This document shows positions 1 to 64,000 of a stretch of DNA of 64,000 nucleotides, piece after piece. The notes below the pieces were generated by a model. That model ran no database searches. It was not told the DNA's origin and saw nothing but the letters and a program-made list of their open reading frames with translations. Positions within the stretch are counted from its first letter, which is position 1. Each line of letters starts with the position of its first letter. Position numbers and translations under genes: made by a program. The DNA is from an uncultured Muribaculaceae bacterium (GTDB lineage Bacteria; Bacillota_I; Bacilli_A; RF39; UBA660), in assembly GCA_964529195.1 (NCBI GenBank), contig CAZGWM010000001.1, positions 19,294 through 83,293 on the forward strand, written 5' to 3'.

Positions 1-682
1 TATTTATCTTCATTATTTTACTTCTCACCTCATCATTTGGAGCATGAAGTGAGATTGCTAAATTAACCTGGAAATTCTCAAGAGCAAATTTATTTATACC
101 AGGTATTAACCCAGATGTTGATACTGTTATGTGTCTTGCTCCTATTTCTAGTCCATGAGGGTTATTTATTATTTTAATAAAATTTATTACATTATCATAA
201 TTATCAAATGGTTCTCCAATTCCCATTATAACAACACTATCAATTCTTTCTTTTAATTCTTCTTCAACAAGTATTATTTGCTCTACCATTTCATGAACTT
301 CTAAGTCTCTTATTTTTCTTAATCTTCCGCTTTCACAAAATGAGCAACCTATATTACATCCTACTTGAGAAGATACACATATACTATTACCATAGCTTTG
401 TTTCATTAAAACTGCTTCAATAAAATTATCATCACTTAGTCTAAATAAGTATTTAGATACATCCTTTCCTTTTTGCACCTTTTCTACTTTTAAAGATTTT
501 ATAATGAAGTTGTTTTCTAATTTATTAATTGTATCTTTACTTAAATTAGTCATTTCATTAAATGATGTTTTTTTATGTTTATATAACCACTCAAATATTT
601 GTTTTACTCTGTATTTTTTTTCATTTATATTTATTAATTCTTCTTCTAATTTATCATATGTATAATCATATATATTTTTCAT
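1..682 (-). CDS. rlmN: 23S rRNA (adenine2503-C2)-methyltransferase RlmN, N-terminal ~227 aa; 3' end lies beyond the window start
   Basis: Minus-strand translation from ATG at 682 gives MKNIYDYTYDKLEEEL...QVGCNIGCSFCESGRLRKIRDLEV... with the radical-SAM CxxxCxxC motif and RlmN/Cfr-type N-terminal domain. Confidence 0.8.
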   Translation of the reverse strand, partial: MKNIYDYTYDKLEEELININEKKYRVKQIFEWLYKHKKTSFNEMTNLSKDTINKLENNFIIKSLKVEKVQKGKDVSKYLFRLSDDNFIEAVLMKQSYGNSICVSSQVGCNIGCSFCESGRLRKIRDLEVHEMVEQIILVEEELKERIDSVVIMGIGEPFDNYDNVINFIKIINNPHGLEIGARHITVSTSGLIPGINKFALENFQVNLAISLHAPNDEVRSKIMKIN

Positions 683-738
683 ATTTCACCAAATTAAGTA
701 TATCAAAATAAGGCTTTAAACGCTAGTTTAAGTGTCAA

Positions 739-765
739 TTAAAAAATCACTTAGTAAGTGATTTA
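739..765 (-). terminator. Rho-independent terminator after the AI-2E transporter gene
   Basis: Palindrome AATCACTTA-G-TAAGTGATT (745-763) followed on the minus strand by TTTTTT. Confidence 0.6.
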
Positions 766-1971
766 TAATTTTTCTATTTCCTTATAATCTTCTGTTTTAG
801 TTGGAAGTTTTTTTGTTTTTAATTTTTTAGCTAAAACTTGGCTTGCATATCCATATATAATAGCAAAAAGTGGAACTCCTGCGATCATTCCGATAAGGCC
901 AAAGGCACCACCAAATACAACAATTGCAAATAATACCCAAAAGCTTTTTATTCCTGTTTTCATTCCGTATAATTTTGGTTCGATTAAATATATTTCAACC
1001 TGCTGAATTGCGATTAAAAATATTACTACTAACCAAAATTTATCAGGTGCTTGAAGTAAAATTATAAGTGCACTTGGAATTGCTCCTATAAATGGACCAA
1101 AGTATGGAATTATATCTGTTATTCCAACTAATAGACCAATTAGTAAAGCATATGGTACTTTAAATAGTGTTAAAAATGTAAAGGTCATTGTAGCTAGAAG
1201 TAAACATACAGTTAGTTTACTTGTTATAAATCCACCAAATACTTTATTAGCATTGTTAAATTCATCAATTATTTTATTTACTTTCTTTTTATCAAAAAAA
1301 GCATACATTACCTTTTTAAGCTGCGCTTTAAAGTTTTCTTTATCATATAGAAAATATATTGATATTACAAATCCCATTACTAAGTTAAAACCTGTTTTTA
1401 TAGCGACAAATATACCACTTGAAAATATCATTACCCATTCATCTATTTTTGGCATTACTAAATTATTAGCTGTATTTAATAAATATTTGGTTATTTTTTC
1501 ATAGTTATTTAATACAATTGTTTTTAAAGATTCATTATTTTCAATTATATTTAATAAGTATGTTTTAGTTTGCTCTAAATATGCAGGCATATTTATAATT
1601 AGTAATTCTATACTTTTAAGTAATTCCGGTATTATAAATGATAGTGTTAATATAAAAAACGATATTACTAAAAGAACCACTAAAGTAACTGATGAAAATC
1701 TTGAGATTTTCTTTTGTTTTTCTTCATTTAGTTTAGTTTTACTATATAATTTATCAAATATTTTTCTTTGAAAGAGCTTAACAGCTGGATTTAAAAGATA
1801 TGCAAAAATAAATCCAAGCATAAATGGAGTAAATAATTTAAATAAGACCATAAATACTTCATATAATTCTTTTATATTTAAAAGCATAAATATAAATAAT
1901 ATTAGTGCAGCTATTATTAAAAATATTGTTACTCCTAGTTTAAAATATTTTTCTTCTTTAAGGTTTTTCAT
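763..1971 (-). CDS. AI-2E family (UPF0118/PerM-like) membrane transporter
   Basis: 402-aa polytopic membrane protein with typical AI-2E topology and a conserved C-terminal region (...GLLVGITDIIPYFGPFIGAIPSALI...). Confidence 0.7.
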   Translation of the reverse strand: MKNLKEEKYFKLGVTIFLIIAALILFIFMLLNIKELYEVFMVLFKLFTPFMLGFIFAYLLNPAVKLFQRKIFDKLYSKTKLNEEKQKKISRFSSVTLVVLLVISFFILTLSFIIPELLKSIELLIINMPAYLEQTKTYLLNIIENNESLKTIVLNNYEKITKYLLNTANNLVMPKIDEWVMIFSSGIFVAIKTGFNLVMGFVISIYFLYDKENFKAQLKKVMYAFFDKKKVNKIIDEFNNANKVFGGFITSKLTVCLLLATMTFTFLTLFKVPYALLIGLLVGITDIIPYFGPFIGAIPSALIILLQAPDKFWLVVIFLIAIQQVEIYLIEPKLYGMKTGIKSFWVLFAIVVFGGAFGLIGMIAGVPLFAIIYGYASQVLAKKLKTKKLPTKTEDYKEIEKL

Positions 1972-2599
1972 ATGTTATTTCTCCTATTTTATTTATAAGT
2001 GGTAAGTTTCTAGTTTCTTCATAGTACTCTGTATCAAACATTATATGTTTTAATTCTTTTTTATTTTTTAGTTTAATGCTTTTTATTTTTTTATTTCTTG
2101 TTTTATTAGTTACATATTTATATGCTGTTATTATTCCAAATAAACCTGCTATTATCGATAATATTGGTATTATATTTAATATATCCTTTTTTATAAATAT
2201 ATTTATCATTGATAGAATAATAACACTTGATAATATACCTGTTTTTATTTTACCTATTTTAATGCTTTCAATAATATCTCCTTTAAGTGTTTTTATTATA
2301 TTTATTATCACTATTATTATTTCAGTTATTACTGGAAATATCATTATTGGATGATTTTTAGTTATTACTAAAAGGGCAGCTATTGCAAGTAATTTATCTG
2401 CTGCTGCATCAGCTAAGCTACCAAATAAAGATGTAACTTTTAATTTTCTAGCTAAAAATCCATCTATATAATCAGTTAGAAATAGTATTCCAAGTATTAT
2501 TATAACAATTTTCATTTTGAAATAATGATTAAATAGTGGAAGCATTATTATTCCAAGTAATCTTATTATTGTAAATGAGTTTACTATTATCTTTTTCAT
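1958..2599 (-). CDS. pgsA: CDP-diacylglycerol--glycerol-3-phosphate 3-phosphatidyltransferase (CDP-alcohol phosphatidyltransferase family)
   Basis: CDP-OH phosphotransferase motif DYIDGFLARKLKVTSLFGSLADAAADKLL; multi-TM; 14-nt overlap with the upstream gene. Confidence 0.8.
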   Translation of the reverse strand: MKKIIVNSFTIIRLLGIIMLPLFNHYFKMKIVIIILGILFLTDYIDGFLARKLKVTSLFGSLADAAADKLLAIAALLVITKNHPIMIFPVITEIIIVIINIIKTLKGDIIESIKIGKIKTGILSSVIILSMINIFIKKDILNIIPILSIIAGLFGIITAYKYVTNKTRNKKIKSIKLKNKKELKHIMFDTEYYEETRNLPLINKIGEITYEKP

Positions 2600-2600
2600 T

Positions 2601-3149
2601 TTACCTCTTACTTATATTTATTTGGTAGTTATTATTTTCTTCTGTTATTGTTATTTTATATATCATTTCTTCATCTGTGAATATAGTATATACTTTTTCT
2701 TCTATTTCGTATATATATTTTATATTATTTGCTTCTTTTTTTATTTTTGAGTGTTTATCTTTAAGTATTGTTAATATTTCTTTTGGAAATAAGTAAGATG
2801 TATTTATGTTTGCTTTTAGCTCTTCTTTTTCTTTTAATTCACTATTTTTATTTTCATATATTATGTTATCTTTTATTTCTATTTTTGTATTATTTACCTC
2901 TCCAGTAAAGATGTCATTTATTATAATTCCTTTTAAAATAAAATTTTCATTTTTAATATATTCTATATTTAGATCTAATCCAAGTTCTTCTTTTTTTTCA
3001 GAGTAAGTTTTTGTGCTTATTTCTTCTTTTATTTCATTTTGATTTATTTTTGGTAAGATAAATATAATTGAGAAAAATATAATCCAGCCGCTTAATCTAA
3101 TTAATGCATTATATCTAGGTATTTTATATAGTTCTTTTAATGTTTTCAT
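2601..3149 (-). CDS. hypothetical membrane-anchored protein
   Basis: 182 aa with an N-terminal TM segment and a Lys/Glu-rich extracellular part; 4-nt overlap with fmt (translationally coupled). Confidence 0.5.
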   Translation of the reverse strand: MKTLKELYKIPRYNALIRLSGWIIFFSIIFILPKINQNEIKEEISTKTYSEKKEELGLDLNIEYIKNENFILKGIIINDIFTGEVNNTKIEIKDNIIYENKNSELKEKEELKANINTSYLFPKEILTILKDKHSKIKKEANNIKYIYEIEEKVYTIFTDEEMIYKITITEENNNYQINISKR

Positions 3150-4078
3150 TTATTTACCTCTTTATTTAAAAAGGATTCTTTTTCAGTTCCGTTAAAGAAG
3201 TCAGATACTTTCATTAATTTTTTTCCCTTTGGTTTTATTTCAGTTATATTAATTGCTTTATCTTTAGCCATGATCACCATGCTTGTTTTATCTACTTCTA
3301 TTATAGTGTTTGTTTTTCCTTTTTTATCTTGAATTGTGCATTTACCTATTTTGTACTCCATATTATCAACTGTAAAATACGGAAGAGGATCTGGGCTCAT
3401 TGCTTGATATAAGTTATATACTTCTTTAGCGGTTTTGTTAAAATCGATTTTTTCATCTTCTCTTTTAATAATTGGTGCAAATGTTACTTCATTTATGTTT
3501 TGTTTTTCTCTTTTATTTGTTTTATTTATTATTTCAGGTAATATTTTTATTATCATTTTTGATCCAAGAAGTGATAATTTTTCTTCAAGAGTTTTGATAT
3601 TATCTTCATTTGTTATTTCAATTTCTTCCTGGTATATGATATCTCCACTATCCATTTTTTCATCCATATACATTATTGTTATACCTGTTTTTTTATCTCC
3701 ATTTAAAATAGCATGATGAATAGGTGCTCCTCCTCTATATTTAGGAAGAAGTGATGCATGAATATTTATGCATCCATATTTCGGCGTATCAAGAACTTCT
3801 TTTGGTATAAACTGACCATATGCACATGTTATTATTATATCTGGTTTTAAGTTTATTATTTTTTCATAGTCTGTTTTTATATTATCTGGAGTAAATACTT
3901 CTATATTATAAGACTTTGCTAAAAGTTTTACTGGTGATGGTTTTAGCTCTCTTTTTCTTCCATATGGAGCATCTTTATTTGTTACAACCAAATCTACATT
4001 AGTATTTTTTATTAATTCTTCAAGTGGTTTTAGGGAAAACTCTGGTGTTCCCATGTATATTACTTTTAGTTTTTCCAT
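3146..4078 (-). CDS. fmt: methionyl-tRNA formyltransferase
   Basis: MEKLKVIYMGTPEFS...; formyl transferase N- and C-domains (..HASLLPKYRGGAPI..). Confidence 0.9.
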   Translation of the reverse strand: MEKLKVIYMGTPEFSLKPLEELIKNTNVDLVVTNKDAPYGRKRELKPSPVKLLAKSYNIEVFTPDNIKTDYEKIINLKPDIIITCAYGQFIPKEVLDTPKYGCINIHASLLPKYRGGAPIHHAILNGDKKTGITIMYMDEKMDSGDIIYQEEIEITNEDNIKTLEEKLSLLGSKMIIKILPEIINKTNKREKQNINEVTFAPIIKREDEKIDFNKTAKEVYNLYQAMSPDPLPYFTVDNMEYKIGKCTIQDKKGKTNTIIEVDKTSMVIMAKDKAINITEIKPKGKKLMKVSDFFNGTEKESFLNKEVNK

Positions 4079-4112
4079 TTTTACACCTCTTTTTTAGTAT
4101 ACACTAAAAAAT

Positions 4113-4142
4113 ATAAAAAACCCAACTTATTTAGTTAGGTTT
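4113..4142 (-). terminator. probable terminator of nrnA
   Basis: Imperfect hairpin AACCCAACT-TATT-TAGTTAGGTT with a U-tract on the minus strand. Confidence 0.4.
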
Positions 4143-5101
4143 TCTTTATATTCTTTGCATCTTTGATCTAAATCATTAAATAACTTATCAACATTTTCTT
4201 CTTCTAAAATTCGAGCACCTGATGCAAATTTATGTCCTCCACCGTTATAGTTTGATGCAACATCGTTTATAATAGGTCCTCTACTTCTTATATTTATTTT
4301 GAACTGTTTAGTATTATTGTCATATGATGAAAATGCCCATGCATATATCCCTTTTATAAAGTTGAAATTATTTACCATGTTAGATGCGGCTGATGAATCT
4401 ACTTTAAATTCTTTTATTTCTTCTTCAGTTAATTTAATATAGCCAAATCCATTTTCAGTTACTATCATATTTAATGTTATAAATGATTGGAATTTAACTT
4501 CATTAAGTGGTCTTTCATATAAGTTATTATATAGTGTTTTTAAGTCTAATTTATATCTATCTATTATTTCACTCATTAGTTCAAATGTATGTGAGCTTGT
4601 TGTTGGTAGTAAAAATCTATCACTATCTGCAACAACACCAGTAAATAATTGAGATGCTACTATTTCATTCATCATTAGTTTACTTGAGTTTATTAAATCA
4701 AGCACTATTTCACTTGCTGATGATGCAGTTTCATCTATATAATCATACTTACCCATTGTTTGCTCGTATGGATGGTGATCTATTTTTAGTATTTCTTTAT
4801 ATTTTTCTTTATTTGCTCCATCTAATCTAGATAAATTAGGAAGATCAACTACAATTAGTAGTGCGTCTTTTACTTCTTCTTCATCTATTTTATCAAGTGT
4901 TCCTAGATGTTTAAATTTTGCAACACTTGCTCCTACTGCGTATACTTTTTTGTTTGGAAAAGTTAATCTTATTGAATCTCTTAATCCAAGCTGACTTCCA
5001 ACAGCATCAGGATCAGGTCCGATATGTCTTCCTATTACAATTGTTTCATATTCTTTTATTTTTTTATATATTTTTCTAAATGCTTTACTTTTATTATTCA
5101 A
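4127..5101 (-). CDS. nrnA: DHH/DHHA1 phosphoesterase, NrnA-type oligoribonuclease / pAp phosphatase
   Basis: DHH motif (IDHHPYEQ) and DHHA1 GGGH motif (NGGGHKFASGA). Confidence 0.8.
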   Translation of the reverse strand: MNNKSKAFRKIYKKIKEYETIVIGRHIGPDPDAVGSQLGLRDSIRLTFPNKKVYAVGASVAKFKHLGTLDKIDEEEVKDALLIVVDLPNLSRLDGANKEKYKEILKIDHHPYEQTMGKYDYIDETASSASEIVLDLINSSKLMMNEIVASQLFTGVVADSDRFLLPTTSSHTFELMSEIIDRYKLDLKTLYNNLYERPLNEVKFQSFITLNMIVTENGFGYIKLTEEEIKEFKVDSSAASNMVNNFNFIKGIYAWAFSSYDNNTKQFKINIRSRGPIINDVASNYNGGGHKFASGARILEEENVDKLFNDLDQRCKEYKENLTK

Positions 5102-5110
5102 ATGATCCTC

Positions 5111-6289
5111 CTACTTAATTAAAGTATATGTATCTGATGCGATCATTAATTCTTCATTTGTTGGAATTACGTATACTAAAGTTTTACTTTTATCTTTTGA
5201 TATAAGAGTTTCTTTTCCTCTTACATTGTTTTTCTCATCATCAATATATATTCCTAGTGGTGATAGTTTATCGATTATATTTTTTCTAACATCAATTGCA
5301 TTTTCACCAACTCCAGCAGTAAATATAATTGCATCTGCCCCACCTAGTTGAACATAGTATTTTGCTATGTAATCTACTACTTTATTTACATATATATCAT
5401 TAGCAAGAATACATCTTTCATCTCCTGCTTTAATTCCATCTTCTATATCTCTTGAATCAGATGATACTCCGCTTATACCAAGTAGTCCGCTTTGTTTATT
5501 TAAAATATCATCTACCATTTCAGCTGTGATACCTGTTTCTTTCATCATGTATGTTACAACCGTTGCATCAATATCACCACATCTAGTTCCCATCATTAAT
5601 CCAGCATTAGGAGTAAATCCCATTGATGTATTAACACATTTTCCACTATCTACAGCAGATATACTAGCTCCATTACCAATATGACATGTTATTATTTTCA
5701 AATCTTTTTTATCAAGAATTTTAGCTAATCTCTCAGATACATATTGATGACTTGTTCCGTGAAATCCATATTTTCTTACATTGTATTTTGTATACCATTC
5801 ATATGGAAGTGGGTATAAATAATATTCTTTTGATATTGTTTGATGAAACGCAGTATCAAAAACTAGTGTATGTCTTGCATCTTTAAATACTTCTGCAGCT
5901 GAGTTATGAGCTATAATTGCAGCTGGGTTATGAAGTGGCGCAAGTGATGATAAGTCTTCAACTATTTTCATGTTTTCTTTTGTTGCAAGGACTGTTTTAT
6001 CAAAGTATGATCCTCCCTGAACCATTCTATGACCTATTCCTTCAATTTCATTTAAATTATTAATAATTTTACGATCAAGTAGTTCTTTTACTATTAATTC
6101 AAAAGCCACTTTATGATCCGGTAAGTCTATTTCTTTTTTTATTTTTTCTCCATTTAGAGAAAGAGTGTAAAATGATTCTTTTAGACCAATTCTTTCAAAT
6201 ACTCCTGATACAATTTCTTTTTCTTCTGGCATATCAAATAATGTAAATTTTAATGATGATGAGCCAGCATTTACGCTTAATATTTTCAT
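5111..6289 (-). CDS. ackA: acetate kinase
   Basis: MKILSVNAGSSSLKF... acetate/propionate kinase signatures; 392 aa. Confidence 0.9.
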   Translation of the reverse strand: MKILSVNAGSSSLKFTLFDMPEEKEIVSGVFERIGLKESFYTLSLNGEKIKKEIDLPDHKVAFELIVKELLDRKIINNLNEIEGIGHRMVQGGSYFDKTVLATKENMKIVEDLSSLAPLHNPAAIIAHNSAAEVFKDARHTLVFDTAFHQTISKEYYLYPLPYEWYTKYNVRKYGFHGTSHQYVSERLAKILDKKDLKIITCHIGNGASISAVDSGKCVNTSMGFTPNAGLMMGTRCGDIDATVVTYMMKETGITAEMVDDILNKQSGLLGISGVSSDSRDIEDGIKAGDERCILANDIYVNKVVDYIAKYYVQLGGADAIIFTAGVGENAIDVRKNIIDKLSPLGIYIDDEKNNVRGKETLISKDKSKTLVYVIPTNEELMIASDTYTLIK

Positions 6290-6346
6290 TTTCTTTCTTC
6301 ACCTATTTGTAATTTTAACATATTAAATTTAAAAGTTCTATGAAAT

Positions 6347-7531
6347 CTAAAGGATACTTTCAAACTTCGTATCATTTGACGAAATTTTTATTACTTCAAT
6401 ATTTTGGATTGCTTCTTTTATCATTTCTTCATATGGAATATACTTTTCATATTTATATGCTTTACTTGAAACCGGATTTATTACAGGATGATCTGGAACA
6501 AATATAGTGCAGCAATCTTCATATGGAAGGATTGATATTTCATATGCACCAATTTCTTTGGATACATTTACAATATCAATTTTATCAAAACAAGAAAGTG
6601 GTCTTATAACTGGCATTTTCACTACTTCGTTTATAACACTCATGCTTGTTAAAGTTTGACTAGCAACTTGTCCAATTGACTCGCCATTAAATAATGCGCG
6701 CGCATTTATGTTTTTAGATACTTCCTCACTTATTCTATACATCATTCTTCTCATGATTGTTATCATATAATCATGTGGTATTTCTTTATAAATAGCTTCC
6801 TGGATTTTAGTGAAGTTTACAACATGAACATTTATATCTCCACCATACTTTGTTAATACTTTAGCTAAATCAAGGACTTTATTTTTAGCACTTTCACTTG
6901 TATGAGGGGGACTTTCAAAGTATATAGCACTTAACTTAACTCCTCTTTTAAGAGCATAAAAACCTGCTACCGGAGAATCAATTCCACCACTTAGCATTAG
7001 CATTCCTTTTCCTTGAACACCAACTGGATACCCACCCATACCTTTTATTTTATCAAAGTAAATATATACTTTATTATTTTGTCTTATTTCTATATTAATT
7101 AAAAGTTCAGGATTATGAACATCTACCTTAGATTCTTTATGTTCATCTAATATAGCACTTCCTAGTTTTCGGTTTACTTCCATACTATCAAGTGAATATT
7201 TTTTTTCACTTCTTTTAGTTTCTACTTTAAATGTTTTTATTTTTTTTTCTTTTAATAACTCTATTACTTTTTCTTTTATATGCTCAAAATTATTATCATA
7301 AAGTTCATATCCAACATTTATTTCATGAATTCCAAATATTTTAGTTAATTTATTTATTACTTCTTCATGGTTATTAGTATATATAAACATTCTACCTCGG
7401 TCTGAGATAATACTATGATTAATGTTTTTTAGATTTTCTTTTATATTTCTTTTTAGCAGATTAATAAAAAAAGATATATTCCCTTTTTTTGTAGTCAATT
7501 CTCCATATTTAATTATTATTAATTTTTCCAT
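6347..7531 (-). CDS. thiI: tRNA 4-thiouridine(8) synthase ThiI
   Basis: THUMP domain plus PP-loop (LMLSGGIDSPVAG); 394 aa. Confidence 0.85.
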   Translation of the reverse strand: MEKLIIIKYGELTTKKGNISFFINLLKRNIKENLKNINHSIISDRGRMFIYTNNHEEVINKLTKIFGIHEINVGYELYDNNFEHIKEKVIELLKEKKIKTFKVETKRSEKKYSLDSMEVNRKLGSAILDEHKESKVDVHNPELLINIEIRQNNKVYIYFDKIKGMGGYPVGVQGKGMLMLSGGIDSPVAGFYALKRGVKLSAIYFESPPHTSESAKNKVLDLAKVLTKYGGDINVHVVNFTKIQEAIYKEIPHDYMITIMRRMMYRISEEVSKNINARALFNGESIGQVASQTLTSMSVINEVVKMPVIRPLSCFDKIDIVNVSKEIGAYEISILPYEDCCTIFVPDHPVINPVSSKAYKYEKYIPYEEMIKEAIQNIEVIKISSNDTKFESIL

Positions 7532-7540
7532 TTAAACTCC

Positions 7541-8671
7541 CTAATTTAATTTATTTAATTTTTCATATAAGCTATCAAATACATTTAAGAAGATATTTAT
7601 TTCCTCATCTGTTGTTTCATGTGACAAACTTATTCTTATAGTACTTAATGCTCTTTTTTTATCTTCATAAAGATTATAAACACTTGCACTTATCTTACCA
7701 CTTGAGCAGGCAGTATTTGTCCCGACAAATATGTTATGCTTTTCAAGAGCATGAAGCATTGTTTCAGGTTTTATATTAATTAAACTTATATTTAAAATAT
7801 GAGGTATTGAATATGTTGTTTGGTTTATTAATATATCTTCGTGCTTTTTTAAATAGTTTTTTATTTTAGTATTGTATTTAGATACTTTTAATTCCTTTTT
7901 ATCTAAATCACTCATTCCAATTCTAACTGCTTTTGAAAGAGAAGCAATTAATGGTAGTGGTGGTGTGCCTGGATTTAAGTCATTATTTGAGCCATATAAA
8001 AGAGGTGTAATATTTATACCTTTTTTCTTATATAAAATTCCAATTCCTTTAGGTGCGTATATTTTATGTCCACTAAAAGAAGCTAAATCAACATCATTTA
8101 AATTAATTGATGTTTTACATAATCCTTGAGTTAAATCACTGTGAAAAATAATGTTTTCATTTTCTTTTTTTATTACTTGTCTTATTGTTTTAAGAGGCTG
8201 CTTTATTCCTAGCTCACTATTAACTCCGCATATACTAACTAATATAGTATCTGAATCTATTAGTTTTTTTAAATGATTAAAATCAATTACACCATTTTGA
8301 TCATTATTAACATATTTTATATTAAAACCTATTGATTTTAAATAATCACATATTCCATATACTGAATCATGTTCAAGTTTTGATACGATAATTGTTTTAC
8401 CTTTTTTTTCTTTTGATAATGCGGCTCCAATTATTGCCATATTATTAGACGCAGTAGCGCCACTTGTAATAATAACTTCATCAACCTTAACTTTTAAAAT
8501 ATCAGCAATTTGTTTCATTGCTTCATTTAATAGTTCTTTTGATTTTACGCCTAAACTATGTAAACTATTTGGGTTTCCATAATATTCTTTTGTTACTTTA
8601 TTATAACTATCAAGTACATCTAAATGTACTGGAGTAGTTGCTGAATAATCTAAATATATCACACTAATCAC
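7541..8671 (-). CDS. cysteine desulfurase (NifS/NifZ-like, aminotransferase class V), partner of ThiI
   Basis: YLDYSATTP..., PLP-lysine region SFSGHKIYAPKGIGIL; adjacent to thiI as in the B. subtilis nifZ-thiI pair. Confidence 0.85.
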   Translation of the reverse strand: MISVIYLDYSATTPVHLDVLDSYNKVTKEYYGNPNSLHSLGVKSKELLNEAMKQIADILKVKVDEVIITSGATASNNMAIIGAALSKEKKGKTIIVSKLEHDSVYGICDYLKSIGFNIKYVNNDQNGVIDFNHLKKLIDSDTILVSICGVNSELGIKQPLKTIRQVIKKENENIIFHSDLTQGLCKTSINLNDVDLASFSGHKIYAPKGIGILYKKKGINITPLLYGSNNDLNPGTPPLPLIASLSKAVRIGMSDLDKKELKVSKYNTKIKNYLKKHEDILINQTTYSIPHILNISLINIKPETMLHALEKHNIFVGTNTACSSGKISASVYNLYEDKKRALSTIRISLSHETTDEEINIFLNVFDSLYEKLNKLN

Positions 8672-8725
8672 CTATAAATCATTATACAGTTAAAAGATGT
8701 AATTGTAAATTTAATATAAAAAAGC

Positions 8726-8756
8726 ATATCATTTTTGATATGCTTGAATTAATTTT
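8726..8756 (-). terminator. Rho-independent terminator after ezrA
   Basis: Perfect 10-bp stem AAGCATATCA-TTTT-TGATATGCTT followed by a U-tract on the minus strand. Confidence 0.7.
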
Positions 8757-10453
8757 TTATGAATTTCAGTATCAACTAAGGAGATTGAGTTAATTGCTTG
8801 TTCAAGTGATTCTTTGTATTCACCATTTCTAAATTTTCTTTCCGCTATGATTAGGCCCTGATTTAAGGTTTTATTTAGTGGTTTAAATTTATTTCCATAT
8901 ATAATTGTATTTTCAGCTAGTTTAGCAGTCTTTATTGTTTCATTTGAAGTTTTATGTAATTTTAAGGCTAAGTCTCTTGCTGTATCTACTCTTGTATTTA
9001 ATAGTCTTATAGATATTGGTTTTTTATTCATTTCAACAAGCATATCATCTACTGCTTCATTTGCTTCTTTTAGGTGAATAAAGTATTCCTCTGGAATAAC
9101 AGGTAGTTTATAGCTGTTAATTCTTTTAGTTGCTTTTTTTAGTATATCTCTTATTTCATCATATTGTTCATGCGCTCTTAGTTCATCTTCTTTTAAACCA
9201 CTTAAGCTTTTTAATGTTAGTTCAAGTTTATCTTCGTTTTTTGATAATCTTAAATTTAAATGTTCTAATTCTTTATTTATTTTAGAGAAAGCAAATGATT
9301 TATTACGATAATTTTCTACTATTTGTTCATAATCATTTTGAATTGTTTTTATATTTATGTTTAATTCATCTATTATTTTTACTTCTTCGTTTGATAAGTC
9401 ATAACTATATTTTATATCTTCTATTTTAGATGATAGTTTAGTTACTATGTTAAGCATCTTTCTGGTTTTAATAGCAACTTTACGCATGTTTTCTTCAAAG
9501 GTTTTTTTACTTAGTTTTTCATTATCAAAATCAAAATAAATTGATTCAAAGTATGTAAGGATTGTTTTTAATTCAAAGATTGAATCAGTTAAATTCAGTA
9601 CTTTTAATCTATCAAATATATCTGCTATTTTCTTTTCGGATTCAGATATATTATAATCGATATTTAAATAATCTAAGTTATAGTTATCTTTTACCATTTT
9701 ATTATGAATACTTCTTACATCATTTATTTTAACTGGGATTAATTTTCTTCCCATTAATATTATTGAAGGCGCTTCATCAACAACTATTTTTAAATTTCCA
9801 ATAGTATCATCAAGTGCTTTAACTATTTTACCTACTTCACTGTAGGCATTTTCTTCCATTGTTTTTTCAAAGGCACTAAATAATTTATCGATATTTTCAA
9901 ATTGAAGTTCGAGAGGTTTTTTTATTTCAGAGTATTCCTCGGAATTTTTATTATACTTCATGTATATATCTCTGTAATCAGATTTTAGTTTTGTTACTAT
10001 TTCTCTATTTTTACTTTCACTTAATGATATTTCTTTTATTTCACTTAAAAGAAAGTCACTCTTTGTTTTTACATAATGTATCTCTAGCTCTAAATCAGCA
10101 ATTGATTTATTTTTTTCTTTAAATTTTCCTTTTTTACAATTTTCTTCAAGTTCAATTAGTTTATCATTTAAATTTGGCATGTCTTTATTTTTTATTATTT
10201 CATATCTACTTTGCCATAATTTATATTCTTTTTCTAATTCTTTATTATTTATTAATGCTCCAACTTTGTTTAATTCATTTTGAATTGCACCAGAAAGTAT
10301 TAAGTTTTTTTCTTTTTCAAGAGTAGATATTATTTCTGCATATTTTTTATTTGTTTTCTTTCTTAGTATAACTAAAACTGTTATTATAAGCGCGATAAAA
10401 ACAAAAATATATACATAACCTAATATTTGATAAATACTATCTGTCATAAGCAT
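8729..10453 (-). CDS. ezrA: septation ring formation regulator EzrA
   Basis: 574 aa with an N-terminal TM segment then long coiled coils; EzrA-type organisation and size. Confidence 0.8.
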   Translation of the reverse strand: MLMTDSIYQILGYVYIFVFIALIITVLVILRKKTNKKYAEIISTLEKEKNLILSGAIQNELNKVGALINNKELEKEYKLWQSRYEIIKNKDMPNLNDKLIELEENCKKGKFKEKNKSIADLELEIHYVKTKSDFLLSEIKEISLSESKNREIVTKLKSDYRDIYMKYNKNSEEYSEIKKPLELQFENIDKLFSAFEKTMEENAYSEVGKIVKALDDTIGNLKIVVDEAPSIILMGRKLIPVKINDVRSIHNKMVKDNYNLDYLNIDYNISESEKKIADIFDRLKVLNLTDSIFELKTILTYFESIYFDFDNEKLSKKTFEENMRKVAIKTRKMLNIVTKLSSKIEDIKYSYDLSNEEVKIIDELNINIKTIQNDYEQIVENYRNKSFAFSKINKELEHLNLRLSKNEDKLELTLKSLSGLKEDELRAHEQYDEIRDILKKATKRINSYKLPVIPEEYFIHLKEANEAVDDMLVEMNKKPISIRLLNTRVDTARDLALKLHKTSNETIKTAKLAENTIIYGNKFKPLNKTLNQGLIIAERKFRNGEYKESLEQAINSISLVDTEIHKKLIQAYQK

Positions 10454-10513
10454 TTCTCCTCTATAATAAATTTTATCATATTTTTTTCATTTTTAATAGA
10501 TTCATCTTTAAGA

Positions 10514-11592
10514 TTATAAAAAAAGATATGGATCTGAAAATGTTCCGGTTCCAATAATTAGTTTGCTTGGTTTTAAGTTAATTACTGGTCTTACCCCGCC
10601 ATTAAAATATGCGACATAATCATTATATAAATAACTACCTGATCCAACGCTCCACACTCTTACTTCTGACCCAGAATAATAATATGGCGTCATTGTCCAG
10701 TATGATTGGATTGAATTTAAATAGTTAGTTGATCTGGGAGAGTTATATTTTAACCATGTTATTTATCCTTCATCTGCAGTTAGTAATCCTATAGGATATT
10801 GAAGTGAATTATTACCAGGAACAGATAGGTTGTTATAGCTTGTTGTTGTAAATCTATCATTTTGTAAAGGACATTTTAAAGTAGGTATTTTTAAATTATA
10901 AATTCGGTAATAACCAGCATAATTGGTAGAAGAAGTTCCATAATCATCATCCATTTTATAAACTTTGTTTTCAGAAGAGGTACTTACTGAGTTAAAGATT
11001 GAAGTAGAAGGTTCTTCAATGTTTACTTCCCCTTAATTATCAGCAAGTATTATGTTATTTAATTTTCCTCTTGGAGCTATTTTACATTCACTTTTAATTT
11101 TTGTCCCTTCTTCAGTTTTTATGTATGCTTCAAATATTTTATTAAAGTCTTCATTTTGAATATTTTGTGTTTCTGGAAAGTAAAATTTTAAATTATAAGT
11201 ATGAATTTTATTTCCGCCCGTTGGTCCGGAGAAACTTCCGTTTCCAAGTACATCTTCACCAGGTACATTCAGTAAAAAACACATATCTTCTTCAGAAGAT
11301 GGAACTACTGTTCCATTTGAGTTTATATTTGTTGATGTTAGTTTATATGCTATAGCATAATCACTAAATGTATTTGTTTTCATTATTAATGTTAAATTAT
11401 AATCCATAGGATCTGCGGTATTATTATCTCCTGTTACAGTGAAATTTTTATTTGCAAAGTGAGTATTGCTTGGGTTTCAGTTCCACTTATTGTAGCTAAA
11501 AAATAAGCATACGAAAAAATTACTGTTGTGAGTAACAGTATTACAATTATAAAGGCCATTTGGATTAAACTCTGCTTTTCAATTTTGATCAC
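10514..11592 (-). pseudogene. disrupted gene for a ~350-aa secreted protein (signal peptide MAFIIVILLLTTVIFSYAYFLA...): one frameshift near 11465-11485, then in-frame TAA codons at 11033-11035 and 10763-10765
   Basis: My own translation. Frame A (GTG 11592 / ATG 11559) encodes a hydrophobic signal peptide and stops after ~40 codons. The -1 frame continues (...NPSNTHFANKNFTVTGDNNTADPMDYNL...ILADN) to TAA, then in the same frame (GEVNIEEPS...LLTADEG) to TAA, then in the same frame (ITWLKYNSPRS...YYYSGSEVRVWSVGSGSYLYNDYVAYFNGGVRPVINLKPSKLIIGTGTFSDPYLFL) to a stop at 10514. The ORF track shows the fragments 11033-11407 and 10763-10954. Confidence 0.6.
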
Positions 11593-11641
11593 TTTACCTT
11601 ATATATTTAGTATACGAGATATATAATCTTTATTAAATGTT

Positions 11642-12439
11642 TTATTTGGTACAATAAGAGCAGTAAGTAGTTGATCTTCCACCTATTTTATCTTTTGTTA
11701 GTTTATTTTTACATACTGGGCATATTTCTTTTCCATATACTTTTAAGTAATTTTGATAATTACCATATACTCCTAAGCTTGATGTGTAACTTCTTATTGT
11801 AGTTCCTTTTTCTTTTATTGCTTGATTTAATATTTTTATTGAAGAGTCTATTATTTTTGTTGTTTCTTCTTTTGTTATGTTATTTCCTTTTTTATGTGGA
11901 TTTATTTTTGCTTCAAATAATACTTCATCTACATATATATTACCAAGTCCGCTCATTATCTCTTGGTTTAGTAATATTGTTTTAATTGGAGTTTTTCTTT
12001 TATTTATTTTTTCGTATAGTGTTTCACTTGATATATCAAATGGTTCTTTTCCAAGATTAACTAAACTTTTACTTTTGGTTATATCATCTAAAAGAGTCAT
12101 TCTTCCAAACTTTCTTGTATCATGATAAGTAAGAGTAGTATTATCTGTAAATATAAAGATGATATGTTCGTGTTTAACAGGAGCATCTTTTATATTTTTT
12201 AAATAGTATTTCCCTTCCATTCGAAGGTGACTTATTAGTGTATATTTATCTATTTTAAATAATATAAATTTTCCTTTTGTTTCAATATCTTTTATTTTTT
12301 TTCCTTTTAATAAATTTAAATCTAAACTATCTTCCGTTATCATTTTAGGATATATTATTTTTATTTCTTTTATTTCTTTATTTAATATATTATTTTTTAG
12401 TGTTTTTACAACTGTTCTTACTTCGGGTAGTTCTGGCAT
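11642..12439 (-). CDS. mutM: formamidopyrimidine-DNA glycosylase (Fpg/MutM)
   Basis: MPELPEVRTV... N-terminal catalytic Pro/Glu; C-terminal zinc finger CPVCKN...CSYC. Confidence 0.9.
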   Translation of the reverse strand: MPELPEVRTVVKTLKNNILNKEIKEIKIIYPKMITEDSLDLNLLKGKKIKDIETKGKFILFKIDKYTLISHLRMEGKYYLKNIKDAPVKHEHIIFIFTDNTTLTYHDTRKFGRMTLLDDITKSKSLVNLGKEPFDISSETLYEKINKRKTPIKTILLNQEIMSGLGNIYVDEVLFEAKINPHKKGNNITKEETTKIIDSSIKILNQAIKEKGTTIRSYTSSLGVYGNYQNYLKVYGKEICPVCKNKLTKDKIGGRSTTYCSYCTK

Positions 12440-14986
12440 TTAAACCTCATACCAATTTAATCCATAGCTTACATCTGCTTTTATCGGTACTTTTAATTTC
12501 GCTACGTTTTGCATTGTTTCTTTTGTTATTTTTTCTATTATTTCTTTTTCTTCTTTTATTACATCAAATATTATTTCATCGTGAACTTGAAGAATCATTT
12601 TACTTTTTAAGTTATTGTTTGTTATTTCTTTATCTAAATTTACCATTGCCATTTTCATTATATCAGCAGCAGTTCCTTGAATAGGTGTATTAAGAGCAAT
12701 TCTCTCTCCAGCTTGTCTTATGTTATAGTTTTTATTTTTCAGTTCTGGAATGTCTCTTTTTCGGTTAAATAAAGTTCTTACATTTCCATATTCATATGCT
12801 TCTTTAACTATTTCATCCATATAAGTTTTAACTCCTGGATAAAGCTCTAAATATTTATCAATTAATTTTTTAGCCTCTAGTGGATTTATGCTTAGGTTTT
12901 CACTTAATCCAAAACCGCTAATTCCATATACTATTCCAAATATTACTGCTTTAGCAGCAGATCTCATATCTTTTGTTACCTCTTCTTTTAAAACCCCATA
13001 CACATCACTTGCAACTTTAGTATGAATATCCTCATCATGTATAAAAGCATCAATAAGAGATTTTGATCCTGATATATGCGCTAGGACTCTTAGTTCTATT
13101 TGGGAATAATCTGCACTTAAAAATAAATCATTTACAGGAATGAAAGCTTTTCTTACTCTTCTTCCAATTTCATCTCTTGTTGGTATGTTTTGAAGATTAG
13201 GTTCAACACTTGATAACCTTCCGGTTCTTGTTAGTGTTTGTTTATATATTGTATGAATTAAATCATTTTTTATATAAGTACTCATTCCTTCTAAGTATGT
13301 TCCATTTAATTTAGTTAAATTTCTATATTCAAGTATTTTTTCTATTATTGGATGTTTATCTTTTAATTTTTCTAAAGTAGATGCATCAGTACTATAACTT
13401 TTAGTTGCTGTTTTTTTGTATGATGGAAGTCCCATTTTAGAAAATAAGATTTCGCCTAGTTGTTTTGGGCTACTTATATTAAATTCTTCTCCTGCATAGT
13501 TATATATTGTATTTGATATGGTTTCTATTTTTATTTTTATTTCAGTACTCATGTTTTCAAGAAGAGTTTTATTTACCTTTACGCCGTTTAATTCCATTTT
13601 GGCTAAAACATTTATAAGAGGCATCTCTACGTTATTAAATAAATCATACATATTTTCCATCTTTAATTCTTTTATGAGTTTATCTCTTGTTTCGTATATG
13701 TATTTTGCTTTTATTGTAACTGCTTCTTTTAATTTCGCTTCATCTTTGATTACATCTTCATAAAAAGGGCATGAGTATCCTTCATTGTTTATTAAATAAG
13801 CGATGTCTTCTTTTGTTTGATAATTTAAAAGGTATGTAGCAATCATATGATCAAAGATTGTATTTGTATTTAAGTCATTAAGTAAGACTATATTTTTCTT
13901 TAAATCATATGTGTATTTTTTTTCTTCTTTATAATAATCAAGAACATCTTTTAATAATTCTTTTTTTACATAATAAGAATCTACACCATCATAAATAGCT
14001 GCTCCAATTATATTTCCTTCATGATAATTTGGTTTATCACTCTCTATGTAATAAGATATTATTTTTGATTTTTTTAATTCTTTTATATCTTTTAATTCTT
14101 TATAGTTGTTTTCAATTACGACTTTTTTTACTTCGATGTTTTTTAGTAGTGAGTAAAACTCTAAGTCTTTATATATTTCTTCAAGCATTTCATTTGGTCC
14201 ATTATAAGTTAGTTCTTCTAAGTTTATATTAAGCGGTATATCTCTATATATAGTGCACATATCTTTACTAAAGAAAGCATCAGTTTTTCCATCTATTAGT
14301 TTTTGTTTTAGTGCTCCTTTTATATTTTCTATATTTTCATATACATTTTCAATTGTTTTATATTCTCTTAAAAGTTTTAAGGCAGTTATTTCTCCAACTC
14401 CTTTTACTCCAGGTATATTATCAGATGAGTCTCCAGATAATGCTTTTAGATCAATTATATTAATTGGATCAATTCCATATTCTTCTTTAAATGTTTCTTC
14501 ATTCATTCTTATATGATCTTTTTGTTTTAATAGTTTAACATCAGTTTCTTTTGATATTAGCTGGAGCATATCTTTATCAGATGAGATGATTGTTGCATCA
14601 AAGTTAGGATCTTTTTCGGTTTGTTTAGTAATTGTTCCGATGATATCATCCGCTTCATAATTTTCTTTTTCTAAGTATTTAATTCCCATTCCATCTAAAA
14701 GCTCTCTAGCGCGTTTCATTTGTTTTTTTAAATCATCTGGAGTTTCATTTCTTCCAGCTTTATAGTCTTTATATTTTTCATGTCTAAAGTTTTTACCAAC
14801 ATCAAACGCTACTAACATATATTTTGGATTTTCTTCTTTGATTATTTTATTTAACATTGTAGTAAAGCCATATAATGCATTTGTCGCATCACCCTTACTG
14901 TTTTTCATAAGTGCTCCAGAGTAAAGAGTTGCAAAATAACTTCTAAACATTAAATTATTACCATCTATTAGTATGATTTTTTTCAT
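12440..14986 (-). CDS. polA: DNA polymerase I
   Basis: 5'-3' exonuclease N-domain plus family-A polymerase motifs (DYSQIELR, QVHDE); 848 aa; directly abuts mutM. Confidence 0.9.
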   Translation of the reverse strand: MKKIILIDGNNLMFRSYFATLYSGALMKNSKGDATNALYGFTTMLNKIIKEENPKYMLVAFDVGKNFRHEKYKDYKAGRNETPDDLKKQMKRARELLDGMGIKYLEKENYEADDIIGTITKQTEKDPNFDATIISSDKDMLQLISKETDVKLLKQKDHIRMNEETFKEEYGIDPINIIDLKALSGDSSDNIPGVKGVGEITALKLLREYKTIENVYENIENIKGALKQKLIDGKTDAFFSKDMCTIYRDIPLNINLEELTYNGPNEMLEEIYKDLEFYSLLKNIEVKKVVIENNYKELKDIKELKKSKIISYYIESDKPNYHEGNIIGAAIYDGVDSYYVKKELLKDVLDYYKEEKKYTYDLKKNIVLLNDLNTNTIFDHMIATYLLNYQTKEDIAYLINNEGYSCPFYEDVIKDEAKLKEAVTIKAKYIYETRDKLIKELKMENMYDLFNNVEMPLINVLAKMELNGVKVNKTLLENMSTEIKIKIETISNTIYNYAGEEFNISSPKQLGEILFSKMGLPSYKKTATKSYSTDASTLEKLKDKHPIIEKILEYRNLTKLNGTYLEGMSTYIKNDLIHTIYKQTLTRTGRLSSVEPNLQNIPTRDEIGRRVRKAFIPVNDLFLSADYSQIELRVLAHISGSKSLIDAFIHDEDIHTKVASDVYGVLKEEVTKDMRSAAKAVIFGIVYGISGFGLSENLSINPLEAKKLIDKYLELYPGVKTYMDEIVKEAYEYGNVRTLFNRKRDIPELKNKNYNIRQAGERIALNTPIQGTAADIMKMAMVNLDKEITNNNLKSKMILQVHDEIIFDVIKEEKEIIEKITKETMQNVAKLKVPIKADVSYGLNWYEV

Positions 14987-16221
14987 TTCTTTTCCTTTCT
15001 GGTTACACCAGCTTTTATTCCAGCGATAGATCTTTTTCGATCAATTCCTGTTTTTGATTTTAATAAATTTATATATTTAAATTTAGTTAAATCAGATATG
15101 TTTAAAGCATCAATATTCTCTGGATCATTAAAGTAAAATATATTATCACCCGTTAAAAGGTTTCTTCCAACTCCTAATAAAGTATATTCTTCTTTATTAT
15201 CTGTTGAGTTTAAAAGATATGCTGCTTCTAAGTCTTTTTCTGGCGCGATTATAAAATCATTTAGTTTACTAAATCTTTCATAATTATATGCATTTGGAAT
15301 TACTTTAAATACCTCAAGTGATTCCTCATTTATATAGTTAGCTACATTTGATGTTATAAAATCTACTTTATCTGAAAAAATTAGACTCCAAAATTCCGGA
15401 TCATTAAAGTTATAGTTTTCATTTCCAATTAAATACATATCCGGTGTATCATCATATTTATATGCAATTATGTATTTACCTTCTATTTTATATATATTAG
15501 TATTTTTATCATATAAAATATAATCACTATTTGAGTGAGGATATTTTTCTTTTAAATAAGATCTTAATATTGCTTGTGTATATCTACCTTCATAAGTATT
15601 TGTTTCAACATATGTATGATTATTTTTTGATGTTTTTACTTCTCTTTCTTTTATAAAATCTTTGTATTTTTCAGGTACACTGTGAAAAGTATATTTTGTG
15701 AAAAATCTTTTTAATGTTGCTCCAAGATCTGTTTCTCTTCCTTCTTTTAAAAGATTTTTATCTACTCCACCTAAATGGGCCATATTAGTTATTTCATTTA
15801 CTATTTGAAGTCCTTCTAAGTAATGTCTTTGATCGTAACTATCATATAAATCTTCAAGTAAGGGTGATAATTTGTATAAATATGTTGTTATTCTTAAAGT
15901 TGGATTTTTTATTTTATCTATTTCTCGTCTAAAAACTGGATTTGATATAAAGTCTCTTATTAATTCATAATCATATACATAATTAGAAAGAAATATATGT
16001 CTTACTGAGTTATATATTAGTAAATATATTTGTTTATCAGTTAATTTTGAATTAGAAAGCTCTCTTTCAAGAGTTTTAATCTCTATAATAGAGTCATGAA
16101 GTTTAGATAATCTTCCTGGTTCTTCTCTATAATCATATACTTCTTCTATTAATTTTGTAAATATACCAATATATCTTTGACTTAAATTTGATGCCATTAC
16201 TAGGCTTTGTTCATAGTTCAT
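14983..16221 (-). CDS. hypothetical protein (412 aa), translationally coupled to polA
   Basis: Long uninterrupted ORF with a 4-nt overlap onto the polA start; no family recognised by eye. Confidence 0.5.
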   Translation of the reverse strand: MNYEQSLVMASNLSQRYIGIFTKLIEEVYDYREEPGRLSKLHDSIIEIKTLERELSNSKLTDKQIYLLIYNSVRHIFLSNYVYDYELIRDFISNPVFRREIDKIKNPTLRITTYLYKLSPLLEDLYDSYDQRHYLEGLQIVNEITNMAHLGGVDKNLLKEGRETDLGATLKRFFTKYTFHSVPEKYKDFIKEREVKTSKNNHTYVETNTYEGRYTQAILRSYLKEKYPHSNSDYILYDKNTNIYKIEGKYIIAYKYDDTPDMYLIGNENYNFNDPEFWSLIFSDKVDFITSNVANYINEESLEVFKVIPNAYNYERFSKLNDFIIAPEKDLEAAYLLNSTDNKEEYTLLGVGRNLLTGDNIFYFNDPENIDALNISDLTKFKYINLLKSKTGIDRKRSIAGIKAGVTRKEKK

Positions 16222-16243
16222 AAAGTACCTCTTCTAAGTAAAT

Positions 16244-16277
16244 TTTATCACATATAAAAAGGAATTAAAACTTTATT
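16244..16277 (-). terminator. terminator overlapping the rpoZ stop
   Basis: AAGGAATTAA-AACTTTA-TTAATTCCTT hairpin whose 3' arm encodes the last rpoZ codons; U-tract follows on the minus strand. Confidence 0.5.
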
Positions 16278-16456
16278 AATTCCTTTTCTATTTCTTCTAA
16301 AGCTCTTCCTAAAGTTTTTTTGCATTTGTATTCATTTTCTTTTAATTGATAATGATTTGTTTTTTGCATTTGGACACTTCTTCTAGAAGATATGTGGACT
16401 AATTTAAATTTTGAGTCTACAACATTTAATATTTTATCTATTGACGGATAAATCAT
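16265..16456 (-). CDS. rpoZ: DNA-directed RNA polymerase subunit omega
   Basis: MIYPSIDKILNVVDSKFKLVHISSRRSVQMQ... matches the RpoZ (YloH) N-terminal consensus; 63 aa. Confidence 0.75.
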   Translation of the reverse strand: MIYPSIDKILNVVDSKFKLVHISSRRSVQMQKTNHYQLKENEYKCKKTLGRALEEIEKELIKF

Positions 16457-16537
16457 TTTATCACTCCCTATGTTAATTATACTATAGTTTTTTCTTTACA
16501 ACATATTTATATTAAATATGTACAATAAATTTACAAT

Positions 16538-17845
16538 TTAAAAAGGGAAGTTCATATTATTATTTGATAAGTTTTTCATCATTTTTTGCATTTCTTCAAA
16601 TTGTTTTAGTAATCTATTTACCTCTTCAACTGAAGTTCCGCTTCCATTTGCGATTCTTTTTTTTCGGCTTGCTTTTAATATTGATGGATTTTTTCTTTCG
16701 TCTTTAGTCATTGATAGTATTATAGCTTCGATTCTAGCAATCTTTTTTGGGTCAATATCTATATTACCAAGCCCCATATTTCTTGCTCCAGGAAGCATTT
16801 TTATTATGTTTTCAAGTGGTCCTAGTTTTTTCATTTGTTTCATTGTATTTAAAAAATCTTCTAAATCAAATTTTCCACGTTTCATTTTTTTACTTAAATC
16901 AAGGGCAACATCTTCATCAATTACTTCACCAGCTTTTTCTGCTATTGATAAAATATCCCCCATATCAAGTATTCTATCTGCCATTCTCTCTGGATTAAAT
17001 TCAGTTAATCCATCTAGTTTTTCTGAGTCTCCTAAAAATTTAATTGGGATGTTAGTTAAATGTCTTACTGAAAGAGCTACTCCTCCTTTAGTGTTACCAT
17101 CCATTTTAGTTAAGATCGATCCGGTTAATTTCAATTTATTATTAAATCCATTTATAACATTAATTGCATCTTGTCCCATCATTGCATCAATGACTAAAAG
17201 AGTTTCATCAGGTTTTATTATTTCTGATATATCTTCAAGTTCCTTCATTAAAGCATCATCAATATGAAGTCTACCTGCAGTATCTACAATTATATAATCT
17301 AAATTATTTTCTTTTGCATATATAAGTGCTTCTTCTACTATTATTTTAGGATCGGTTTTTCCTTTTTCAAAAACAGGAACATTTAAACTTTTACCTAGTT
17401 CTTTTAATTGATCAATTGCAGCTGGCCTATATATATCACATGCTACTAAAAGTGGTTTTTTATTATGTTTTTTTATTACATAGTTAGCTATTTTACCAGC
17501 AGTTGTTGTTTTACCAGATCCTTGAAGTCCACTCATCATTATTATTGTTTGATTTTTATCTACTTTTAATTCTTCTTTTTTATCACCTAGTAGATTTATT
17601 ATTTCATCTCTTATTAGTTTTATAAATAGTTCTTCTGGTTTTAATGTTTTAGAAACATCTAAACCAAGTGCTTTTTCTTTGACTGATTTAGTAAATTCTT
17701 TTACAACTTCATAGTTAACATCAGCTTCTAAAAGTGCGATTCTTATTTCTTTTATTGCATCAGATATATTATCTTCGGTGATGCGCCCCATTCCTTTTAT
17801 ATTTTTAATCGCGCTTGTTAATTTATCTCCCATGAATTCAAACAT
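16538..17845 (-). CDS. ffh: signal recognition particle protein Ffh (SRP54)
   Basis: NG domain GTPase motifs (GLQGSGKTTT, DTAGR) plus a Met-rich M domain. Confidence 0.9.
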   Translation of the reverse strand: MFEFMGDKLTSAIKNIKGMGRITEDNISDAIKEIRIALLEADVNYEVVKEFTKSVKEKALGLDVSKTLKPEELFIKLIRDEIINLLGDKKEELKVDKNQTIIMMSGLQGSGKTTTAGKIANYVIKKHNKKPLLVACDIYRPAAIDQLKELGKSLNVPVFEKGKTDPKIIVEEALIYAKENNLDYIIVDTAGRLHIDDALMKELEDISEIIKPDETLLVIDAMMGQDAINVINGFNNKLKLTGSILTKMDGNTKGGVALSVRHLTNIPIKFLGDSEKLDGLTEFNPERMADRILDMGDILSIAEKAGEVIDEDVALDLSKKMKRGKFDLEDFLNTMKQMKKLGPLENIIKMLPGARNMGLGNIDIDPKKIARIEAIILSMTKDERKNPSILKASRKKRIANGSGTSVEEVNRLLKQFEEMQKMMKNLSNNNMNFPF

Positions 17846-20715
17846 TATATCTCTCCTTTTATATTAATTATCTCTATTTTATTTACTACTATTTGGTATT
17901 TTTCCATTCTTTTTTCAACTTTACCTTCTATTTTAAGTAAATCTCCTTTTTTTACTCTATTTATATAATCTATTTTTTTAGGAAATAATACATAATCTAG
18001 TTTACCAGTTTCATCACTAGCTTCTAAAAAGGCCATTGAATCACCTTTTTTAGTTGTTATTTGATTTGTTTTTTCAAGTAGCACAACTGTTGTTATATAT
18101 TTATCAAAGTACGCACTTATATCTTTTATTTTAGGTGTATTAAATTTATTAGATGGATGATTAGATACATAAAAGCCATATAATTCCATTTCTTTTTCCA
18201 TTAATGTTATTAAATCATATTCATCATATCTATCTAAATTAGGAACACTTACTAAAGATGAATCAAGTCCGCCTCTTAATTCAGAATATATTATAGCAGA
18301 GTTTATATTTTCAGTTAATGTTTTTCTGGTTTCATTAAATAAATCAAGAGCTCCACCAAATATTAAGTTTTCAATTGTTTTAATATTAACACTTTTTCCA
18401 TATACTCTAGATACAAAATCAAAATATGAAGTAAAAACTCCATTTTCTCTTTCTTTTATTATTTCTTCAGATGCACTTATTCCAATATTTTTAATTAAAG
18501 AAAGAGGCATTATTATTTCTTCTTTTAAATTATAATTTATTTCACTTAAGTTTATATTTGGTTTTAATATATTAAGTCCAAGTAATTTAGCCTCATCAAT
18601 ATATTCTTTTGTTTTAGAACTTGATCCCATATTTGAATTAAGAAGTGCTAGATAAAACTCTTTTGAATATTTTACTTTTAAATACATCATTTGATACCCG
18701 ACCATAGCATACGCTACTGAATGTGATTTATTAAATCCATAATTAGCAAATCTAAGTATTAAATCATATATTAAAGTTGCTGTTTTTTCATCATAGTTAT
18801 TATTAATTGCTTTTTTTATAAAGATTTCTTTTTCTTTTAAGATCACTTCTTTTTGCATTTTTGATACTGCTCTTCTAATTAAGTCAGCTTCACTTGGTTT
18901 ATAGTTACCAACTTTAGTTAGTATTTGAATTATTTGTTCTTGGTATACTATAATTCCATATGTTTCTTTTAATATATCTTCTAAATCCGGATGAATATAA
19001 TCTATCTTTTCTTTTTTTTCTCTTCTTTTTATAAACGAAGGTATATTTTGAGCAGGACCTGGTCTGTAAAGGGCTAAAGCTACTGCTATATCCATAAATG
19101 AATTTGGTTTTAAGTTTCTTAAAAAATTTCTTATACCTTCACTTTCAAATTGAAATATACCGGTTGTACTTCCATTTCTAAATACTTTTAATACTTCATC
19201 ATCATTTAAATCTATTTTATTTATATTTATTTTTTCATCAATTTTATCTAATGTATCTGATATTATTGTTAAATCTTTTATAGCTAAAAAATCCATTTTT
19301 AAAAGACCTAGATCTTCTAAGTAATTCATTGTATAACCAGTTAAGTAAACATCTCCACTTTTATTAATTGGGATTATATCATCTAGATCATATTTAGATA
19401 CTACTACTCCTGCAGCATGAGTACTTATATGTTTTTTTAATCCTTCTAATTTCATTGCTTCATAGTAAATGTTTTTATAATCTAAGTTACTATTTATTAA
19501 TTTAATTACTTTTTCATTTAAATTTTCTTTTAATGTTTTTTTAGGATCAATTAATTTAAGTAAATCAGGCATATTAATATCATGTATTTTCGATACTGAA
19601 ATTAATACCTGTTTAGCGGCAAGTGTTCCATATGTCATTATGTTCATTACTTTTTCATTTCCATATTTTTCTTTTACATAATTAACTACTTCATCTCGTC
19701 TTTTGGCATCAAAATCAATATCAATATCTGGCATTGTTATCCTGTCAGGATTTAAAAATCTTTCAAATAATAAACCGTATTTAACAGGATCAACTGAGGT
19801 TATTCCAAGGCAGTATGTAACAAGAGATCCAGCTGCTGATCCTCTTCCGGGTCCAACTATTATTTTATTTTTAACAGCAAATAAAACATAATCATATACA
19901 ATTAAAAAATAATCTGTGTAATTCATTTCTTTTATTACTTTTAATTCATATAATAATCTTTCTTTATAAATATCTGGAACGTTTCCCCCTAATCTTTTAT
20001 AAAGGCCTTTTATAGATAAATCTCTTAAGAAAGTATCACTATCTTTTATATTATCATCATAATGCGGAATTAAATTATTATACTTTTCTTTTGTAATATT
20101 TATTTGGTTTGTTATTAAACTTAGGTCTAGTGGCTTTATATAATTATCTTCATAGTTAACTTTTTCTATTTCATATAACATTTTTCCTTCATTTATTGCA
20201 TTTAAAGTATTTAAATACTTTTGATCTTCTTTATTTAATGATTTTACAGTTTCAAAAGGGATTATATTCTTAGTTATTAAAGATGAATTAGTTTTTTCTT
20301 CTTTAGTTTTATATCCAATATATATTTTATCTGTTATTTTAGTTAATTCTTTATATAAATGAGCTGATTTATAAGGAAGAAGAATAATTAAATTACTTAT
20401 ATATTTAGATAATTTTAAAACATTTAATTTATTATTTAATATATATGTGTTTATTTTAAATAGTGATTTTAATCCTTCATTATTTTTAGCATATAATATT
20501 ATTCTTTCTTCATTTAAAAAAGTATCAAGACCAATTACAGGCTTAATATTATTTTTTAATGTTTCTTTTAAAAACTCAGCTGATGATGATAAGTCATCAT
20601 CAATAATTCCAATAGTAGTATATTTATTTTCTTTTGCATATAAAATTAAATCTTCTATTTTAATAAGACTTTTTAAAAGTGAATAATCAGTTTTTATAAA
20701 TATATTTTCTTTCAC
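17845..20715 (-). CDS. dnaE: DNA polymerase III alpha subunit DnaE (GTG start; PHP domain without conserved His ligands)
   Basis: Pol IIIalpha core (...GPGRGSAAGSLV..., PDIDIDF) and C-terminal OB fold. An SD (AAAGGAAGT) precedes GTG at 20715, so the track's upstream ATG at 20763 would lie in the promoter. The PHP N-terminus reads NIFIKTDYSLL instead of HxHxHS. Confidence 0.85.
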   Translation of the reverse strand: MKENIFIKTDYSLLKSLIKIEDLILYAKENKYTTIGIIDDDLSSSAEFLKETLKNNIKPVIGLDTFLNEERIILYAKNNEGLKSLFKINTYILNNKLNVLKLSKYISNLIILLPYKSAHLYKELTKITDKIYIGYKTKEEKTNSSLITKNIIPFETVKSLNKEDQKYLNTLNAINEGKMLYEIEKVNYEDNYIKPLDLSLITNQINITKEKYNNLIPHYDDNIKDSDTFLRDLSIKGLYKRLGGNVPDIYKERLLYELKVIKEMNYTDYFLIVYDYVLFAVKNKIIVGPGRGSAAGSLVTYCLGITSVDPVKYGLLFERFLNPDRITMPDIDIDFDAKRRDEVVNYVKEKYGNEKVMNIMTYGTLAAKQVLISVSKIHDINMPDLLKLIDPKKTLKENLNEKVIKLINSNLDYKNIYYEAMKLEGLKKHISTHAAGVVVSKYDLDDIIPINKSGDVYLTGYTMNYLEDLGLLKMDFLAIKDLTIISDTLDKIDEKININKIDLNDDEVLKVFRNGSTTGIFQFESEGIRNFLRNLKPNSFMDIAVALALYRPGPAQNIPSFIKRREKKEKIDYIHPDLEDILKETYGIIVYQEQIIQILTKVGNYKPSEADLIRRAVSKMQKEVILKEKEIFIKKAINNNYDEKTATLIYDLILRFANYGFNKSHSVAYAMVGYQMMYLKVKYSKEFYLALLNSNMGSSSKTKEYIDEAKLLGLNILKPNINLSEINYNLKEEIIMPLSLIKNIGISASEEIIKERENGVFTSYFDFVSRVYGKSVNIKTIENLIFGGALDLFNETRKTLTENINSAIIYSELRGGLDSSLVSVPNLDRYDEYDLITLMEKEMELYGFYVSNHPSNKFNTPKIKDISAYFDKYITTVVLLEKTNQITTKKGDSMAFLEASDETGKLDYVLFPKKIDYINRVKKGDLLKIEGKVEKRMEKYQIVVNKIEIINIKGEI

Positions 20716-20734
20716 TATTACTTCCTTTGATTTT

Positions 20735-20810
20735 ATTATATAATACATGCCTTTTATAGGCAAATTAAGAATTCAAAATAATTGACACACCTCTTTATCT
20801 ATGATAAAAT
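20735..20810. promoter_or_regulatory. back-to-back divergent sigma-A promoters
   Basis: Minus strand: TTGCCT (20763-20758), 17-nt spacer, TATAAT (20740-20735), driving dnaE. Plus strand: TTGACA (20782-20787), 17-nt spacer, TAAAAT (20805-20810), driving the small basic protein gene. Confidence 0.6.
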
Positions 20811-20838
20811 CAATAACAGCGAATTAAGGAGGAATACC

Positions 20839-21015
20839 ATGGCTAAAAACGTATCAAGTAGAAAAAAGAAATCAGTAAATAGAAGATCAAAAGCAATGAA
20901 TAAAACTAAAGATTTTCAAAATTTAAATCTTCAAACTGTAACAGTTGATGGAGTTAAAGTTAAGTTATCTGCAAGGGAAGCAAGAACTTTAAGAAAATCA
21001 GATCAAAAAGCTTAA
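20839..21015 (+). CDS. small highly basic protein (58 aa), unknown function
   Basis: Strong SD AAGGAGG 7 nt before ATG 20839; MAKNVSSRKKKSVNRRSKAMNKTK...VTVDGVKVKLSAREARTLRKSDQKA; followed by a terminator. Confidence 0.6.
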   Translation: MAKNVSSRKKKSVNRRSKAMNKTKDFQNLNLQTVTVDGVKVKLSAREARTLRKSDQKA

Positions 21016-21022
21016 TAAATAA

Positions 21023-21046
21023 TGCAGCTAAGCTGCTTTTTATTTT
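21023..21046 (+). terminator. Rho-independent terminator
   Basis: GCAGCTA-AGCTGC hairpin followed by TTTTTATTTT. Confidence 0.7.
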
Positions 21047-21125
21047 GCATAAGTTTTACGTCAAATTATTGTTTTTTAAAATATATGCTGATATAATAAA
21101 TCTTAGACATGGAGGATAGGAAAAA

Positions 21126-22142
21126 TTGAAAAAGAAAATTTTATTACTTGCAGTAGTAGTACTGCTTACAGCAGGATGTGGAAAAGTTCCAAAACTTGCT
21201 AGTGGAGAGGAATTAGTAGTATCATTTAAAAATGAAAAACTTGCTATAACAGCAGATGATTTATTTAATGAATTAAAAGAAAAATATGCAATTAATATTT
21301 TAATAGATTTAATTGATAACCAAATACTATTAGATAAGTATCCAAAAAAAGATGAAGAAGCTAAGGAATATGTTAAAGATCAATTAGATGATATTAAAGA
21401 ATATTATGTAGATGATAAAGGAAAATACGATGAAGAAGCTTTACTTGAAGCATTAAAGAGTTACTATGGTATCTCAACAATCGAAGCTTTTGAAGAAATG
21501 CTTACTTTAAATTATTATCGTACACTTGCTATTGAAGATTATGCAAAAGCACAAGTAAAAGACAAAGATATTAAAAACTACTATAAAAATGATGTTTATG
21601 GTGAAATTGAAGCTAAACATATTTTAATTTCATCAAAAGCTACAGAAGATATGACTGATAAAGAAAAAGAAGCTGCTGATAAGGAAGCTTTAAAATTAGC
21701 TGAAGACATCATAAAAAAACTTGATAAAGGTGAAAAATTTGATGAGTTAGCTAAAAAACACTCTGATGATAAATCTAATGCTGAAAAAGGCGGAGATTTA
21801 GGTTATTTTGGAAAAGGCAAAATGGTAGCTGCTTTTGAAACTGCCGTCTACGCACTTAAAGTTGATGAATATTCAAAAAAACCTGTTAAAACAGAATTTG
21901 GATACCATATTATTTTAAAAACCGACGAACTAGAAAAACCTTCTCTTGAAGATTCTGAAAAAGAAATTAGAGAAACTTTAGGTAAAGAAATTCAATCTAA
22001 AGATAATACAATTTCAGTAAATGCACTTGCAGATTTAAGAAAAGAATATGGCTTTAAAATTAATGATTCAAGTTTAGATAGTCAGTATACAAGATTAATA
22101 AGTAATCAATTACTTTCATTAAGACAACAAACTAATGAGTAA
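21126..22142 (+). CDS. prsA: foldase lipoprotein PrsA (parvulin-type peptidyl-prolyl isomerase), TTG start
   Basis: Lipobox LLTAGC; PpiC/parvulin domain (...KHILISSK...GGDLGYFGKGKMVAAFE...FGYHIILK); SD GGAGG then TTG. Confidence 0.85.
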   Translation: MKKKILLLAVVVLLTAGCGKVPKLASGEELVVSFKNEKLAITADDLFNELKEKYAINILIDLIDNQILLDKYPKKDEEAKEYVKDQLDDIKEYYVDDKGKYDEEALLEALKSYYGISTIEAFEEMLTLNYYRTLAIEDYAKAQVKDKDIKNYYKNDVYGEIEAKHILISSKATEDMTDKEKEAADKEALKLAEDIIKKLDKGEKFDELAKKHSDDKSNAEKGGDLGYFGKGKMVAAFETAVYALKVDEYSKKPVKTEFGYHIILKTDELEKPSLEDSEKEIRETLGKEIQSKDNTISVNALADLRKEYGFKINDSSLDSQYTRLISNQLLSLRQQTNE

Positions 22143-22144
22143 AA

Positions 22145-22180
22145 TAAAAACTAGAAATTTACTTTCTAGTTTTTTTTATT
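22145..22180. terminator. bidirectional terminator between prsA and the convergent membrane-protein gene
   Basis: AAAACTAGAAA-TTTAC-TTTCTAGTTTTTTTT, A/T-flanked on both sides. Confidence 0.6.
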
Positions 22181-22464
22181 GCATATTTATTAATTTCTTT
22201 TAATTTGGCATTCATAAATGCTAAAAACACAATTATACAAAACACTAACAATATTCCATCAGCTATATAGCCAAGTAATTTAACCTTATTTATATAGTTA
22301 ATTACTATCGAAACAATTGCAATTATAATTCCGCCAAGTGATGCAAAAATTAAATTGTTTGCTTTTTTATATACAATTGATTCTTTTTCATTTAAAAATT
22401 CTTTTTTTACTTCTTTTTTCTCTTCTCTCGATAATCTCTGGTAATATAATTTCATATTATTCAT
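22159..22464 (-). CDS. hypothetical small membrane protein
   Basis: 101 aa with two predicted TM helices; overlaps recX by 8 nt. Confidence 0.5.
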   Translation of the reverse strand: MNNMKLYYQRLSREEKKEVKKEFLNEKESIVYKKANNLIFASLGGIIIAIVSIVINYINKVKLLGYIADGILLVFCIIVFLAFMNAKLKEINKYAIKKTRK

Positions 22465-23203
22465 CTCCTACTATTTCATTTATTAAATCTATATCATATC
22501 CTTTTTGATATAGTTTTTCTTTTACTACAAATTTTAATTTACTTGGTTCTACTTTATTAATTTGTTTTCTATATATTTTTTCATATTCTTTTTTAATAAA
22601 TTTATAATCATCCACTTCAATTTCATTTAAATAATTGATAAACATATCTTGATTATAACCTAGGTTAAATAAATAATTTGATATATTATTCTTAAGAATT
22701 TTTTTAGACATTTTATTATTTGCTTTTACTTTTTTATCAATTAGTTTAATTATTTTTTCACTAAAATCTTTATCAATTATTATGTTGTCTTTTATTCCCA
22801 GCTTAATTAATTCCCTTTTTATTTTTTCAGGTCCGTTATTTGTTAAGTTAAATTGATCATTAATATAACTTTCCATATATACTTTATCATTTAAATAACC
22901 TTGAGCTGTTAATTTTTTTATTGTTTCATCTATTATTTTATTTGAATGGTTGTGTTTTTTTAAGTATTTTTTTATTTCTAAAGTTGATCTTAATTTAGTA
23001 TTTAAATATTTTACAGATATATAATATGCTTCAATATTTTGATTTTCTTTTATTATTTCATCCATTTCATTTGAAGTTATTTCTTCTTTATTAAGAAGAT
23101 TATATTTTATGATTATATCTTCATATAAATCAACCTTGGAAGTATTATCAAATGTTAATTCATATTTACTATCTCTTATTTTTTTATATTTTATTATTTT
23201 CAT
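22457..23203 (-). CDS. recX: regulatory protein RecX
   Basis: Tandem three-helix RecX repeats (..YISVKYLNTKLRS..EIKKYLKK..; ..YINDQ..GPEKIKRELIKLGI..). Start taken at MKIIKYKK (ATG 23203) after SD AGAGGGA; the track's upstream ATG has no SD. Confidence 0.7.
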   Translation of the reverse strand: MKIIKYKKIRDSKYELTFDNTSKVDLYEDIIIKYNLLNKEEITSNEMDEIIKENQNIEAYYISVKYLNTKLRSTLEIKKYLKKHNHSNKIIDETIKKLTAQGYLNDKVYMESYINDQFNLTNNGPEKIKRELIKLGIKDNIIIDKDFSEKIIKLIDKKVKANNKMSKKILKNNISNYLFNLGYNQDMFINYLNEIEVDDYKFIKKEYEKIYRKQINKVEPSKLKFVVKEKLYQKGYDIDLINEIVGDE

Positions 23204-23259
23204 TTTTCCCTCTTTTTTATTATATCTTTTATAAAAAGAAGTAGCAACAAAAAACAAGT

Positions 23260-24633
23260 TTATTTTTTTTCACTTGTTTTTTTATTTTCTGGAGTTTTTT
23301 CTTTTGGTTCTTCCTTTTTTATTTTTAAATCTTCTATTTTCTCTTTTGGTTTATCTTTTTTTACTTCTTCTTTTCTTGGGCCTTTTTTTATTTTTTTTAG
23401 GTTTTTTGCTTGAAGAATACTTATAATAGTTATAAGCACTAGTAGCCCGCTTACTCCTGCTCCGATAATCATCATAATGTCTAATTTATTTAAGTTATAT
23501 AAATAATCTTCTTTATTAAATACTTGAAGAGTTTTATTTACTTTATCATAACTATAAAAGTTTTCTTCATTATTATTTGTATTGATTCCATAAATTATGT
23601 AGAATTTACTGTCATCTTTTATTTTTAAGATATTCAATTCTTCATTGTTAATATTTACTTTATAAGTTTTCATCCCTTTTAAAGTTTGATTATTATCAGG
23701 TACATATATATTAAGGGATTGTGAAGTAATATATATGAATTTATTTACTACTTTACCATTTTCAAATATATAATATGATCCATTTCCTTTTGAGTTTGTT
23801 GCATATATTATAGTTAATTTTAGTTTTGAATTATATAGTCCTTTTATTTCTTCTGAGTTTATTACTACTTCAACTTCATTAAAATTACTTGGAGTTTTTT
23901 CAGGTAATTTTCTTGCCACAAAAATATCTTCATCTTTATATTTTATTTTTATAGGATCTTTTTCTGGAACTGTTATTTTCAGTAAATAAGTTTTTAAAGC
24001 ACCATTTTCTGCTTTAACCGATACTTCAACTTCATTTTCTCCTTCAATTAGATCTATTAATCCAGTTCCAGAGACTGTTGCCTTATTATGATTTACTCTA
24101 GCAGATATATTTACTGAAGTTATTCCTGGATTAGTGATGAATATATATTCTAATTTATTTTTATCAAATTCTAGTTCATACCCTTCAACCTCAAGTGAAG
24201 ATAAACTATTATCTGATGAATAAACTTTATTTACTGGTTTTGATATAGTAACAGTTGTTCCAGATGATGAAGGATTTAAATGTTGAACAGTTTTAAAGTC
24301 TGCTATTGCGGCATTATTTATTGAAATGCTGGCCACACCTTCTGCTATTGCTCTAAATGTATATGAGTATGTTTTTACTTTGTATGAGCCATCTCCAGAA
24401 TCTGCTACTCCTGTTGCTCCACTAACTAAAGTTAATTTACTCGAGTCGTATGTTAAATTATATTGCCATGATCCTAATGTATCAGTACTACTTACTCTTA
24501 CTGTTACATTAAATGTATTATTTAAATTAACATATGACTGGCTACTTGAAGCAGTTATACTTCCTGTAGCAGCATATATTTTCAGCGGAAACAGCAATAA
24601 AAATGCAATTATTAATAATATTTTATTTTTCAT
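23260..24633 (-). CDS. membrane-anchored surface protein: signal peptide, cohesin-like domain, cadherin-like beta-sandwich domain, C-terminal TM helix and Lys/Glu-rich cytoplasmic tail
   Basis: N-terminal region ...SYVNLNNTFNVTVRVSSTDTLGSWQYNLTYDSSKLTLVSG...SYKVKTYSYTFRAIAEGVASISINNAAIADF... fits the cohesin fold pattern. Residues ~140-225 fit the cadherin-like (PF12733) pattern. TM helix IMMIIGAGVSGLLVLITIISIL then a KKIKKGPRKEEVKKDKPKEK... tail. Confidence 0.55.
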   Translation of the reverse strand: MKNKILLIIAFLLLFPLKIYAATGSITASSSQSYVNLNNTFNVTVRVSSTDTLGSWQYNLTYDSSKLTLVSGATGVADSGDGSYKVKTYSYTFRAIAEGVASISINNAAIADFKTVQHLNPSSSGTTVTISKPVNKVYSSDNSLSSLEVEGYELEFDKNKLEYIFITNPGITSVNISARVNHNKATVSGTGLIDLIEGENEVEVSVKAENGALKTYLLKITVPEKDPIKIKYKDEDIFVARKLPEKTPSNFNEVEVVINSEEIKGLYNSKLKLTIIYATNSKGNGSYYIFENGKVVNKFIYITSQSLNIYVPDNNQTLKGMKTYKVNINNEELNILKIKDDSKFYIIYGINTNNNEENFYSYDKVNKTLQVFNKEDYLYNLNKLDIMMIIGAGVSGLLVLITIISILQAKNLKKIKKGPRKEEVKKDKPKEKIEDLKIKKEEPKEKTPENKKTSEKK

Positions 24634-24642
24634 TTTATTCTC

Positions 24643-26610
24643 CTATTGTGATATTTTTGATATTCCTAGTATATGTTTTTGAATTATTAATAAGTCTAGT
24701 ATATCTATTTTTCCATCTTTATTTACATCGGTAGCTTCTTTATATACACCTGTTTTTAGTGTTACATTAAGGATGTGTTTTTGAGTTACTAGTAAATCTA
24801 GTATATCTACTTTACCATCTCCATTGTTATCACCATATTTAACTATTGTATATGTTTTAGTACCATTATTAGTTATTGTTATTTTATCTCCAGTTGCAAG
24901 TGTTTTGGTGTTGTTAATTGTTACTTTAGCCGATGGAACTTCATTTTTTAATAAAGTATTTAAAGCGCTTCCTGTATCAGGGATATTTTTACCACTTATA
25001 ATACTAGATTTATTATTAACACCGATTATTGATATTATATCATCTGGTGATAAGTTTGAAGACGCTACTTTATTTACATTTACTGTATATGTTGTTGTAT
25101 TACCAGCTGCAGCAGTTACAATTATTTTTAAAGCAGTGCTCGAGCCAGTTAGATTTTGTTTACCCACTCCTGATACAGTTGCTTTTGAGTTAGTTGCTTT
25201 TGCTGTAATTGTTACATTTGATGTAGATTCAGTTACTGAGCAGTCATAATTAACAGCATTTGGTGAAAATCCCGGCATTAAAGAACATCCCGTTACGCTT
25301 AATGAACTTAATGTTGCATCTTGATTCTCAGTAGAACTTAATGAAGTAGATGCAGGCATATTTCTAAAATAAGGGATTTTAAATGTATATGGAAGTGTTA
25401 GTACATTATTATTTTTATATGAATTATATGTTATTCCACTTTCGGTTCTTGGCGCTTCTATATTTTGCATGTATTGATGCCAAAATGTTGCTGGCGGAAC
25501 AACGTCAAATTTTTGAAAATAAATAGTATCTTGCCCAGGTGTGCCTCCTGGTCCATTATTTATATAACTATTTGATAATAATTTTGATCCTTCAATAATT
25601 GATTTTTTAGGTGTATTCCAATTTCTAGAACTGTTTGCAGCATATGCTAAACCATTAAGAATAATTTGAGCAGCTCCAGTTCCAGTTGCACCTATATTAA
25701 AGAAATTGTAATATCCAACATACTGCCCATTATATCCCTCACCTAAACTAAGAGATGATCCGTTTCTACTTTGCTCAACTAATACTCTACTTACTAAATG
25801 AACTGGATTTACTCCAGATGTGACTGCTGCTTCTTTAAATATTGCAAAGTAAGTCATTCCTGATTTTAAGTCTGTTCCAGACATAAATGTTCCATTTAAA
25901 ATAGAAGTTATTTCTTGATCGTAGTTCTTATTTTTATCATATGATAACTGCTCAAACATAAATATATGACTTTCATTAAAGAAGTTTCTTGGATCCATAA
26001 AATATCCGATTGTTTGCTTGCTTGCTGCATAACAACCATTATCAAATGTATACCATACTCCATTTCCAGCATAAGCTGCATCATCAGTACTTCTTAGTGA
26101 TGTATCACTGCTGCATATTAAGTTTCTACTTACTGAAGATGCTTCTTGATTAATTACATGTGACCAGTCATATCCAGTGTCAAAAAACACAAAGTTCCAG
26201 CTTGGATATTTAGTTTTTAATACAGCTAATTTTTGTGCATAACTATCGTTAAAACCTAAGTTTTTAAGTGCAGTTACAGTAGATGATGGTACTTCTATAT
26301 TTGAATTATCCTCAGGTGCTGATACTAAAGTTACCCATGAAGAACAAAGGTAACCTTTAGTTCCCTTATAATTAATATGGTACCAATTACTATCACACCC
26401 ATTTTTTGTTCCTGCATTTGTATTTAATATTTCTACTTCTGCTTTATATGATATTACTTGTATTACAATAGAATCAGAAGTTGTCGGTTTACTTCTTAGG
26501 TTAATTCCATTGGTTGATTCTATTATTCCAGTTGTTGCTGCTTTAACATTTTTAGGTATGATTATAAATGAAAAGATTAATAATAAAGTAATTATTTTCT
26601 TCATTAACAA
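24643..26610 (-). CDS. secreted peptidoglycan hydrolase: SH3b domain, family-73 N-acetylglucosaminidase domain, cadherin-like domain, C-terminal type-I dockerin
   Basis: Signal peptide; SH3b (GINLRSKPTTSDSIVIQVISYKAEVEIL); glucosaminidase motifs (...NGQYVGYYNFFNIG...GQDTIYFQKFDV); cadherin-like (DATLSSLSVTGCSLMPGFSPNAVNYD...TYTVNVNK); two dockerin repeats (DNNGDGKVDILDLLVTQKHIL / DVNKDGKIDILDLLIIQKHILG). Confidence 0.75.
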   Translation of the reverse strand: MLMKKIITLLLIFSFIIIPKNVKAATTGIIESTNGINLRSKPTTSDSIVIQVISYKAEVEILNTNAGTKNGCDSNWYHINYKGTKGYLCSSWVTLVSAPEDNSNIEVPSSTVTALKNLGFNDSYAQKLAVLKTKYPSWNFVFFDTGYDWSHVINQEASSVSRNLICSSDTSLRSTDDAAYAGNGVWYTFDNGCYAASKQTIGYFMDPRNFFNESHIFMFEQLSYDKNKNYDQEITSILNGTFMSGTDLKSGMTYFAIFKEAAVTSGVNPVHLVSRVLVEQSRNGSSLSLGEGYNGQYVGYYNFFNIGATGTGAAQIILNGLAYAANSSRNWNTPKKSIIEGSKLLSNSYINNGPGGTPGQDTIYFQKFDVVPPATFWHQYMQNIEAPRTESGITYNSYKNNNVLTLPYTFKIPYFRNMPASTSLSSTENQDATLSSLSVTGCSLMPGFSPNAVNYDCSVTESTSNVTITAKATNSKATVSGVGKQNLTGSSTALKIIVTAAAGNTTTYTVNVNKVASSNLSPDDIISIIGVNNKSSIISGKNIPDTGSALNTLLKNEVPSAKVTINNTKTLATGDKITITNNGTKTYTIVKYGDNNGDGKVDILDLLVTQKHILNVTLKTGVYKEATDVNKDGKIDILDLLIIQKHILGISKISQ

Positions 26611-26708
26611 CCACCTCTACTATATATAATTATAACATATTTTTATTTACTATAAATTATGGAGTAAACTTATTTACGACAAATAGACAAAAAAAGAGCA
26701 ACTGCTCT

Positions 26709-27005
26709 TTATAATTTTTCGATTACAGCAATGTTTTTTTCTAAACATCTAACTAAATCATCAGGATCATATTTAGCAAATACTTCACTAAACTTATCAG
26801 GATTTGTTAAAAACAAATGTGCGTGATTTAGTAATGCTTCTTTATGATTTTTGATTCTTGTTTTTTTAAGAGTATCATAATTAACTGCTACTACTTTTGG
26901 AAACAAAGTTAATTTCTCTTTTACTTCTTCAGAAAGTTTTGTTTCTAGTTGATTTAATTCTTCTTTAGTAAATCCAAGATCTAGTAAATATAACATATTA
27001 AACAC
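26709..27005 (-). CDS. hypothetical protein (98 aa), translationally coupled to the upstream coiled-coil protein gene
   Basis: ATG 27005 overlaps the upstream stop (26998); no family recognised by eye. Confidence 0.5.
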   Translation of the reverse strand: MFNMLYLLDLGFTKEELNQLETKLSEEVKEKLTLFPKVVAVNYDTLKKTRIKNHKEALLNHAHLFLTNPDKFSEVFAKYDPDDLVRCLEKNIAVIEKL

Positions 27006-28392
27006 TCCTTACATTTTCAGCTTGTTTTGCTTTACTTAGTAAATTAGTTATATCTGCTCCATTTAAATCTGTTCCAAGTGCAAGAGCAGCTTCTTCTAAA
27101 TGTTTAAGTTTAATTGTTGGAAGTACATCAAGTACATATCCAATATTACTTGGTTTTTGATTTGAATCTAATAATTTATTTACTATACCACTAAATTCTT
27201 CATAAGATATATCTGTTAGTACATTACTTGAGGTATATATACTGTTTAAATCTATTTTATTTTGATCTAATAGATCAAATACTTTTTTAAAGTTTTCATA
27301 GTTATAATTATTTCTTAATTTATCTTGAATATCTCTTTCAAATCTATTTACATCAAGTGCATATGACCTAAAGAATTCATCAATTGAGACTCTTTCAACT
27401 GTTTTAACTCCATCTTCTTTTATATCAGCATTTAATTCTTCTTCAGAAATAAATTCAGCTCCAAATATATCTGGAATGTTAAAATCATCAAATGAATTAG
27501 AGATACTTTCAACCATTGGTTCCTCTAACTTTTCTTCTTTTATAGGTTCCTCTAACTTTTCTTCTTTTATAGGTTCTTCTAATTTTTCTTCTATGATAGG
27601 GTTATTTAAATTGAGTTTATCTAATGTTTCAAGTGTTGGTAAGTCTTCTTCAAATACTTCTGGTAATGTATCTAACTTTTCTTCAACGCTTTCTTCTAAT
27701 TTGTTTAATTCTCTTGCTGTTTTTCTTAAACTTTCTAAAAAGTCATTTGTTTCTACTTCTTTTTTTTCTTCAATTGGTTTTGTTTCAACTACTTTTAAAT
27801 CTTTATCTAGTGATGCAATTTCATCAAAAACTTCTGTTTTAGGAGTATTTAATTTCTTTTTATTTTTTGCTTCTTTTCTTATAGCTAAATTACTGTGGTT
27901 TAATCTAGCATAATCAGAAAGTCTATTTAATTCTCTAGCGTAATACTCATGTGCATTTTTTAAATTTTCTAATCTTTCTTCTTTAGTAGCTTTATCTTTT
28001 TTTAAGTTTAAAAGTAAATCTTTTATACTTCTTGCTTTTTCAGTTAATTCAGCTATTGAATTATTATGATTTGATATTTTATCTTCTTTTTCTTCTATTT
28101 TAGAGTTTATTTCTTTATCTCCAGCTTCTACTACTGCAGTTAAATTCTTTGAGCCAAATTTATCTTGTAATAATCTTAAGTCTGCTCTTAGAGAATTTAT
28201 TTCTTCTTCTAACTCGGCTATTTGTTCTTTAGATAAATCTACTTCTACTTTATATTCTCTTGCTTCTTCTACTTTTTCGTTTATTTTTAAATTTACTTTT
28301 TCAAGTGATTGTTCTAATTCTTCTTTTTCTTTTAATAATTCCTTTAATATATTAGCTAATTTTTTATTAATATCTTCTATAATGGCTTTCAT
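26998..28392 (-). CDS. coiled-coil protein with an internal acidic tandem repeat (EEKLEEPIK x3) and a globular C-terminal domain
   Basis: 464 aa; N-terminal heptad-rich Glu/Lys/Leu coiled coil; 30-bp DNA tandem repeat at 27518-27607. Confidence 0.6.
   Translation of the reverse strand: MKAIIEDINKKLANILKELLKEKEELEQSLEKVNLKINEKVEEAREYKVEVDLSKEQIAELEEEINSLRADLRLLQDKFGSKNLTAVVEAGDKEINSKIEEKEDKISNHNNSIAELTEKARSIKDLLLNLKKDKATKEERLENLKNAHEYYARELNRLSDYARLNHSNLAIRKEAKNKKKLNTPKTEVFDEIASLDKDLKVVETKPIEEKKEVETNDFLESLRKTARELNKLEESVEEKLDTLPEVFEEDLPTLETLDKLNLNNPIIEEKLEEPIKEEKLEEPIKEEKLEEPMVESISNSFDDFNIPDIFGAEFISEEELNADIKEDGVKTVERVSIDEFFRSYALDVNRFERDIQDKLRNNYNYENFKKVFDLLDQNKIDLNSIYTSSNVLTDISYEEFSGIVNKLLDSNQKPSNIGYVLDVLPTIKLKHLEEAALALGTDLNGADITNLLSKAKQAENVRSV
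27518..27607. repeat. 30-bp tandem repeat x3 (third copy degenerate) inside the coiled-coil protein gene
   Basis: GGTTCCTCTAACTTTTCTTCTTTTATA occurs at 27518 and 27548, with a degenerate copy at 27578; it encodes the EKLEEPIKE repeats on the minus strand. Confidence 0.8.
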
Positions 28393-28474
28393 GTGGTAGC
28401 CTCCTTTTATTCTAATTAAAATTATAACAAAATATAATTATTATGTAAATAGTATTAACTATTAAAAAATACCA

Positions 28475-28906
28475 CTATGTGGCATTTTTTCTAGATATTT
28501 TAGAATATATTTCTTTATCATTTTCTTTTGTTTCTTTTATTTTTTTATTCATTTTATCTTTAATAGTATTTGAGTAACCAGTAAATGTTTCATCTCCAAT
28601 TATAGTATAGGGAACCCCCTTTACCTCTTCATTAAAATAAGATGCTACCTTTTCCATTAAAATATAGTTTTTTTCATTATACCAAACTTCAAATGAATAA
28701 ATATTAACATCTTTTTTATTTAAAGTTTTTAAATATTCTTTTTCTTTTTCACAATTAGGGCATCCCTCTCCCCAAAATAAGTATATATTTAATTTATCAT
28801 TATTTATATTAGAAGGACTCTCTTTAATAATAATATTTTTATTATTTAAAATAATTATTAATCCAGATAATATAATTGGTATTACTAGGAGTATTTTTTT
28901 ATTCAT
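28475..28906 (-). CDS. extracytoplasmic thioredoxin-like thiol-disulfide oxidoreductase (CPNC active site)
   Basis: N-terminal signal/TM then YLFWGEGCPNCEKEKEYLK (CxxC in thioredoxin-fold context); overlaps the upstream ASST gene by 8 nt. Confidence 0.6.
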   Translation of the reverse strand: MNKKILLVIPIILSGLIIILNNKNIIIKESPSNINNDKLNIYLFWGEGCPNCEKEKEYLKTLNKKDVNIYSFEVWYNEKNYILMEKVASYFNEEVKGVPYTIIGDETFTGYSNTIKDKMNKKIKETKENDKEIYSKISRKNAT

Positions 28907-30803
28907 TAAAATTCACGACTTTTCCACTATTATATATTTTATTATTTATTTTAATATATATAGAATATTTTCCGTTTAATCCTTTTTTATTAATATATTT
29001 AGTTACATTTATTCCTTCTTCTGTTTCTTCTTCAGTAAATATATCAACGCATAGGGCAGTATATGGCTTTTTACTTACCCTTATATCATATTCTTTTAAT
29101 GTTAAGTTTTTATATAATAATACTTTAACTTTATCTTCTCTTTTAAATACTCCAGAGATAGAAATTCTGTCTCCTTCATTTGTTATTTTTATTTCTTCAT
29201 CTAAAGAATTATTACTTAATTTTAAAGTTAATTTTCTTTTGTCTATTTTTGTTTTTTCAAATGAACCAAGTGTTTTTGGAGCATTTTTTTCGTATGTATC
29301 ATTTCCATATAAATTCATCTTTTCAACTCTATAATTATTTGTATTTAATTTTATTTCAAATATTATTTCATCATTTAAAAGCTCGACAGTATCTGACACT
29401 AATTTATCAGCTCCAATTAATCCAGCTGGGGTGTTTTGTATTTGACCATCTTTATAAACTATTCCACCGGAGTGAACTATGTAATGGTTTTTATTTATAT
29501 AATCAACATCAGAAATATAAGGCGAGTAAAATGATGATCCTCTTTCTTTTCCGTATTGCCAAATTTGTTTTATTTCCATTTTATTTGTATCTATTTCATA
29601 CATCACGCCTCTAGTGTAGCTATCTTTTGCTTTTACATATTCCTCTTTTATTTTAGATTTATTATTTCCATTATCAAGTATAAAAACATATCCCTCTGGT
29701 GTGATCATAGCAGCATGCTGACTCCATTGCCACTCTAAATCACCTGTTGGTTTAAAGAAATATTTCAGGTAATCTTTACTCCAGTTTGTATTATCTCCTA
29801 TTATCCAGTTTAAATTACCTGTATCATAATCTATATTTATTACTGCATCTTGATGTCTTCCAGATAATGTTATTGAATTTGTTTTTTTATCAAACCATAC
29901 TGAGTTATTATGAAACCAATCATAATCTACCCATCCTTCACTTTTAGCATCTTCCATATTAAGTATATTTTTTAAATCTATTCTTTTTATTTCTTTTCCA
30001 GTATTTCTATCTATTTCAACTATTATATCCTCAACAGTATCACCATTAAAATCATCAGTTGAAACTAGAAGATTACCATTTTCCATTTCAAAGTAATCAT
30101 GATGATATCCACCTTTTAATGTATATTCATTATATATTTTACCTAGTAAATCCATCTCATATAAACCTGTAGTGTAGTATGGTGGATTTAGCATTCTTTC
30201 AGTACTTAGCATTAATCTACCGTTTTTTAACTTATCTATTTTCCAAACTGAATTTATATTTAAGTACCATCTAACATCACCATTTATATCATATGCTGAT
30301 GTGTAACCTTTACTTGATGGAGTAAAGAAATATAATTCATTACCTAATTTATCTTTATTTGCGTATAAGTATGTTACCTTCGCTATATTTTCAGGTAATT
30401 TATCTGTTTTAATATAAATTGTTTTTTTTACGTTATTATAACTTATAATTACTTTGTTATTTTTATCTGGATAAAGTCCATATATTGGAAGATAATGTTT
30501 TTTATTTTTTTCAAATGTATGTGTAATTGTTGTTTTATCATCTTTTCCAGTAATAGTTACTTCAGGGGCAACTTCTTCTTCTGTTTCAAATATTATAAGC
30601 GCTGTAAGTGGTGATATTTCATATGGATTTAATATTACTTTAGGATTAGTTATATTATATCCTTTTGATGTTATGTTTTTATTAATTTCTATTTGTTTTA
30701 AAACTAAATTATCTTTTAATAATATTTCTTTATTAGTATTTTTATAATTTAAATAAAATAAAGGTAGTATTATTAATATGATAATTATTATATATTTTTT
30801 CAT
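28899..30803 (-). CDS. arylsulfotransferase (ASST, PF05935-like) family beta-propeller protein, secreted or membrane-anchored
   Basis: N-terminal TM/signal; motifs resembling ASST (GGYHHDYFEMENGNLLVS, VDYDWFHNNSVWFD, ITPEGYVFILDNGNN); start at ATG 30803 after SD AAGAGGA. Confidence 0.5.
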   Translation of the reverse strand: MKKYIIIIILIILPLFYLNYKNTNKEILLKDNLVLKQIEINKNITSKGYNITNPKVILNPYEISPLTALIIFETEEEVAPEVTITGKDDKTTITHTFEKNKKHYLPIYGLYPDKNNKVIISYNNVKKTIYIKTDKLPENIAKVTYLYANKDKLGNELYFFTPSSKGYTSAYDINGDVRWYLNINSVWKIDKLKNGRLMLSTERMLNPPYYTTGLYEMDLLGKIYNEYTLKGGYHHDYFEMENGNLLVSTDDFNGDTVEDIIVEIDRNTGKEIKRIDLKNILNMEDAKSEGWVDYDWFHNNSVWFDKKTNSITLSGRHQDAVINIDYDTGNLNWIIGDNTNWSKDYLKYFFKPTGDLEWQWSQHAAMITPEGYVFILDNGNNKSKIKEEYVKAKDSYTRGVMYEIDTNKMEIKQIWQYGKERGSSFYSPYISDVDYINKNHYIVHSGGIVYKDGQIQNTPAGLIGADKLVSDTVELLNDEIIFEIKLNTNNYRVEKMNLYGNDTYEKNAPKTLGSFEKTKIDKRKLTLKLSNNSLDEEIKITNEGDRISISGVFKREDKVKVLLYKNLTLKEYDIRVSKKPYTALCVDIFTEEETEEGINVTKYINKKGLNGKYSIYIKINNKIYNSGKVVNFNE

Positions 30804-30876
30804 ATTATTCCTCTTTTCTAAGTTTAATTTAAAATAAAAAAAAAGAATAAACAATAACTTATAAGTTGAAAAAAAT

Positions 30877-31533
30877 TCAACTCATGGTTGAACTGCACAT
30901 ATTATCCATATTTATCGGAATATTATAGGAAGATATTTTATTATTACTATCGAGTGTATTAATCTGAATGAATAATTTAGAGTCTTTACATGATAGTTTA
31001 TAATCATCTATATAATAAGATAAATGTTCTAAATAATATGAAAGAGTTAAGTCTTTTTCTTTTGAAGTTGCTATTTTTTTATCTATATTTTTAAAAGATT
31101 CATATAGAGTGGATGTTATTTCTTTATATACTGTTTCATCTTGATTTCCGCAATATTCTACTTTTGATATATGAATTGTTGATTTGTTTAAAAGAGTTAC
31201 TACACTTCCATATATATTAAAGTCAGTGCAGTTTGATGTTACATTTTTAAATGTATATTTATTTTTAAAAATAAATATAGAAAGTAATATAATAATAAAA
31301 GGTATTACAATTAATAAATATTTTTTCTCTTTTTTCTTTTTTGATCCAAGTAATATATTTATATCAATATTATAGGTGTCACTTATTTTTTTTATTATTT
31401 CTATATCTGGAATATTTGTTTTATTTTCCCATTTTGAAACTGCTTGATGAGTTACATTTAACTCATCTGCTAAATCTTTTTGAGTTAGGTTATTTTTTTT
31501 TCTTATTTCTTTAATTATTTTATCAATTTCCAT
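30877..31533 (-). CDS. membrane-anchored XRE-family HTH transcriptional regulator
   Basis: HTH_3 (LTQKDLADELNVTHQAVSKWENKTNIPDIEIIKKIS) then a TM helix (LLIVIPFIIILLSIFIF) and a ~130-aa extracellular domain with several Cys. Confidence 0.65.
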   Translation of the reverse strand: MEIDKIIKEIRKKNNLTQKDLADELNVTHQAVSKWENKTNIPDIEIIKKISDTYNIDINILLGSKKKKEKKYLLIVIPFIIILLSIFIFKNKYTFKNVTSNCTDFNIYGSVVTLLNKSTIHISKVEYCGNQDETVYKEITSTLYESFKNIDKKIATSKEKDLTLSYYLEHLSYYIDDYKLSCKDSKLFIQINTLDSNNKISSYNIPINMDNMCSSTMS

Positions 31534-31632
31534 AAGATATTCCTCTTTTCAAATATATTATAACATGTAAATTTATATATTATAAATAACATTCATTTTA
31601 AAAACATGTTATAATTTTCATGAGGGAATTAA

Positions 31633-33543
31633 ATGAAAAATAAAAAGATGTTTATAATTTTTTCAATACTTATGTACTTAGAGTTAGTATATCATTTCTT
31701 TATATTTAAGACTTTTGATTTCAAAAGTTTCTTTTTTACGTTAATTTTTACTTTTTTTACATCTTATTTTATTCATTTAATAAGTAATTTATTTTCTTAT
31801 AAAATAAATAAGTATATTATGCACTTAATTATTATTCTTTTTATAATTTTATTTGAAGCTCAGTTTATTAATTATTTATTTTACGGAAATATATTATCTA
31901 TTTACTCAATTTTAAATGGTGGTCAAGTATTTGAATATTTTAATCAAATTTTAATGGTTATTTTTAGTAATTTTATTCCGGTCTTATTATTTTTACTTCC
32001 ACTTTTATATATTAAAAACATTAATAAAAAGATATTTATTGAAGATAAAGATAATTTAAATAAAATATTTAGTATTTTATTGTTAATAAGTTTATATTTA
32101 TTAACAGTTATTTCACTTAATTTTGATAAAAATAGTATGTACTCAGCTAAGAAGTTATATTTTGAAAAAAACGCTCCAAATGAAAATGTTAAAACATTTG
32201 GTTTACTAACTACAATGAAGTTAGATATTCAAAGAACTTTTATAGGATTTGAAGAAGATATAAAAGAAGAAGATATAAAAGAAGAAGAAATTATTAAAGA
32301 TGAATATAACATATTAGATATTGATTTTAATGAGTTAATTCAAAATGAAAGTAATACTAATATAAATAATATACACTCATATATAAAAAACTCCCCCGCT
32401 TCACTTAAAAATGAATATACGGGTATGTTTGAAGGTTATAATTTAATATATATTGTAGCTGAGGCATTTAGCCCGATTGCTGTTGATGAGGTGTTAACGC
32501 CTACTTTATATAAACTTTATAATAATGGTTTTAAATTTAATAATTTTTATACTCCTATTTATTATGTAAGTACTAGTGATGGTGAGTACTCTACTTTAAC
32601 TAGTTTACTTCCAAAAGAAAATGTTTGGAGTATGTCTAAATCTAGCGTTAATTATTTACCATATACATTTGGCAATATATTTAATAATTTAAATTATAAT
32701 AGTTATGCTTTTCATAACGGAACATATAGATACTATAACAGGCATAAATCACATCCAAATATGGGATATGATTTTATGGCATGTGGTAATGGTTTAAAAA
32801 TAAATTGTAAGTTATGGCCCCAAAGTGATCTAGAAATGATTGATGCTACTTTTGATAAGTACTCAGATGATGATTTATTTATGACATATTATTTAACTGT
32901 AAGTGGTCATTTAGAATATAATTTTGGTGGTAATAATATGTCTTATAAAAATAAAGATGCCGTAAAAGATATCCCTTACAGTGATTCTATTAAAGCTTAT
33001 ATGGCTGCTCAAATTGAGCTTGATAAAGCGCTTGAGAGTCTAATAAATAATCTTGATGAAAAAGGCATTTTAGATAATACAGTAATTATGCTATCAGCAG
33101 ATCATTATCCTTATGGTTTAAAATTATCTGAAATAAAAGAAAAAATGAATATTGAAAATGAAAAGTTTGATATTCATAAGAATCACTTCTTCATTTGGAA
33201 TAATAAAATGGAAAATACAATTGAAGTTAATAAATATGCCTCTAGCTTAGATATACTTCCAACTGTTCTTAATTTATTTAATATAGAGTTTGATTCTAGA
33301 TTATTAATCGGAAGAGATATACTCTCACCTGGTGATGGTCTTGTTATATTTAATGATCGAAGCTGGCTTAATGAAAATGGATTATACGATTCTTCTAAAA
33401 AAGAATTTAAAGCATTTAAAGATGTAAGTGATAATTATATAGAAAGTATTAATAATAATGTTTATAATAAATTTGTTGTTTCAAGAAATATTCTTGATTA
33501 TGATTATTATAAATTTGTTTTAGGAGGTAATGATGGAAGTTAA
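31633..33543 (+). CDS. ltaS: LTA synthase family protein (LtaS-type polyglycerolphosphate synthase / sulfatase-fold)
   Basis: Five N-terminal TM helices then an extracellular sulfatase-like domain (...YNLIYIVAEAFSP...LSADHYPYGL...); 636 aa. Confidence 0.75.
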   Translation: MKNKKMFIIFSILMYLELVYHFFIFKTFDFKSFFFTLIFTFFTSYFIHLISNLFSYKINKYIMHLIIILFIILFEAQFINYLFYGNILSIYSILNGGQVFEYFNQILMVIFSNFIPVLLFLLPLLYIKNINKKIFIEDKDNLNKIFSILLLISLYLLTVISLNFDKNSMYSAKKLYFEKNAPNENVKTFGLLTTMKLDIQRTFIGFEEDIKEEDIKEEEIIKDEYNILDIDFNELIQNESNTNINNIHSYIKNSPASLKNEYTGMFEGYNLIYIVAEAFSPIAVDEVLTPTLYKLYNNGFKFNNFYTPIYYVSTSDGEYSTLTSLLPKENVWSMSKSSVNYLPYTFGNIFNNLNYNSYAFHNGTYRYYNRHKSHPNMGYDFMACGNGLKINCKLWPQSDLEMIDATFDKYSDDDLFMTYYLTVSGHLEYNFGGNNMSYKNKDAVKDIPYSDSIKAYMAAQIELDKALESLINNLDEKGILDNTVIMLSADHYPYGLKLSEIKEKMNIENEKFDIHKNHFFIWNNKMENTIEVNKYASSLDILPTVLNLFNIEFDSRLLIGRDILSPGDGLVIFNDRSWLNENGLYDSSKKEFKAFKDVSDNYIESINNNVYNKFVVSRNILDYDYYKFVLGGNDGS

Positions 33544-34636
33544 AAATATAATGTTAAAAAGAGAAACTTTATTTAGTAAATATGCTAGCTATGAAAAAGA
33601 TGCTTATAGATTAAAACCATATAAAGAAGATATTAGGCCAACTTATTTTAGAGATATTGACCGAATTATTCATACTAAGTCTTATACTAGATATATGGAT
33701 AAAACCCAGGTTTATACAGGTGTTTTTAATAATCACATTACTAAAAGAATGGTTCATGTTCAGTTAGTATCTAAAATAGCTAGAACAATAGGACGCGCTC
33801 TTTCTTTAAATGAGGATTTAATTGAAGCTATTGGTTTAGGTCATGATCTAGGACATACTCCAATCGGTCATATTGGTGAGGAGATATTAAGTGAAATAAG
33901 CATTAAAAATAATGAAGGACCATTTATGCATAATGTTCAAAGTGTAAGGTTACTTATGGATATTGAAAATGTTAATTTAAATGTTCAAGTTTTAGATGGT
34001 ATTTTATGTCATAATGGTGAGTGGATTATAGATAAATACCAGCCCATCAGTAAAACTAAGGATGATTTTTTAAATGATTATTATTCTTGTTATAAAGATA
34101 AATCATATGGTAAAAAATTAGTTCCAATGACTCTAGAGGGATGTGTTGTTAGAGTAAGTGATGTTATAGCGTATTTAGGCAGAGATATTGAAGATGCAAT
34201 TACTCTTAAAAAGCTAGATCCATCTACTATTCCAGATGAAATTGCAAGCGTCATAGGAAGAACTAACAGTGAAATTATTAATACTATTATTTTAGATATT
34301 ATTGAAAACAGTTTAAATAAACCATATATAAAAATAAGTGATGATGTATTTAAAGCAATGGATGATTTAAAGAGTTTTAATTATACTCATATATATAATA
34401 AAGCAAATTCTAAGGAAAGGATTGATGAGTATAAAGTTATGTTTAATACTTTATTTGATTATAATTTAAATAATTTAAAAACAAATAATTTTGATGCTAA
34501 TATTTATAAAGTATTTTTAAATATTATGGATGATAATTATAATAAAAATACAACAAATGAAAGAAAGGTTATTGATTATATATCAGGCATGACCGATGAT
34601 TATTTCTTTAATGAATATAAAGAGTGCACTGTTTGA
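33530..34636 (+). CDS. HD-domain phosphohydrolase, dGTP triphosphohydrolase-like
   Basis: HD motif (MVHVQLVSKIARTIG...GLGHDLGHTPIGHIGE); 368 aa; overlaps ltaS by 14 nt. Confidence 0.7.
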   Translation: MMEVKNIMLKRETLFSKYASYEKDAYRLKPYKEDIRPTYFRDIDRIIHTKSYTRYMDKTQVYTGVFNNHITKRMVHVQLVSKIARTIGRALSLNEDLIEAIGLGHDLGHTPIGHIGEEILSEISIKNNEGPFMHNVQSVRLLMDIENVNLNVQVLDGILCHNGEWIIDKYQPISKTKDDFLNDYYSCYKDKSYGKKLVPMTLEGCVVRVSDVIAYLGRDIEDAITLKKLDPSTIPDEIASVIGRTNSEIINTIILDIIENSLNKPYIKISDDVFKAMDDLKSFNYTHIYNKANSKERIDEYKVMFNTLFDYNLNNLKTNNFDANIYKVFLNIMDDNYNKNTTNERKVIDYISGMTDDYFFNEYKECTV

Positions 34637-34812
34637 CAAATGCCTCTTTTTTTTATATAATACAAATTGCGTATTAAGGCAGAGTCTTTAGTATAAAGTA
34701 ATGTGTTTATTTGAAATAACTTAAGTAACTTAAACTGCCTTAAGGGAAAGAGATAATAAACACCCTATTTTAAAAAAAGATTATCCTTTTAAGCAAAGAA
34801 AGGAGAATATAA
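34634..34812 (+). promoter_or_regulatory. rpsD promoter plus structured ~145-nt leader (probable S4 autoregulatory leader)
   Basis: TTGACA (34634-34639), 17-nt spacer, TATAAT (34657-34662). Leader has a long-range inverted repeat TTAAGGCAG(34676-34684)...CTGCCTTAA(34737-34745), then SD AAAGGAGA. Confidence 0.5.
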
Positions 34813-35415
34813 ATGTCAAGATATACTGGACCAGCTTATAAAAAATCTCGTAGATTAGGTTTTAGTACATTAGAAAATGGAAAAGACTTAGCAAGAAGAC
34901 CTTATGCACCTGGACAACACGGAATGAGCAGAAGAAAAAAATCAAGTGAATATGGACTTCAATTAGAAGAGAAACAAAAGCTAAGATTCATGTATGGATT
35001 AACTGAAAAGCAATTTGCTAAAACATTTAAAAATGCTACCAAAATGAAAGGTATCGTTGGTGAGGATTTACTTAAATTACTTGAAAGTAGACTTGATAAT
35101 GTTGTATATCGTATGGGACTTTCAAATACAAGACGTGGTGCTAGACAATTAGTAAACCATGGTCATGTTATTGTAGATGGAACTCCTGTTGATATTCCTT
35201 CATTTAATGTTAAACCAGGCTCTGTTATTACTTTAAAAGAGAAATCTTTAAATCATCCTGCTATTAAGCAAGCACTTGAAAGTAATGTTGCAAGACCTGC
35301 ATATGTTGAGTTTGATCCTAAAAAAATGACTGGTACTTATATAAGAATGCCAGAGAGAAGTGAACTTCACGCTGATATTAATGAAGCTTTAATAGTTGAA
35401 TTTTATAACAGATAA
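34813..35415 (+). CDS. rpsD: 30S ribosomal protein S4
   Basis: [18 protein letters not shown]... uS4 N-terminus and S4 RNA-binding domain; 200 aa. Confidence 0.95.
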
Positions 35416-35442
35416 AAAAGCAGAATATTTATTCTGCTTTTT
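35415..35442. terminator. bidirectional terminator between rpsD and the convergent ileS
   Basis: AAAAAGCAGAATA-TTT-ATTCTGCTTTTT, a symmetric hairpin with A/T tracts on both sides. Confidence 0.7.
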
Positions 35443-38400
35443 GTATGTCTACATTTAAGTTAAGTTCGTTTACTTCGATGTTTGTATTTAAATTTTCTTT
35501 TTTATCTATATTAAGAGCAAGTGTTTCTTCTTTTATATAGTCTTTAAATAGATCAAACATTTTTTCACATGTTGAATTTGTTTCATAATATATATTAATT
35601 CTATCTGTTATTTCAAAGTTTAATTCTTTTCTTAAATTTTGAACTTTACTTACAAATTCTCTAGCCAAACCTTCTAAGTGTAATTCTTCAGTGATTTCAG
35701 TATTTAATATTACGAAGTCATTATTATATGTACCTACATTTAATCCTTCTTTTGATGATATTTTTACTTCAACCATATTTTTATTTACTAATATTTCTTC
35801 ATTATCTAAATTAATTTTTATTTCTTTATTATTTTGAAGTTTTGTTATATCTTCACTTGTTAATTTTTCTAATTCTTTAGCAAATAAATTTATTTTACTT
35901 CCAAATACTTTACCTACTTCTCTAAAGTTTGGTTTTACTGATAAATTCATATATGTATTTAAATCATCTACATATATTATTTCTTTTACGTTTAGTTCTT
36001 CTTTTATTAATTCAGTTAGTTCATCTATTATTTTTTCATTTTTGCGATCTAAAAGTATTTCTTTGAGTGGTTGGCGAACTTTTATTTTAGATTCTTCTCT
36101 AACCATTCTTCCAATACTTATTAAGTTTCTTACAAGATCCATTTTTTCTTCTAATTTTTCATCTATTAATGATTCATCATATACTGGAAAGTCAGCTAAA
36201 TGAACAGATTCACTACCAGTTAATTTTTGGTATATTTCCTCTGATATAAATGGTGTTATAGGCGCAATCATTTTACATAAGTTAGTTAGTACTTCGTGAG
36301 TTGTTAAGTAAACTGATTTTTTAGAATTATCAAGTTCACTTCCCCAAAAACGATATCTATTTCTTCTTATATACCAGTAAGATCATATTCTTCATAACTT
36401 TTAGTTACATATTTAAGTAATGCGTGATATTTAGATAATATCCATTTATCAATATCTTCTCTATCTTCATATGGAACATCAAATTCATTTACATTTACTC
36501 CATCTGTGTTTGCATACATTTGGAAAAATGAATATGTATTTTTAAGTGGATTAAAGAATTTTGAGTATACTTCTTTTAATCCTTCATAATCAAATCTTAG
36601 TGGCATCCATACAGGTGAGACATATGGCATATAAAATCTTACTACATCTGCTCCATATTCTTCCATTAATTCAAATGGTTCGATTATGTTTCCTCTACTT
36701 TTACTCATTTTTTTACCTTCAGAGTCTACTAGTAAATCATTTACTAATACATTTTTATATGGAGCTCTTCCAGTTACAAATGTTGATATTAATAAAAGTG
36801 TATAAAACCATCCTCTTGTTTGATCTATTCCTTCACATATAAAATCAGCAGGAAATTGTTTATCAAATATTTCTTCATTATTAAATGGAAAGTGATATTG
36901 AGCAAAAGGCATTGATCCCGAGTCAAACCAGCAATCTATTACTTCTGGAACTCTTTTCATATGTTTATTACATTTAGAGCACTTTAATAAAACATCATCT
37001 ACATATGGTCTGTGAAGATCAATTGAGTTATCAATTTTATTAACTGATTTTTCAATTAATTCTTCTTTTGAACCAATCATTTCTTCATGACCGCATTCAC
37101 ATTTCCATAATGGTAGTGGCGTTCCCCAGTATCTTTCTCTTGATATAGCCCAGTCATTCATATTTTCAAGCCAGTTTCCAAATCTTTTTTCTCCAACATG
37201 TTTTGGATACCAATTTACTTTTTTATTTTCTTTTATTACTTTATCTTTTATTTTTGTTACTTCAAGATAATAACTTGGTTTTGAATAATATATTAATTGA
37301 CTTTGACATCTCCAGCAGTGTGGATAATTATGTGTTATTCTTTGTTTTTTAAATAATTTATCATTTTCTCTTAAGTATTTTATTATTTCAAGATCTGCAT
37401 CAAATACAAGCATGTCTTTCCATGGGCCTTCTGTGTAGGTTCCATCTTCTCCAACTGGATTTAAAACTGGAAGATTATATTTTCTTCCTACTTCATAGTC
37501 ATCTTGACCAAAAGCAGGAGCCATATGAACTATTCCTGTTCCATCTTCCATACTTACAAAATCAGCAAGCGTAATAAAGAATGCTTCTTTATCAGGTTTT
37601 ATAAATGGAAGTAGTTGGTTATATTTTTTATTTTCTAAATCTTTTCCTAAATAAGTATCTAAAACCTCAAAATCATCTCCTAAAAGAGTTTTAGATAGCT
37701 TTTTAGCTACAATAAAGTTATTTCCTTGTGATGATACTTTGACATATTCTTCTCTTGGATTAACTGCAAGGGCAACGTTTGCCATTAGAGTCCAAGGAGT
37801 AGTTGTCCAAACTAAAAAGTTTGCATCTAGTTCTTCTGAATAAAAGGGAACAATTACTGTATCTACTGGTACTTCTTTATAACCTTGAGCTACTTCATGA
37901 GTAGCAAGTCCAGTTCCACATCTTGGGCAGTAAGGTAATATTTTATGACCTTGATAAAATAATCCTTCTTCAAAAAATTTCTTTAAGATCCACCACTCTG
38001 TTTCGATATAATTATCATGATATGTTACATATGGATTATCCAGATCAATAAACTGTCCCATTTTGGTAGTTAGTTTAGAAAATAGCTCTTCATTTTTCCA
38101 TACACTTTCTCTACATTTTTGGTTAAACTCTGCTATTCCATATTTTTCTATATCTGATTTTGAGGTAAATCCCAATTCTTTTTCAACTTCAAGTTCAACA
38201 GGAAGACCGTGCGTGTCCCATCCTATTTTACGATATACTTTATATCCTTGCATTGTTTTATATTTACAAAATGAATCTTTTAAAAATTTTGCAAGCATAT
38301 GATGAAGTCCAGGATAACCATTTGCAGTAGCTGGGCCATCATAAAATACCCAGTATTTATCTCTGTTTTTAATTGATTTTTCGAAAATATTATTTTCTTC

Positions 38401-38469
38401 CCAGTATTTTGAGTAAGATGCTTCGACATCTTTTACTGCTTTTTTGTTTAATTCTTCATATTTTTTCAT
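35429..38469 (-). CDS. ileS: isoleucine--tRNA ligase, reading frame interrupted near 36300-36370 (track ORFs 36367-38469 and 35429-36271 lie in different frames)
   Basis: N-part has HIGH (PATANGYPGLHHM), editing-domain and KMSKS (KMSKSRGN) motifs and ends ...SYEEYDLTGI*. The C-part frame is open upstream as ...YIRRNRYRFWGSELDNSKKSVYLTTHEVLTNLCKMIAPITPFISEEIYQ (IleS anticodon-binding/C-terminal region). By alignment to IleS from memory, ~17-18 residues are missing at the junction. Confidence 0.8.
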
Positions 38470-38731
38470 ATTTCCTCCTAAAAAAAATCCATAAATTAAA
38501 GGACGAGCAAAACCCGTGGTACCACCTTAATTCATGAATTTCATGCGCTTAATTCTCGTAACGTGAGTTATTCGTTTTTTCCTTATCAGAAAAACACATC
38601 AGAAGTGATTTTTAATTATCTTATATGCTTATCTTTCACCACCTGTAAGCTCTCTTTAATACAGTTATAATTAACGTCTTCATCTCTTGCTTTGTAAAAC
38701 TAATTATATTATTTCTTTACTTTTTTGTCAA
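38470..38731 (-). promoter_or_regulatory. ileS promoter and T-box riboswitch leader
   Basis: On the minus strand: TTGACA (38731-38726), 17-nt spacer, TATAAT (38708-38703). Leader contains the T-box consensus AATTAAGGTGGTACCACGGG (RC of 38513-38532), a U8 tract, then SD AGGAGG before ATG 38469. Candidate specifier region is ...GAAAGAUAAGC... (possible AUA Ile codon). Confidence 0.75.
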
Positions 38732-38736
38732 ATTTA

Positions 38737-39645
38737 TTACTTTATTTTTCTTGTTGTAATTAAATCTGTTTTATTTAATCTTTTTGATTTAACTTTATGG
38801 GTGGTGTATGACTGACCTTCAAATATATCAAATGGTTTTTTATTTTCAATATCTATTTGATAATCTGCCAGTAATATACCTCTTTTAGATAAGTTTACAT
38901 TAGCTAAATTATCTGCAAATAAATTTACTTCATCTAGTAATTCCTCTAACATAAAGTCTTTCATTTCTTCATAATATTCTTTTAGTATTTGATCAACCAT
39001 TATATTTGATAAATCAATTATGTCATATTCCTTATCAAAAGAGTTTTTAAATAAATCACCAGGTATAAAGTTAGATTCTTTTTCATGTAGTAATCTTTTT
39101 TTAAGAATATTATAATATCTTTCTTTTGAATAAAATTTACTTCCAGTTGTTATTTCTTCTTCTCTAAAATCATTGTGATGAATGTCTATTAATCCTTCAA
39201 AGTCTCTTGTTTTTCCAAATGAAATTATTTCTCTCCAAAAGAAGTATACATCATATGGTAAAAATAACTTTAGTTTTAATAATAAACTCTCGCTTAAAAA
39301 TCTTATGTTTTTTCTATTTTTTACATATGGAAATAAAAATAGTTTAAACTGATCATATGTTAATACTTTTATAGCAGCTATTTTTAGTTCTTTTATATAT
39401 TCTGATAGTATATTTATATCAAAGCTATCTATTTTTAAAGCTCCATAATATTTCGCAGCTAAATACTGATCACCACTTGCTACTGGTGATAAAACTGTTT
39501 TATTTTTATATTTTAATACTTTGTTTTTTGATTCGCTATTTTCATTTGAAAATAATATTAATGATGAATAATTTTTACAATACGTAAACTTTTTTTCCTC
39601 CATTAAATTAATTGCGTTATTTATATCACTTTGCAGTTTTTTCAT
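38737..39645 (-). CDS. hypothetical protein (302 aa), possibly class-I SAM-methyltransferase-like
   Basis: Uninterrupted ORF with a weak Rossmann-like motif VLSPVASGDQYLAAKYYG; sits where ribF usually follows truB. Confidence 0.4.
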   Translation of the reverse strand: MKKLQSDINNAINLMEEKKFTYCKNYSSLILFSNENSESKNKVLKYKNKTVLSPVASGDQYLAAKYYGALKIDSFDINILSEYIKELKIAAIKVLTYDQFKLFLFPYVKNRKNIRFLSESLLLKLKLFLPYDVYFFWREIISFGKTRDFEGLIDIHHNDFREEEITTGSKFYSKERYYNILKKRLLHEKESNFIPGDLFKNSFDKEYDIIDLSNIMVDQILKEYYEEMKDFMLEELLDEVNLFADNLANVNLSKRGILLADYQIDIENKKPFDIFEGQSYTTHKVKSKRLNKTDLITTRKIK

Positions 39646-39692
39646 GTTATTCCCCTTAACTTGTGTGATACTTTAACATATTTAGATATTTT

Positions 39693-40550
39693 TTACAAGT
39701 TATTTGTTTTAAATAGAATACTCATCTTTATTGTTTCTTCATCTTGTTTTTCATATAAAGCATATTCTTCATTATTTAATGTAAATAATATATAGTCTTT
39801 TATTTTCATTTTTAATTTTTGACCATTTTTAACTTTAAATAACATTTCAGGATTTAATTCCATTTTAGGATATTTTTTTAATAGCTCTTTTATACTTAAT
39901 ACTTCATGTTTGTTTTCTTTTATTTCATCTAATGTATATGATTTATATATTCCGCCTACTTCTGTTCTTTTTAAATCTGTTAGTGTTCCATAAGTACCAA
40001 GATAATCACCAATATCTCTTATTAAACTTCTTATGTAAGTTCCTTTTGATACTTTCACAGAAACTGTTATTATATTATTTTTTATATTAAGTAATTTAAT
40101 GTTATATATATTTACTATTCTAGATGGAAGTTTTATCTCTTTATTTTCTCTTGCATATTCATATAGTTTTTTTCCATCTATTTTTACAGCAGAATATATT
40201 GGAACTTTTTGATCATATTCTTTAATGAAGTGATTTAAAGCTTTTTTTATTTCCTTTTTGTTTATTTTATATTCTTCTTCTTTTAATACCTCTCCAGTTA
40301 TATCTAGAGTATCAGTTAATATTCCAAGTTTAAAAGAAGCGATATAAGTTTTATCGTCATTTATTAATATATTAGATAATTTAGTAGCTCTTCCAATTAA
40401 ACAAATAAGAACCCCAGTAGCCATTGGGTCTAGGGTTCCAGTGTGTCCTATTTTTTTAGTGTTTAGGATTTTACTTAATTTGTTTACTGCATCTCTACTT
40501 GTATAATTTTTTTCTTTATTAATTACAATTGCGCCATTCATATTAGTCAC
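39693..40550 (-). CDS. truB: tRNA pseudouridine(55) synthase TruB
   Basis: Catalytic Asp motif (GHTGTLDPMATGVL) and TruB_N fold; 285 aa. Confidence 0.9.
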   Translation of the reverse strand: MTNMNGAIVINKEKNYTSRDAVNKLSKILNTKKIGHTGTLDPMATGVLICLIGRATKLSNILINDDKTYIASFKLGILTDTLDITGEVLKEEEYKINKKEIKKALNHFIKEYDQKVPIYSAVKIDGKKLYEYARENKEIKLPSRIVNIYNIKLLNIKNNIITVSVKVSKGTYIRSLIRDIGDYLGTYGTLTDLKRTEVGGIYKSYTLDEIKENKHEVLSIKELLKKYPKMELNPEMLFKVKNGQKLKMKIKDYILFTLNNEEYALYEKQDEETIKMSILFKTNNL

Positions 40551-40884
40551 CTTGGTGGATATTTTTAATTATATTTTCGATTCTTTGTCCATACTCTATA
40601 GATTCATCAAAGATGAATTTTAATTCTGGAGTGTGTCTTATATCTAGTCTTTCAGCTAATTTAGTTCTGAAAAATGACGATGCTTTCTCTACTTCTTTTT
40701 GAACATCTTCTCTATTTTCATCACTTAAATATGTATAATATATTTTGGCTATTCCAAGATCAGGAGCTGCTTCAGCAGCTGTTATTGTTAATTTTTTTAA
40801 ATTTGAATCTTTTGCTTCTTCAAATATTATTTGTGATAATTCACGTACTATTTGTGAAGATATTCGGTCTGATTTTCTTGTCAT
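40543..40884 (-). CDS. rbfA: ribosome-binding factor A
   Basis: KH-like RbfA fold (...LTITAAEAAPDLGIAKIYYT...); 113 aa; operon position after infB. Confidence 0.85.
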   Translation of the reverse strand: MTRKSDRISSQIVRELSQIIFEEAKDSNLKKLTITAAEAAPDLGIAKIYYTYLSDENREDVQKEVEKASSFFRTKLAERLDIRHTPELKFIFDESIEYGQRIENIIKNIHQGD

Positions 40885-42992
40885 CTTTTTACCTCCACTT
40901 CGTGGTATGCCTCAAATATATCAGCTTCTTTAATATCATTATAATTTTCGATTGTTATTCCGCATTCAAAGCCATTTTTAACTTCTTTTACGTTATCTTC
41001 ACCTCTTTGAAGTGATGATATTTTTCCATCATATATTATAACTCCATCTCTTATAATTCTTACCTTTGAGTTTGATTTTATAAATCCACTTGTTATAAAA
41101 GATCCAGCAATTGTTCCAACTTTACTAAATTTAAATAGTTTTCTTACTTCTGCTGTTCCAGTTATTTCTTCTTTAAATTCAGGATCAAGCATTCCTTTCA
41201 TAGCAAGCTCTACTTCTTCAATTAATTTATATATTACTTGGTATAATCTTATTTCAACATTATATTGTTTTGCCATTTCTCTTGTTATGTTTGATGGTGA
41301 TACATTAAATCCAACTATAATAGCATCTGATGCGTTTGCTAAGACAATGTCACTTTCAGTAATAGTTCCAATTCCACTTCTTATTACTTTTATTCTGACT
41401 CCTTCAACATCTATTTTTTCAAGAGAACTTTTTATTGCTTCTTCAGATCCTCTAACATCTGCTTTTAATACAATATTTATTTCTTTTGTTCCTGATTTAA
41501 TTTTGTCAAATAGATCATCAAATGACACTATTTCTTTTTTGGCTATATTGTATTTTGCTGCTTCTTTTCTTTTCTCACCAACTTCACGTGCTTTTTTCTC
41601 TGATTCAAAAGCCATGAATTTATCTCCAGCTGATGGATTATCTGATAGTCCAGTAATTTCAACTGGAGTACTTGGCCCAGCTGATACAATATCATTTCCT
41701 TTATCATTTTTAAGTGTTCTAACCTTACCATATGCTGTTCCAACTACAATAGGATCACCTAATCTTAAGGTTCCATTTTCAATTAGTAAAGTTACAACTC
41801 CACCCATATTTTTATCTATTCTAGATTCAATTACTGTTCCTAGAGCATATCTTGATTCATTTGCTTTTAGTTCATTTACTTCAGATATTGCTAGTATTGT
41901 TTTTAAAAGCTCATCTATTCCTTCTCCGGTTAGAGCACTTATTTTAACAAATGGTATATTTCCGCCCCATTCTTCTGGAGTTATATTAAGACCAGCCATT
42001 GCTTCCATAATTCGATCTGGATTTGCATCTGGTTTATCCATTTTGTTTATAGCAACAATTATTGGCACATTTGCTGATAAAGCATGATCCACAGCTTCTT
42101 TTGTTTGCGGCATAACACCATCATCAGCTGCTACAATTAATATTACAATATCAGTTACGCTTGCTCCTCTTGCTCTCATTTCGGTAAAAGCAGCATGGCC
42201 TGGCGTATCAATAAATGTTATTGGTTTACCTTCACATTTTGTTTGGTATGCTCCGATAGCTTGAGTAATTCCACCAGCTTCACCTGATGCAACACTTTCA
42301 TTTCTAATATAATCTAGTAGTGAAGTTTTACCATGATCAACGTGTCCCATTACAGTTACTACAGGAGGACGGTTTGTTAGGTTTTCTTCTTTATCTATTA
42401 TTTCATATTCTTCAAAGTTAAATACATCTTGTGTTTCTTCTTTTTTTAATACTTTTTTATAGTCTAAAACTATTATTTCAGCATTTTCAAAATCTATGCC
42501 TTGATTTAAATTCATCATTAAACCCAGTGAAATTAATTTTTTTATTAATTCAGTTGGAGGAACTCCTAATGAATTTGCTAGATCACTTACTGTCATTCCT
42601 TCTTTGTATAAAACTATATCTTCATTAACTTCTTCATTCGTCATTAATTTTTCTTTGTTTTTATACATTTGTTTTTTCTTTTCTTGATATTCGTTATCTT
42701 TTTTAGAAACAGGTCTTTTTCTATCTCTTTTTAAATTCTCTTCGTCATCTTCATGATATGAAATTTTTGATTCGTTAATTATAGCTTGAGCTGTATCTTC
42801 TAATATTTCTTCTTCATCTAAATCAATATCAGTATCAGTGCTAATTAAGTTCATTGAGTTATCTAATACAATTATTGTATCATCATCAATCATATCATTT
42901 CCGTTTGTTATTTTTAATCCAAGGTCAGTACATTTATCTAATACTTCTTGAACTGTATAACCCATTTCTGCTGCATATTCTTTAATACTCAT
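40881..42992 (-). CDS. infB: translation initiation factor IF-2
   Basis: G-domain ([29 protein letters not shown]) and IF-2 C-terminal beta-barrels; 703 aa. Confidence 0.95.
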
Positions 42993-43013
42993 TTAAGAGC
43001 ACCACCTTTCTTT

Positions 43014-43262
43014 TTATAGCATATTTAATATATCTTCATATATTTTATCTGGTACATTTACTCCAAGTGCTTTATCAAGTGTTTTTCTTTTTATTGCTTT
43101 TTCGATTACTTCTTTTTCTTTTTTTAAGTAGCAACCTTTGCCATTTATTTTACCGGTTAAATCAATTAATACTTCATCGCCTGATTTAACAATTCTAAGT
43201 AATTCATTTTTTGGAAGTTTTTCTCTTGTTACGATGCACATTCTCATTGGAACTTTTCTCAT
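43014..43262 (-). CDS. ylxR: YlxR family (DUF448) RNA-binding protein
   Basis: MRKVPMRMCIVTREKLPKNELLRIV... is the typical YlxR N-terminus; lies between nusA and infB. Confidence 0.8.
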   Translation of the reverse strand: MRKVPMRMCIVTREKLPKNELLRIVKSGDEVLIDLTGKINGKGCYLKKEKEVIEKAIKRKTLDKALGVNVPDKIYEDILNML

Positions 43263-44380
43263 TAATTTTGATTTCCCTCTGCTGTTATTTGTTCAAGTGT
43301 TTTTACTGTTATATGGAATTTTGTAAGTCTACTTGCAAGTTTAATGTTTATTCCTTTTTTACCAATTGCTAGTGATAAATTATCATCATTTACAATTGCT
43401 AGTGCTCTTCTTTCTTTTTCGTTTTCTAATATATTTACTATTACATCTTTAGCTGGGCTAAGTGCATTTGCAACAAACTGAGCTTCATCTTCACTGTATA
43501 AAATTAAATCTATTTTTTCACCATTTAATTCTTTTAAGATACTTCCAATTCTTGAGCCTCTCTCGCCAATACATGTTCCGATTGGATCAATTCGGTTATC
43601 ATTTGTAAATACTGCGACTTTACTTCTTACGCCAGGTTCTCTTGCTACTGCAAATAATTCAATTGAGCCATCTGCTAATTCAGGTATTTCATTTTCAAAT
43701 AATCTCTTTACAAAACCAAAGTTTTTTCTTGAACATAATATTAACGGTCCTTTAGGAGTTGATTCTATTTTTTGAATATATACTTTTATACTTGAACCCA
43801 TTTTTACAACTTCACCAGGTATCATTTCACTTTTAGGAAGTATTCCTCTTGTTCTTCCTAAATCTACGTAGTAGTTTTTATTATCTTCCATTGCTAGGAG
43901 TCCAAGCATTAATTCATCTTGTTTTCCTTCAAACTCTGATATTATACTTTCTTTTTCTGCTTCTCTTATTTTTTGTGTTAATACTTGTTTAGCTGTTGAT
44001 GCAGCTACTCTTCCAAAATCTTTTGGAGTTATTTCTTCTTCTATTGTTTCACCAACTTCAATAGTAGGAAGTATTTTTTTAGCATCTTCAATTAAGATTT
44101 GAGCATCTTCATTTATTTCAGGTTCAGTATATGAAATATTTCCATCTTCATCTACTATTTCATCACCTTCAATATATTCATCTACTGCTACTAAGTATGA
44201 AAATATTTTTATATCACCAGTTGTTCGGTCCATTTTGACTTTTACGTTTGTTTTTGAATCAAAGTTTTTCTTATATGCGGTTATTAAAGCTTGCTCCATT
44301 GCTTCAAATACTACTTCTTCTTCAATTCCTTTTTCTTTAGTTATTGATTTTACCGCTTTGATAAATTCTTTTCCGTTCAT
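43262..44380 (-). CDS. nusA: transcription termination/antitermination factor NusA
   Basis: NusA N-terminal domain, S1 domain and two KH domains; 372 aa. Confidence 0.9.
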   Translation of the reverse strand: MNGKEFIKAVKSITKEKGIEEEVVFEAMEQALITAYKKNFDSKTNVKVKMDRTTGDIKIFSYLVAVDEYIEGDEIVDEDGNISYTEPEINEDAQILIEDAKKILPTIEVGETIEEEITPKDFGRVAASTAKQVLTQKIREAEKESIISEFEGKQDELMLGLLAMEDNKNYYVDLGRTRGILPKSEMIPGEVVKMGSSIKVYIQKIESTPKGPLILCSRKNFGFVKRLFENEIPELADGSIELFAVAREPGVRSKVAVFTNDNRIDPIGTCIGERGSRIGSILKELNGEKIDLILYSEDEAQFVANALSPAKDVIVNILENEKERRALAIVNDDNLSLAIGKKGINIKLASRLTKFHITVKTLEQITAEGNQN

Positions 44381-44634
44381 GAATTTCCTCTTTCTTTACT
44401 TGATATATCAAGGATATATTCTTCTTTTATTATGTCTTTTTCATCTATAAGGGGATTAATTAAATTTGTAGCATCTACAATAGTATCTAAATCAATTCCA
44501 CCTTCTTTATCTAAGATGATTTTTAAAAACTTATAGTTATTCTCAGTTGTATATTCAATTGAATCAACTACAATATTCTTTTCTGATAATGGTTTTTCAA
44601 TTAACTTTTTTATTTCATTTATTTTTTCTTCCAT
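44377..44634 (-). CDS. rimP: ribosome maturation factor RimP, short form (N-terminal domain only, ~85 aa)
   Basis: Start taken at MEEKINEIKKLIE (ATG 44634) after SD GGAGG. Sequence ...FLKIILDKEGGIDLDTIVDATNLINPLID...ILDISSKERG matches the RimP N-domain. The stop overlaps the nusA start, leaving no room for the usual C-terminal domain. Confidence 0.6.
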   Translation of the reverse strand: MEEKINEIKKLIEKPLSEKNIVVDSIEYTTENNYKFLKIILDKEGGIDLDTIVDATNLINPLIDEKDIIKEEYILDISSKERGNS

Positions 44635-44729
44635 ATGTCCTCCAAAAGCAATAATAAAAGCGGGAAGTTTATGTCCCACTTAAATCTGCATATTTATTAT
44701 AGCAAAAGTCAATTAAAATGTAAAGAAAC

Positions 44730-45146
44730 TTATATATCGCCTAACACTAGAGCATTATAATTACTTTCTTCTTCTTTGCTTAAGATAAAATTTTCAATAA
44801 TTTTTATATAAGGTTTTTCTAAAGTAGTTAATTCTATTTCAGATACTACTTTATTTAATTTTTTTGGTATTTCATTATCAAGAGATATATATTTTACTGG
44901 TTTTCCAGATTTTTTTAATAAACTTAGTTCATATTTATGTGTAAAAGTAGTGTTACTTACATCAGCTATTATTATATCAGCTTCATTAATTAACTCTTTT
45001 ACATATCTTGTTTGATATTTCTTTGTTAAAGGTAAAATTAAATCATGTTTTAAACAAATTGGATTACTTAAAACTTCTTTATATATTAAATTATTATAAT
45101 CAATTTTATCTGAATGGACAAAATATATTTTTAATCTTTTATTCAC
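44730..45146 (-). CDS. hypothetical protein (138 aa)
   Basis: Uninterrupted ORF; family not recognised. Confidence 0.45.
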   Translation of the reverse strand: MNKRLKIYFVHSDKIDYNNLIYKEVLSNPICLKHDLILPLTKKYQTRYVKELINEADIIIADVSNTTFTHKYELSLLKKSGKPVKYISLDNEIPKKLNKVVSEIELTTLEKPYIKIIENFILSKEEESNYNALVLGDI

Positions 45147-45218
45147 TTTATCACCCTTTATTTTTTTTAGTATATCACGATGAAGTTAATTTTGCTATAA
45201 TGAAAACAGGTGAAACAC

Positions 45219-46328
45219 ATGAAAATAATTGGTATTATAGCTGAATACAATCCATTTCATAATGGTCATAAATATCATATTGATGAGATTAAAAAGATGT
45301 ATAAAAATAGTTTGATTATTTTAGTTTTAAATGGGTACTTTACTCAAAGAGGTGAAGTTAGTATTTTATCTAAAGAAGATAAAGTTAAAATTGCTCTTGA
45401 AAATAAAGTTGATATAGTTTTAGAACACCCCTTTTTATACTCTTCTAATTCCGCAGACATTTTTGCTGAATCAGCAGTTAGTATTTTAAATCATTTAAAA
45501 GTTGATACAATTGTTTTTGGAAGTGAAAGTAATGATACTAACAAATTAATTTTAAGTGCTAAAAAAATGATGGATAATTTAGCTAATGAAAAAATCAAAA
45601 GTTTTTTAAAAAAAGGTTTTAGCTATCCAGTTTCTTTAGCAAAAGCAAATAAGATTGATATAACTTTACCAAATGACTTACTTGGAGTTTCATATATAAA
45701 AGCTATTTTAAAAAATAATTATAATATAACTCCCATTACAATTAAAAGAACTAATAGTTATCACGATCTTAAAAGTAATGATGAAATAATAAGTGCATCT
45801 AATATTAGAGAGAAATTTAAAAATAATATAAATGTTGATAAGCACACTAATTACAGTAGTTATTTTAATAATATTAACGATGAATTATTATTTGATTTAA
45901 TTAAAACAAAAATTATTACTGATAATAATTTGAGTACATATTTATCTGTTGATGAAGGACTCGATTTTAAATTAAAAAAAGAAATTATTAACGCAAGTAA
46001 TTTAAACGATTTAATTATGTTAGTTAAATCAAAAAGATATACTTATAATAGAATTAGAAGAATGCTTATTCATATATTACTCGGTATAAAAAAAGAAAGA
46101 AATTTAGATATTAATTATGTTAAAGTTTTAGGTTTCAATAAAAAGGGTTCTTCTTATTTAAGAAAAATAAAAAAAGATAATGATTTTTTGATTAATAGAA
46201 AAATTGATTCTTCTTTTGAGGCAGAAAATTTTGAACTTAATGCTTCTTTAATATATGACTTATTATGTAATACTAATACATATAAATATGAAATAAAAAA
46301 TAAACCTATAATTAAAAATATAGACTAA
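45219..46328 (+). CDS. tmcAL: tRNA(Met) cytidine acetate ligase TmcAL (UPF0348/YlbM family nucleotidyltransferase)
   Basis: MKIIGIIAEYNPFHNGHKYHI... is the signature N-terminus of the family; SD AGGTGA before ATG 45219. Confidence 0.75.
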   Translation: MKIIGIIAEYNPFHNGHKYHIDEIKKMYKNSLIILVLNGYFTQRGEVSILSKEDKVKIALENKVDIVLEHPFLYSSNSADIFAESAVSILNHLKVDTIVFGSESNDTNKLILSAKKMMDNLANEKIKSFLKKGFSYPVSLAKANKIDITLPNDLLGVSYIKAILKNNYNITPITIKRTNSYHDLKSNDEIISASNIREKFKNNINVDKHTNYSSYFNNINDELLFDLIKTKIITDNNLSTYLSVDEGLDFKLKKEIINASNLNDLIMLVKSKRYTYNRIRRMLIHILLGIKKERNLDINYVKVLGFNKKGSSYLRKIKKDNDFLINRKIDSSFEAENFELNASLIYDLLCNTNTYKYEIKNKPIIKNID

Positions 46329-46576
46329 AATGAGTCTATATTTATTTTGATATGATTTAATTTATTTAAATATCCATATGCTTGAACCATAGTTCTAATA
46401 GCGCTTGCCATTTTACCACTACGACCAATTACTGCTCCCATGTCATCTGAGTGAACTATTATTTCAAGTAATATTGAACTATCATCTCCACCAAATTCCT
46501 GGACACTTACCATATCAGGATTTTTAACGATATTTTTAACTAAATCTTCAGTAAAAGTAACTAATTCTGTGTGCAT
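46325..46576 (-). CDS. KH-domain RNA-binding protein (YlqC family)
   Basis: 83 aa with a KH motif (VIGRSGKMASAIRTMV); immediately downstream of rpsP as in many Firmicutes. Confidence 0.8.
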   Translation of the reverse strand: MHTELVTFTEDLVKNIVKNPDMVSVQEFGGDDSSILLEIIVHSDDMGAVIGRSGKMASAIRTMVQAYGYLNKLNHIKINIDSF

Positions 46577-46578
46577 AA

Positions 46579-46857
46579 TTACTTACCACTTTTCTTTGTA
46601 GGTGTTTTGTATTTATTCCATACACCACTTTTAGTTAAGATATTTTTTACAGTATTTGTTGGTTCAGCTCCATTATTTAACCATTTTAAAGCTTTTTCTT
46701 CATCAATAGTAACTTTATCTGTTTCAAGTAATGGATTGTATGTTCCAATTATTTCAATAAAGCTACCATCTCTAGATGCTCTTGAATCAGCAGCAACAAT
46801 TCTATAGAATGGTTTTTTCTTAGCGCCCATTCTTCTTAATCTTAATTTAACAGCCAT
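46579..46857 (-). CDS. rpsP: 30S ribosomal protein S16
   Basis: [31 protein letters not shown]... bS16; SD AAGGAGG. Confidence 0.95.
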
Positions 46858-46883
46858 AATATGCCTCCTTCTTAATTAAAAGT

Positions 46884-46912
46884 ATTTTATCAATTATATT
46901 TAAGTAAGTCAA
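46884..46912 (-). promoter_or_regulatory. rpsP sigma-A promoter
   Basis: Minus strand: TTGACT (46912-46907), 17-nt spacer, TAAAAT (46889-46884). The -35 lies inside the palindrome GTCAACC-TTTTTT-GGTTGAC (46908-46927). Confidence 0.55.
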
Positions 46913-46963
46913 CCTTTTTTGGTTGACCCGTTATTTATATGTTATATTTAACTTGGTGATAAA

Positions 46964-47332
46964 ATGGATTGTGTTTTTTGCAAAATAAATAATAATGAAA
47001 TTCCTTCTAAAACTATTTATGAAGATAACGTTCTAAGAGTTATTATGGATAACAACCCTGTTTCTAATGGTCATGTTTTAATTTTAACTAAGGATCATTT
47101 TAAAGATTTTAGTGAAGTTGATTCTCAAACTATTAGTCATATTCATGAAATATCTAAAAAAATCAAATCTTATTTAGAAGATAGTTTAAAACCAGAAGGA
47201 ATAACTATTTTAAATAATTATGGAATTAATCAAGTTGTTAAACACTATCATTTACATTTAATTCCAGTTTATAATCATAACAATTTAAATAATATAGATG
47301 ATATTTATGCAAAAATAAAACGTGTTATATAA
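46964..47332 (+). CDS. HIT family (histidine triad) nucleotide hydrolase
   Basis: Zn-ribbon-like CVFC N-terminus and HIT motif HYHLHLIP; 122 aa. Confidence 0.85.
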   Translation: MDCVFCKINNNEIPSKTIYEDNVLRVIMDNNPVSNGHVLILTKDHFKDFSEVDSQTISHIHEISKKIKSYLEDSLKPEGITILNNYGINQVVKHYHLHLIPVYNHNNLNNIDDIYAKIKRVI

Positions 47333-47346
47333 CACGTTATTTTAAT
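47312..47346. terminator. bidirectional terminator shared by convergent hit and rplT
   Basis: Perfect 20-nt palindrome AACGTGTTAT|ATAACACGTT (47319-47338) overlaps both stop codons; A/T tracts on either side. Confidence 0.65.
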
Positions 47347-47903
47347 GCTACGATTAATTCAGCTTTTTTTAATGTTGAATAACCAGTAAGTTCTCTTTCT
47401 TTTGCAAGTTCTCTTAGTTCTGCAACTGTTAAGCTTGCTAAGTCTTTATCTTTTTTTACTTCAGCTTTTGCTGGAGCTTTTTTTACTTCTTCTTTTACTT
47501 CAGTTTTTACTGCAGCTTTTTTTACTTCAGTTTTTGCTGGGATTTTTCCATTTAAAGCATCTTTTGCTACATTTACAAGTTCAGTAAAATATTTAGGATT
47601 GTCTATTGCTATTTCACTTAATACTTTACGATTAAGATCTACATTTGCAATTGATAGTCCATTTATGAATCTTGAATATGATATGTCATTTTGATGACAT
47701 GCTGCATTTATTCTTGTAATCCATAATTTTCTAAAGTTTCTTTTATTAGCTTTACGATCACGATAAGCATATTCTCCACTATGAAATAATTGTTCTTGTG
47801 CTGTTTTATATAGTCTGTGTTTACTTCCAAAGTAACCTTTTGCTTGTTTTAATACTTTTCTTCTTCTGTTTTTTGAAACAGATCCGCCTTTAACTCTTGT
47901 CAT
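47337..47903 (-). CDS. rplT: 50S ribosomal protein L20 with a C-terminal extension (Lys-rich repeat linker plus Rho_N/SAP-like helix-hairpin domain)
   Basis: Residues 1-~120 are canonical bL20 ([38 protein letters not shown]...). Residues ~120-188 are [28 protein letters not shown] then [31 protein letters not shown], which matches the Rho N-terminal domain signature. Confidence 0.85.
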
Positions 47904-47914
47904 AATTCATTCAC

Positions 47915-48103
47915 CTAGATAACAGTTTTTAGTCTGTCAGCGTCTCCTTTCGCTAATACTCCCTTATTTCTTCTTTGTCTTACTTGTTTTCCTGTGTCTT
48001 TTGCAGTGTTGTGGTTTCCACCAGATTTTTTAAATGTTAGTGTTCCATTTTTTTTCTTTTTAAAAATTTTGCTACTTGCTTTATGTGTTTTTTGCTTTGG
48101 CAT
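47915..48103 (-). CDS. rpmI: 50S ribosomal protein L35
   Basis: MPKQKTHKASSKIFKKKKNGTLTFKKSGGNH... bL35; SD AGGAGG. Confidence 0.95.
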   Translation of the reverse strand: MPKQKTHKASSKIFKKKKNGTLTFKKSGGNHNTAKDTGKQVRQRRNKGVLAKGDADRLKTVI

Positions 48104-48116
48104 TTTCTATTCCTCC

Positions 48117-48644
48117 TTATTTAATTGGTGCTAAAATCATTGCCATATCTCTACCTGTTAATTTTGGGTTTGATTCTATCGTTGAGCATTCCTTTAATTC
48201 TTCTGAAAATTTTATAAGTACATCTCTACCTAATTCTGTATGAGCCATTTGTCTACCTTTAAATTTAATTGTAGCCTTTATTTTATGACCTTTTTTTAGG
48301 TATGATTCAGCGTTTCTAACTCTAGTGTTGAAATCTCCAATATCAATATTTACTGATAATTGATATTCTTTAATTTCTCTTCTACTAGCTCTTTGGTTTT
48401 TTAATGCTTCTTTTTGTTTTTTCTTTCTTTCATAATTATATTTATTATAATCCATGATTTTCCCTACTGGGTGTTGTGAATTTTCACTCATTAAAACTAA
48501 ATCTAGACCAGCATAATTTGCTAGCGTTAGAGCATCATCGATATCTTTCATTCCCATTTGTTCACCATTAGGACCGATAACCATTAGCTGTTTTACTCTT
48601 ATCTTTTCATTGATTGGTAGATCGTTACTTTTGATATTTGCTAT
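48117..48644 (-). CDS. infC: translation initiation factor IF-3, probable ATA (Ile) start codon
   Basis: IF-3 N- and C-domains (...INEKIRVKQLMVIGPNGEQMG...). A strong SD GGAGGTG sits 6 nt before ATA at 48644. The in-frame ATGs further upstream (48659, 48680) have no SD, and the nearer one is itself part of the SD. Confidence 0.75.
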   Translation of the reverse strand: MANIKSNDLPINEKIRVKQLMVIGPNGEQMGMKDIDDALTLANYAGLDLVLMSENSQHPVGKIMDYNKYNYERKKKQKEALKNQRASRREIKEYQLSVNIDIGDFNTRVRNAESYLKKGHKIKATIKFKGRQMAHTELGRDVLIKFSEELKECSTIESNPKLTGRDMAMILAPIK

Positions 48645-48817
48645 TGTAAGCACCTCCATATAATTAAAAAGTGGATACATAATGTATCCACATAAAAACT
48701 ATTATATTATTAATATACTTAGCTTTTTACCTATTCACTTATATGAATCAGGTGGAATGTGGATACACTCGCTTTCTTTAAAATTACTAGTTAAGTATAC
48801 CATTTTATTTTAAAATG
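48645..48817 (-). promoter_or_regulatory. infC-rpmI-rplT leader with an intrinsic-terminator-like hairpin (L20-type attenuator candidate)
   Basis: Palindrome GTGGATACAT-A-ATGTATCCAC (48669-48689) is followed on the minus strand by TTTTT immediately upstream of the infC SD, resembling the L20-controlled attenuator of the Bacillus infC operon. Confidence 0.45.
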
Positions 48818-50077
48818 TCAAGTATTTGATTTAACTTCGGTATTTGACGGAAGATTTATTTCTTCTTTTATCTGATTGTTTTTAACAAATATTTTAGAAG
48901 TTTGTTTGATATTATTAAACATTCCTTCTTTTGAAGCACTTAGATTTGCCCAGTTATCTATTCTTAAAGTATCAAAAGTAGCTCCATCAAACATATTATC
49001 CATATTTTCTACTTTAGATATATTCCAAGATTTAATATCTATTGTTTTAATATTTGCTTCTTTAAACGCTTTATTTAAACTAATTACGCCTGATGTATTT
49101 AATTTATTTAATCCAGTTACTTTTACTTCTTCAATATTTTTACCTATTTCATAAAACATTGAATCCATATTTGTAGTAAATTTTGTATTTAAATTTGTTA
49201 AATCTAATTCTTTTAAGTTTGTTAATCCTTTAAATAGTAGAGAAGAATCTTCTCCAGTAAACACTCCACCATTTTGACCAATTGTTACCTTATACATATT
49301 ATCTGATTCAGATGCAGTATACCAAGCAACTATTTCAGAAGTCTCAGATACTTTCCAGTTACCTAAAACATCTTCTGGAATTATATTTGTATTTACAAAA
49401 GTTATTTCTTCTATTTCACTTTTTAGAAGCTGACTTCCTAAGAAATATTCGTTTTCATTTACTTTGTTTATTGTTTCAGGTTTATACATAGTTACTGCAA
49501 CTATTGATAATTTTACCTCTAAGTTTGTATTTGATATTGTTTCATCTACCCATATATCTTCACTATTACCATTTAACCACATTCTATAATTATATAAATG
49601 TGATTCTTTTTTATTGAAATGGTTTTTCATTATTACATAATTATTAACAGATCCATCAATTATATGAACTGAAGATTCTTTTTCGAGTAAATCTAGTGAT
49701 GCTATTAATGAATCTCTAGGACCAGTTAAAGAAGTTTTTATATATTCTTCTTTTCTTAGTGAGCTTGTATTCATAACTGACATAACTATCTTATAATCAA
49801 CAAAAGTATCACAGTTATTAGTTACTTTAAACATATACGGTGTGGTTTTCATTCCGCTTTCATCCGTTAGAGGAAAAGCATTATTTAGTTTAATACTCTC
49901 ATTAACACCATTTATAGTTACTTCCATACAATCAAGAGTTGATATAATGCTTTGACCTTTTTGAATTTCCTCTGATTTTACAAATGAATAAGTAACTGCT
50001 GTTATAGTTACAATCATCATTACAATACTTATTATTCCTATTATTAAATATTTTTTAGTAATTTTCACTAAGTTCAC
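48818..50077 (-). CDS. DUF285 / BspA-like surface protein (26-residue-repeat family, PF03382), N-terminally membrane-anchored
   Basis: N-terminal TM helix; C-terminal repeats of the ...L.nLdtsnvtnMs.MF... type (DLTNLNTKFTTNMDSMFYE; DIKSWNISKVENMDNMFDGA; DNWANLSASKEGMFNN). Confidence 0.6.
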   Translation of the reverse strand: MNLVKITKKYLIIGIISIVMMIVTITAVTYSFVKSEEIQKGQSIISTLDCMEVTINGVNESIKLNNAFPLTDESGMKTTPYMFKVTNNCDTFVDYKIVMSVMNTSSLRKEEYIKTSLTGPRDSLIASLDLLEKESSVHIIDGSVNNYVIMKNHFNKKESHLYNYRMWLNGNSEDIWVDETISNTNLEVKLSIVAVTMYKPETINKVNENEYFLGSQLLKSEIEEITFVNTNIIPEDVLGNWKVSETSEIVAWYTASESDNMYKVTIGQNGGVFTGEDSSLLFKGLTNLKELDLTNLNTKFTTNMDSMFYEIGKNIEEVKVTGLNKLNTSGVISLNKAFKEANIKTIDIKSWNISKVENMDNMFDGATFDTLRIDNWANLSASKEGMFNNIKQTSKIFVKNNQIKEEINLPSNTEVKSNT

Positions 50078-50127
50078 CTATCTTTATAAGTAAATTTTAA
50101 CACAGTAAACATCTATTTTCAATCTAG

Positions 50128-50445
50128 TTATACTCTAATTAAAGAAAGTGCTTCTAATTCGTTTTTTATTATTTTAAAATCTTCTTTTAACTCTTCTGTT
50201 GGATTACATATCAAAAATTTACCATTATTTTTATATATTAATTCTTCTCCCATTTTTAATGTCTTTATTCCTTCATAATCAATTATATTTATATTTGTTA
50301 AATTATAAACTAAAAATCTAATCCCATTTCTTTTTATTAAAGGAATGATATATTTGTTAAATTCTTTTGCCGTACTTAGAGTTAAATTTCCACATAATCT
50401 AACGAAAAGTATTCCTTTTTTATATTCTATATTTATTTTAAGCAT
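50128..50445 (-). CDS. STAS-domain protein (anti-sigma-factor antagonist, SpoIIAA-like)
   Basis: 105-aa STAS pattern (ILFVRLCGNLTLSTAKEFNKYI...VYNLTNINIIDYEGIKTL); overlaps the upstream gene by 8 nt; no anti-sigma kinase partner gene nearby. Confidence 0.55.
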   Translation of the reverse strand: MLKINIEYKKGILFVRLCGNLTLSTAKEFNKYIIPLIKRNGIRFLVYNLTNINIIDYEGIKTLKMGEELIYKNNGKFLICNPTEELKEDFKIIKNELEALSLIRV

Positions 50446-51631
50446 GTTTTTTCCTTTTAAACATTTCTTTTATTATTTGATATATCATTAAAATGATAAA
50501 GATACCAGTTTTAATAAATACTTTGTTATTATTTTCAACAGTTTTATTAATAGGTGTAATGATTTCTTTTTTATTTTCAAGTTTTTTTGTTGTTATTTCT
50601 TCTACTATTAAATTGGTTTTTTTAGGATACGTTTTTTTCTTTTGAATATTTATAATTATATCTTTATAAAAGCAATCTTCTTTTGTAAAGCATATTGTTA
50701 CTTTTTGCGTGCCATTTTCAGAAAAATCTATATTACTTACACTATAAATATCGGCACTAGTATATATTATTAAAGGATCATCTAAAGTATTGATGTAATC
50801 AGCCACTATTATTTTATTTCTTTTATAATAATCATACTTAACAATATATTTATTTAAATCAAATACATAGCCTTCTTTTTCATTTAATTCATAAGATGAA
50901 TCAAGTATACCTAGTGAATAATATTTATATTTAACTACTTCTTTTTCATAATAAGGCTTTACCTCTTCATCGCTAAAATAAATATTTAATTCTTCATTTA
51001 AATTTAATCTAGTTAAACTTACACTATAATACCCAAGAAAACCGAAATCTTCTGAAGCCATTAATCTAAAATTAATGTTTTCATCGATATCTTCTGTTTC
51101 AAATAATATATTAATTTTTAATTCAGATAGTTGATAGTAATCATCTAATCTAATTATCATGTATGCATCACTAGGAATATTTTCGTTTATATCGTAACTT
51201 AAATTATTAAAAAAATAATCAACTTCTTTTTCCTGAGTATATACAGTTATTTTTTTTATCTTAGTATTTTTAACCTCAAAATTATTTAATAAAAAATGTC
51301 TTATTTTTTTATCTTCATCTATTTTTATTGTTATATTCTCTTTTGTGTTTTTTTCTGGATTACTTAATGCTAATTTCTCTACAATAAAATCTTCTTCGTC
51401 AATTTTATTGTATTCTTCAGTATTTTTATTTTTTTCAAAATAATTTTCTTTTAAAACCCCGTATTTATAATTATAATAATAAATTAATCTTTCTTTTTTT
51501 AGTAACTCTGTTTCTTTTAAATCTTCTTTAGTATTTTGTAAATATAATTTATATTCTGAATAATATTCTTTTCCATAAACTGTGCTTGGCATTAGCAAAA
51601 ACATAACTAACGCAACTATTATTTTTTTCAT
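50438..51631 (-). CDS. hypothetical secreted protein with a C-terminal membrane anchor (397 aa)
   Basis: Signal peptide MKKIIVALVMFLLMPSTVYG, Tyr/Asn/Lys-rich ectodomain, C-terminal TM helix plus KRKKHA tail. Confidence 0.5.
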   Translation of the reverse strand: MKKIIVALVMFLLMPSTVYGKEYYSEYKLYLQNTKEDLKETELLKKERLIYYYNYKYGVLKENYFEKNKNTEEYNKIDEEDFIVEKLALSNPEKNTKENITIKIDEDKKIRHFLLNNFEVKNTKIKKITVYTQEKEVDYFFNNLSYDINENIPSDAYMIIRLDDYYQLSELKINILFETEDIDENINFRLMASEDFGFLGYYSVSLTRLNLNEELNIYFSDEEVKPYYEKEVVKYKYYSLGILDSSYELNEKEGYVFDLNKYIVKYDYYKRNKIIVADYINTLDDPLIIYTSADIYSVSNIDFSENGTQKVTICFTKEDCFYKDIIINIQKKKTYPKKTNLIVEEITTKKLENKKEIITPINKTVENNNKVFIKTGIFIILMIYQIIKEMFKRKKHA

Positions 51632-51778
51632 TTAACCTCCTTACTATTTAATGTTATAAGTAAAACTCTTATTTCCTTTAAATAATTTTAGATGGACAAA
51701 ATAGGTTAAATGTAATATAATATATTGACCAAGAGAACTTATGTTTAATTTATTTTTTAGCAAGGAGGATTTTTTTAC

Positions 51779-53402
51779 ATGAAAAATAATGAGACAATTA
51801 CGTCTGTTTTTGCACTTGGAGGCTTAGGAGAAGTCGGTAAAAACATGTACGTTGTAGAACATGGTGATGAAATCATCATCATGGATGCAGGGGTATTATT
51901 CCCTGAGGATGAATTACTTGGAATCGATTATGTTATTCAAGATATAACCTATTTAAAACAAAATCAAAATAAAATAAAAGCTTTATTTATAACTCACGGT
52001 CATGAGGATCATATTGGAGGTATTACTTTCCTACTTCAACATATGGATATACCTGTTATATATGCTTCTCAAATCGCTAGTGATTTAATTGTTAAAAAGC
52101 TTAATGATAAAAATATAAAATATAAAAACTTAAAAGTTTATCATGCAGATGATGTGTTTAAATTTAAACATATGACTGTTGATTTTATTACAACAACTCA
52201 CTCAATACCTGATAGTTATGGTATTGTTATTAGAACTCCAAACGGAATTATTGTTAATACAGGAGATTTTAAGTTTGATTTAACTCCGATTGGACCTATG
52301 GCTGATATTCATAAAATGGCTAAACTTGGTGATGAAGGTGTTAAACTTCTTATGTCAGATAGTACTAACTCATTAACTCCAGGTTCATCAAAAAGTGAAA
52401 GTATTGTAGATGAGGCACTAGGAGATGTATTTGCAAGACATAATTCAAGAATTATTGTTGCAACATTTGCATAATAGAAAAATAATTACTTTCGGTAGAA
52501 GTATGGAAAACGCTAAAGAAATAGCGATTAAAAATAACTTAATCGAAGATAAATCTGTTTTTGTTAATTTAAATGAAGCTAAAGACTTAAAGAAAAATGA
52601 AATATGTATATTATGTACAGGTTCTCAAGGTGAACCTTTAGCAGCATTAACTAGAATAGCAGATGGAACTCATCGTCAAATTCAATTATTACCAGATGAT
52701 ATTGTAGTATTTTCATCAAGCCCTATTCCAGGAAATAAAAATAGTATTAATCGTGTTATTAATAAATTATATTTAAAAGGTGTCAAAGTATATACTAATA
52801 CTGAACTATCAGATATTCACACCTCTGGACATGCTAACCAAGAAGAATTAAAATGGATGCTTCGTTTAATGAAACCTGAATATTTTATGCCAGTTCATGG
52901 TGAGTATAGAATGCTTAAATATCATTCTGATTTAGCAATTGATTGTGATGTTAAAAAAGAAAATATATTCATTTGTGAAAATGGAGAAACAATTGAATTA
53001 AGTAAAGACGGAGTTAAAAAAGGTAGAAAAGTTACTGCTGGAGATGTTTATGTAGATGGATCAAGAGTTGGTGATATTGGTTCTATTGTTATTAAAGATA
53101 GAAAATTAATGAGTAATGATGGGATATTAGTAGCTTTTATTAATATTAATCCTAAAACAAAAGAATTGTTAATTAAACCAAATATTACTACAAGAGGATT
53201 TGTCTTAATAAATGAAAATATTGATTTAATTAAAAAAATAGAAGAGAAAGTAACTTCTATAATAATGAACTCACTTAAAGCAAACTACAATTTACTAGAT
53301 TTAAAAAATCAAATAATTTTAGAATTAAATCCATTTATAAATAATTTAACCGGAAGAAGACCAATAATTATGCCGGTAATAATGGAAGTTGATGAAAGAT
53401 AA
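51779..53402 (+). CDS. rnj: ribonuclease J, reading frame interrupted at ~52440-52480 (track ORFs 51779-52474 and 52425-53402 overlap in different frames)
   Basis: N-part has the metallo-beta-lactamase HxHxDH motif (ITHGHEDHIGG) and ends ...SRIIVATFA*. The C-part (+1 frame) resumes at ...NRKIITFGRSMENAKEIA... with beta-CASP and RNase J C-terminal regions. By recollection of B. subtilis RNase J1, ~15 residues (SNIHRLQQVIEAAxx) are absent at the junction. Confidence 0.8.
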
Positions 53403-53430
53403 AATACCTCTAAAGAGGTATTTTTATTTT
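53400..53430. terminator. bidirectional terminator between rnj and the convergent peroxiredoxin gene
   Basis: ATACCTCT-AA-AGAGGTAT hairpin followed by TTTTTATTTT. Confidence 0.6.
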
Positions 53431-53452
53431 AAAAAAAGAACTTAATTAGTTC

Positions 53453-54139
53453 TTATTTATCTTTTTTAAAACACATAAACCAATCAAGACAGTATGTGTC
53501 TTCAGATTTATCTTCCATTCTTTCTTTAGCTACCCCGCATGATCCTGCAGTTGGAATTATTACATCATCTCCAGGTCTCCAGTTTGCTGGCGTTGCTACA
53601 TTATCTTTATCTGCTTTTTGTAGAGCCTCTATTATTCTTTTTATTTCATCCATATTTCTTCCGGCTGACATTGGATAATATAAGATAGTTCTTACTTTAG
53701 ATTCAGGATCTATAATAAATACTGCTCTTACAGCCTGAGTATCAGATGCTCCTTCTTGAAGCATTCCATATTTTTTAGATACTTCCATTTTTATATCTTC
53801 AATTAAAGGAAACTCTACTTCGATATTTTTCATTCCATTAAATTCAATATCTTTTATTTTTCTTAACCATGCTATATGAGAATAAAGTGAATCAATTGAA
53901 AGTCCTACTAATTCAGTATTCATTTTTTTAAATTCATCACTCATAGCAGCAAAGGTCATAAATTCAGTTGTACATACTGGAGTGAAATCTGCTGGATGGG
54001 AAAATAATATTACCCATTTACCTTTATAATCTTCTGGAAAGTTTATTTCTCCTTGTGTTGTTACAGCTTTAAAACTAGGTGCTGTATCACCTATTAGCGG
54101 CATTTTATTTACCACTGGTTCATTTATATTATCTTGCAT
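53453..54139 (-). CDS. peroxiredoxin (AhpC/TSA family)
   Basis: Peroxidatic Cys motif FTPVCTTE within a thioredoxin fold; 228 aa. Confidence 0.8.
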   Translation of the reverse strand: MQDNINEPVVNKMPLIGDTAPSFKAVTTQGEINFPEDYKGKWVILFSHPADFTPVCTTEFMTFAAMSDEFKKMNTELVGLSIDSLYSHIAWLRKIKDIEFNGMKNIEVEFPLIEDIKMEVSKKYGMLQEGASDTQAVRAVFIIDPESKVRTILYYPMSAGRNMDEIKRIIEALQKADKDNVATPANWRPGDDVIIPTAGSCGVAKERMEDKSEDTYCLDWFMCFKKDK

Positions 54140-54150
54140 TTTTTCTCCTT

Positions 54151-54462
54151 CTAATTATCAATAAATGTTGTTAGTTGAGCTTTTTGTTTAAAACCCGGTT
54201 CTACTTTTTGAACTTCACCATTTTTAACAAGCATTAATGTAGGAATTGACATTACACCGTATTCCATAGCTAATTCTCTATTTGTATCAATATTAATACG
54301 AACAAAGTCTACATCTTCTCTTTCTGGAGCATATTCTTTTAATACTACAGCTTGCATTTTACATGGTCCGCACCAGTCAGCAAAAAACGTTACTAGTACT
54401 GGTTTATTATTTTTCATTACTTTTTCTTCAAATTCATTTTTTGATATTTCAAATAAGTTCAT
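54151..54462 (-). CDS. trxA: thioredoxin
   Basis: WCGPC active site (FFADWCGPCKM); 103 aa. Confidence 0.9.
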   Translation of the reverse strand: MNLFEISKNEFEEKVMKNNKPVLVTFFADWCGPCKMQAVVLKEYAPEREDVDFVRINIDTNRELAMEYGVMSIPTLMLVKNGEVQKVEPGFKQKAQLTTFIDN

Positions 54463-54525
54463 AATTGCCTCCTTCTTTTAGTATTATAATACACTTTATT
54501 TTCTTTTTCAGTGATAATATCACAT

Positions 54526-54554
54526 TTGACATAAAGACTTATTTAAAATATACT
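54526..54554 (+). promoter_or_regulatory. sigma-A promoter giving a leaderless transcript for the Crp/Fnr regulator gene
   Basis: TTGACA (54526-54531), 17-nt spacer, TATACT (54549-54554), then 6 nt and ATG 54561 with no SD. Confidence 0.5.
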
Positions 54555-54560
54555 TTTAGT

Positions 54561-55217
54561 ATGAATGAAAAAATATTAAAAAAAGGATTTTCAATTTGGA
54601 ATAAACTTGATTTCGAGATGCAAAACACTCTTCTTAAATCATCTAAAATAATTAGCTATAAAAAAGGAGACATAATTCATAGAGGTGAAAACTCATGTCT
54701 CGGTTTAATTATTATAGATAAAGGTTTAGTTAAAGCATTCTCATCTCCAGATGGAAATAAAAAAATTACATTATATAGACTATATGATAATGATATGTGT
54801 TTATTTACTGCATCATGTATTATGAAAGATGTTTCTTTTGATATCTTTTTAGAATGTGAAGAAGATACTACTCTTTTATTAGTACCTACTGAAATATTTG
54901 ATGAAGTAATTAACAAATCAAGCATAATAGCAAATTATATTAATAAAATTATATTATCTAGATTCTCAGATGTTATGTGGATTTTAGAACAGGTTACATT
55001 TCATAGATTAGATAAAAGAATTGCTGATTATTTAATTAATTTAGGCGATGATGAAATTATTATTACTCATGAGAAAATAGCAAGTGATTTAGGTAGCGCT
55101 AGAGAAGTAATTAGTAGATTATTAAAACATTTTGAAAAAGATAATTTAGTTAAATTAGAAAGAAATAAAATTACCATTATAAATAGAGATAAGCTACTGG
55201 AAATTAGCAACAATTAG
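54561..55217 (+). CDS. Crp/Fnr family transcriptional regulator (cNMP-binding domain plus C-terminal HTH)
   Basis: cNMP-binding fold (...[31 protein letters not shown]...) and HTH ([21 protein letters not shown]). Start taken at ATG 54561; the track's upstream extension overlaps the divergent trxA promoter region. Confidence 0.7.
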
Positions 55218-55242
55218 ATATATAATTGTTTTAGGAGGAATT

Positions 55243-55623
55243 ATGCTAAAGGATTTTAAAGAATTTATTTCAAGAGGTAATGTTATTGATTTAGCAGTTG
55301 GTGTTATTATTGGTGGTGCTTTTGGAAAAATTGTTACATCACTAGTTAATGATATTATTATGCCACTTGTTGGAATTTTACTTGGTGGTTTAGATTTTAC
55401 TTCACTAACACTTAATTTAAATGATGCTGTTATATCATATGGATCATTTATTCAAAACATTGTTGATTTCTTAATTATTTCTGCTTCTATTTTTCTTGTT
55501 ATTAGATTAATGAATAAACTTAAAAAAGCTGAAGAAGTTAAAGAAGAAGTAAAAAAAGAAGTTAAACCTTCACAAGAAGATTTACTAACTGAAATAAGAG
55601 ATTTATTAAAGAAAAAAAAGTAA
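55243..55623 (+). CDS. mscL: large-conductance mechanosensitive channel MscL
   Basis: [31 protein letters not shown]... MscL signature; 126 aa. Confidence 0.9.
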
Positions 55624-55630
55624 GCTTAGC

Positions 55631-56344
55631 TTACTTTTTATATTGATATAATTTTTTTACTTCTTTTATTGTAAGTGGTCTATATGATCCTATCGGAAGA
55701 AAATCTAAATACAAAAATCCTAGTTCAATTCTGTTTAATTTTACTACTTTGTAGCCCATTCTTGAAAATAGTTTTTTTATAATATGATTTCTACCTTCAA
55801 TAATTGTTACCTCTACTATTGCTGAATCTTTTTTTATACTATTAGCTCTTACCTTGACTCTAGTTGGAATGCATTTTATTCCTTCAATTACAATTCCAGA
55901 TTGTAATTTTTTTAAATCTTTTAACTGTAAATATTTATTTATTTTAACTACATATTTTTTAGGTACTTCATTTGAAGGATGTGTTAATATATCGGATAGC
56001 TCTCCATCATTTGTAAGAATTAGTAATCCAGTTGTATTAAAATCAAGTCTTCCAACTGGATATATTCTTTTATCAGTATCTATTAAATCAACTACTGTTT
56101 TTCTACCTTTTTCATCTTTTACTGAAGATATAACACCTTTAGGTTTGTTAAGTAAATAATATACTTTATCTTCTTTTTCTAAAGTTTTACCATCTATTAC
56201 TATACTGTCGTTTCCTGATACTTTAAAGCCCATTTCTGTGACTTTAATACCATTTACATATACTTTTCCGTTTTTTATTAATTCTTCTGCATGTCTTCTA
56301 GAAGCATACCCAGATTGAGATATTTTCTTTTGTAATCTTTCCAT
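55631..56344 (-). CDS. pseudouridine synthase, RsuA/RluB family (S4 domain plus catalytic domain)
   Basis: S4 domain (RLQKKISQSGYASRRHAEELIKNGKVYVNG) and catalytic Asp motif (VGRLDFNTTGLLILTNDG). Confidence 0.85.
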   Translation of the reverse strand: MERLQKKISQSGYASRRHAEELIKNGKVYVNGIKVTEMGFKVSGNDSIVIDGKTLEKEDKVYYLLNKPKGVISSVKDEKGRKTVVDLIDTDKRIYPVGRLDFNTTGLLILTNDGELSDILTHPSNEVPKKYVVKINKYLQLKDLKKLQSGIVIEGIKCIPTRVKVRANSIKKDSAIVEVTIIEGRNHIIKKLFSRMGYKVVKLNRIELGFLYLDFLPIGSYRPLTIKEVKKLYQYKK

Positions 56345-56399
56345 TTTTTTCTCCTTAGTGATTAATATAGCTTATTATAAGTAAAATTACTATCTAAAG

Positions 56400-57158
56400 T
56401 TATATTTTTAATAAAACTTTTAATATCTCTATAATTAATGCTTGGTTAGTATATGTTATAAATATACTTACCGCTAAAAAAGGTCCGAACGGAAGCATAT
56501 TAGCTTTATTTTTTATTGATACATATAGTGCATATGGAAAAGCTAAGAAAGATGCTAAAACTATATAAAATATTCCTAGTGGAAATCCAAGTGTCATTCC
56601 CGCTACAAAAGATAGTTTTATATCTCCACCACCGAGTGATTCTTTTTTAAATATATTATTTCCCATTATCATAAGTACATACATAATAGCAAAAATTCCT
56701 AGGCCGGATAATAAACTTACTAAAGCTGCCTTTATTCCGAAAAATAGTATATTTATTATTAATATTAAGGTTCCAGATACTAAAATTGATTCATCTAAAA
56801 TTATCATCTCTTTTGTATCAGTTATAAATATTATTACTATTAATGATGATATAACAAGTGAGATAAAGAATTCTGGAGTTAATCCATATAATAAATAACT
56901 AAATAAAAATAATAAACCGGTTAATAATTCCATTGTGGGATATATTCTTGATATAGACTCACCACAGTGTTTGCACTTTCCTTTTAAAAATATATAAGAT
57001 AATACAGGTATATTTTCATACCAAGATAAAAAAGTTTTACATTTAGGGCAGTGACTACCAGGTTTTACAATTGATTCTTTTTTTAATAATCTAATACCTA
57101 CTACATTATAAAATGATCCAAGTATTAATCCAAAGATAAATATAAATAATTCCATCAA
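56400..57158 (-). CDS. prepilin peptidase (A24 family; PilD/ComC-type)
   Basis: N-terminal zinc-binding CxxC...CxxC (CPKC...CKHC) and multi-TM peptidase A24 body; 252 aa. Confidence 0.8.
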   Translation of the reverse strand: MMELFIFIFGLILGSFYNVVGIRLLKKESIVKPGSHCPKCKTFLSWYENIPVLSYIFLKGKCKHCGESISRIYPTMELLTGLLFLFSYLLYGLTPEFFISLVISSLIVIIFITDTKEMIILDESILVSGTLILIINILFFGIKAALVSLLSGLGIFAIMYVLMIMGNNIFKKESLGGGDIKLSFVAGMTLGFPLGIFYIVLASFLAFPYALYVSIKNKANMLPFGPFLAVSIFITYTNQALIIEILKVLLKI

Positions 57159-57166
57159 TCAGTCAC

Positions 57167-58747
57167 CTACATTATTTCAGAGTATAAACCAAACATTGGT
57201 AAGACAACTGCCATTACAATTCCACCAACTACTACTGCTAAAAAGATTATTAAAGCAGGCTCGATAAAACTCTTCATACTTTCTATTACTGTTTTATGAT
57301 TTGTTTGATAATAATCAGCTACTTTGCTCATCATTACAGCAAGTTCTCCAGTTGATTCACCAGTTACAATCATATAGTAAGCAACATCAGGAACAGCCCA
57401 GTGATTTTTAAATGCAGAGGATATTTTTTCACCTCTAGCTATGTTATCTAATGTTGTTATCATTATTTCTTTATATACTTCGTTATTAGTTATATTTGTT
57501 AATATATCAATACTTTCAGTTATAAATACATTATTATTTAATAGAGATGAAAATGTTTTAGCAAATATACTCATTTCTTTATATATAATAATATTTCCCA
57601 TTACAGGCATCTTCATCATTAGTTTTTGAAGTTGATGTCTAAATGCTTTAATTTTTTTATAAAGAGTCCCAATAATTATAATTATTACTGCTATTATAGC
57701 GAGTATATAACCTATATTTGAACTTAAAAAAGAACTTAAATTTATTATAAATGTAGTTAATGAATTTATTTCAGCTCCTGCTTGTTTGTATACATCTTGA
57801 AATTTGGGAATAACATAAATAAGGATAAATCCAACTACTCCAAGTGAAAATATCATTATTATTAAAGGATAACTTATTGCACTTACCATTTGTTTTCTTG
57901 TATTTTCAGTTTCAGTATAATAATCTGCCATATCATCTAGTGTTGCCTCTAAATCACCAGTTGCTTCAGCTGCTTTTATCATATTAATTAAAAGTTGTGG
58001 AAAAACAGTTCTTTGTTTATCAAGAGCAGTAGAGAAAGATTCACCTAGGGTTAAGTTATATATTATTGCATCAAATACTCTTTTTTTATTATGATCTTTA
58101 CTCATTTGTTTACTTAAAATTCTCATTGAATTAGTCAGTGGTATTCCTGATTTAATATAAGTAGATAGCTGTGTTAACCAAAAAATTAAATCTTTATTTT
58201 TAAATTTTGTTGAATTAAAAGAAGTAGGTCCATATAAAAACTCAATTAATTTAGAAGTTTCTATTTTAAGAACATCGTAATGTTCATTTTCTAAATACGT
58301 ATATACTTCCATTTTTGAAAAGGCAATAAATGTGTTTGTTTCTTTTTTAAAATCTTCGTTTATTGCTGTGTATCTAAAAGTTAGAGGTGTTGTAGATCTT
58401 ACCGCATCACTTTCAAGCGATAGTAAAAGATCTTTTCTCATTTCTTTATATTTTTCCTCTGTCCTTTTACTTAGTTTAGGTTTATTTTTTTCTATTGTTT
58501 GTTCTCTTTTTAATTTATCTATTTCTTCTATTATTGTACTTTCATCAGTTGCTAAATTTAACTCATCTCTATCAAATATACTTACTTGTTTTCTTTGTTT
58601 TACTTTATATACTTTAAATACTGTATCTCCAAGTATTTTAAGAATTATTCTAAAAGGAAACATTAATCCATATAAAAAGTAGTAACATCCTAAAAAGAAA
58701 AAGACAAGTGGTTTAAATATTGTTTTTATTATATTTTTCATCTTCAC
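57167..58747 (-). CDS. type II secretion / type IV pilus platform protein (GspF/PilC/ComGB-like) with a ~100-aa N-terminal extension
   Basis: Two T2SS-F-type domains with three TM segments; 526 aa. Confidence 0.75.
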   Translation of the reverse strand: MKMKNIIKTIFKPLVFFFLGCYYFLYGLMFPFRIILKILGDTVFKVYKVKQRKQVSIFDRDELNLATDESTIIEEIDKLKREQTIEKNKPKLSKRTEEKYKEMRKDLLLSLESDAVRSTTPLTFRYTAINEDFKKETNTFIAFSKMEVYTYLENEHYDVLKIETSKLIEFLYGPTSFNSTKFKNKDLIFWLTQLSTYIKSGIPLTNSMRILSKQMSKDHNKKRVFDAIIYNLTLGESFSTALDKQRTVFPQLLINMIKAAEATGDLEATLDDMADYYTETENTRKQMVSAISYPLIIMIFSLGVVGFILIYVIPKFQDVYKQAGAEINSLTTFIINLSSFLSSNIGYILAIIAVIIIIIGTLYKKIKAFRHQLQKLMMKMPVMGNIIIYKEMSIFAKTFSSLLNNNVFITESIDILTNITNNEVYKEIMITTLDNIARGEKISSAFKNHWAVPDVAYYMIVTGESTGELAVMMSKVADYYQTNHKTVIESMKSFIEPALIIFLAVVVGGIVMAVVLPMFGLYSEIM

Positions 58748-58813
58748 ACTACTACCCTTTACTATATGTAATTATATCATATTATATTTTTATAATAAAC
58801 TCTTATTTAACAA

Positions 58814-58835
58814 TAAAAAAAGGCATTTGCCTTTA
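58814..58835 (-). terminator. terminator after glmM
   Basis: AAAGGCA-TTT-GCCTTT hairpin with a U-tract on the minus strand. Confidence 0.55.
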
Positions 58836-60191
58836 GTTATCTATATAATATTTAAGTAAATTGGTAAATTCTCTTTCTCTTAAATCTAAAATTTCTTTTG
58901 TTTTAGCTTCAAATCTTAATGTTATATTAGGGCCAGTGTTACTAGCTCTAATTAAAGAAAATCCATCATCATATTCTACTCTAACGCCATCTATTGTAAT
59001 GACTTCTTCATATTTATCAAGTGCATAATTTTTTATACTTTCAATAATTTCCCACTTTTTATCATCTTGAACTTCAATTCTTATTTCTGGTGTATTATAG
59101 TATTTATTTATATGGCTATATAAATCAGAACAAGTTTTTGAAGTATTTCCAAGCATATTTATTAACCTAATGCCTGCATAAACTCCATCATCATAACCTT
59201 CAAAATCATCTTTGAAAAAAACGTGACCAGAGTACTCACCACCAAGTAAAACTGGTGTTTCATATACCATAGTTTCAATATAAGCAGATCCATTTTTTAA
59301 CATTAAAGGAATTCCACCCAATCTGGTTATTTCTTGCTCTAAAGCTTTCGAACATTTTATATCTATAATAATTTTTTTATTATTTGTTTTAGGAATTATT
59401 TCTGAAGCGAAGATTCCAAGGAGTGTATCGGTTGGAACCATGTTTCCTTTTTCATCAACTATGCCAACTCTATCTCCATCTCCATCAAAGGCAATTCCTA
59501 CATCTGCTTTCAATTTTAAAACTGTTTCTTTTAGCTCAACTAAATTTGCCTCATCATTTGGATCTGGATTATGAACAGGAAAACTTCCATCACTTTCAGC
59601 ATTTAAGTATGTCATTTCTAAATTTTTAATATTATTAAATACTTCTTTTACTAGTATAGAAGGAGTTCCATTTCCAGTATCAATGACTACTTTTAATGGT
59701 TTTTTAACATTACCTTTAGATATTAACATATTAATATACTCTTCTTTTTTATTAGCTTTTACAATATTTCCTTTTCCGTGCATATATTTTTCAGTTTTTA
59801 AAATATCATAAAATATATCTAATTCTTCTTTCTTTAAATGAAGAAAATTCTCTCCAAATACTTTAAAACCATTATCAAAAGCAGGGTTATGACTTGCAGT
59901 TATCATAACTCCATAAGGAATATTAAGTTCCATACTTGAGTAGTTAAACATTGGAGTTGTTGTTAAACCTATATCAGTTATATTAATACCTGTTTCAAGC
60001 ATCCCTTCTATCAAATGATCATGAAGTTCATCACCACTTAGGCGATTATCATGTCCGATAATGCATTCACTTATTCCTTTTGATAAAGTATATGTTCCAA
60101 ATGCTTTACCAACATTATATGCAACATCCTTATTTATTTGTAGGGGATATTTTCCTCTTATATCGTTTTCTCTTAATATATTATTATCCAT
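58833..60191 (-). CDS. glmM: phosphoglucosamine mutase (PGM/PMM superfamily)
   Basis: Phosphoserine loop GVMITASHNP; 452 aa; sits downstream of cdaA-cdaR as in the conserved cdaA-cdaR-glmM arrangement. Confidence 0.75.
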   Translation of the reverse strand: MDNNILRENDIRGKYPLQINKDVAYNVGKAFGTYTLSKGISECIIGHDNRLSGDELHDHLIEGMLETGINITDIGLTTTPMFNYSSMELNIPYGVMITASHNPAFDNGFKVFGENFLHLKKEELDIFYDILKTEKYMHGKGNIVKANKKEEYINMLISKGNVKKPLKVVIDTGNGTPSILVKEVFNNIKNLEMTYLNAESDGSFPVHNPDPNDEANLVELKETVLKLKADVGIAFDGDGDRVGIVDEKGNMVPTDTLLGIFASEIIPKTNNKKIIIDIKCSKALEQEITRLGGIPLMLKNGSAYIETMVYETPVLLGGEYSGHVFFKDDFEGYDDGVYAGIRLINMLGNTSKTCSDLYSHINKYYNTPEIRIEVQDDKKWEIIESIKNYALDKYEEVITIDGVRVEYDDGFSLIRASNTGPNITLRFEAKTKEILDLREREFTNLLKYYIDN

Positions 60192-60202
60192 TTTTCCCTC
60201 TT

Positions 60203-61720
60203 TTATATATCTTTTATTATTAATGATTTTGATTCTTTCATATCTTCTGGTATCGCTATATCAACATAATCAAGTAATGTTGGTGCTACATTAGTTAAGC
60301 TTCCTTTACTTAATAAACTTACGCCTTTATCAAGTATTATAAAGGGGACTTTTTCCATTGAATGAGTTGTTACTGGAGTATTATTACTATCCATCATTGT
60401 ATCTGAATTACCATGGTCAGATAAGATAAATGTTTTATAAAAATTTTCATCAGCTCCGTTTATTAATCTTTCTAATTCACGATCAAGTAATGTAAGTGAT
60501 TCTACTGTTGCCTCCATATTACCAGTATGTCCGACCATATCAGGACATGCATAGTTTACTAATATAAATTCATAATCATCTTCCATACATTTAATTGTTT
60601 GATCAGTAATACCACTTGAGCTCATTAGCGGGGTTAAATCATATGTACTTACTTTAGGACTTGGTATTAAAAAATTTTCGGTTCCTTTAAATTTTTTAGA
60701 TTTTTCTGCATTAAAGAATTTGGTTACATGTGAATATTTTTCTGTTTCTGCTACTCTTGCTTGGGTTATTCCTAAATCAGAAAAGTATTCTCCAACAGGG
60801 TATAATTCTTCTTTTTCTTCTTTAAATATTGGAGTTACATTCTTAATATCTTCTTGCTCAAATAAAGTGTATACTTTTAAGTTATTAAAAGGTATTCTAG
60901 GAAAACCTTCATAATTATTATCAGAAAATGCATTTATTATTTGAATTGCTCTGTCATGTCTAAAATTAAGCCATAAAAGTGCATCATTATCATTTAATTT
61001 AAAGTTGTGTTTAACCATTATTGGCGGTAAAAACTCATCATAAATATCTCTTTTATAACAGTTTAAAATCGCTGTTTCTAAATCGAGAACTCTTAATCCG
61101 GCTCCTTTTGCTATCATGTTGTAGTAATATGCTGTCCTTTCATATTTTCTATCTCTATCCATTGCATAGTATCTTCCGCAAACTGTTACTATTTCGCCGA
61201 TATTATTTTCTTTAAATACTTCTTCTAATTTTTTTATGTAATTTAATGATGAATTAACTGTTGTGTCTCTTCCGTCAGTTATAACGTGAAAATATATTTT
61301 ATTAACTCCCATTTCCTTTAATAGTGGGATTATTTTAAGCATATAATTTAAATGACTATGAACACCACCATCAGATAATAAACCCATTAAATGAAGATTA
61401 GAGTTATTTTTTATTGTGTGTGAAACTAAATCTTTTAGATTTTCATTTTCTTTCATTGATTTTTTATTTAGCTCTTCTTCTATTATTGTTAGTTTTTGTT
61501 TTGTTTTTCTTCCTAATCCAATTACTCCATGGCATACTTCACTATTTCCAAATTGTGTTTCTGGAAGTCCTACGTACTCACCTGATGCCTCTAAAAGAGC
61601 ATGTGGATACTCATTCCATAGTTTATTAAAAAAAGGCATATCTGCTTTTTTTACTGCATTACCATGTTCTTCTTCTCTCATTCCAAAGCCATCTAATATT
61701 ACCATTAATATTTTTTTCAT
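60203..61720 (-). CDS. gpmI: 2,3-bisphosphoglycerate-independent phosphoglycerate mutase
   Basis: MKKILMVILDGFGMREEE... plus iPGM metal-binding motifs; 505 aa. Confidence 0.9.
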   Translation of the reverse strand: MKKILMVILDGFGMREEEHGNAVKKADMPFFNKLWNEYPHALLEASGEYVGLPETQFGNSEVCHGVIGLGRKTKQKLTIIEEELNKKSMKENENLKDLVSHTIKNNSNLHLMGLLSDGGVHSHLNYMLKIIPLLKEMGVNKIYFHVITDGRDTTVNSSLNYIKKLEEVFKENNIGEIVTVCGRYYAMDRDRKYERTAYYYNMIAKGAGLRVLDLETAILNCYKRDIYDEFLPPIMVKHNFKLNDNDALLWLNFRHDRAIQIINAFSDNNYEGFPRIPFNNLKVYTLFEQEDIKNVTPIFKEEKEELYPVGEYFSDLGITQARVAETEKYSHVTKFFNAEKSKKFKGTENFLIPSPKVSTYDLTPLMSSSGITDQTIKCMEDDYEFILVNYACPDMVGHTGNMEATVESLTLLDRELERLINGADENFYKTFILSDHGNSDTMMDSNNTPVTTHSMEKVPFIILDKGVSLLSKGSLTNVAPTLLDYVDIAIPEDMKESKSLIIKDI

Positions 61721-61730
61721 TTTTTACCTT

Positions 61731-62129
61731 CTACTCTGTTATAAAATTTACTTCCAGTGATGCATCTGATATATTAAATGTTATATCAACACACCCTTCT
61801 AGTTTTTCATTAGTTAATGGATTTATTATAACATCAGTTCCGTCTTCTAATGTTTTTTCTGTTACATATATTCCATTTTTAATTATAAAGTCATATAAGT
61901 CATAACATTTATGACAATTACTCTTACACGACTCAGGCTTTATATCATCTAATAAATATGCAGATGCATATTTTAGAGTTGATGAATTTATTGCGCTTAT
62001 TTTATTATTATAAGTAGTTGTTTTTATTGCACTGCTCATTTCAGAATAAGCAGGAACTGATATTATTACAACTAGTGATAGTATTACTATTACGGATATA
62101 ATTTCAACTAAAGTAAATCCATTTTTCAT
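61731..62129 (-). CDS. type IV pilin / competence pseudopilin (ComGC-like prepilin)
   Basis: Class III signal MKNG|FTLVEIISVIVILSLVVI (G-1, E+5) and a ~110-aa mature domain with four Cys. Confidence 0.8.
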   Translation of the reverse strand: MKNGFTLVEIISVIVILSLVVIISVPAYSEMSSAIKTTTYNNKISAINSSTLKYASAYLLDDIKPESCKSNCHKCYDLYDFIIKNGIYVTEKTLEDGTDVIINPLTNEKLEGCVDITFNISDASLEVNFITE

Positions 62130-62163
62130 CTCTAGCCTCCTAGAATAATTTTAACATATTTAA

Positions 62164-62190
62164 AAGAAAAAAAGTAGTTTTACTACTTTT
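62164..62190 (-). terminator. terminator after cdaR
   Basis: AAAGTAGT-TTT-ACTACTTT hairpin with a U-tract on the minus strand. Confidence 0.6.
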
Positions 62191-62194
62191 TGTT

Positions 62195-63589
62195 TTATCC
62201 TTTTTCTACAATTCTTACCTTAACAGTAGATGCTTTAGATACTAATGTTACTCTTGGATCATCAATTGTAACTTTTACTTCAATATCATGAGTTCCAGGT
62301 CCGTATCCACTTAGATCGACTTGGGCTTTTATTGAAGTTACATCTAAATTTATTGCATCTAATATTGATTTTGTTCCTTTAGCAATTATTGTTACTGCTC
62401 CATCTGCTAAGCTAGCAGCACCTGCTGTATAATTACTTCCTACATTTATTGATTCAACTTGGATGTTTTCAAATTCTCTTATTGTTTCAGTTCCTAATGA
62501 TACTTCAACTGTAGTTGTAGTTTCACTCATATGTCTTACGCCTGATGGCTTTTTAAGTGTTACACTATATGTTTTATCAGTACTTAATCCGCTTATATCA
62601 ATTGGAGCTTCAATGTATTTTAATTCATCAAGAACACCACTATCTCCATATACTCTTACCTTTGTTACTGATGAACTTAATTTAGCAATAGCGTGTCCAA
62701 CAGTTAGTGTTCCTTGAGTAACTACTCTTACAGGTAATTCAATAAAGTTTGATTCTACTTCTATTTTAACACTTACCTTTGTAGGTACTATTTCTACATT
62801 ATCTATTTTAATTCCAAGGTTATCATAAGCAACTAATAGTATTGATTCAGCTGTAAATGTTCCTTTTTCAGTTAAGTTAGCCGCTTCTAAATCAATTAAA
62901 GCTTTTACTGATGCTACTTTTTCAAGTGCATCACTTGATCCTTTTACAATTACTTCTGTTTTATCTAACTCAACATCTTTTATAGATAATTTAGAATCTA
63001 ATTTGTCTTGATTTAATAAGTCATAGGATAATGTTTTAACCGCACTTATTTTTTCACTTATTTTTACAGTTACAGTTCCAGGATCTAATTTATAATTAAC
63101 AGTTCCTATACTATGATTATATTTTAATTTAACTTTATATTGTCCAGTTGAGTATCCACTTAAGTCTAAGACAACTTCATGTTCTCCTAGTTGTTTAGCT
63201 AAGTATAAATCACTTTTTCTTCCTATTAAAGTAATATCTACTGTTTCTGGAACTCCTTCAACAACATATGCCTCTTCATTATAAATAATTTTTACCGGTT
63301 GATCTGAAAGTATTTCAGCTTCTTCAGTTACTAAGCTTACTGCTTTTGAATCAATTAAAACAAACATTATTATTGCTAAGAATAATGAAATATAAATCAT
63401 TATATTTGGCCTATTTAATATTTTTTCAAATCTTCCACTATTATTTTTTAAAAGTTCACTTATTCTATATATTATTCTACTTATTGGTACAACAATTAAT
63501 TTATCTATAATATTATAAATAAATAGTATTATTTTTTTAAAAAGATTAAATAATTTATTCATTGTCTTCACCTTCTTCATCAGCATCAT
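62195..63589 (-). CDS. cdaR: CdaR (YbbR-domain regulator of diadenylate cyclase CdaA)
   Basis: N-terminal TM helix then four YbbR-like beta repeats; overlaps the cdaA 3' end. Confidence 0.75.
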   Translation of the reverse strand: MMLMKKVKTMNKLFNLFKKIILFIYNIIDKLIVVPISRIIYRISELLKNNSGRFEKILNRPNIMIYISLFLAIIMFVLIDSKAVSLVTEEAEILSDQPVKIIYNEEAYVVEGVPETVDITLIGRKSDLYLAKQLGEHEVVLDLSGYSTGQYKVKLKYNHSIGTVNYKLDPGTVTVKISEKISAVKTLSYDLLNQDKLDSKLSIKDVELDKTEVIVKGSSDALEKVASVKALIDLEAANLTEKGTFTAESILLVAYDNLGIKIDNVEIVPTKVSVKIEVESNFIELPVRVVTQGTLTVGHAIAKLSSSVTKVRVYGDSGVLDELKYIEAPIDISGLSTDKTYSVTLKKPSGVRHMSETTTTVEVSLGTETIREFENIQVESINVGSNYTAGAASLADGAVTIIAKGTKSILDAINLDVTSIKAQVDLSGYGPGTHDIEVKVTIDDPRVTLVSKASTVKVRIVEKG

Positions 63590-64000
63590 AGAATACTTCT
63601 GTTTTTGGTTTTAATTCATCTAATAACATTAATCTAAATTCATCTAATGTTAAGTTATAATTTAAGTGGTTATCTACTGCTATACTTATTCTTCCAGTTT
63701 CTTCAGAAACTATTAGTGCAATTGCATCAGTTTCCTCAGCTACACCTAAAGCAGCTCTATGTCTTGTTCCAAGTTTTTTATTAACACTTGGATTCATGCT
63801 TGTTTTAAATACTGCACCAGCACAAGTTAATTTATCCCCCTGAAGAATAACACCACCATCATGAAGTGGATTATCCGGATAAAATATTGACTCTAAAAGT
63901 ACTGATGTAATATCTGCATATATTTTATTAGCAGGAAGTATATATTCTTGAAGTGATATATTTCTCTCTATAACAATAAGAGCACCAATTCTATTTCTTT
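63555..64000 (-). CDS. cdaA: diadenylate cyclase CdaA, C-terminal part (gene continues beyond the window end)
   Basis: DAC domain motifs (...LHDGGVILQGDKLTCAGAVF...GTRHRAALGVAEETDAIALIVSEETGRISIA...). Confidence 0.85.
   Translation of the reverse strand, partial: RNRIGALIVIERNISLQEYILPANKIYADITSVLLESIFYPDNPLHDGGVILQGDKLTCAGAVFKTSMNPSVNKKLGTRHRAALGVAEETDAIALIVSEETGRISIAVDNHLNYNLTLDEFRLMLLDELKPKTEVFYDADEEGEDNE

Follow-up and report, generated by a model that had tools for sequence, protein, structure and literature searches.

The segment at 11592-10514 (minus strand) of the DNA analysed here, a window of 64 kb, is the largest gap in a sequence whose remainder is 92.6% coding and holds no second broken gene, and the question that it raises is whether it is spacer DNA, a gene that is still read by unusual means, or the remains of a gene. 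When Pfam was run on six neighbouring ORFs, the minus-strand gene order was found to be polA-mutM-relic-ezrA-cysteine desulfurase-like-thiI. A 412-aa ORF (14983-16221, minus strand) that has no Pfam match at E<=1e-3 lies directly upstream of polA, with a 4-nt overlap. A preliminary description of the locus had taken the segment to be not random non-coding DNA, and had read it as four collinear minus-strand pieces of one protein, with a first frame that ends after about 40 codons and a next frame that is broken by two in-frame TAA codons. On all these points the description was borne out. The first frame has 41 codons from the internal ATG 11559 to the TAA at 11436-11434. The second frame opens at 11473, has 320 codons and closes with the TAA at 10516-10514, and it is interrupted only by the TAA codons at 11035-11033 and 10765-10763, exactly the positions first reported, whereas ~27.6 stops would be expected in 320 codons (P(<=2) ~4e-10) under a simple composition model (~0.086 stops per codon; window G+C of 25.8%). 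Each of the four pieces matched the profile of a single protein family separately and in order, with E-values from 2e-6 to 8e-44 (Table 1).

The parent family was reached with a repaired conceptual translation of the segment, which matched 474 proteins at E<=1e-3. The best homologues are intact hypothetical proteins of 505-545 aa, 45-51% identical to the translation, from MAGs labelled Bacilli, Mollicutes and Tissierellia, and they include GX666_00180 from a Tissierellia bacterium (P0001), PHF30_01085 from a Bacilli bacterium (P0005) and GX265_02620 from a Mollicutes bacterium (P0028). The homology search proposed in the preliminary description therefore did yield intact homologues, but none closer than ~50% identity. 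A profile (A2) was made from 40 intact family members and run on every six-frame ORF of the window, and the relic was aligned with 13 intact homologues (alignment A1). The relic is collinear with this family of ~505-545-aa Bacilli/Mollicutes proteins over the four pieces, at 45-62% identity, and in a tblastn search with the homologue P0003, residues 66-244 fell on 11473-10931 (62% identity) and residues 397-535 on 10942-10523. What is common to both is the anchor motif (S/T)YAYF..G(S/T)E, the beta-sandwich domain and the C-terminal end. In the N-terminal part, profile positions 4-46 and 68-205 were matched and the invariant A1 columns A29, F31, E39 and P42 are kept; the ORF that starts at GTG 11592, four bases downstream of AAGG, translates as MIKIEKQSLIQMAFIIVILLLTTVIFSYAYFLATISGTETQAILTLQIKISL and ends at the TAA at 11436-11434, and its internal ATG gives MAFIIVILLL.... 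Of the complete ~300-aa C-terminal module of the family, on the other hand, the relic retains only positions 209-241 and 383-516, and the core (242-382) is deleted. Hence the relic differs from the family, all listed members of which are intact, in the loss of profile positions 47-67 and 242-382, in a change of frame and in the two TAA codons.

Table 1. Features of the mutM-ezrA interval, with the matches of family profile A2 and the ORFs found at the same place in the nearest genomes (coordinates are those of the window unless a genome is named).
Feature	Coordinates	Strand	Description
Piece 1	11476..11592	-	original start GTG 11592, N-terminal membrane helix and YAYF..GTE motif; profile 4-46, E 2e-6; aligns to homologue N-termini (A1)
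Piece 1, out-of-frame tail	11434..11475	-	same bases in the other frame are the beginning of piece 2; three-frame translation
Deletion junction 1	11473..11476	-	28-column gap in A1; profile 47-67 missing
Piece 2, beta-sandwich domain (PSNTHFANKNFTVTG ... ILADN)	11036..11473	-	profile 68-205, E 8e-44; 62% identity to P0003 residues 66-244
Nonsense codon 1, TAA	11033..11035	-	near-invariant Gly of the ILAxxGG motif (A1)
Piece 3a (...GEVNIEEPS...YKMDDDYGTS)	10931..11032	-	linker and first strand of C-terminal module; profile 209-241
Deletion junction 2 (TCT TCT), in frame	10928..10933	-	DDDYGTS/STNYAGYY at ~10931; profile 242-382 absent
Piece 3b (STNYAGYYRIYNLKIPTLKCPLQNDRFTT...YPIGLLTADEG)	10766..10930	-	profile 383-435, domain E 1.8e-18
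Nonsense codon 2, TAA	10763..10765	-	column that varies among the homologues (S/A/T/I); TCA is one step away
Piece 4, end of C-terminal module (YWTMTP...GVRPVINLKP...GTGTFSDPYLFL)	10514..10762	-	with original stop TAA 10516-10514; profile 441-516, E 2e-20
Profile A2 match	11598-11437	-	positions 4-46, E 2e-6
Profile A2 match	11476-11036	-	positions 68-205, E 8e-44
Profile A2 match	11032-10766	-	positions 209-241 and 383-435, E 7e-24
Profile A2 match	10762-10517	-	positions 441-516, E 2e-20
mutM/fpg, intact	11642-12439	-	upstream neighbour; Pfam Fapy_DNA_glyco, H2TH, zf-FPG
ezrA, intact	8729-10453	-	downstream neighbour; Pfam EzrA, E 1e-91
Intact 293-294-aa ORF in slot, opposite strand	L003 6829-7710	-	no significant Pfam match
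Intact 293-294-aa ORF in slot, opposite strand	L004 6966-7850	-	no significant Pfam match
Intact 293-294-aa ORF in slot, opposite strand	L005 7538-8422	-	no significant Pfam match

The damage was then read against the alignment. Three lesions, a frameshift and two TAA codons, had been counted in the preliminary description, and this was an undercount: as judged from the sequence, the lesions number at least four, i.e., two deletions and two TAA codons, since the change of frame is a junction of ~85 nt rather than a 1-nt slip and the in-frame deletion had been missed. At the first junction, only 2 nt lie between the invariant E codon (11478-11476) of G(S/T)E and the invariant P codon (11473-11471) of PSN, where the homologues have 29-30 codons. 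The loss amounts to ~85 nt (3n+1; 21-29 codons), and therefore the frame changes. No homopolymer, simple-sequence repeat or slippery tract was observed in the codon view of this junction, GAAACCCAAGC, which is also given as GGAACTGAAACCCAAGCAAT. At the second junction, ~140-155 codons are lost in frame, a stretch that corresponds to P0003 residues 245-396 and to A1 columns 258-422, which are empty in the relic. Within the C-terminal module, conservation peaks in this core stretch, and with it the relic has lost the motifs that the family conserves best (YYFRGAK, QWKIVRINGDGS, DNKYVGYMYGG and LFCNDR). The first TAA would require at least two substitutions from GGN, e.g., GGA>TGA>TAA. As estimated from paralogue-level relatives (best ~50% identity), which is also the basis for the ancestral sequence and for the age of the copy, the two deletions together account for ~160-180 of ~530 codons, so that about one third of the ancestral gene is lost.

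Both marks of a pseudogene, collinear homology to intact genes and lesions that are incompatible with the ancestral product, are thus found at this locus, and the segment is very probably a non-functional pseudogene of a ~530-codon gene for a membrane-anchored surface protein, disabled by the four lesions; no product of the original kind would then be made. This supports the earlier proposal that an inactivated gene, for a protein exported or exposed at the surface, lies between ezrA and mutM; both flanking genes were confirmed with Pfam. The ancestral gene would have encoded a membrane helix that carries the YAYF..GSE motif, followed by a beta-sandwich domain and then a DUF6273-like module of ~300 aa, and would have belonged to a family of uncultured, AT-rich, Mollicutes-like Bacilli. 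A deletion of ~85 nt, out of frame and just after the membrane anchor, a deletion of ~140-155 codons, in frame and stripping the module of its conserved core, and the rise of TAA codons at 11035-11033 and at 10765-10763 may have followed from the gene having become dispensable, with erosion by deletion-biased and AT-biased mutation. Both biases are typical of small AT-rich genomes.

A lesion that is seen in one assembled sequence might also have been made by the assembly. In this case an intact gene would be present in the genome, and the collapse or chimera of paralogous copies would have produced both apparent deletions. Repeats are known to break short-read assemblies, and the family is multi-copy (14,203 cluster representatives, often with repeated modules), with copies near polA and mutM in relatives. 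However, a collapse cannot make two TAA substitutions. In the 64-kb window, neither a second family copy (profile A2 and tblastn) nor a repeated segment was detected, and the joins to mutM and ezrA are clean, as they are in relatives. Furthermore, the remainder of the window is contiguous and has no other broken gene, and its coding content of 92.6% argues against a generally error-ridden assembly, so that we regard an artefact as quite improbable. Same-species sequence was searched for by an exact-protein look-up of the window MutM and with an exact DNA pattern around the first TAA (this codon wild-carded) in metagenome_contigs, and none was found; when the repaired translation was run as a peptide pattern on metagenome_contigs, nothing was returned either.

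If the segment is a pseudogene, its age can be approached from what it has kept. Over the retained segments, the relic agrees with the 13 intact homologues at 51 of the 52 columns in which these do not vary (leave-one-out retention of 87-100% for the intact members themselves). A neighbour-joining tree of 317 shared columns gives it a terminal branch of 0.238 vs 0.243 for the sister P0003, and its GC1/2/3 values (35/38/16%) follow the same pattern as those of ezrA, mutM and polA. These results, together with the presence of 2 stops against ~28 expected, indicated that the copy evolved as a protein nearly throughout, and we infer that inactivation is young compared with the divergence of the family. 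Recent inactivation had been claimed before, and it is probably correct, with damage heavier than was then thought. The dating is indirect, because there is no orthologue above ~50% identity. Taken as a whole, the relic is an ordinary, young and already heavily truncated pseudogene.

The near-perfect retention of invariant residues beside four lesions is nevertheless slightly odd, and the sequence could have been kept for another reason. It might be a silent donor cassette, i.e., a truncated, promoter-poor copy that is kept for gene conversion into expressed paralogues, similar to the antigenic-variation reservoirs of Mycoplasma, Borrelia and Neisseria. Such a role, if true, would explain why 51 of the 52 invariant residues are kept and why the branch is not accelerated despite the lesions; in addition, the family is large and surface-exposed, with a variable C-terminus, and the host lineage is Mollicutes-like. 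We consider it slightly less likely even than an assembly artefact. The relic is a single copy and not part of an array, no recipient paralogue is present in the window, and no recombination repeats were found, either flanking or internal. Moreover, the start codon and the signal anchor, which are usually missing from donor cassettes, are both kept, and a young pseudogene fits the observations equally well.

Continued function, either by programmed frameshifting plus read-through of the TAA codons or with a 124-aa ORF (11407-11033) as a new gene, is the least credible reading of all, since that ORF, which starts with ATG and spans the greater part of the beta-sandwich domain, has neither the signal anchor nor the opening strands of this domain, and its start coincides with an internal invariant Met of the family, and since recoding would face a junction (GAAACCCAAGC) that has no homopolymer or slippery tract, a TAA that is a standard stop and a conserved module core that is physically absent. 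With the core missing and two deletions present, rescue by single-base correction, read-through or frameshifting is ruled out. Three further candidates were rejected. Phase variation or programmed frameshifting was discarded, given the lack of a slippery tract and the ~21-29 codons that are missing at the first junction. Reassignment of TAA was discarded as well: TAA ends 36 of the 52 ORFs longer than 150 aa in the window (TGA 9, TAG 7), so that it is the main genuine terminator and no reassignment explains the in-frame TAA codons. As for the insertion of a mobile element, flanking direct and inverted repeats were no more than expected by chance. The best sigma-70-like match of the region, TTTTCA-16-TATAAT (10/12; 10540-10513, minus strand), falls within the final codons of the relic. 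It precedes the ezrA start by ~60 nt and might be the ezrA promoter; the counts in a promoter and terminator scan of the region were at the level of shuffled sequence.

The place that the relic occupies was also followed in relatives. Species-representative genomes were scanned with the window MutM, and the nearest were three MAGs labelled "Bacilli bacterium" (L003-L005), with identities to the window of 58-62% for MutM, 73-74% for PolA and 80% for EzrA. The order polA-mutM-slot-ezrA is kept in all three, and iscS comes next in L003 and L005, whereas the contig of L004 ends within ezrA. A family orthologue in the slot of these nearest genomes was rejected, because they carry an unrelated gene there (Table 1), to which an extra 401-aa ORF is added in L003; the 293-294-aa gene is absent from the window. 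These different slot genes indicated that the slot is variable and that the family gene in it is dispensable. Elsewhere the family is found in other surroundings. The P0005 locus (L001) is non-syntenic and lies between pdp and lon. Family members were observed directly upstream of mutM in L006 (2-1273) and L009 (1-1572), between polA and mutM in L011 (8318-9925), and downstream of mutM on the same strand in L012 (11576-13066, an intact protein of 496 aa), and others lie beside or near polA/mutM in L007 (5471-7057), L008 (4004-5728) and L017 (5306-7312). This adjacency to polA/mutM, recurrent and shifting in position, may be due to how common the family is, and not to orthology. For annotation, the 1.1 kb is to be entered as one pseudogene in place of three or four short ORFs for hypothetical proteins, and the mutM-ezrA spacer is marked as a variable slot in the lineage.

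What the gene encoded before its inactivation was examined on intact homologues. In the AlphaFold2 model of P0003 (pLDDT 86), a helix (residues 2-26) is joined by a short linker of low confidence to an all-beta domain (39-187), and a mixed alpha/beta module (~230-537) follows. The N-terminal half bears a likeness to TasA/camelysin-type (SipW-dependent) proteins, in which a membrane helix leads, through an aromatic A-x-F motif, into a beta-sandwich domain, and one distant match, P0119, carries PF12389 (Peptidase_M73). Models of NCBIfam and Pfam for SipW-type signals or for TasA/camelysin gave no matches at E<=0.1 in five intact homologues or at E<=1 in the relic, so that this is a likeness only and not membership.

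The C-terminal module was modelled alone (P0040) with a pLDDT of 93.7, and a Foldseek search with this model returned a single significant PDB match, 9qa6 (E 8e-5, probability 0.99), with a low TMq of 0.33, at the level of the whole entry. This entry is the IgA peptidase ThomasA of Thomasclavelia ramosa, the N-terminal domain of which (residues 31-322) is annotated as DUF6273 (PMC12402451). DUF6273 has been described as C-type-lectin-like and, in gut phages, as a variable target of diversity-generating retroelements (DGRs) with a role in receptor binding (PMC10743442; bioRxiv 10.1101/2024.10.15.618418). With the Pfam model of DUF6273 (PF19789), the C-terminal end of the relic scored 19.4-20.1 bits and the intact P0028 20.9 bits, both below the gathering threshold (23.5); among 40 family members, only 8 matched at E<=0.01 (best 3.4e-6). 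The C-terminal WxxSP...GVRPV(I/L)NL, shared by the relic family and DUF6273, aligns with the final ~50 positions of PF19789, whereas the family module has ~300 aa against the 172 positions of the model and its TM-score to 9qa6 is 0.33. Hence the C-terminal module appears to be related to DUF6273, and this DUF6273-like module of ~300 aa is probably ligand-binding; the ancestral product would have been a surface protein, either secreted or anchored in the membrane, with a putative ligand-binding module. Unlike the known DUF6273 systems, the relic locus shows neither a peptidase domain nor the setting of a DGR or a phage; the Pfam scan of its surroundings covered six neighbouring ORFs. The candidate of a DGR target gene, to which the DUF6273 literature had pointed, was rejected, because no DGR template repeat was found in the window: blastn of 10500-11600 against the whole window gave matches at chance level. 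That DUF6273 domains occur both in an IgA protease of a gut bacterium and in gut-phage receptor-binding proteins that are hypervariable may make the link of the module worth more than the relic.

The family to which the relic belongs is large, with 14,203 cluster representatives at E<=1e-3 and 4,755 at 1e-30, and searches of NCBIfam, PHROGs and, with profiles, PDB sequences returned nothing significant for it. In many members the ~300-aa C-terminal module is present as repeats or has been fused into proteins that are thousands of residues long, which suggests that it is a widely reused extracellular module without a curated domain model. A parent family of ~14,000 clusters at 50% identity that has no curated Pfam or NCBIfam model is a side result that is perhaps worth more than the pseudogene, and its size together with the DUF6273 link would be no surprise to a specialist. 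Among the matches are giant proteins of 2,000-4,900 aa (P0121-P0125), with up to 22 matched stretches of the ~300-aa module. As for RNA features of the window, a search for tRNA genes found none, and the only Rfam match was a T-box leader (RF00230; 38496-38695, minus strand), which scored 106.6 bits, above the gathering score, and lies directly upstream of a 700-aa ORF (36367-38469).

Follow-up and report, generated by a model that had tools for sequence, protein, structure and literature searches.

The analysed window (64 kb) contains two co-oriented genes on the minus strand, on which all features given with coordinates below also lie. The gene for the dockerin-bearing enzyme (gene 2, 26610-24643) comes first and the gene for the cohesin protein (gene 1, 24633-23260) second, so that gene 2 is located upstream of gene 1. 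The preliminary description of this DNA had reported two co-oriented open reading frames, which were recovered, and had described them as overlapping, which was not confirmed, as they are separated by 9 nt. The junction (24634-24645) consists of the TAG stop codon of gene 2 (24645-24643) and the 9-nt spacer before the ATG of gene 1 at 24633. The ribosome-binding site of gene 1, AGGAG (24644-24640), lies 6 nt before this ATG and spans the gene 2 stop codon. Immediately 5' of gene 2 a promoter-like site (26629-26656; TTTATA-16-TATAAT with an upstream TG) was found as a consensus match only, and a terminator-like hairpin is located upstream of it (26710-26693). This suggests that a separate transcription unit begins at gene 2, and the short spacer with its ribosome-binding site, together with the promoter-like site and the terminator, is the basis for reading the two genes as an operon.

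The neighbouring genes in the window are housekeeping genes, encoding DnaE, PolA, EzrA, Ffh, IF-2, LeuRS and GlmM. Since EzrA, GlmM, YbbR and an LtaS-like sulfatase are all encoded in these 64 kb, the host is expected to possess a cell wall. A prophage or endolysin origin of the pair was ruled out by the signal peptides on both proteins and by the housekeeping context.

Domain architecture of the two proteins

Gene 2 (24643-26610) comprises 655 codons from the first TTG, and is predicted to encode a secreted, dockerin-tagged GH73-type N-acetylglucosaminidase. The deposited protein (P0121) has 653 aa, which suggests that translation starts from the ATG at 26604. Hydropathy analysis revealed a hydrophobic segment only at the N-terminus (signal peptide), followed by an SH3_3 domain, the GH73-type glucosaminidase, a cadherin-like module, a small spacer domain and the dockerin. 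The SH3 domain, for which a search had been suggested previously, was detected by Pfam as SH3_3 at residues 35-93 (26332-26508; E 2.1e-9, 37.8 bits) and is probably a cell-wall-binding module. The catalytic region (about residues 100-420, core match 240-402; 25351-26313) was assigned to GH73 on the basis of matches in the PDB and NCBIfam and of conserved motifs. In the PDB, phmmer matched AtlE (4pi7, E 1.9e-10), Atl (6fxo, E 3.6e-9) and SagB (6u0o, E 6e-8), and the NCBIfam SagB model matched at E 4e-13 with a score of 49 against a cut-off of 425. The Pfam Glucosaminidase model (PF01832) gave no match to gene 2 even at E<=1, and the catalytic domain is therefore divergent. The earlier assignment of the cargo as a cell-wall glucosaminidase thus holds for the structural matches and motifs but not for the Pfam family.

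Alignment with the glutamate of the AtlE motif LVETG identified Glu279 as the catalytic residue. The entry 4pi8 reads LVATG at this position, suggesting that it is a crystallised Glu-to-Ala variant of AtlE. Glu279, Asn302, Asn305 and Asn383 are invariant in all 77 family members and Tyr380 is conserved in 76 of them; the motifs YNFFN and QY..N are likewise kept in the family. With these intact catalytic residues, gene 2 is predicted to encode an active enzyme, which would hydrolyse GlcNAc-beta-1,4-MurNAc bonds. The cadherin-like beta-sandwich module follows at residues 434-514 (25069-25311; PF12733, E 1.1e-8). The adjoining segment of about 75 aa (residues 515-588; 24847-25068), between this module and the dockerin, had no family match in the Pfam search and is conserved in the family alignment.

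The dockerin (residues 592-648; 24667-24837) was matched by Pfam Dockerin_1 (PF00404) with 53.4 bits (E 3e-14; cut-off 22.9) over all 57 model positions, and phmmer matched it to the solved dockerins 2vn5_B, 2ccl_B and 1ohz_B. It is composed of two 22-residue repeats with D or N at calcium positions 1, 3, 5, 9 and 12, followed by ILDLL..QKHIL. Both calcium loops, DNNGDGKVDILD and DVNKDGKIDILD, are intact and conserved in 80 orthologues, in which the two repeats remain symmetric and vary in parallel. The calcium-loop motif occurs twice in the six frames of the 64 kb, both times inside gene 2. The two-repeat type-I dockerin proposed for the end of gene 2 was thus confirmed.

Gene 1 (23260-24633) encodes a predicted type I membrane protein of 457 aa with a signal peptide, a cohesin, a cadherin-like module, a further domain termed D3, a transmembrane helix and a Lys/Glu-rich tail. 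The N-terminal domain of 113 aa (residues 23-135; 24229-24567) has the fold of a cohesin, a nine-stranded flattened beta-sandwich superposable on solved cohesins. Its own score with Pfam Cohesin (PF00963; 21.9 bits, E 2.2e-4) is just below the gathering score of 24.1, and the model matches 18 of 52 family members at E<=1e-3 (best E 4.6e-9). The family profile retrieved cohesins from the PDB at E 3e-4 to 0.03, intermixed with antibody light chains, and the single-sequence phmmer search of the PDB returned spurious thermonuclease matches only. The cohesin identity claimed previously agrees with the fold and with the Pfam scores of the relatives, the domain's own score being borderline. The adjacent cadherin-like module (residues 140-222; 23968-24216) matched PF12733 weakly (18.9 bits), and the same model matches 51 of the 52 family members. 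The modules of the two proteins share 33% identity (E 1e-11), in agreement with the earlier statement that both carry the same one.

Between this module and the membrane lies a conserved third domain, D3 (residues 226-385, 160 aa; 23479-23958), which the preliminary description had overlooked. It is an unannotated all-beta domain predicted with pLDDT above 90, for which neither a Pfam family nor a distinct fold match in the PDB was found. Its conserved residues are Tyr360, Tyr362, Asp363 and Thr368, and its conservation equals that of the cohesin. The C-terminal part (23263-23478) comprises the transmembrane helix (about residues 386-408) and the tail to residue 457. Hydropathy peaks at 2.62 at about residues 383-412, the only transmembrane segment besides the signal sequence, and the predicted structure contains a helix at 374-416. 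The last 45 residues include 19 Lys and 9 Glu; the tail is of low complexity and poorly conserved. Hydropathy and tail composition agree with the signal peptide, transmembrane helix and Lys/Glu tail noted earlier, and the positive charges past the helix fit a topology in which the C-terminus would be inside.

Conservation and co-evolution of the pair

The pair is conserved in a large clade of uncultured, low-GC, small-genome gut Bacilli. At all 80 related loci exactly one dockerin gene lies directly upstream of exactly one cohesin gene, mostly with a spacing of 6-16 nt or a short overlap, and the flanking genes are shared by only 0-23 of these loci. The pair is retained in a relative with 28% identity (P0079), and more distant proteins with cohesin and cadherin-like domains (P0100) have no neighbouring dockerin gene. 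The genome scan was seeded with a 17-sequence alignment, the 52-sequence alignment being too divergent as a seed. The cohesin/dockerin scan covered the window together with related neighbourhoods totalling about 1 Mb, so that other partners may be encoded elsewhere.

Comparison of distance matrices revealed that the closest correlate of the dockerin is the cohesin (r 0.84; 0.74 after dereplication), ahead of every domain of the dockerin's own polypeptide (r <=0.78; <=0.58 after dereplication), although shared phylogeny can inflate such mirror-tree values. Given GH73 and D3, the partial correlation of dockerin and cohesin is 0.52 (partial Mantel p 0.001); the cohesin also showed partial correlations of 0.48 with the cadherin-like module of gene 2 and of 0.36 with its spacer domain. 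Dockerin and cohesin thus display a mirror-tree signal of co-evolution. The putative minimal non-cellulosomal cohesin-dockerin pair with a glucosaminidase as cargo, as put forward in the preliminary description, is supported in its core by the strict adjacency, the Cohesin matches in the family and the mirror-tree signal, and the overlap of the genes has to be abandoned.

The arrangement extends to other peptidoglycan hydrolases across Firmicutes, which had been missed before. The dockerin search of representatives, from which unrelated top-ranked proteins carrying 4-17 tandem dockerin-like loops were removed, showed that the closest non-orthologous dockerins are borne by SpoIID+SH3_3, Glucosaminidase+Amidase_3 and a subtilase. 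The first two, whose contexts were inspected, are each followed by a gene for a signal peptide-cohesin(-D3-TM) protein. In Clostridia, the gene of a cohesin-D3-TM protein is located downstream of dockerin-tagged SpoIID or GH73+amidase genes, and the D3 HMM matches every cohesin-TM protein of these loci (E 1e-15 to 1e-41). Moreover, D3 is present with the cohesin in each lineage examined, even where a Pro/Thr linker replaces the cadherin-like module. Cultured carriers are Alkalibacter mobilis and A. rhizosphaerae.

Proposed tethering of the hydrolase and alternative readings

The locus bears on how Gram-positive bacteria position potentially lethal wall hydrolases. Known ways are wall-binding repeats, a transmembrane anchor of the enzyme itself and a partner in the membrane, for example SpdC or FtsEX. 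The cohesin-dockerin plug is ultra-tight and best known from cellulosomes, and the locus suggests its use as a further solution, in which a dedicated 1:1 pairing would tether an autolysin to the membrane. We consider it likely that the two-gene operon tethers a peptidoglycan hydrolase to the producer's own membrane by a putative cohesin-dockerin contact. The signal peptide would direct the gene 2 product out of the cell, where it would be a soluble GH73 N-acetylglucosaminidase equipped with the SH3_3 module for wall binding and, at its C-terminus, with the calcium-binding dockerin. The gene 1 protein would be exported with its N-terminus outside and retained in the cytoplasmic membrane by its single C-terminal transmembrane helix, presenting the single cohesin at its distal tip, over the cadherin-like spacer and D3. 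The dockerin would plug into this cohesin, for which two symmetric orientations are probably available, and the hydrolase would be kept close to the cell's own membrane, at a fixed distance, and prevented from diffusing off. The likely purpose would be to cut the cell's own glycan strands in a controlled manner, so that daughter cells separate and the wall is turned over, or so that nascent strands close to the membrane are trimmed. Such a role would be analogous to that of SagB, a membrane-bound glucosaminidase in S. aureus.

Gene 1 may do more than hold the enzyme. It could use D3, the transmembrane helix and its charged tail to couple or gate the hydrolase to the synthesis or division machinery embedded in the membrane, in the manner of SpdC-SagB or FtsEX, with the cohesin-dockerin contact as the docking step. 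This agrees with the conservation of D3 and its constant association with the cohesin, with the relationship of the GH73 domain to SagB, an enzyme that needs a membrane partner for its activity (bioRxiv 10.1101/2020.05.21.109470), and with the P0079 locus, where the pair adjoins wall-polymer synthesis genes. However, no fold relative or family could be recognised for D3, the tail is poorly conserved and of low complexity, and nothing ties gene 1 to divisome proteins, which makes such gating unlikely; it extends the tether explanation rather than excluding it. A broader proposal, speculative and rather unlikely, is that signal peptide-cohesin-D3-TM proteins constitute an undescribed, widespread class of Firmicutes autolysin receptors or regulators, in which the dockerin recruits interchangeable hydrolases (GH73, SpoIID/LytB-type, GH73+amidase and perhaps subtilase) and D3 and the tail couple or gate cleavage to synthesis or division. 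If true, this class would be the cohesin-dockerin counterpart of SpdC-SagB or FtsEX-hydrolase control, beyond a passive tether.

An offensive function, in which the cohesin protein displays the glucosaminidase to lyse neighbours for competition or nutrient release, would be in line with the host being a small-genome gut bacterium of dense communities with the same reading of putative lysozymes with dockerins in rumen metagenomes (PMC6487960) and with the "lyticome" concept proposed in a review (PMC6403190). It appears quite unlikely here, as the anchor is a transmembrane helix beneath the producer's own wall and the stalk has three small domains only; reach past the wall is therefore doubtful. 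Moreover, a single-copy pair that sits in a housekeeping context and is kept by all 80 relatives fits core wall physiology better than variable weaponry, the partner enzymes found elsewhere (SpoIID/LytB-type, GH73+Amidase_3) resemble housekeeping autolysins, and no immunity gene is evident between or next to the two genes. From the membrane anchor we infer that the target is the own wall rather than neighbouring cells. An absence of binding between the two proteins, in which case the gene 1 N-domain would be a generic Ig-like or cohesin-like stalk, the dockerin would bind another cohesin elsewhere or a wall component and adjacency would reflect only the co-expression of two envelope proteins, is very improbable, because one cohesin accompanies one dockerin at each of the 80 loci, dockerin divergence follows the cohesin better than its own catalytic domain and the pairing recurs with unrelated catalytic domains. 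The tether hypothesis is directly testable in the cultured Alkalibacter carriers, and for engineering the locus offers a natural cohesin-dockerin pair of compact size as well as a design for membrane display.

Comparison with known systems

The preliminary description had called the arrangement not a standard annotated one, which is overstated in view of several precedents (PMC4611034, PMC6487960, PMC6403190, PMC11557425). [quoted passage not shown] As cited there, this is a one-line genome remark without conservation, co-evolution or D3, whereas the present pair comes from low-GC uncultured Bacilli. [quoted passage not shown]

In the non-cellulosomal cohesin (X82)-dockerin complexes of Clostridium perfringens, which consist of secreted glycoside hydrolase toxins (NagJ, NanJ, NagH), the cohesins reside on catalytic enzymes and join the soluble toxins together for host glycan attack, whereas the present cohesin is part of a non-catalytic membrane protein and its cargo is a peptidoglycan hydrolase. 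The anchoring scaffoldins of cellulosomes (SLH-, sortase- or TM-anchored, with a single cohesin) similarly capture a secreted dockerin protein by a cell-bound cohesin, but the present pair apparently has a 1:1 stoichiometry and an operon of its own. Membership in a cellulosome was ruled out, since a single cohesin and a single dockerin are present in the window and in each of the 80 loci, with a peptidoglycan hydrolase as the only cargo; neither a multi-cohesin scaffoldin nor a plant-cell-wall CAZyme with a dockerin was found in the 64 kb. In the "lyticome" of rumen cellulosome producers, a dockerin is likewise fused to a domain that cleaves peptidoglycan (PMC6487960, PMC6403190). The dockerins concerned are believed to become part of large multi-enzyme cellulosomes and to serve in attacks on competitors, whereas the partner of gene 2 is a dedicated membrane anchor from the same operon.

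Finally, in SagB-SpdC of S. aureus a GH73 glucosaminidase is also held at the membrane by a membrane protein and acts on the cell's own glycan strands. In contrast to the present pair, SagB has its own N-terminal transmembrane helix, SpdC is a polytopic CAAX-like protein and neither cohesin nor dockerin is involved. The pair does not belong to this type of complex, as gene 2 has a signal peptide only, gene 1 is single-pass and the NCBIfam SagB score is 49 against 425. The likeness to SagB-SpdC is an analogy of mechanism and not family membership.

Organisation of the operon and domain architecture of its products

Gene 2 (26610-24643, minus strand), the upstream ORF, encodes a protein of 655 aa if read from the first TTG (the deposited version, P0121, has 653 aa), and gene 1 (24633-23260, minus strand), the downstream ORF, encodes a protein of 457 aa. 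In the preliminary description both genes were presented as overlapping and co-oriented. The shared orientation was confirmed, whereas the overlap was not: the gene 2 stop codon TAG (24645-24643, minus strand) is followed by nine nucleotides and then by the gene 1 ATG at 24633. An AGGAG spans this stop codon, 6 nt ahead of the gene 1 ATG. Gene 2 is closely preceded, on the same strand, by a terminator-like hairpin (26710-26693) and a promoter-like site (26656-26629) whose -10 element is extended; both were identified by consensus match only. The window has a G+C content of about 25% and encodes housekeeping functions: a DnaE-type polymerase, a PrsA-like foldase, RecX and an LtaS-like sulfatase as well as PolA, EzrA, Ffh, IF-2, LeuRS, GlmM and YbbR. 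It belongs to the chromosome of a walled Firmicute and is neither phage nor plasmid DNA.

Pfam analysis of the gene 2 product revealed an SH3_3 domain (residues 35-93, E 2e-9), for which an HMM check had been suggested, a Cadherin-like module (residues 434-514, E 1e-8) and a C-terminal Dockerin_1 domain (residues 592-648, 53.4 bits, E 3e-14). The dockerin consists of two repeats, as described previously, with D/N at every calcium-ligand position. These repeats are symmetric and co-vary in parallel across 80 orthologues, for instance ISISDYAKVKSHIL paired with VSIADYAKIKSHIL, or INALDLLKIQKYIL present twice. Internal repeat symmetry is a pattern tied to dual-binding-mode dockerins, e.g., PDB 2vn5. 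Residues 240-402 resemble the solved GH73 enzymes AtlE (4pi7, E 1.9e-10), Atl (6fxo) and SagB (6u0o), and the NCBIfam SagB model matched with E 4e-13 at a score far under the family cut-off. Glu279, the counterpart of the glutamate in the AtlE catalytic motif, was present in every one of the 77 family members compared, and the motifs YNFFN and QY..N are likewise conserved. The proposed glucosaminidase cargo thus agrees with the AtlE similarity and the catalytic residue, but not with Pfam, since Glucosaminidase (PF01832) gave no match to residues ~100-420 even at E<=1. Because PF01832 misses a GH73-like domain in which the catalytic glutamate is kept, domain-based annotation pipelines will not recognise these proteins as enzymes. 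The sole hydrophobic segment of the protein is the N-terminal signal sequence, so the gene 2 product is expected to be exported in soluble form.

The signal peptide, TM helix and Lys/Glu-rich tail attributed to gene 1 were all recovered: hydropathy analysis revealed a signal sequence and a single TM segment (~383-412), followed by a tail of 45 residues with 19 Lys and 9 Glu, and the protein is probably oriented N-out/C-in. The AlphaFold2 model (52-sequence alignment, pLDDT 86) contained three beta domains and then a long helix. Thirteen of the 14 top structural matches of the N-terminal domain were cohesins, including those of C. perfringens GH33 (2vo8_A, score 13.2) and NagJ (2w1n_A, 12.6), C. 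acetobutylicum (6kgc_A, 12.0), A. fulgidus (2xdh_A, non-cellulosomal, 11.5) and C. thermocellum (1ohz_A, 10.7). The cohesin assignment therefore held at the level of the fold, but the Pfam Cohesin score of gene 1 itself (21.9 bits) lies under the cut-off of 24.1; 18 of the 52 relatives matched this model at E<=1e-3 (best 4.6e-9). The second domain is Cadherin-like, with a Pfam match in 51 of 52 relatives, and is indeed common to both proteins (33% identity to the gene 2 module, E 1e-11).

The third domain, D3 (23479-23958, minus strand; residues 226-385, ~160 aa), is all beta and was modelled with confidence; neither a Pfam family nor a distinct or clear PDB fold relative was found for it. Its conserved motif (Y-x-Y-D...T; Tyr360, Tyr362, Asp363 and Thr368) lies just ahead of the TM helix. 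D3 accompanies the cohesin in Bacilli and Clostridia, also where a Pro/Thr linker replaces the Cadherin-like module, and D3-bearing entries were found in related loci at L086:8140-9306, L087:4001-5140 and L089:2804-5287. A regulatory role of gene 1 through this domain, rather than a passive one, is conceivable and was considered unlikely.

Conservation of the pair

Detectable homologues of gene 1 numbered 148, nearly all from uncultured gut "Bacilli"/"Tenericutes" MAGs, and a few were already annotated as "cohesin domain-containing protein". When one genome per species was scanned, 278 relatives were obtained, the best 80 loci of which were analysed. They originated from human, chicken, rabbit, ruminant and rodent gut MAGs and included Clostridium sp. 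CAG:524, CAG:433 and Candidatus Onthousia. In all 80 of these best loci the gene 1-like ORF was directly preceded by a dockerin-bearing gene 2-like ORF, usually with a spacing of 6-16 nt or a short overlap, and family HMMs counted exactly one cohesin and one dockerin per locus, the same as in the 64-kb window. The genes flanking the pair in the window recurred in just 0-23 of the 80 loci, which demonstrates that the pairing is far more conserved than general synteny. The pair was retained, with a 9-nt spacer, also in a relative of 28% identity (P0079). No dockerin gene was adjacent to the distant cohesin and Cadherin-like proteins of the P0100 type.

Several genomic surroundings were also recorded. 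In the P0079 lineage (L083, GCA_016648615.1), genes for wall-polymer synthesis (Glycos_transf_4, DUF6020, GT2, O-antigen-ligase-like) come after the pair, a hint that it may be connected with envelope biogenesis. The operon is directly preceded (26709-28392, minus strand) by a 98-aa ORF and an overlapping ORF for a 464-aa coiled-coil protein that carries tandem EEKLEEPIK repeats; neither had a real family match, and their homologues are found at the corresponding place in 19-23 of the best 80 loci, in some fused as one ORF. At 28475-30854 (minus strand), an arylsulfotransferase gene (ASST, E 5e-94) precedes a gene for a thioredoxin-like protein; the two lie next to the operon in 0 and 1 of these 80 loci, respectively, so that neither is conserved there. 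Five loci (L001, L003, L009, L020 and L026) were deposited as 'uncultured Muribaculaceae' or 'Phocaeicola vulgatus' despite a low-GC Bacilli-type operon; these labels are probably binning or labelling errors.

Dockerin-cohesin units with other hydrolases

A full HMMER search was performed with the 70-residue dockerin as query. Nearly every single-dockerin match of at least 49% identity was a gene 2 orthologue or part of one, and the exceptions were other envelope enzymes: a SpoIID protein with SH3_3 (P0338), a Glucosaminidase-Amidase_3 protein (P0365) and a subtilase (Peptidase_S8, P0346) whose dockerin shares 54% identity with the gene 2 dockerin. In Alkalibacter mobilis (L086) and A. rhizosphaerae (L087), 19-24 nt after a SpoIID-dockerin gene, a cohesin gene starts that encodes a signal peptide, the cohesin, a Pro/Thr linker, D3 and a TM helix, with a second cohesin-D3 paralogue ~1.2 kb downstream. 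The GH73 and amidase-dockerin gene lies between an upstream gene ending in D3 and a downstream gene starting with a signal peptide and cohesin, and at a further locus a SpoIID-dockerin gene is followed by two tandem cohesin-D3 proteins. These loci indicate that the unit of dockerin-tagged hydrolase and cohesin-D3 protein is common to Bacilli and Clostridia, its catalytic domain being interchangeable.

Per dockerin-tagged hydrolase, there are two cohesin-D3 paralogues in the Clostridia loci (Alkalibacter and a contig of 55% G+C; L086:10452-11600, L087:6335-7435, L089:2795-3961) and one in the Bacilli loci. One Christensenellales cohesin-D3 gene sits after an NlpC/P60 gene without dockerin. The top-scoring matches of the search (P0241-P0283 and others) were 300-2500 aa long, contained 4-17 dockerin-like calcium loops in tandem and were not similar to gene 2.

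A putative membrane tether and its known counterparts

The probable function of the pair is a 1:1 tether, in which the exported GH73 enzyme would be caught via its dockerin by the membrane-anchored cohesin of gene 1 and kept close to the producer's own membrane. The enzyme held there may carry out controlled cutting of the producer's own glycan strands. An offensive "lyticome" (PMC6403190, PMC6487960), in place of such action on the cell's own wall, appears improbable as the role of the pair.

In a mirror comparison of pairwise distance matrices (eight domains, 77 paired sequences), the best correlate of the dockerin distances was the cohesin (r 0.84, n=77), and the domains of the dockerin's own polypeptide were all lower (GH73 0.78, spacer 0.74, SH3 0.73, Cadherin-like 0.60). 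With the set dereplicated to 52 sequences, dockerin-cohesin gave 0.74, and the dockerin with its own-polypeptide domains gave at most 0.58. Controlling for GH73 and D3 left a partial correlation of 0.52-0.57 (partial Mantel p 0.001). This is the pattern expected of contacting modules, although such a comparison of sequences is phylogeny-sensitive and bears on contact indirectly; it suggests that the dockerin of gene 2 binds the cohesin of gene 1, and that both proteins do without direct mutual binding is very improbable. The preliminary description was correct in most of its observation, and the reading it gave is plausible and has gained support.

The statement that this is not a standard annotated arrangement went too far, as both dockerin-bearing wall hydrolases (PMC6487960, PMC6403190) and single-cohesin proteins with a TM anchor (PMC11557425) are on record; the arrangement has precedent. 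Searching the literature on dockerins with autolysin, GH73 or SpoIID revealed no study of the operon, its conservation, or D3. A form of the pair is present in cultured species of Alkalibacter, which makes an experimental test feasible. Known non-cellulosomal cohesin-dockerin systems include the C. perfringens toxin complexes (summarised in PMC12997984) and the R. bromii amylosomes (PMC4611034). For Ruminococcus bicirculans, a single dockerin and cohesin tied to a GH73 enzyme are attributed to the 2014 genome paper as cited by Ze et al. (PMC4611034). The membrane-bound glucosaminidase SagB-SpdC (bioRxiv 10.1101/2020.05.21.109470) is a functional analogue of the proposed tether; however, the pair does not belong to this family because gene 2 lacks a TM helix and its partner, gene 1, is not SpdC-like.

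Follow-up and report, generated by a model that had tools for sequence, protein, structure and literature searches.

In the 64-kb window, by which we mean the whole stretch of DNA analysed here, two adjacent genes form a cassette that probably encodes a peptidoglycan glucosaminidase and the means to tether it to the producer's own membrane via cohesin-dockerin binding. The first gene encodes an enzyme with a GH73-type catalytic region and a C-terminal dockerin, and the second, referred to below as the anchor gene, encodes a cohesin protein with a predicted transmembrane helix near its C-terminus (Table 1). The order of the two genes is conserved in related loci, and the dockerin of the enzyme covaries with the N-terminal domain of the neighbouring protein.

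Table 1. Features of the enzyme-anchor cassette and its surroundings in the window
Feature	Residues	Position (nt)	Strand	Basis
Terminator-like hairpin AAAGAGCAGTTGCTCTTT + T-run, end of upstream 98-aa gene		26693..26710	-	consensus scan
Promoter-like TTTATA-16-TATAAT with TG extension, ~25 nt before start codon		26629..26656	-	consensus scan
Enzyme gene, secreted SH3b-GH73-cadherin-like-X-dockerin protein		24643..26604	-	ORF, Pfam, P0001, RBS
Signal peptide MKKIITLLLIFSFIIIPKNVKA, predicted cleavage after VKA		26539..26604	-	read from sequence
SH3b (Pfam SH3_3), cell-wall-binding-type	35-93	26332..26508	-	Pfam, E 2e-9
GH73-type N-acetylglucosaminidase region	105-425	25336..26298	-	NCBIfam, PDB sequence searches, Foldseek
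Catalytic Glu	E279	25774-25776	-	aligned to AtlE
Tyr of QY(M)QN motif	Y380	25471-25473	-	aligned to GH73 enzymes
Cadherin-like beta-sandwich (PF12733)	434-514	25069..25311	-	Pfam, E 1e-8
X module, ~74 aa, alpha/beta, just before dockerin	517-590	24841..25062	-	conserved block in alignment A2
Type I dockerin	592-648	24667..24837	-	Pfam Dockerin_1
Gene junction TAGGAGAATAAAATG, 9-nt spacer		24634..24648	-	AGGAG ribosome-binding site overlaps enzyme stop codon
Anchor gene, 457 aa		23260..24633	-	ORF, Pfam, relatives, AF2
Anchor signal peptide	1-21	24571-24633	-	
Anchor cohesin	22-135	24229..24570	-	Pfam, relatives, PDB profile, Foldseek
Anchor cadherin-like	140-222	23968..24216	-	Pfam, weak for window protein
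Anchor beta-rich ectodomain (CTD)	225-372	23518..23961	-	AF2 all-beta, pLDDT about 90
Anchor transmembrane helix IMMIIGAGVSGLLVLITIISIL	386-407	23413..23478	-	sequence and AF2 model
Anchor tail, 50 aa, Lys/Glu-rich, 21 K/R + 11 D/E		23263-23412	-	

The enzyme gene

The span originally assigned to the enzyme gene, 24643..26610 on the minus strand, is exact as an ORF and open throughout (655 aa counted from TTG), but the real start is most likely the ATG at 26604, two codons inside the TTG at 26610. A GAGGTGG ribosome-binding site lies 7 nt before this ATG, and a public protein of 653 aa (P0001) is 100% identical to the 653-aa enzyme translated from it. The architecture of the enzyme is abundant in gut metagenomes (3538 matches among 8000 scored candidates) and was matched at least 600 times among species-representative genomes; the existence of thousands of full-length homologues shows that the ORF is a real gene. 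Two plus-strand ORFs that overlap it, 24326-24682 and 24824-25249, were dismissed as antisense shadow ORFs without coding evidence. The promoter-like element upstream of the gene is a weak assignment, since such matches are no more frequent than chance predicts for DNA of this high AT content (47 in the window versus 47.4 expected from shuffles). In the same kind of scan, terminator-like sites numbered 6 versus 1.1 expected, and the hairpin at 26693..26710 likely marks the 5′ boundary of the transcription unit.

The catalytic region of the enzyme is of the GH73 type. The NCBIfam SagB model matched the enzyme at E = 4.3e-13, and a single-sequence phmmer search against the PDB returned AtlE, the AtlA glucosaminidase and SagB at E values of 1.9e-10 to 6e-8. 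A family profile searched against the PDB gave 1.8e-20 for AtlE, 3.9e-19 and 1.1e-18 for SagB, 2.2e-18 for the AtlA glucosaminidase and 5e-10 for the Clostridium perfringens Acp structure 5wqw, and the core that matches AtlE and SagB comprises residues 250-411. The top four Foldseek matches were all GH73 structures, with SagB-SpdC (6u0o_B, 5e-7) in first place and 6fxo and 6fxp among the others (E 5e-7 to 2.5e-5, target TM 0.41-0.50 for the GH73 matches); the AF2 confidence in the catalytic core was moderate (pLDDT 42-84 for residues 250-400). On the other hand, the Pfam GH73 family Glucosaminidase (PF01832) matched neither the window enzyme nor any of its relatives (22/22 without a match at E ≤ 0.01), which we read, in view of the PDB matches, as limited sensitivity of the model for this subfamily.

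In the alignment, E279 corresponds to the residue of AtlE mutated to Ala in 4pi8 (HALVETG versus HALVATG), and both E279 and Y380 are invariant in the 22 relatives of the family alignment (A2), which argues that catalysis has probably been retained. The position of the Asp in 'YATD' is occupied by an invariant Asn in the enzyme family (QYMQN versus QYASD or QYATD), and two further motifs, DPRNF and FMFE, are invariant in the N-terminal part of the GH73 region. The YFQKFDV motif from which the glucosaminidase had been recognised in the original prediction falls inside the GH73 domain, at residues 364-370.

The modules around the catalytic region had been read from the translation as a signal peptide, an SH3b-like module, a cadherin-like domain and a C-terminal dockerin, and all of these were recovered. 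The hydrophobic N-terminal segment taken as the signal peptide is conserved across alignment A2. SH3_3 was matched in 11 of 22 enzyme family members, and the family profile also hit the C. perfringens SH3 structures 2kt8 and 2krs. An HMM built from the cadherin-like module of the anchor matched that of the enzyme at 1e-20, so that the two modules are paralogues. What the listed domain order had missed is the module of ~70 aa at residues 517-590, termed X here, which was modelled with pLDDT values of 70-89 and found no family in a Pfam scan; it was detected chiefly in the loci nearest to the window, and was weak or undetected in many distant ones. The Pfam scan that had been suggested as a check thus supports SH3_3, Cadherin-like and Dockerin_1 and leaves GH73 unmatched, and a refutation on that ground would wrongly fail the GH73 part because the Pfam model misses the enzyme subfamily.

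For the dockerin, Dockerin_1 (PF00404) matched at E = 3e-14 with 53.4 bits against a cut-off of 22.9, covering positions 1-57 of the 57-position model, and it matched all 22 of the enzyme relatives as well. The two predicted calcium-binding loops, DNNGDGKVDILD (residues 594-605) and DVNKDGKIDILD (residues 628-639), are the sole such pair of motifs in the 64-kb window. The two repeats (residues 594-614 and 628-648) are identical at 16 of 21 positions, with the Ca loops DNNGDGKVD and DVNKDGKID followed by the helices ILDLLVTQKHIL and ILDLLIIQKHIL, and this symmetry would be compatible with dual-mode binding. In Foldseek, the dockerin fold was superimposed on 1ohz_B with a TM value of 0.92 (rmsd 0.9 over 55 columns) and on 2ccl_B with 0.87; dockerins were also returned by the PDB sequence searches of the enzyme, both by phmmer and with the family profile.

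The anchor protein encoded downstream

The anchor gene at 23260-24633 had been overlooked in the original prediction. Its product is arranged as a signal peptide, a cohesin, a cadherin-like module, a beta-rich ectodomain, a transmembrane helix and a Lys/Glu-rich tail, and its AF2 model (pLDDT 84.5) contains a C-terminal helix. The Pfam Cohesin family (PF00963) matched the window protein at E = 2e-4 with 21.9 bits, just below the cut-off of 24.1, and matched 13 of 27 anchor relatives at E ≤ 0.01 (best 4.6e-9); several relatives carry a precomputed PF00963 assignment, and one of them is named 'cohesin domain-containing protein' by NCBI. When the anchor profile was searched against the PDB, the best true matches were all cohesins, at modest E values (3l8q, 1.5e-4; 5g5d, 1e-3). 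The best single-domain Foldseek matches were also cohesins, 6kgc_A (TM 0.59) and 2xdh (TM 0.56), and these TM values are moderate because a multi-domain model was used as the query.

PF12733 was matched in 27 of 27 anchor family members. The beta-rich ectodomain is conserved across loci and gave no match in a Pfam scan of the window protein and 27 relatives; it presumably serves as a spacer or stalk from the membrane to the cohesin. A strong C-terminal hydrophobic segment was present in 73 of 75 anchors. The anchor profile gave 28,059 matches among 1.84 billion representatives, but giant proteins in which cadherin-like repeats occur by the dozen dominate this set, so that the size of the anchor family cannot be read from it.

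Conservation and covariation of the pair

The 9-nt junction and the ribosome-binding site lying over the enzyme stop codon suggest co-transcription and coupled translation of the two genes, and a consensus scan of the minus strand found no terminator-like site between them. We compared 83 related loci from gut MAGs at species level, labelled Bacilli or Clostridia. The enzyme carries a dockerin in 80 of these, and of the 79 loci that extend far enough downstream, 75 have the anchor gene immediately behind it; the order from enzyme to anchor is the same in L001-L004, and the same cassette occurs in Ruminococcaceae and Oscillospiraceae MAGs. Natural controls are provided by L077, which lacks both the dockerin and the anchor, and by L071, L072 and L083, in which the dockerin is of another type and the anchor is missing beside it. 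L062 has a different cohesin protein upstream, and L079 has a second dockerin protein nearby.

Conservation of the genes flanking the pair is limited to the ~12 loci closest to the window, and an abundant lineage has other flanks again (YfhO/GT2 ... ClpC). Because the flanks differ between lineages, the enzyme-anchor pair itself is the conserved unit, and a larger operon that would take in the coiled-coil gene and the 98-aa gene upstream as well as RecX downstream was rejected on the same observation. The surroundings in the window are chromosomal housekeeping genes, among them DnaE, Ffh, PrsA, RecX and an LtaS-like gene, and plant-polysaccharide CAZymes were absent from the 64 kb. A plasmid origin was also rejected, as megablast of positions 23000-27000 against PLSDB gave no match.

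Across the loci, the helix motif of the dockerin switches together with the type of the partner N-domain. The Mantel correlation between the dockerin and the partner N-domain, i.e. the cohesin, was r = 0.62, as compared with 0.28 between the dockerin and its own GH73 region and 0.24 between the dockerin and its own cadherin-like module. When GH73 was controlled for in a partial Mantel test, the dockerin and the partner N-domain still correlated (r = 0.58, p = 0.001, n = 69); shared history of adjacent genes may inflate this covariation, and the partial test lessens that confound without removing it. The earlier proposal that the dockerin adds a protein-mediated layer of localisation is therefore supported by the downstream gene for a predicted membrane-anchored cohesin protein, by the adjacency in 75 of 79 loci and by the covariation.

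Discussion

In the mechanism that we consider probable, the product of the first gene would be secreted as a GH73 beta-N-acetylglucosaminidase that carries an SH3b module for wall binding at its N-terminus and a type I dockerin at its C-terminus. The second gene lies 9 nt downstream and is probably transcribed together with the first; it would encode a type I membrane protein with its cohesin at the N-terminal end. The cadherin-like module and the beta-rich ectodomain (about 230 residues together) would hold the cohesin off the membrane, which the anchor would span with its single transmembrane helix, followed by a charged tail in the cytoplasm. Once exported and folded with Ca2+, the dockerin would plug into the cohesin; the enzyme would thereby stay on the producing cell, limited to those wall layers that the tether allows it to reach, and its SH3b module may engage the peptidoglycan substrate. 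From its homology to Atl and SagB the enzyme would be an autolysin acting on the producer's own wall, and its role is likely a housekeeping one, either the trimming or release of glycan strands near the membrane or the separation of daughter cells.

The domain evidence on the enzyme would also fit a surface weapon, in which the anchor displays the GH73 enzyme outward to lyse neighbours for competition or peptidoglycan scavenging. Dockerin-bearing lysozymes and DD-carboxypeptidases of the rumen have been read as serving attack or defence (PMC6487960), and a cohesin-dockerin 'lyticome' has been proposed in a review (PMC6403190). We regard such a use as unlikely here, since the anchor would sit in the producer's membrane, and about 350 ectodomain residues would place the complex inside the wall of the producer itself or beneath it. 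Moreover, a single cassette is conserved across many lineages with no conserved immunity-like gene beside it, and the nearest characterised relatives of the enzyme, AtlE, AtlA, SagB and Acp, are housekeeping autolysins. The sub-threshold cohesin score of the window anchor raises a different doubt, namely that the adjacent N-domain is merely cohesin-like and that the true partner of the dockerin lies elsewhere, for instance on a scaffoldin that carries several cohesins and belongs to a cellulosome- or amylosome-like system. Our view covers 64 kb of the genome, and the dockerins of L071, L072 and L083 without an adjacent anchor, the other cohesin protein upstream in L062 and the second dockerin protein in L079 all point in that direction. 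Against it stand the adjacency in 75 of 79 loci from two bacterial classes and a dockerin that covaries far more with the adjacent N-domain than with its own polypeptide, its motif switching in lock-step with that domain. Within the 64-kb window there is no dockerin or cohesin besides those of the enzyme and the anchor, and no scaffoldin with several cohesins accompanied by many dockerin-bearing polysaccharide-degrading enzymes. In addition, Ruminococcus bicirculans reportedly has one dockerin and one cohesin only, both associated with GH73, as stated in the passage on this species in PMC4611034. Taken together, a partner elsewhere seems improbable to us.

The paralogous cadherin-like modules on both proteins, and the capacity of SH3b and of a GH73 cleft to bind peptidoglycan, could also be accommodated by an adhesion device, in which the enzyme acts mainly as a wall-binding adaptor that holds on to peptidoglycan on a sister cell or a neighbour and is linked to the producer's membrane through the dockerin-cohesin-cadherin-like chain. 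The catalytic Glu and Tyr are, however, invariant in the family and nothing was found that speaks for adhesion, which makes this reading very improbable. A prophage- or phage-derived lysin with an incidental dockerin was suggested by a weak PHROGs match to 'tail associated cell-wall hydrolase' (GH73 domain only, E 3e-8), but is effectively refuted: three neighbouring proteins had no match in PHROGs, the flanks are RecX, PrsA, DnaE, Ffh and LtaS-like genes, and the locus shows no anomaly of composition, no plasmid match and a position that is stable within lineages.

Among known systems, Staphylococcus aureus SagB controls the length of glycan strands; it is anchored in the membrane by its own N-terminus, and SpdC, with which it partners, is polytopic and resembles CAAX proteases. 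Atl-type enzymes carry GW/R repeats and are not known to use a protein receptor. The proposed membrane-tethered pair resembles SagB-SpdC (PDB 6U0O) in that a GH73 enzyme is held at the membrane and works with a membrane-protein partner, whereas the window enzyme has a cleavable-looking signal peptide and would be attached in trans to a single-pass cohesin protein; its signal-peptide-like N-terminus ending in VKA and its single-pass partner place the pair outside complexes of the SagB-SpdC type, and the likeness is functional only. With classical GH73 autolysins (Enterococcus faecalis AtlA-LysM, Listeria monocytogenes Auto-GW, Streptococcus pneumoniae LytB-choline-binding and C. perfringens Acp-SH3) it shares secretion of a GH73 enzyme with a wall-targeting module, but those enzymes are localised by wall polymers only, whereas the window enzyme adds a protein receptor encoded by its neighbour.

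Docking outside plant-cell-wall degradation is also found in the C. perfringens GH84 toxin complexes (NagH/NagJ; 2OZN, 2JNK), the Ruminococcus bromii amylosome and the Archaeoglobus fulgidus cohesin (2XDH); the enzyme family profile weakly matched the NagH dockerin fragment 2jnk, and the anchor model matched 2xdh. In those systems, secreted enzymes are joined to each other or on scaffoldins and act on an external substrate, whereas the window pair consists of one enzyme and one membrane anchor in a conserved two-gene cassette, with peptidoglycan as the presumable substrate. Anchoring scaffoldins (Clostridium thermocellum SdbA/OlpB and Ruminococcus flavefaciens ScaE) are alike in that a single cohesin fixed to the envelope receives a dockerin protein, but the window anchor lacks SLH or LPXTG wall attachment and a scaffoldin hierarchy; a C-terminal TM helix is on record for cohesin proteins listed as 'nonSLH-anchoring' scaffoldins (PMC11557425).

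The cassette is not unprecedented. For R. bicirculans, just one dockerin and one cohesin associated with a GH73 enzyme were noted earlier (Wegmann et al. 2014, cited in Ze et al. 2015, PMC4611034), and this, as described in that passage, is the same combination of GH73, lone dockerin and lone cohesin as in the window. It appears there as a remark on genome annotation and not as a functional study, and the window locus comes from another class-level lineage (MAGs labelled Bacilli, 25% GC); a homology search with a Ruminococcaceae member as the query returned no entry named R. bicirculans. The architecture, which had been called unusual, is so in comparison with characterised autolysins, but neither in gut metagenomes, where it is common by the counts given above, nor in view of this earlier remark.

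A broader reading, which we put forward only tentatively and hold to be doubtful as a whole, is that the cassette represents a housekeeping use of cohesin-dockerin binding that is far commoner among gut Firmicutes than cellulosomes are, and from which these may have arisen. The glucosaminidase, assembled in trans and tethered to the membrane, would then carry out SagB-like processing of nascent strands or septal splitting, and co-evolving pairs would give each cassette a private specificity. In one sub-lineage, a shorter Ig-like receptor, matched by a new dockerin helix, would have taken the place of the cohesin or arisen from it by remodelling.

The placement of wall hydrolases, which are potentially lethal, in Gram-positive bacteria is commonly attributed to their affinity for wall polymers, through LysM, SH3b, GW or choline-binding modules or teichoic acids. 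The cassette points to a genetically simple alternative, a dedicated membrane protein receptor that would form with its enzyme a high-affinity plug-and-socket pair of the cellulosome type, and it is found in hundreds of species-level gut genomes, including those of very abundant uncultured lineages. The naturally co-evolved and presumably orthogonal dockerin-cohesin pairs may be of use for protein-display engineering, and the 'orphan' dockerins and cohesins that have long been noted in non-cellulolytic bacteria could be explained by such cassettes in a way open to testing. If the proposal holds, such tethering would be a common and overlooked way of controlling autolysins, and perhaps the purpose for which cohesin-dockerin pairs are most often used naturally in the human gut.

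Domain architecture of the enzyme

The enzyme gene lies in AT-rich DNA (20–30% G+C across the window) and showed no composition break at its locus. Its reading frame had exactly the originally predicted ends; the translation start, however, is probably ATG 26604, two codons inside the earlier TTG 26610, because an identical public database protein has 653 aa and a better-spaced Shine-Dalgarno sequence (GAGGTGG) lies 7 nt before this ATG. The original prediction of a secreted SH3b–GH73–cadherin-like–dockerin protein was borne out with this correction and the addition of a conserved module, and Pfam recovered its SH3b, cadherin-like and dockerin modules (see the table). When all six frames of the 64-kb window were searched with the regular expression D.[ND].[DN]G.[IVL]...D, the paired Ca-loop motif was found only in the enzyme ORF, and the two dockerin repeats were identical at 16 of 21 positions. 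The C-terminal module of the AlphaFold model (mean pLDDT 73) superposed in Foldseek on the Clostridium thermocellum Xyn10B dockerin 1ohz_B with TM 0.92 and rmsd 0.9 Å.

Features of the enzyme and anchor genes and their surroundings
Feature	Location	Strand	Remarks
Enzyme ORF	24643..26610	-	655 codons
SH3_3 module of enzyme	residues 35-93	-	Pfam E 2e-9
Cadherin-like module of enzyme	residues 434-514; nt 25069-25311	-	Pfam E 1e-8
Extra conserved module of enzyme	residues 517-590		~74 residues, between cadherin-like module and dockerin
Dockerin_1 of enzyme	residues 592-648	-	Pfam E 3e-14, whole model matched
Anchor gene	23260..24633	-	457 codons; starts 9 bases after enzyme stop codon
Signal peptide of anchor	N-terminus
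Cohesin of anchor	residues 37-113	-	Pfam Cohesin 21.9 bits vs cut-off 24.1 (near threshold)
Cadherin-like module of anchor	23968-24216	-
β-rich region of anchor	residues 225-372		conserved
Hydrophobic helix of anchor	residues 386-407
Lys/Glu-rich tail of anchor	after hydrophobic helix		50 residues
Terminator-like hairpin	26710-26693	-	at end of upstream gene
Promoter-like site TTTATA-16-TGnTATAAT	26656-26629	-	ahead of enzyme gene; weak
98-aa gene	26709-27005	-	overlaps coiled-coil gene
Acidic coiled-coil protein	26998-28392	-	464 aa; upstream of enzyme; no Pfam family
Tandem repeat in coiled-coil gene	27518-27600		27 bp x 3.1; encodes EEKLEEPIK repeats
Arylsulfotransferase (ASST) with overlapping thioredoxin-like gene	28475-30854	-	ASST secreted or membrane; PF05935, E 5e-94
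Cro/CI-type HTH regulator	30877-31533
Sulfatase-domain protein	31633-33543	+	636 aa; C-terminal Sulfatase domain; LtaS-like in appearance
700-aa protein gene	36367-38469
T-box leader	38496-38695	-	Rfam RF00230, 106.6 bits; upstream of 700-aa gene

The predicted dockerin was thus found by Pfam, whereas the predicted GH73 domain was matched by Pfam neither in the enzyme nor in 22 relatives, but was detected by other routes. The best NCBIfam match was the Staphylococcus aureus glucosaminidase SagB (E = 4e-13), phmmer with the enzyme retrieved GH73 domain structures of AtlE, AtlA and SagB, and the family profile matched solved structures of AtlE, SagB, AtlA-GL and Clostridium perfringens Acp (1.8e-20, 3.9e-19, 2.2e-18 and 5e-10, respectively). 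The four best Foldseek matches of the enzyme model were likewise SagB-SpdC (6u0o_B), AtlA-GL (6fxo) and SagB (6fxp). E279, aligned to the catalytic Glu of AtlE that is changed to Ala in the mutant entry 4pi8, and Y380 of the GH73 Tyr motif were both invariant across the enzyme family, and the Asp that follows this Tyr in the motif was replaced by an invariant Asn. By these homologies the central region is assigned to GH73 despite the silence of Pfam.

A cohesin-bearing anchor adjoining the enzyme

The next gene downstream, preceded by an AGGAG that overlaps the enzyme stop codon, encodes the anchor. The terminator scan found no terminator between the two genes; evidence for the promoter-like site ahead of the enzyme is weak, since matches of this kind are about as frequent in the window DNA as chance predicts. 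Pfam Cohesin was matched individually by 13 of 27 diverse anchor relatives (best 4.6e-9), several relatives carried precomputed PF00963 matches, and NCBI names one of them 'cohesin domain-containing protein'. The best genuine PDB matches of the anchor family profile were all cohesins (3l8q at 1.5e-4, 5g5d, 2y3n, 4u3s), and the best single-domain Foldseek targets of the confident anchor model (pLDDT 84.5) were Clostridium acetobutylicum CohA2 (6kgc_A, TM 0.59) and 2xdh (TM 0.56), a non-cellulosomal cohesin of Archaeoglobus fulgidus. From these matches, the cohesin identity of the anchor N-domain holds at family level.

The cadherin-like modules of enzyme and anchor were close paralogues whose HMMs cross-matched at 1e-13 to 1e-20, which suggests a duplication inside the cassette or a second enzyme-anchor contact.

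Conservation of the enzyme-anchor cassette

Full-length enzyme homologues retaining the dockerin numbered in the thousands. When each GTDB species was scanned with a single genome, at least 600 matches were obtained, of which the best 80 were all from uncultured gut or rumen MAGs with labels such as Bacilli, 'Tenericutes', Erysipelotrichaceae, Clostridium sp. CAG:710 / CAG:628, Lachnospiraceae, Oscillospiraceae, Acutalibacteraceae, Ruminococcaceae and Clostridia. Per-module HMMs built from the two family alignments were run on all ORFs of the related loci. Among 83 non-redundant loci the dockerin was present in 80 enzymes (two of the three others being interrupted by contig ends), an anchor gene followed directly on the same strand in 75 of the 79 with downstream room, and 73 of these 75 anchors had a strong C-terminal hydrophobic segment.

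The order coiled-coil, enzyme, anchor, RecX, PrsA was kept in three other genomes at 42–49% identity, but the window's flanking genes were common only to the ~12 closest loci, and in a very abundant lineage, represented by a cluster of 12,641 sequences, YfhO/glycosyltransferase genes and ClpC flank the cassette. As the flanks differ among lineages, the conserved unit is the enzyme and anchor genes.

Just upstream of the cassette, the abundant lineage (loci L085–L090) has a Sulfatase-family gene, YfhO and GT2, and in locus L001 YfhO lies upstream; with the Sulfatase-domain protein of the window, the cassette is thus repeatedly near envelope-polymer genes. The coiled-coil and 98-aa genes were kept only in the closest relatives, and form one fused ORF in L004 and L005. 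The ASST gene overlaps a gene for a small thioredoxin-like protein, an ASST + Dsb-like oxidoreductase pairing that the HTH regulator adjoins. The gene below the T-box leader presumably encodes an aminoacyl-tRNA synthetase. A prophage lysin was rejected by PHROGs search and the gene context of the window.

Covariation of dockerin and partner

Dockerin sequences grouped according to the partner anchor. Anchors whose N-domain matched the cohesin HMM paired with dockerin helices (I/V)LDLLK(V/I)QKHIL, and four HMM-missed anchors (L025, L027, L031 and L084, labelled Lachnobacterium, Roseburia, Clostridiaceae and Firmicutes CAG:145) gave weak Pfam Cohesin matches. Seven loci (L014, L037, L052, L064, L068, L073 and L075) had helices (A)xDYxKIKNHIM and a shorter anchor N-domain of ~95 aa, in which Pfam gave no cohesin match and at most weak BatD/Ig-like ones. 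In this sub-lineage the dockerin helices have thus changed from DLL..QKHIL to DY..IKNHIM, and the receptor could have been remodelled or replaced while the dockerin adapted along with it. The L077 enzyme (4974-7025) lacked a dockerin, and the 5 kb downstream of it contained no anchor gene. In L071, L072 and L083, which likewise had no adjoining anchor, the dockerin was of another type, its helices reading D[AS]L.I..Y..G; these four loci serve as natural controls.

In distance matrices from 69 complete enzyme-anchor pairs, dockerin distances correlated with those of the partner N-domain at r = 0.62, compared with 0.28 for the enzyme's own GH73 and 0.24 for its own cadherin-like module. The partial Mantel correlation was 0.58 with GH73 divergence controlled (p = 0.001, 999 permutations) and 0.55 with the anchor C-terminal domain controlled; the control, enzyme cadherin-like module against partner N-domain, gave 0.12. 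If dockerin and N-domain share a binding interface, this short module would be expected to follow a domain of another chain more closely than the rest of its own polypeptide, as observed, and shared ancestry of adjoining genes may contribute in part.

In locus L062, a cohesin protein (3536-4963, +) upstream of the enzyme gene (4899-6983) takes the place of the downstream membrane anchor. This protein contains SH3b, a cohesin, repeats rich in Cys and two Ca-loop segments resembling those of dockerins (GDANGDGAISSKDIVRLKNYL in both), a make-up that suggests an adaptor bound to the wall instead of an anchor in the membrane. Relatives of a Ruminococcaceae-labelled query include shorter paralogues of ~516 aa (P0423, P0428, P0430 and others) with SH3_3 and Cadherin-like matches and without a precomputed dockerin match; one of them, and a 666-aa homologue also without such a match, are on 173,869-bp contigs. 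Tethered and untethered enzyme versions may coexist.

Discussion

The analysis shows the module identities, the conserved catalytic residues, the adjacency and conservation of the two genes and the covariation. In the mechanism we propose from these, enzyme and anchor would both be exported, and the C-terminal helix would hold the anchor in the membrane with its cohesin at the tip of a ~350-residue ectodomain of four β-rich modules. The Ca2+-folded dockerin would bind this cohesin, and the GH73 domain, aided by SH3b, would cut glycan strands solely within reach of the tether. Type I dockerins have a dual binding mode, with which the near-identical repeats are compatible. The original idea of protein-mediated localisation through the dockerin was right in spirit, given the adjoining cohesin anchor, the widely kept cassette and the dockerin-partner covariation.

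By analogy, the likeliest role is to trim or release glycan strands, or to split the septum, in the wall of the producer itself, because the closest relatives of characterised function are housekeeping autolysins and SagB is membrane-held with a membrane partner. A surface-displayed lytic weapon, an idea in the literature as the 'lyticome' (PMC6403190, PMC6487960), is less probable, since it agrees poorly with an anchor in the membrane under the wall of the producer and with relatives that are housekeeping enzymes. That the true dockerin partner is instead a distant scaffoldin is unlikely in view of the conserved cassette and the covariation, and an adhesion role for the pair is speculative, against which stand the invariant catalytic residues.

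Ze et al. (2015, PMC4611034), citing Wegmann et al. 2014, link the single dockerin and single cohesin of Ruminococcus bicirculans to a GH73 enzyme, and dockerin-bearing GH73 is listed for R. albus genomes (PMC4081043), so the combination has already been noticed; the literature search found no study that addressed it functionally or comparatively. The system is not a cellulosome: the window encodes a single cohesin and a single dockerin, and plant CAZymes are absent from it. SagB, whose complex bears the PDB title 'peptidoglycan release complex', is similarly a membrane-held GH73 that works together with a membrane protein, but the present pair is not of the SagB-SpdC type: its partner is a cohesin protein that would cross the membrane once, and its enzyme has no anchor of its own. 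The arrangement is widespread, not unprecedented, and its mechanism is no surprise to experts on non-cellulosomal cohesin-dockerin pairs; the point of interest is the adjoining cohesin anchor, which the original prediction had missed, together with the breadth of the cassette and the covariation. Read from its sequences, the cassette would be a membrane-tethered GH73 in function, built from cellulosome parts.

What the first reader, a model, noticed from the sequence alone, without database searches (positions are those of the whole stretch)
47337..47903. bL20 fused to a Lys-rich linker and a Rho_N/SAP-like domain
rplT encodes 188 aa instead of ~118. After the complete bL20 core there is an imperfect [28 protein letters not shown] repeat (the DNA is also imperfectly repeated at ~47440-47540). 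The final 32 aa ([34 protein letters not shown]) closely match the helix-hairpin nucleic-acid-binding motif of the Rho N-terminal domain. The frame is continuous and the extension ends at the shared hit/rplT terminator palindrome, so this is not a frameshift fusion. In Bacillus, L20 is also the autoregulator of the infC operon, so an added RNA-binding module could matter for ribosome assembly or regulation.
Basis: seen in the sequence. Interest (0 to 1): 0.6.

Follow-up and report, generated by a model that had tools for sequence, protein, structure and literature searches.

The report
Ribosomal protein L20 with tethered DNA/RNA-binding tail
This gut bacterium's essential ribosomal protein bL20 really does carry a floppy lysine-rich tether ending in a small helix-loop-helix domain of a nucleic-acid-binding type; the fusion is conserved across a whole lineage and is already catalogued, but nobody has studied what it does.

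Summary
The ORF at 47337..47903 (-) encodes 188 aa:
- a complete bL20 core (residues 1-118);
- a 35-aa K/E/V/T/A-rich linker encoded by imperfect tandem DNA repeats;
- a 35-aa C-terminal module that passes Pfam's Rho_N threshold. AlphaFold folds it as helix, extended loop, helix, and it superposes on the Rho N-terminal bundle and the Tho1 SAP domain.

It is not a frameshift or a chimeric join. All 120 listed protein clusters and 77 of 80 species-level loci (uncultured low-GC gut Bacilli/'Tenericutes' MAGs) have the same continuous ORF in the same infC-rpmI-rplT operon.

The architecture is already catalogued as NCBIfam PRK14537, 'L20/unknown domain fusion protein'. This protein scores just under its cut-off. 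I found no paper on it.

New context:
- The same linker-plus-module cassette ends uS2 in 17 related loci, often with 80-92% nucleotide identity to the bL20 tail.
- It also ends bL21 in cultured marine Flavobacteriaceae.
- It ends several phage proteins, including a major head protein, members of a family named 'Arc-like repressor' and proteins of unknown function.

Best reading: a flexible, low-specificity nucleic-acid-binding hook on the ribosome's solvent face. The function is inferred, not shown. Interest is moderate.

The parts
47337..47903 (-). rplT coding sequence (188 aa plus TAA stop): fused bL20
47550..47903 (-). bL20 core, residues 1-118
   Evidence: Pfam Ribosomal_L20 covers 3-109 and TIGR01032 covers 1-114. 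PDB bL20 chains align to 1-118. AlphaFold pLDDT is about 90 in the globular part.
47445..47549 (-). Linker, residues 119-153 ([35 protein letters not shown]), net charge +6, predicted disordered
   Evidence: pLDDT is below 50 for residues 126-152. Across 118 homologues the linker is 22-58 aa long, with 33% K, 21% E, 13% V, 11% T and 9% A.
47340..47444 (-). C-terminal helix, extended loop, helix module (Rho_N/SAP class), residues 154-188
   Evidence: Pfam Rho_N 39 bits. AlphaFold pLDDT 82-87 in the full-length model and 85 alone. Foldseek matches to the Rho N-terminal domain, Tho1 SAP, FAN1 SAP and T4 endonuclease VII. Invariant residues D154, L163, A167, K168, K179, K180 and L183.
47449..47547 (.). 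Imperfect tandem DNA repeats (periods 12, 27 and 39) that encode the linker
47319..47338 (.). Bidirectional terminator-like palindrome shared by the convergent hit and rplT genes
47915..48103 (-). rpmI (bL35, 62 aa), immediately upstream in the operon
   Evidence: Assigned by reading the translation; it was not scanned against a family library.
48117..48644 (-). infC (IF3), probably starting at ATA 48644, 6 nt after GGAGGTG (inferred)
   Evidence: Assigned by reading the translation.
48657..48780 (-). L20-leader-like RNA element upstream of infC. It scores below Rfam's gathering score but matches the full length of the model.
   Evidence: RF00558 scores 50.6 bits (gathering score 58.7), E 1.5e-8, model positions 1-127. 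An element at the equivalent position is found in 4 of 8 relatives.
48671..48691 (-). Terminator hairpin inside the leader (attenuator), followed by TTTTT
48794..48821 (-). Promoter-like site TTGACA-16-TATACT with an extended -10 TG, 11 of 12 matches

Best explanation
This is the organism's housekeeping bL20, encoded in the canonical infC-rpmI-rplT operon behind an L20-type leader.

**Shown.**
- The core is a normal bL20.
- A roughly 35-residue, net-positive linker follows it. AlphaFold predicts it to be disordered. It is encoded by tandem DNA repeats and varies from 22 to 58 aa among relatives.
- The protein ends in a 35-residue module with the helix, extended loop, helix fold of the Rho_N/SAP class.
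- The module is conserved under purifying selection.
- The same linker-plus-module cassette ends uS2 in sister lineages, bL21 in Flavobacteriaceae and several phage proteins: a major head protein, members of a family named 'Arc-like repressor' and proteins of unknown function.

**Inferred.**
- The core assembles into the 50S subunit as usual.
- Its C-terminus emerges on the solvent face, so every large subunit carries a flexible hook with a reach of a few nanometres.
- The hook binds nucleic-acid duplex or backbone with low sequence specificity, through the invariant K168, K179 and K180 and the helix N-termini.
- The bound nucleic acid could be nearby rRNA surface in a fuzzy way, or mRNA, or AT-rich chromosomal DNA.
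- The hook is therefore a general add-on to the ribosome surface, not a bL20-specific regulator.
For: **Real and conserved.**
- All 120 listed clusters carry PF00453 plus PF07498.
- 77 of 80 species-level loci have one continuous ORF with the module.
- Only one bL20 gene is present in the window.

**Operon and leader intact.**

**Fold.**
- Rho_N scores 39 bits.
- AlphaFold gives helix 160-169, a loop, then helix 180-187 at pLDDT 82-87, with the linker below 50.
- Foldseek gives TM 0.77-0.83 and rmsd 1.0-1.1 A to the Rho N-terminal bundle and Tho1 SAP. FAN1 SAP in DNA complexes and the T4 endonuclease VII C-terminal domain also match.

**Selection.**
- Mean pairwise identity is 62% for the module and 76% for the core.
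- dN/dS is about 0.40 for the module and 0.24 for the core.
- K168, K179 and K180 are invariant in 62 sequences.

**The linker behaves as a tether.** Its composition is conserved while its length and sequence are not, and the DNA is repeated.

**Not bL20-specific.**
- uS2 plus Rho_N occurs in 17 loci.
- bL21 plus Rho_N is the normal bL21 in Leeuwenhoekiella, Mesonia, Salegentibacter, Christiangramia and other genera.
- A profile built only from bL20 modules scores bL21 modules at a median of 71.7 bits and uS2 modules at 67.4 bits, against 71.9 bits for bL20 modules themselves.

**Link to nucleic acid.**
- Modules on phage proteins score 49-72 bits against the bL20-module profile. The carriers include members of phrog_390 ('Arc-like repressor') and a phrog_371 major head protein. 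The module region also matches phrog_3281 ('endonuclease VII').
- Three related loci replace the module with a strongly basic K/T/A tail of net charge +8 to +11. This argues that binding a polyanion is the selected property.
- The Rho N-terminal helix bundle is described as positively charged and as assisting RNA binding (PMC11347177).
Against: - No binding experiment or structure exists. No solved ribosome contains such a tail.
- The module in this protein has net charge 0; only the linker is basic.
- Foldseek E-values are not significant because the domain is so small.
- SAP and HeH Pfam scores fall below their thresholds.
- The ligand cannot be told apart with these tools: own rRNA, mRNA, DNA or a protein.
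- In trees this diverged, the dN/dS estimates suffer from saturation of synonymous sites in a 26% GC genome.
Confidence: 0.55

Rival explanations
1. Fixed structural extension. The module docks at one defined rRNA site next to bL20 and stabilises the 50S subunit, as most lineage-specific ribosomal-protein extensions do.
For: Ribosomal-protein extensions usually bind rRNA (established knowledge). A tethered domain sees a very high local rRNA concentration. bL20 in gut Bacilli and bL21 in Flavobacteriaceae are neighbours on the 50S: bL21 binds 23S rRNA in the presence of bL20 (established knowledge). The two lineages therefore place the module in roughly the same region.
Against: The linker varies from 22 to 58 aa, is low in complexity and is predicted disordered. 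That is not expected for a fixed dock. The same cassette is on uS2, on the other subunit, and on phage proteins that have no ribosome.
Confidence: 0.2
2. Protein-recruitment adaptor. The module binds a protein partner, such as RNA polymerase, a helicase, a hibernation factor or a neighbouring ribosome, rather than nucleic acid.
For: Some SAP-type domains mediate protein contacts; for example the human SLX4 SAP domain binds MUS81 (PMC13171448, abstract). The module's net charge is 0. Module sequences are as similar between phyla as within the clade, which would fit a universally conserved partner.
Against: No partner is indicated by gene neighbourhood. Three relatives swap the module for a plain basic tail. 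Phage carriers include members of families named 'Arc-like repressor' and a major head protein, and the module matches the 'endonuclease VII' family.
Confidence: 0.12
3. Passenger cassette. This would be a mobile C-terminal tail that spreads by recombination or gene conversion and through phages. It is tolerated at permissive solvent-exposed C-termini and contributes little.
For: Within single genomes the rplT and rpsB tails share 80-92% nucleotide identity over 100-190 nt. Near-identical modules occur in phages and in two phyla. Three loci have lost the module.
Against: The module is retained in 77 of 80 species. Its dN/dS is about 0.40, and the lysines and the hydrophobic core are invariant. 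It sits on an essential, highly expressed protein, where useless mass should be costly.
Confidence: 0.08
4. bL20-specific regulatory add-on. The extra module strengthens or alters bL20 binding to the infC-operon leader.
For: An L20-leader-like element with an attenuator terminator is present here and in relatives.
Against: The same cassette sits on uS2 and bL21, which do not bind that leader. The canonical bL20 globular domain is intact and is what recognises the operator in studied species (established knowledge).
Confidence: 0.04
5. Artefact. The long ORF would come from a frameshift, a read-through error or a chimeric assembly joining rplT to an unrelated ORF.
For: None beyond the unusual length. 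The repeat-rich linker could in principle cause mis-assembly, and some database fragments with odd N-termini fused to this tail look like such errors.
Against: The identical architecture appears in 77 independent species-level assemblies, including a circular long-read MAG chromosome (L062), and in all 120 listed clusters. The frame is continuous and ends at a terminator.
Confidence: 0.01

Closest known systems
NCBIfam NF011109 / PRK14537, '50S ribosomal protein L20/unknown domain fusion protein'
   Same: The architecture is collinear. The bL20 core and linker align to profile positions 7-147, and the C-terminal module aligns to positions 189-224 of 232. Relatives P0038 (196.9 bits) and P0002 (284 bits) pass the cut-off.
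   Different: This protein scores 177.5 bits, under the 187-bit cut-off, probably because its linker is shorter. NCBI calls the added part an 'unknown domain', whereas Pfam identifies it as Rho_N.
N-terminal helix bundle of transcription termination factor Rho (Pfam Rho_N, PF07498)
   Same: The sequence family matches at 39 bits. The fold matches at TM 0.81-0.83 and rmsd 1.0 A to 1a8v and 2a8v. The motif L-x-x-L-x-x-x-A-x-x-x-x-I-x-G-x-S-x-M-[KR]-K-x-[ED]-L-I is shared.
   Different: There is no Rho OB-fold RNA-binding domain and no ATPase. The module is at a C-terminus, not an N-terminus. The last 9 profile positions are missing. Direct similarity to real Rho proteins is weak: E 0.077 against PDB Rho, and E. 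coli Rho does not hit the module profile at all.
SAP / HeH (LEM-like) DNA-binding domains (Tho1, Ku70, FAN1) and the C-terminal domain of T4 endonuclease VII
   Same: They share the two-helix, extended-loop fold: Tho1 SAP at 39% identity and TM 0.77, with FAN1 SAP in DNA complexes and endonuclease VII also among the matches. There are weak Pfam SAP and HeH hits and a ku70 C-terminus hit.
   Different: The module scores below the Pfam gathering scores for SAP and HeH. Those are eukaryotic or phage DNA-metabolism proteins, not ribosomal proteins.
bL21 with a Rho_N tail in marine Flavobacteriaceae (annotated simply as '50S ribosomal protein L21')
   Same: The cassette is the same: a K/E/A-rich linker plus a near-identical module, for example DDLSKHTVAELKEMAKEQGLEGYSSMKKAELIEALSK. 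These modules score a median of 71.7 bits against the bL20-module profile. The carrier is also a solvent-side 50S protein, one that depends on bL20.
   Different: The carrier protein and the phylum differ, and the organisms are cultured. In that phylum bL20 is of normal length (7jil_Q, 114 aa). In a gut Bacilli relative bL21 is of normal length (100 aa).
NCBIfam 'sunset domain' variants of L20 (NF051450) and S2 (NF051451)
   Same: This is another lineage-specific C-terminal add-on that decorates the same two ribosomal proteins, bL20 and uS2. The core and linker regions align.
   Different: The sunset portion of those profiles (about positions 170-219 for L20 and 278-382 for S2) is not matched. 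Scores are 135 against a cut-off of 375, and 292 against 710. It is a different terminal domain.

Membership tests
bL20 (Pfam PF00453 / TIGR01032 rplT_bact) | Full-length match above the curated cut-off | tested here: met
   PF00453 scores 149.2 bits (cut-off 30.8) over profile positions 1-107. TIGR01032 scores 155.2 bits (cut-off 65.65) over positions 1-114.
bL20 (Pfam PF00453 / TIGR01032 rplT_bact) | Canonical infC-rpmI-rplT operon with an L20 leader, as in Bacillota | tested here: met
   Gene order. RF00558 scores 50.6 bits, E 1.5e-8, over the full model but below the gathering score of 58.7. Promoter and attenuator terminator. An element at the same position is found in 4 of 8 relatives.
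bL20 (Pfam PF00453 / TIGR01032 rplT_bact) | Incorporated into 50S subunits | not testable with these tools
   Inferred from it being the only rplT in the window and the operon copy in 77 of 80 relatives.
Rho_N domain (PF07498) | Sequence match above the gathering score | tested here: met
   39.0 bits against 24.9, residues 154-187, profile positions 1-34 of 43.
Rho_N domain (PF07498) | Helix, extended loop, helix fold that superposes on the Rho N-terminal bundle | tested here: met
   AlphaFold pLDDT 85. TM 0.81-0.83 and rmsd 1.0-1.1 A to 1a8v, 2a8v and 6wa8, although the Foldseek E-value is about 2 because the query has only 38 residues.
Transcription termination factor Rho | Rho_N followed by an OB-fold RNA-binding domain and a RecA-type ATPase | tested here: not met
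   The protein ends after the module. TIGR00767 rho scores 15 bits against a cut-off of 509. It is not a Rho.
SAP domain (PF02037) / HeH-LEM (PF12949) | Sequence match above the gathering score | tested here: not met
   SAP scores 19.2-22.9 bits against 23.9. HeH scores 16.1-17.8 bits against 28.9. The fold-level resemblance is real.
NCBIfam PRK14537 (L20/unknown domain fusion protein) | Whole-protein score above the curated cut-off | tested here: not met
   177.5 bits against 187. Close relatives pass.
NCBIfam PRK14537 (L20/unknown domain fusion protein) | Collinear architecture of bL20 core, low-complexity linker and conserved C-terminal module | tested here: met
   The core and linker align to profile positions 7-147, and the module to 189-224 of 232.
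NCBIfam NF051450 (L20, sunset domain variant) | Match to the C-terminal sunset domain, with a score above the cut-off | tested here: not met
   135.4 bits against 375. Only profile positions 1-153 of 219 align.
Nucleic-acid-binding HeH/SAP-class modules (functional class) | Direct binding of DNA or RNA | not testable with these tools
   Support is indirect: invariant lysines, phage carriers from families named for DNA-handling roles, and replacement of the module by a basic tail in 3 loci.

The most novel reading that the evidence does not exclude
The linker-plus-module cassette would be a dedicated, portable ribosome accessory. It would move between ribosomal-protein genes by gene conversion, as between the rplT and rpsB tails, and between phyla, possibly through phages. 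It would physically tie ribosomes to chromosomal DNA or nascent transcripts. That would give small, AT-rich genomes, which may lack Rho, a way to keep translation close to transcription without the usual coupling factors.
Probability: 0.15. Interest if true: 0.65.

Novelty: new member of a known kind. Interest (0 to 1): 0.35.

Why it matters
If the tail binds nucleic acid in cells, ribosomes in a large, uncultured group of gut bacteria carry a built-in nucleic-acid hook on their solvent face. Ribosomes of cultured marine Flavobacteriaceae would carry one too. Such a hook could affect any of three things: where ribosomes sit relative to the nucleoid, how they behave at low magnesium or in AT-rich transcriptomes, or how they are stored.

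It is also a clean example of one small domain being recruited repeatedly to different ribosomal proteins (bL20, uS2, bL21). Current annotation hides this: the proteins are named plain 'L20' or 'L21', or 'unknown domain fusion'.

The cultured Flavobacteriaceae carriers make the question experimentally accessible. On present evidence this is a moderately interesting, catalogued but uncharacterised feature, not a new kind of system.

Tried and rejected
**Searches that gave nothing useful.**
- An exact-sequence look-up of the window protein's contig found nothing on record.
- Cluster-member names gave no organism names.
- The NCBI taxonomy of the one named relative, Candidatus Ventrenecus avicola, is 'Bacteria incertae sedis'. 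Its source paper holds no usable text on it. The GTDB order (RF39 or RFN20 type) therefore remains my guess.
- Literature searches found nothing on such fusions. The terms tried were 'sunset domain', Rho_N with L20, 'unknown domain fusion protein', PRK14537, bL20 with C-terminal extension and SAP, and PF07498. The Rho-diversity paper uses PF07498 but does not mention ribosomal proteins.
- Rfam at gathering threshold shows no L20 leader here or in 17 relatives. It appears only at the E-value threshold.
- The AFDB fold library was unavailable.

**Ideas rejected.**
- Frameshift or chimera: rejected by conservation.
- Identity with NCBI's 'sunset domain': the sunset part of those profiles is unmatched.
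- A strictly ribosome-specific module subfamily: weakened, because phage proteins carry modules scoring 49-72 bits (median 56.8) on the bL20-module profile, and small non-ribosomal proteins carry it too.
- Uniform concerted evolution of the bL20 and uS2 tails: only partly true. A genome's own bL20 module is the nearest neighbour of its uS2 module in just 4 of 17 genomes.

**Caveat on the representative search.** Its top hits are multi-copy Rho_N/SAP repeat proteins whose scores are sums over copies, so they say little about this protein.

Full report
**1. The observation**

The minus-strand ORF at 47337..47903 runs from ATG to TAA and encodes 188 aa. AGGTGA lies 7 nt upstream of the ATG.

Pfam finds Ribosomal_L20 at residues 3-109 (E 5e-44). 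It finds Rho_N at residues 154-187 with 39.0 bits, above the gathering score of 24.9. SAP and HeH score below their thresholds. TIGR01032 covers residues 1-114.

The best solved bL20 chains are 116-119 aa and align to residues 1-118. No solved chain aligns beyond residue 126. About 70 residues are therefore extra.

Residues 119-153 form a K/E/V/T/A-rich linker with net charge +6. The DNA encoding it is imperfectly tandem-repeated at 47449-47547, with periods of 12, 27 and 39.

The ORF ends at a palindrome, 47319..47338, that looks like a terminator on both strands. It is shared with the convergent hit gene.

**2. It is not an artefact**

A protein search returned 120 listed clusters. Every one carries both PF00453 and PF07498, and lengths are mostly 175-214 aa.

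A scan of one genome per species returned 80 loci. Nearly all are uncultured gut 'Bacilli', 'Tenericutes' or 'Erysipelotrichaceae' MAGs from rabbit, goat, chicken, mouse and human. They include a 1.19-Mb contig and a circular 1.26-Mb long-read chromosome.

I built a profile of the C-terminal module and searched stop-to-stop ORFs. In 77 of the 80 loci one continuous ORF holds both the bL20 core and the module. No relative has the extension as a separate ORF.

The window is 25.8% GC and has only one rplT.

**3. Context**

The gene is the last in an infC-rpmI-rplT operon. Upstream of infC, in order, lie:
- a strong promoter-like site, 48821..48794;
- an L20-leader-like RNA element, 48780..48657 (RF00558, 50.6 bits, E 1.5e-8, full model length, below the gathering score);
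- an attenuator-like terminator inside that element, 48691..48671.

An element at the equivalent position is detected in 4 of 8 relatives. This suggests that bL20-type feedback on the operon has been kept.

**4. Anatomy of the extension**

AlphaFold with a 62-sequence alignment gives a confident core. Residues 126-152 score pLDDT below 50. The C-terminal module scores pLDDT 82-87, with helix 160-169, an extended loop and helix 180-187. Modelled alone, the module scores pLDDT 85.

Foldseek against the PDB puts these matches at the top:
- the Rho N-terminal domain (1a8v, 2a8v, 6wa8; TM 0.81-0.83, rmsd 1.0-1.1 A);
- the Tho1 SAP domain (39% identity, TM 0.77);
- FAN1 SAP in DNA complexes;
- the C-terminal domain of T4 endonuclease VII.

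The E-values are about 2, which is not significant for a 38-residue query.

Across 118 homologues the linker is 22-58 aa long. Its composition is conserved (33% K, 21% E, 13% V, 11% T, 9% A) but its sequence is not.

The module keeps D154, L163, A167, K168, K179, K180 and L183 invariant. Mean pairwise identity is 62% for the module and 76% for the core. A rough Nei-Gojobori estimate gives dN/dS of about 0.40 for the module and 0.24 for the core. The module is therefore under purifying selection, more relaxed than on the core.

**5. What is already known**

NCBIfam holds PRK14537, '50S ribosomal protein L20/unknown domain fusion protein'. Our core and linker align to profile positions 7-147, and the module aligns to positions 189-224 of 232. 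Relatives with longer linkers pass the 187-bit cut-off. This protein scores 177.5 bits.

The fusion is therefore catalogued, with the added domain left unnamed. I found no paper that discusses it. No solved ribosome contains it.

**6. The cassette is not specific to bL20**

*uS2.* In 17 of the loci, rpsB lies directly downstream of rplT. There uS2 (312-364 aa) ends in the same kind of linker plus the same module. Pfam confirms Ribosomal_S2 plus Rho_N.

Within a genome, the two tails share 80-92% nucleotide identity over 100-190 nt in 11 of the 17 loci, sometimes reaching into the linker. In 4 genomes the genome's own bL20 module is the nearest relative of the uS2 module. This points to occasional copying or gene conversion between the two genes.

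*bL21.* A fragment from the representative search led to a third carrier: bL21 plus linker plus module is the normal 156-172-aa bL21 of cultured marine Flavobacteriaceae. The genera include Leeuwenhoekiella, Mesonia, Salegentibacter, Christiangramia, Zunongwangia and Psychroflexus.

A profile built only from gut-Bacilli bL20 modules gives these median scores:

| Module source | Median score (bits) |
|---|---|
| gut-Bacilli bL20 modules | 71.9 |
| Flavobacteriaceae bL21 modules | 71.7 |
| uS2 modules | 67.4 |
| single copies in generic multi-copy Rho_N proteins | 30 |
| E. coli Rho | no hit |

In a gut-Bacilli relative bL21 has the normal 100 aa. In Flavobacterium bL20 has the normal 114 aa. 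The two lineages thus decorate neighbouring 50S proteins; bL21 binding depends on bL20 (established knowledge).

*Phage and other proteins.* The module is also common at the C-terminus of phage proteins:
- a 96-aa protein of phrog_390, 'Arc-like repressor';
- a phrog_371 major head protein;
- proteins of unknown function (phrog_2724, phrog_2250).

These phage modules score 49-72 bits. The module region also matches phrog_3281, 'endonuclease VII'. Small non-ribosomal bacterial proteins carry the module too.

*Loss of the module.* Three related loci (L037, L058, L080) keep a bL20 tail but replace the module with a strongly basic K/T/A-rich tail of net charge +8 to +11.

*A parallel case.* NCBIfam also has 'sunset domain' variants of exactly L20 and S2. 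Our proteins do not match that terminal domain.

**7. Mechanism**

Shown:
- a canonical bL20 core;
- a variable, repeat-encoded linker that AlphaFold predicts to be disordered;
- a conserved module with an HeH (helix, extended loop, helix) fold of the Rho_N/SAP class;
- a cassette shared with other solvent-side ribosomal proteins and with phage proteins from families named for DNA-handling roles.

Inferred:
- The core assembles normally.
- The tail projects from the solvent face.
- The module, helped by the basic linker, binds nucleic acid with low specificity.

Which nucleic acid is bound cannot be decided here. It could be the ribosome's own rRNA surface, mRNA or AT-rich DNA.

The variable tether and the presence of the cassette on both subunits argue against a single fixed docking site. 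They also argue against a bL20-specific regulatory role.

Other readings remain possible but are less well supported: a fixed rRNA clamp, a protein adaptor or a tolerated mobile passenger.

The Rho N-terminal bundle is described as positively charged and as assisting RNA loading. Rho is absent from many small AT-rich genomes (PMC11347177). Whether this organism has Rho could not be tested.

**8. Verdict**

The observation and the architectural interpretation are correct. The feature is a lineage-wide, database-catalogued but functionally uncharacterised bL20 variant. I file it as a new member of a known kind.

That reframes it as a portable nucleic-acid-binding tail. Interest is moderate.

Noticed in passing
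L022 4660-5577; also L031, L039, L044, L045, L047, L052, L055, L056, L061, L064, L067, L069, L070, L071, L077, L078 (gene directly downstream of rplT): Ribosomal protein uS2 (312-364 aa) ends in a K/E-rich linker plus the same module as bL20 (Pfam Ribosomal_S2 plus Rho_N). In 11 of the 17 loci the rplT and rpsB tails share 80-92% nucleotide identity over 100-190 nt, which suggests copying or gene conversion between the two genes.
   Followed up: partly
Proteins P0277-P0395 (not in the window): In cultured marine Flavobacteriaceae (Leeuwenhoekiella, Mesonia, Salegentibacter, Christiangramia, Zunongwangia, Psychroflexus and others) the normal bL21 is 156-172 aa and ends in a near-identical linker-plus-module cassette. 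It is annotated only as '50S ribosomal protein L21'. These modules score as high on the bL20-module profile as bL20 modules themselves.
   Followed up: partly
L037 4001-4528, L058 4001-4528, L080 3492-4013: These three related genomes have a bL20 of about 175 aa. Its tail is a strongly basic K/T/A-rich low-complexity sequence (for example KKTATKKTTAAKSTEKKTATKTTAKKTTAKKEEK) with no HeH module.
   Followed up: partly
NCBIfam models NF051450 and NF051451 (hits on window 47340-47903 and on L022 uS2): NCBI curates 'sunset domain' variants of exactly the same two ribosomal proteins, L20 and S2. This is a different C-terminal add-on that our proteins do not match. I found no paper that describes the sunset domain.
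   Followed up: partly
L081-L160 (IMG/VR phage contigs), e.g. L081 2830-3120, L154 2059-3123: Many phage proteins end in a closely related module (49-72 bits on the bL20-module profile). They include a 96-aa protein of phrog_390 ('Arc-like repressor') on contigs of up to about 44 kb, a phrog_371 major head protein, and small proteins of unknown function.
   Followed up: partly
window 48627-48659 (-): infC probably starts at a non-AUG codon, ATA at 48644, 6 nt after GGAGGTG. The ATG listed by the ORF finder at 48680 lies inside the leader terminator hairpin.
   Followed up: partly
window 38496-38695 (-): A T-box leader (RF00230, 106.6 bits). It is the only Rfam match in the window above a gathering score.
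   Followed up: no
P0002 (293 aa, ENA contig of 124,702 bp): One homologue has about 93 extra N-terminal residues that give a second partial Ribosomal_L20 match (two stretches), followed by the normal core, linker and module. This may be a tandem partial duplication or a gene-calling or assembly error.
   Followed up: no
P0236 (191 aa), P0273 (193 aa), P0268 (87 aa), P0251 (80 aa): These small non-ribosomal proteins, which by module similarity may come from related bacteria, also end in a K/E linker plus the module. One looks as if it has an N-terminal transmembrane segment (by eye) and another an amphipathic N-terminus (by eye). Several other short database entries with this tail look like mis-assemblies across the repeat-rich linker.
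   Followed up: no
window 23263-24642 (-) and 27001-28437 (-): Two other ORFs in the window contain K/E-rich low-complexity stretches: KKIKKGPRKEEVKKDKPKEKIEDLKIKKEE near a C-terminus, and a repeated EEKLEEPIKE stretch. Neither carries the HeH module.
   Followed up: no
L008 2035-3014: In this relative the L21 leader (RF00559) and rplU-ysxB-rpmA lie directly upstream of infC-rpmI-rplT. Here bL21 has the normal 100 aa while bL20 is fused.
   Followed up: yes
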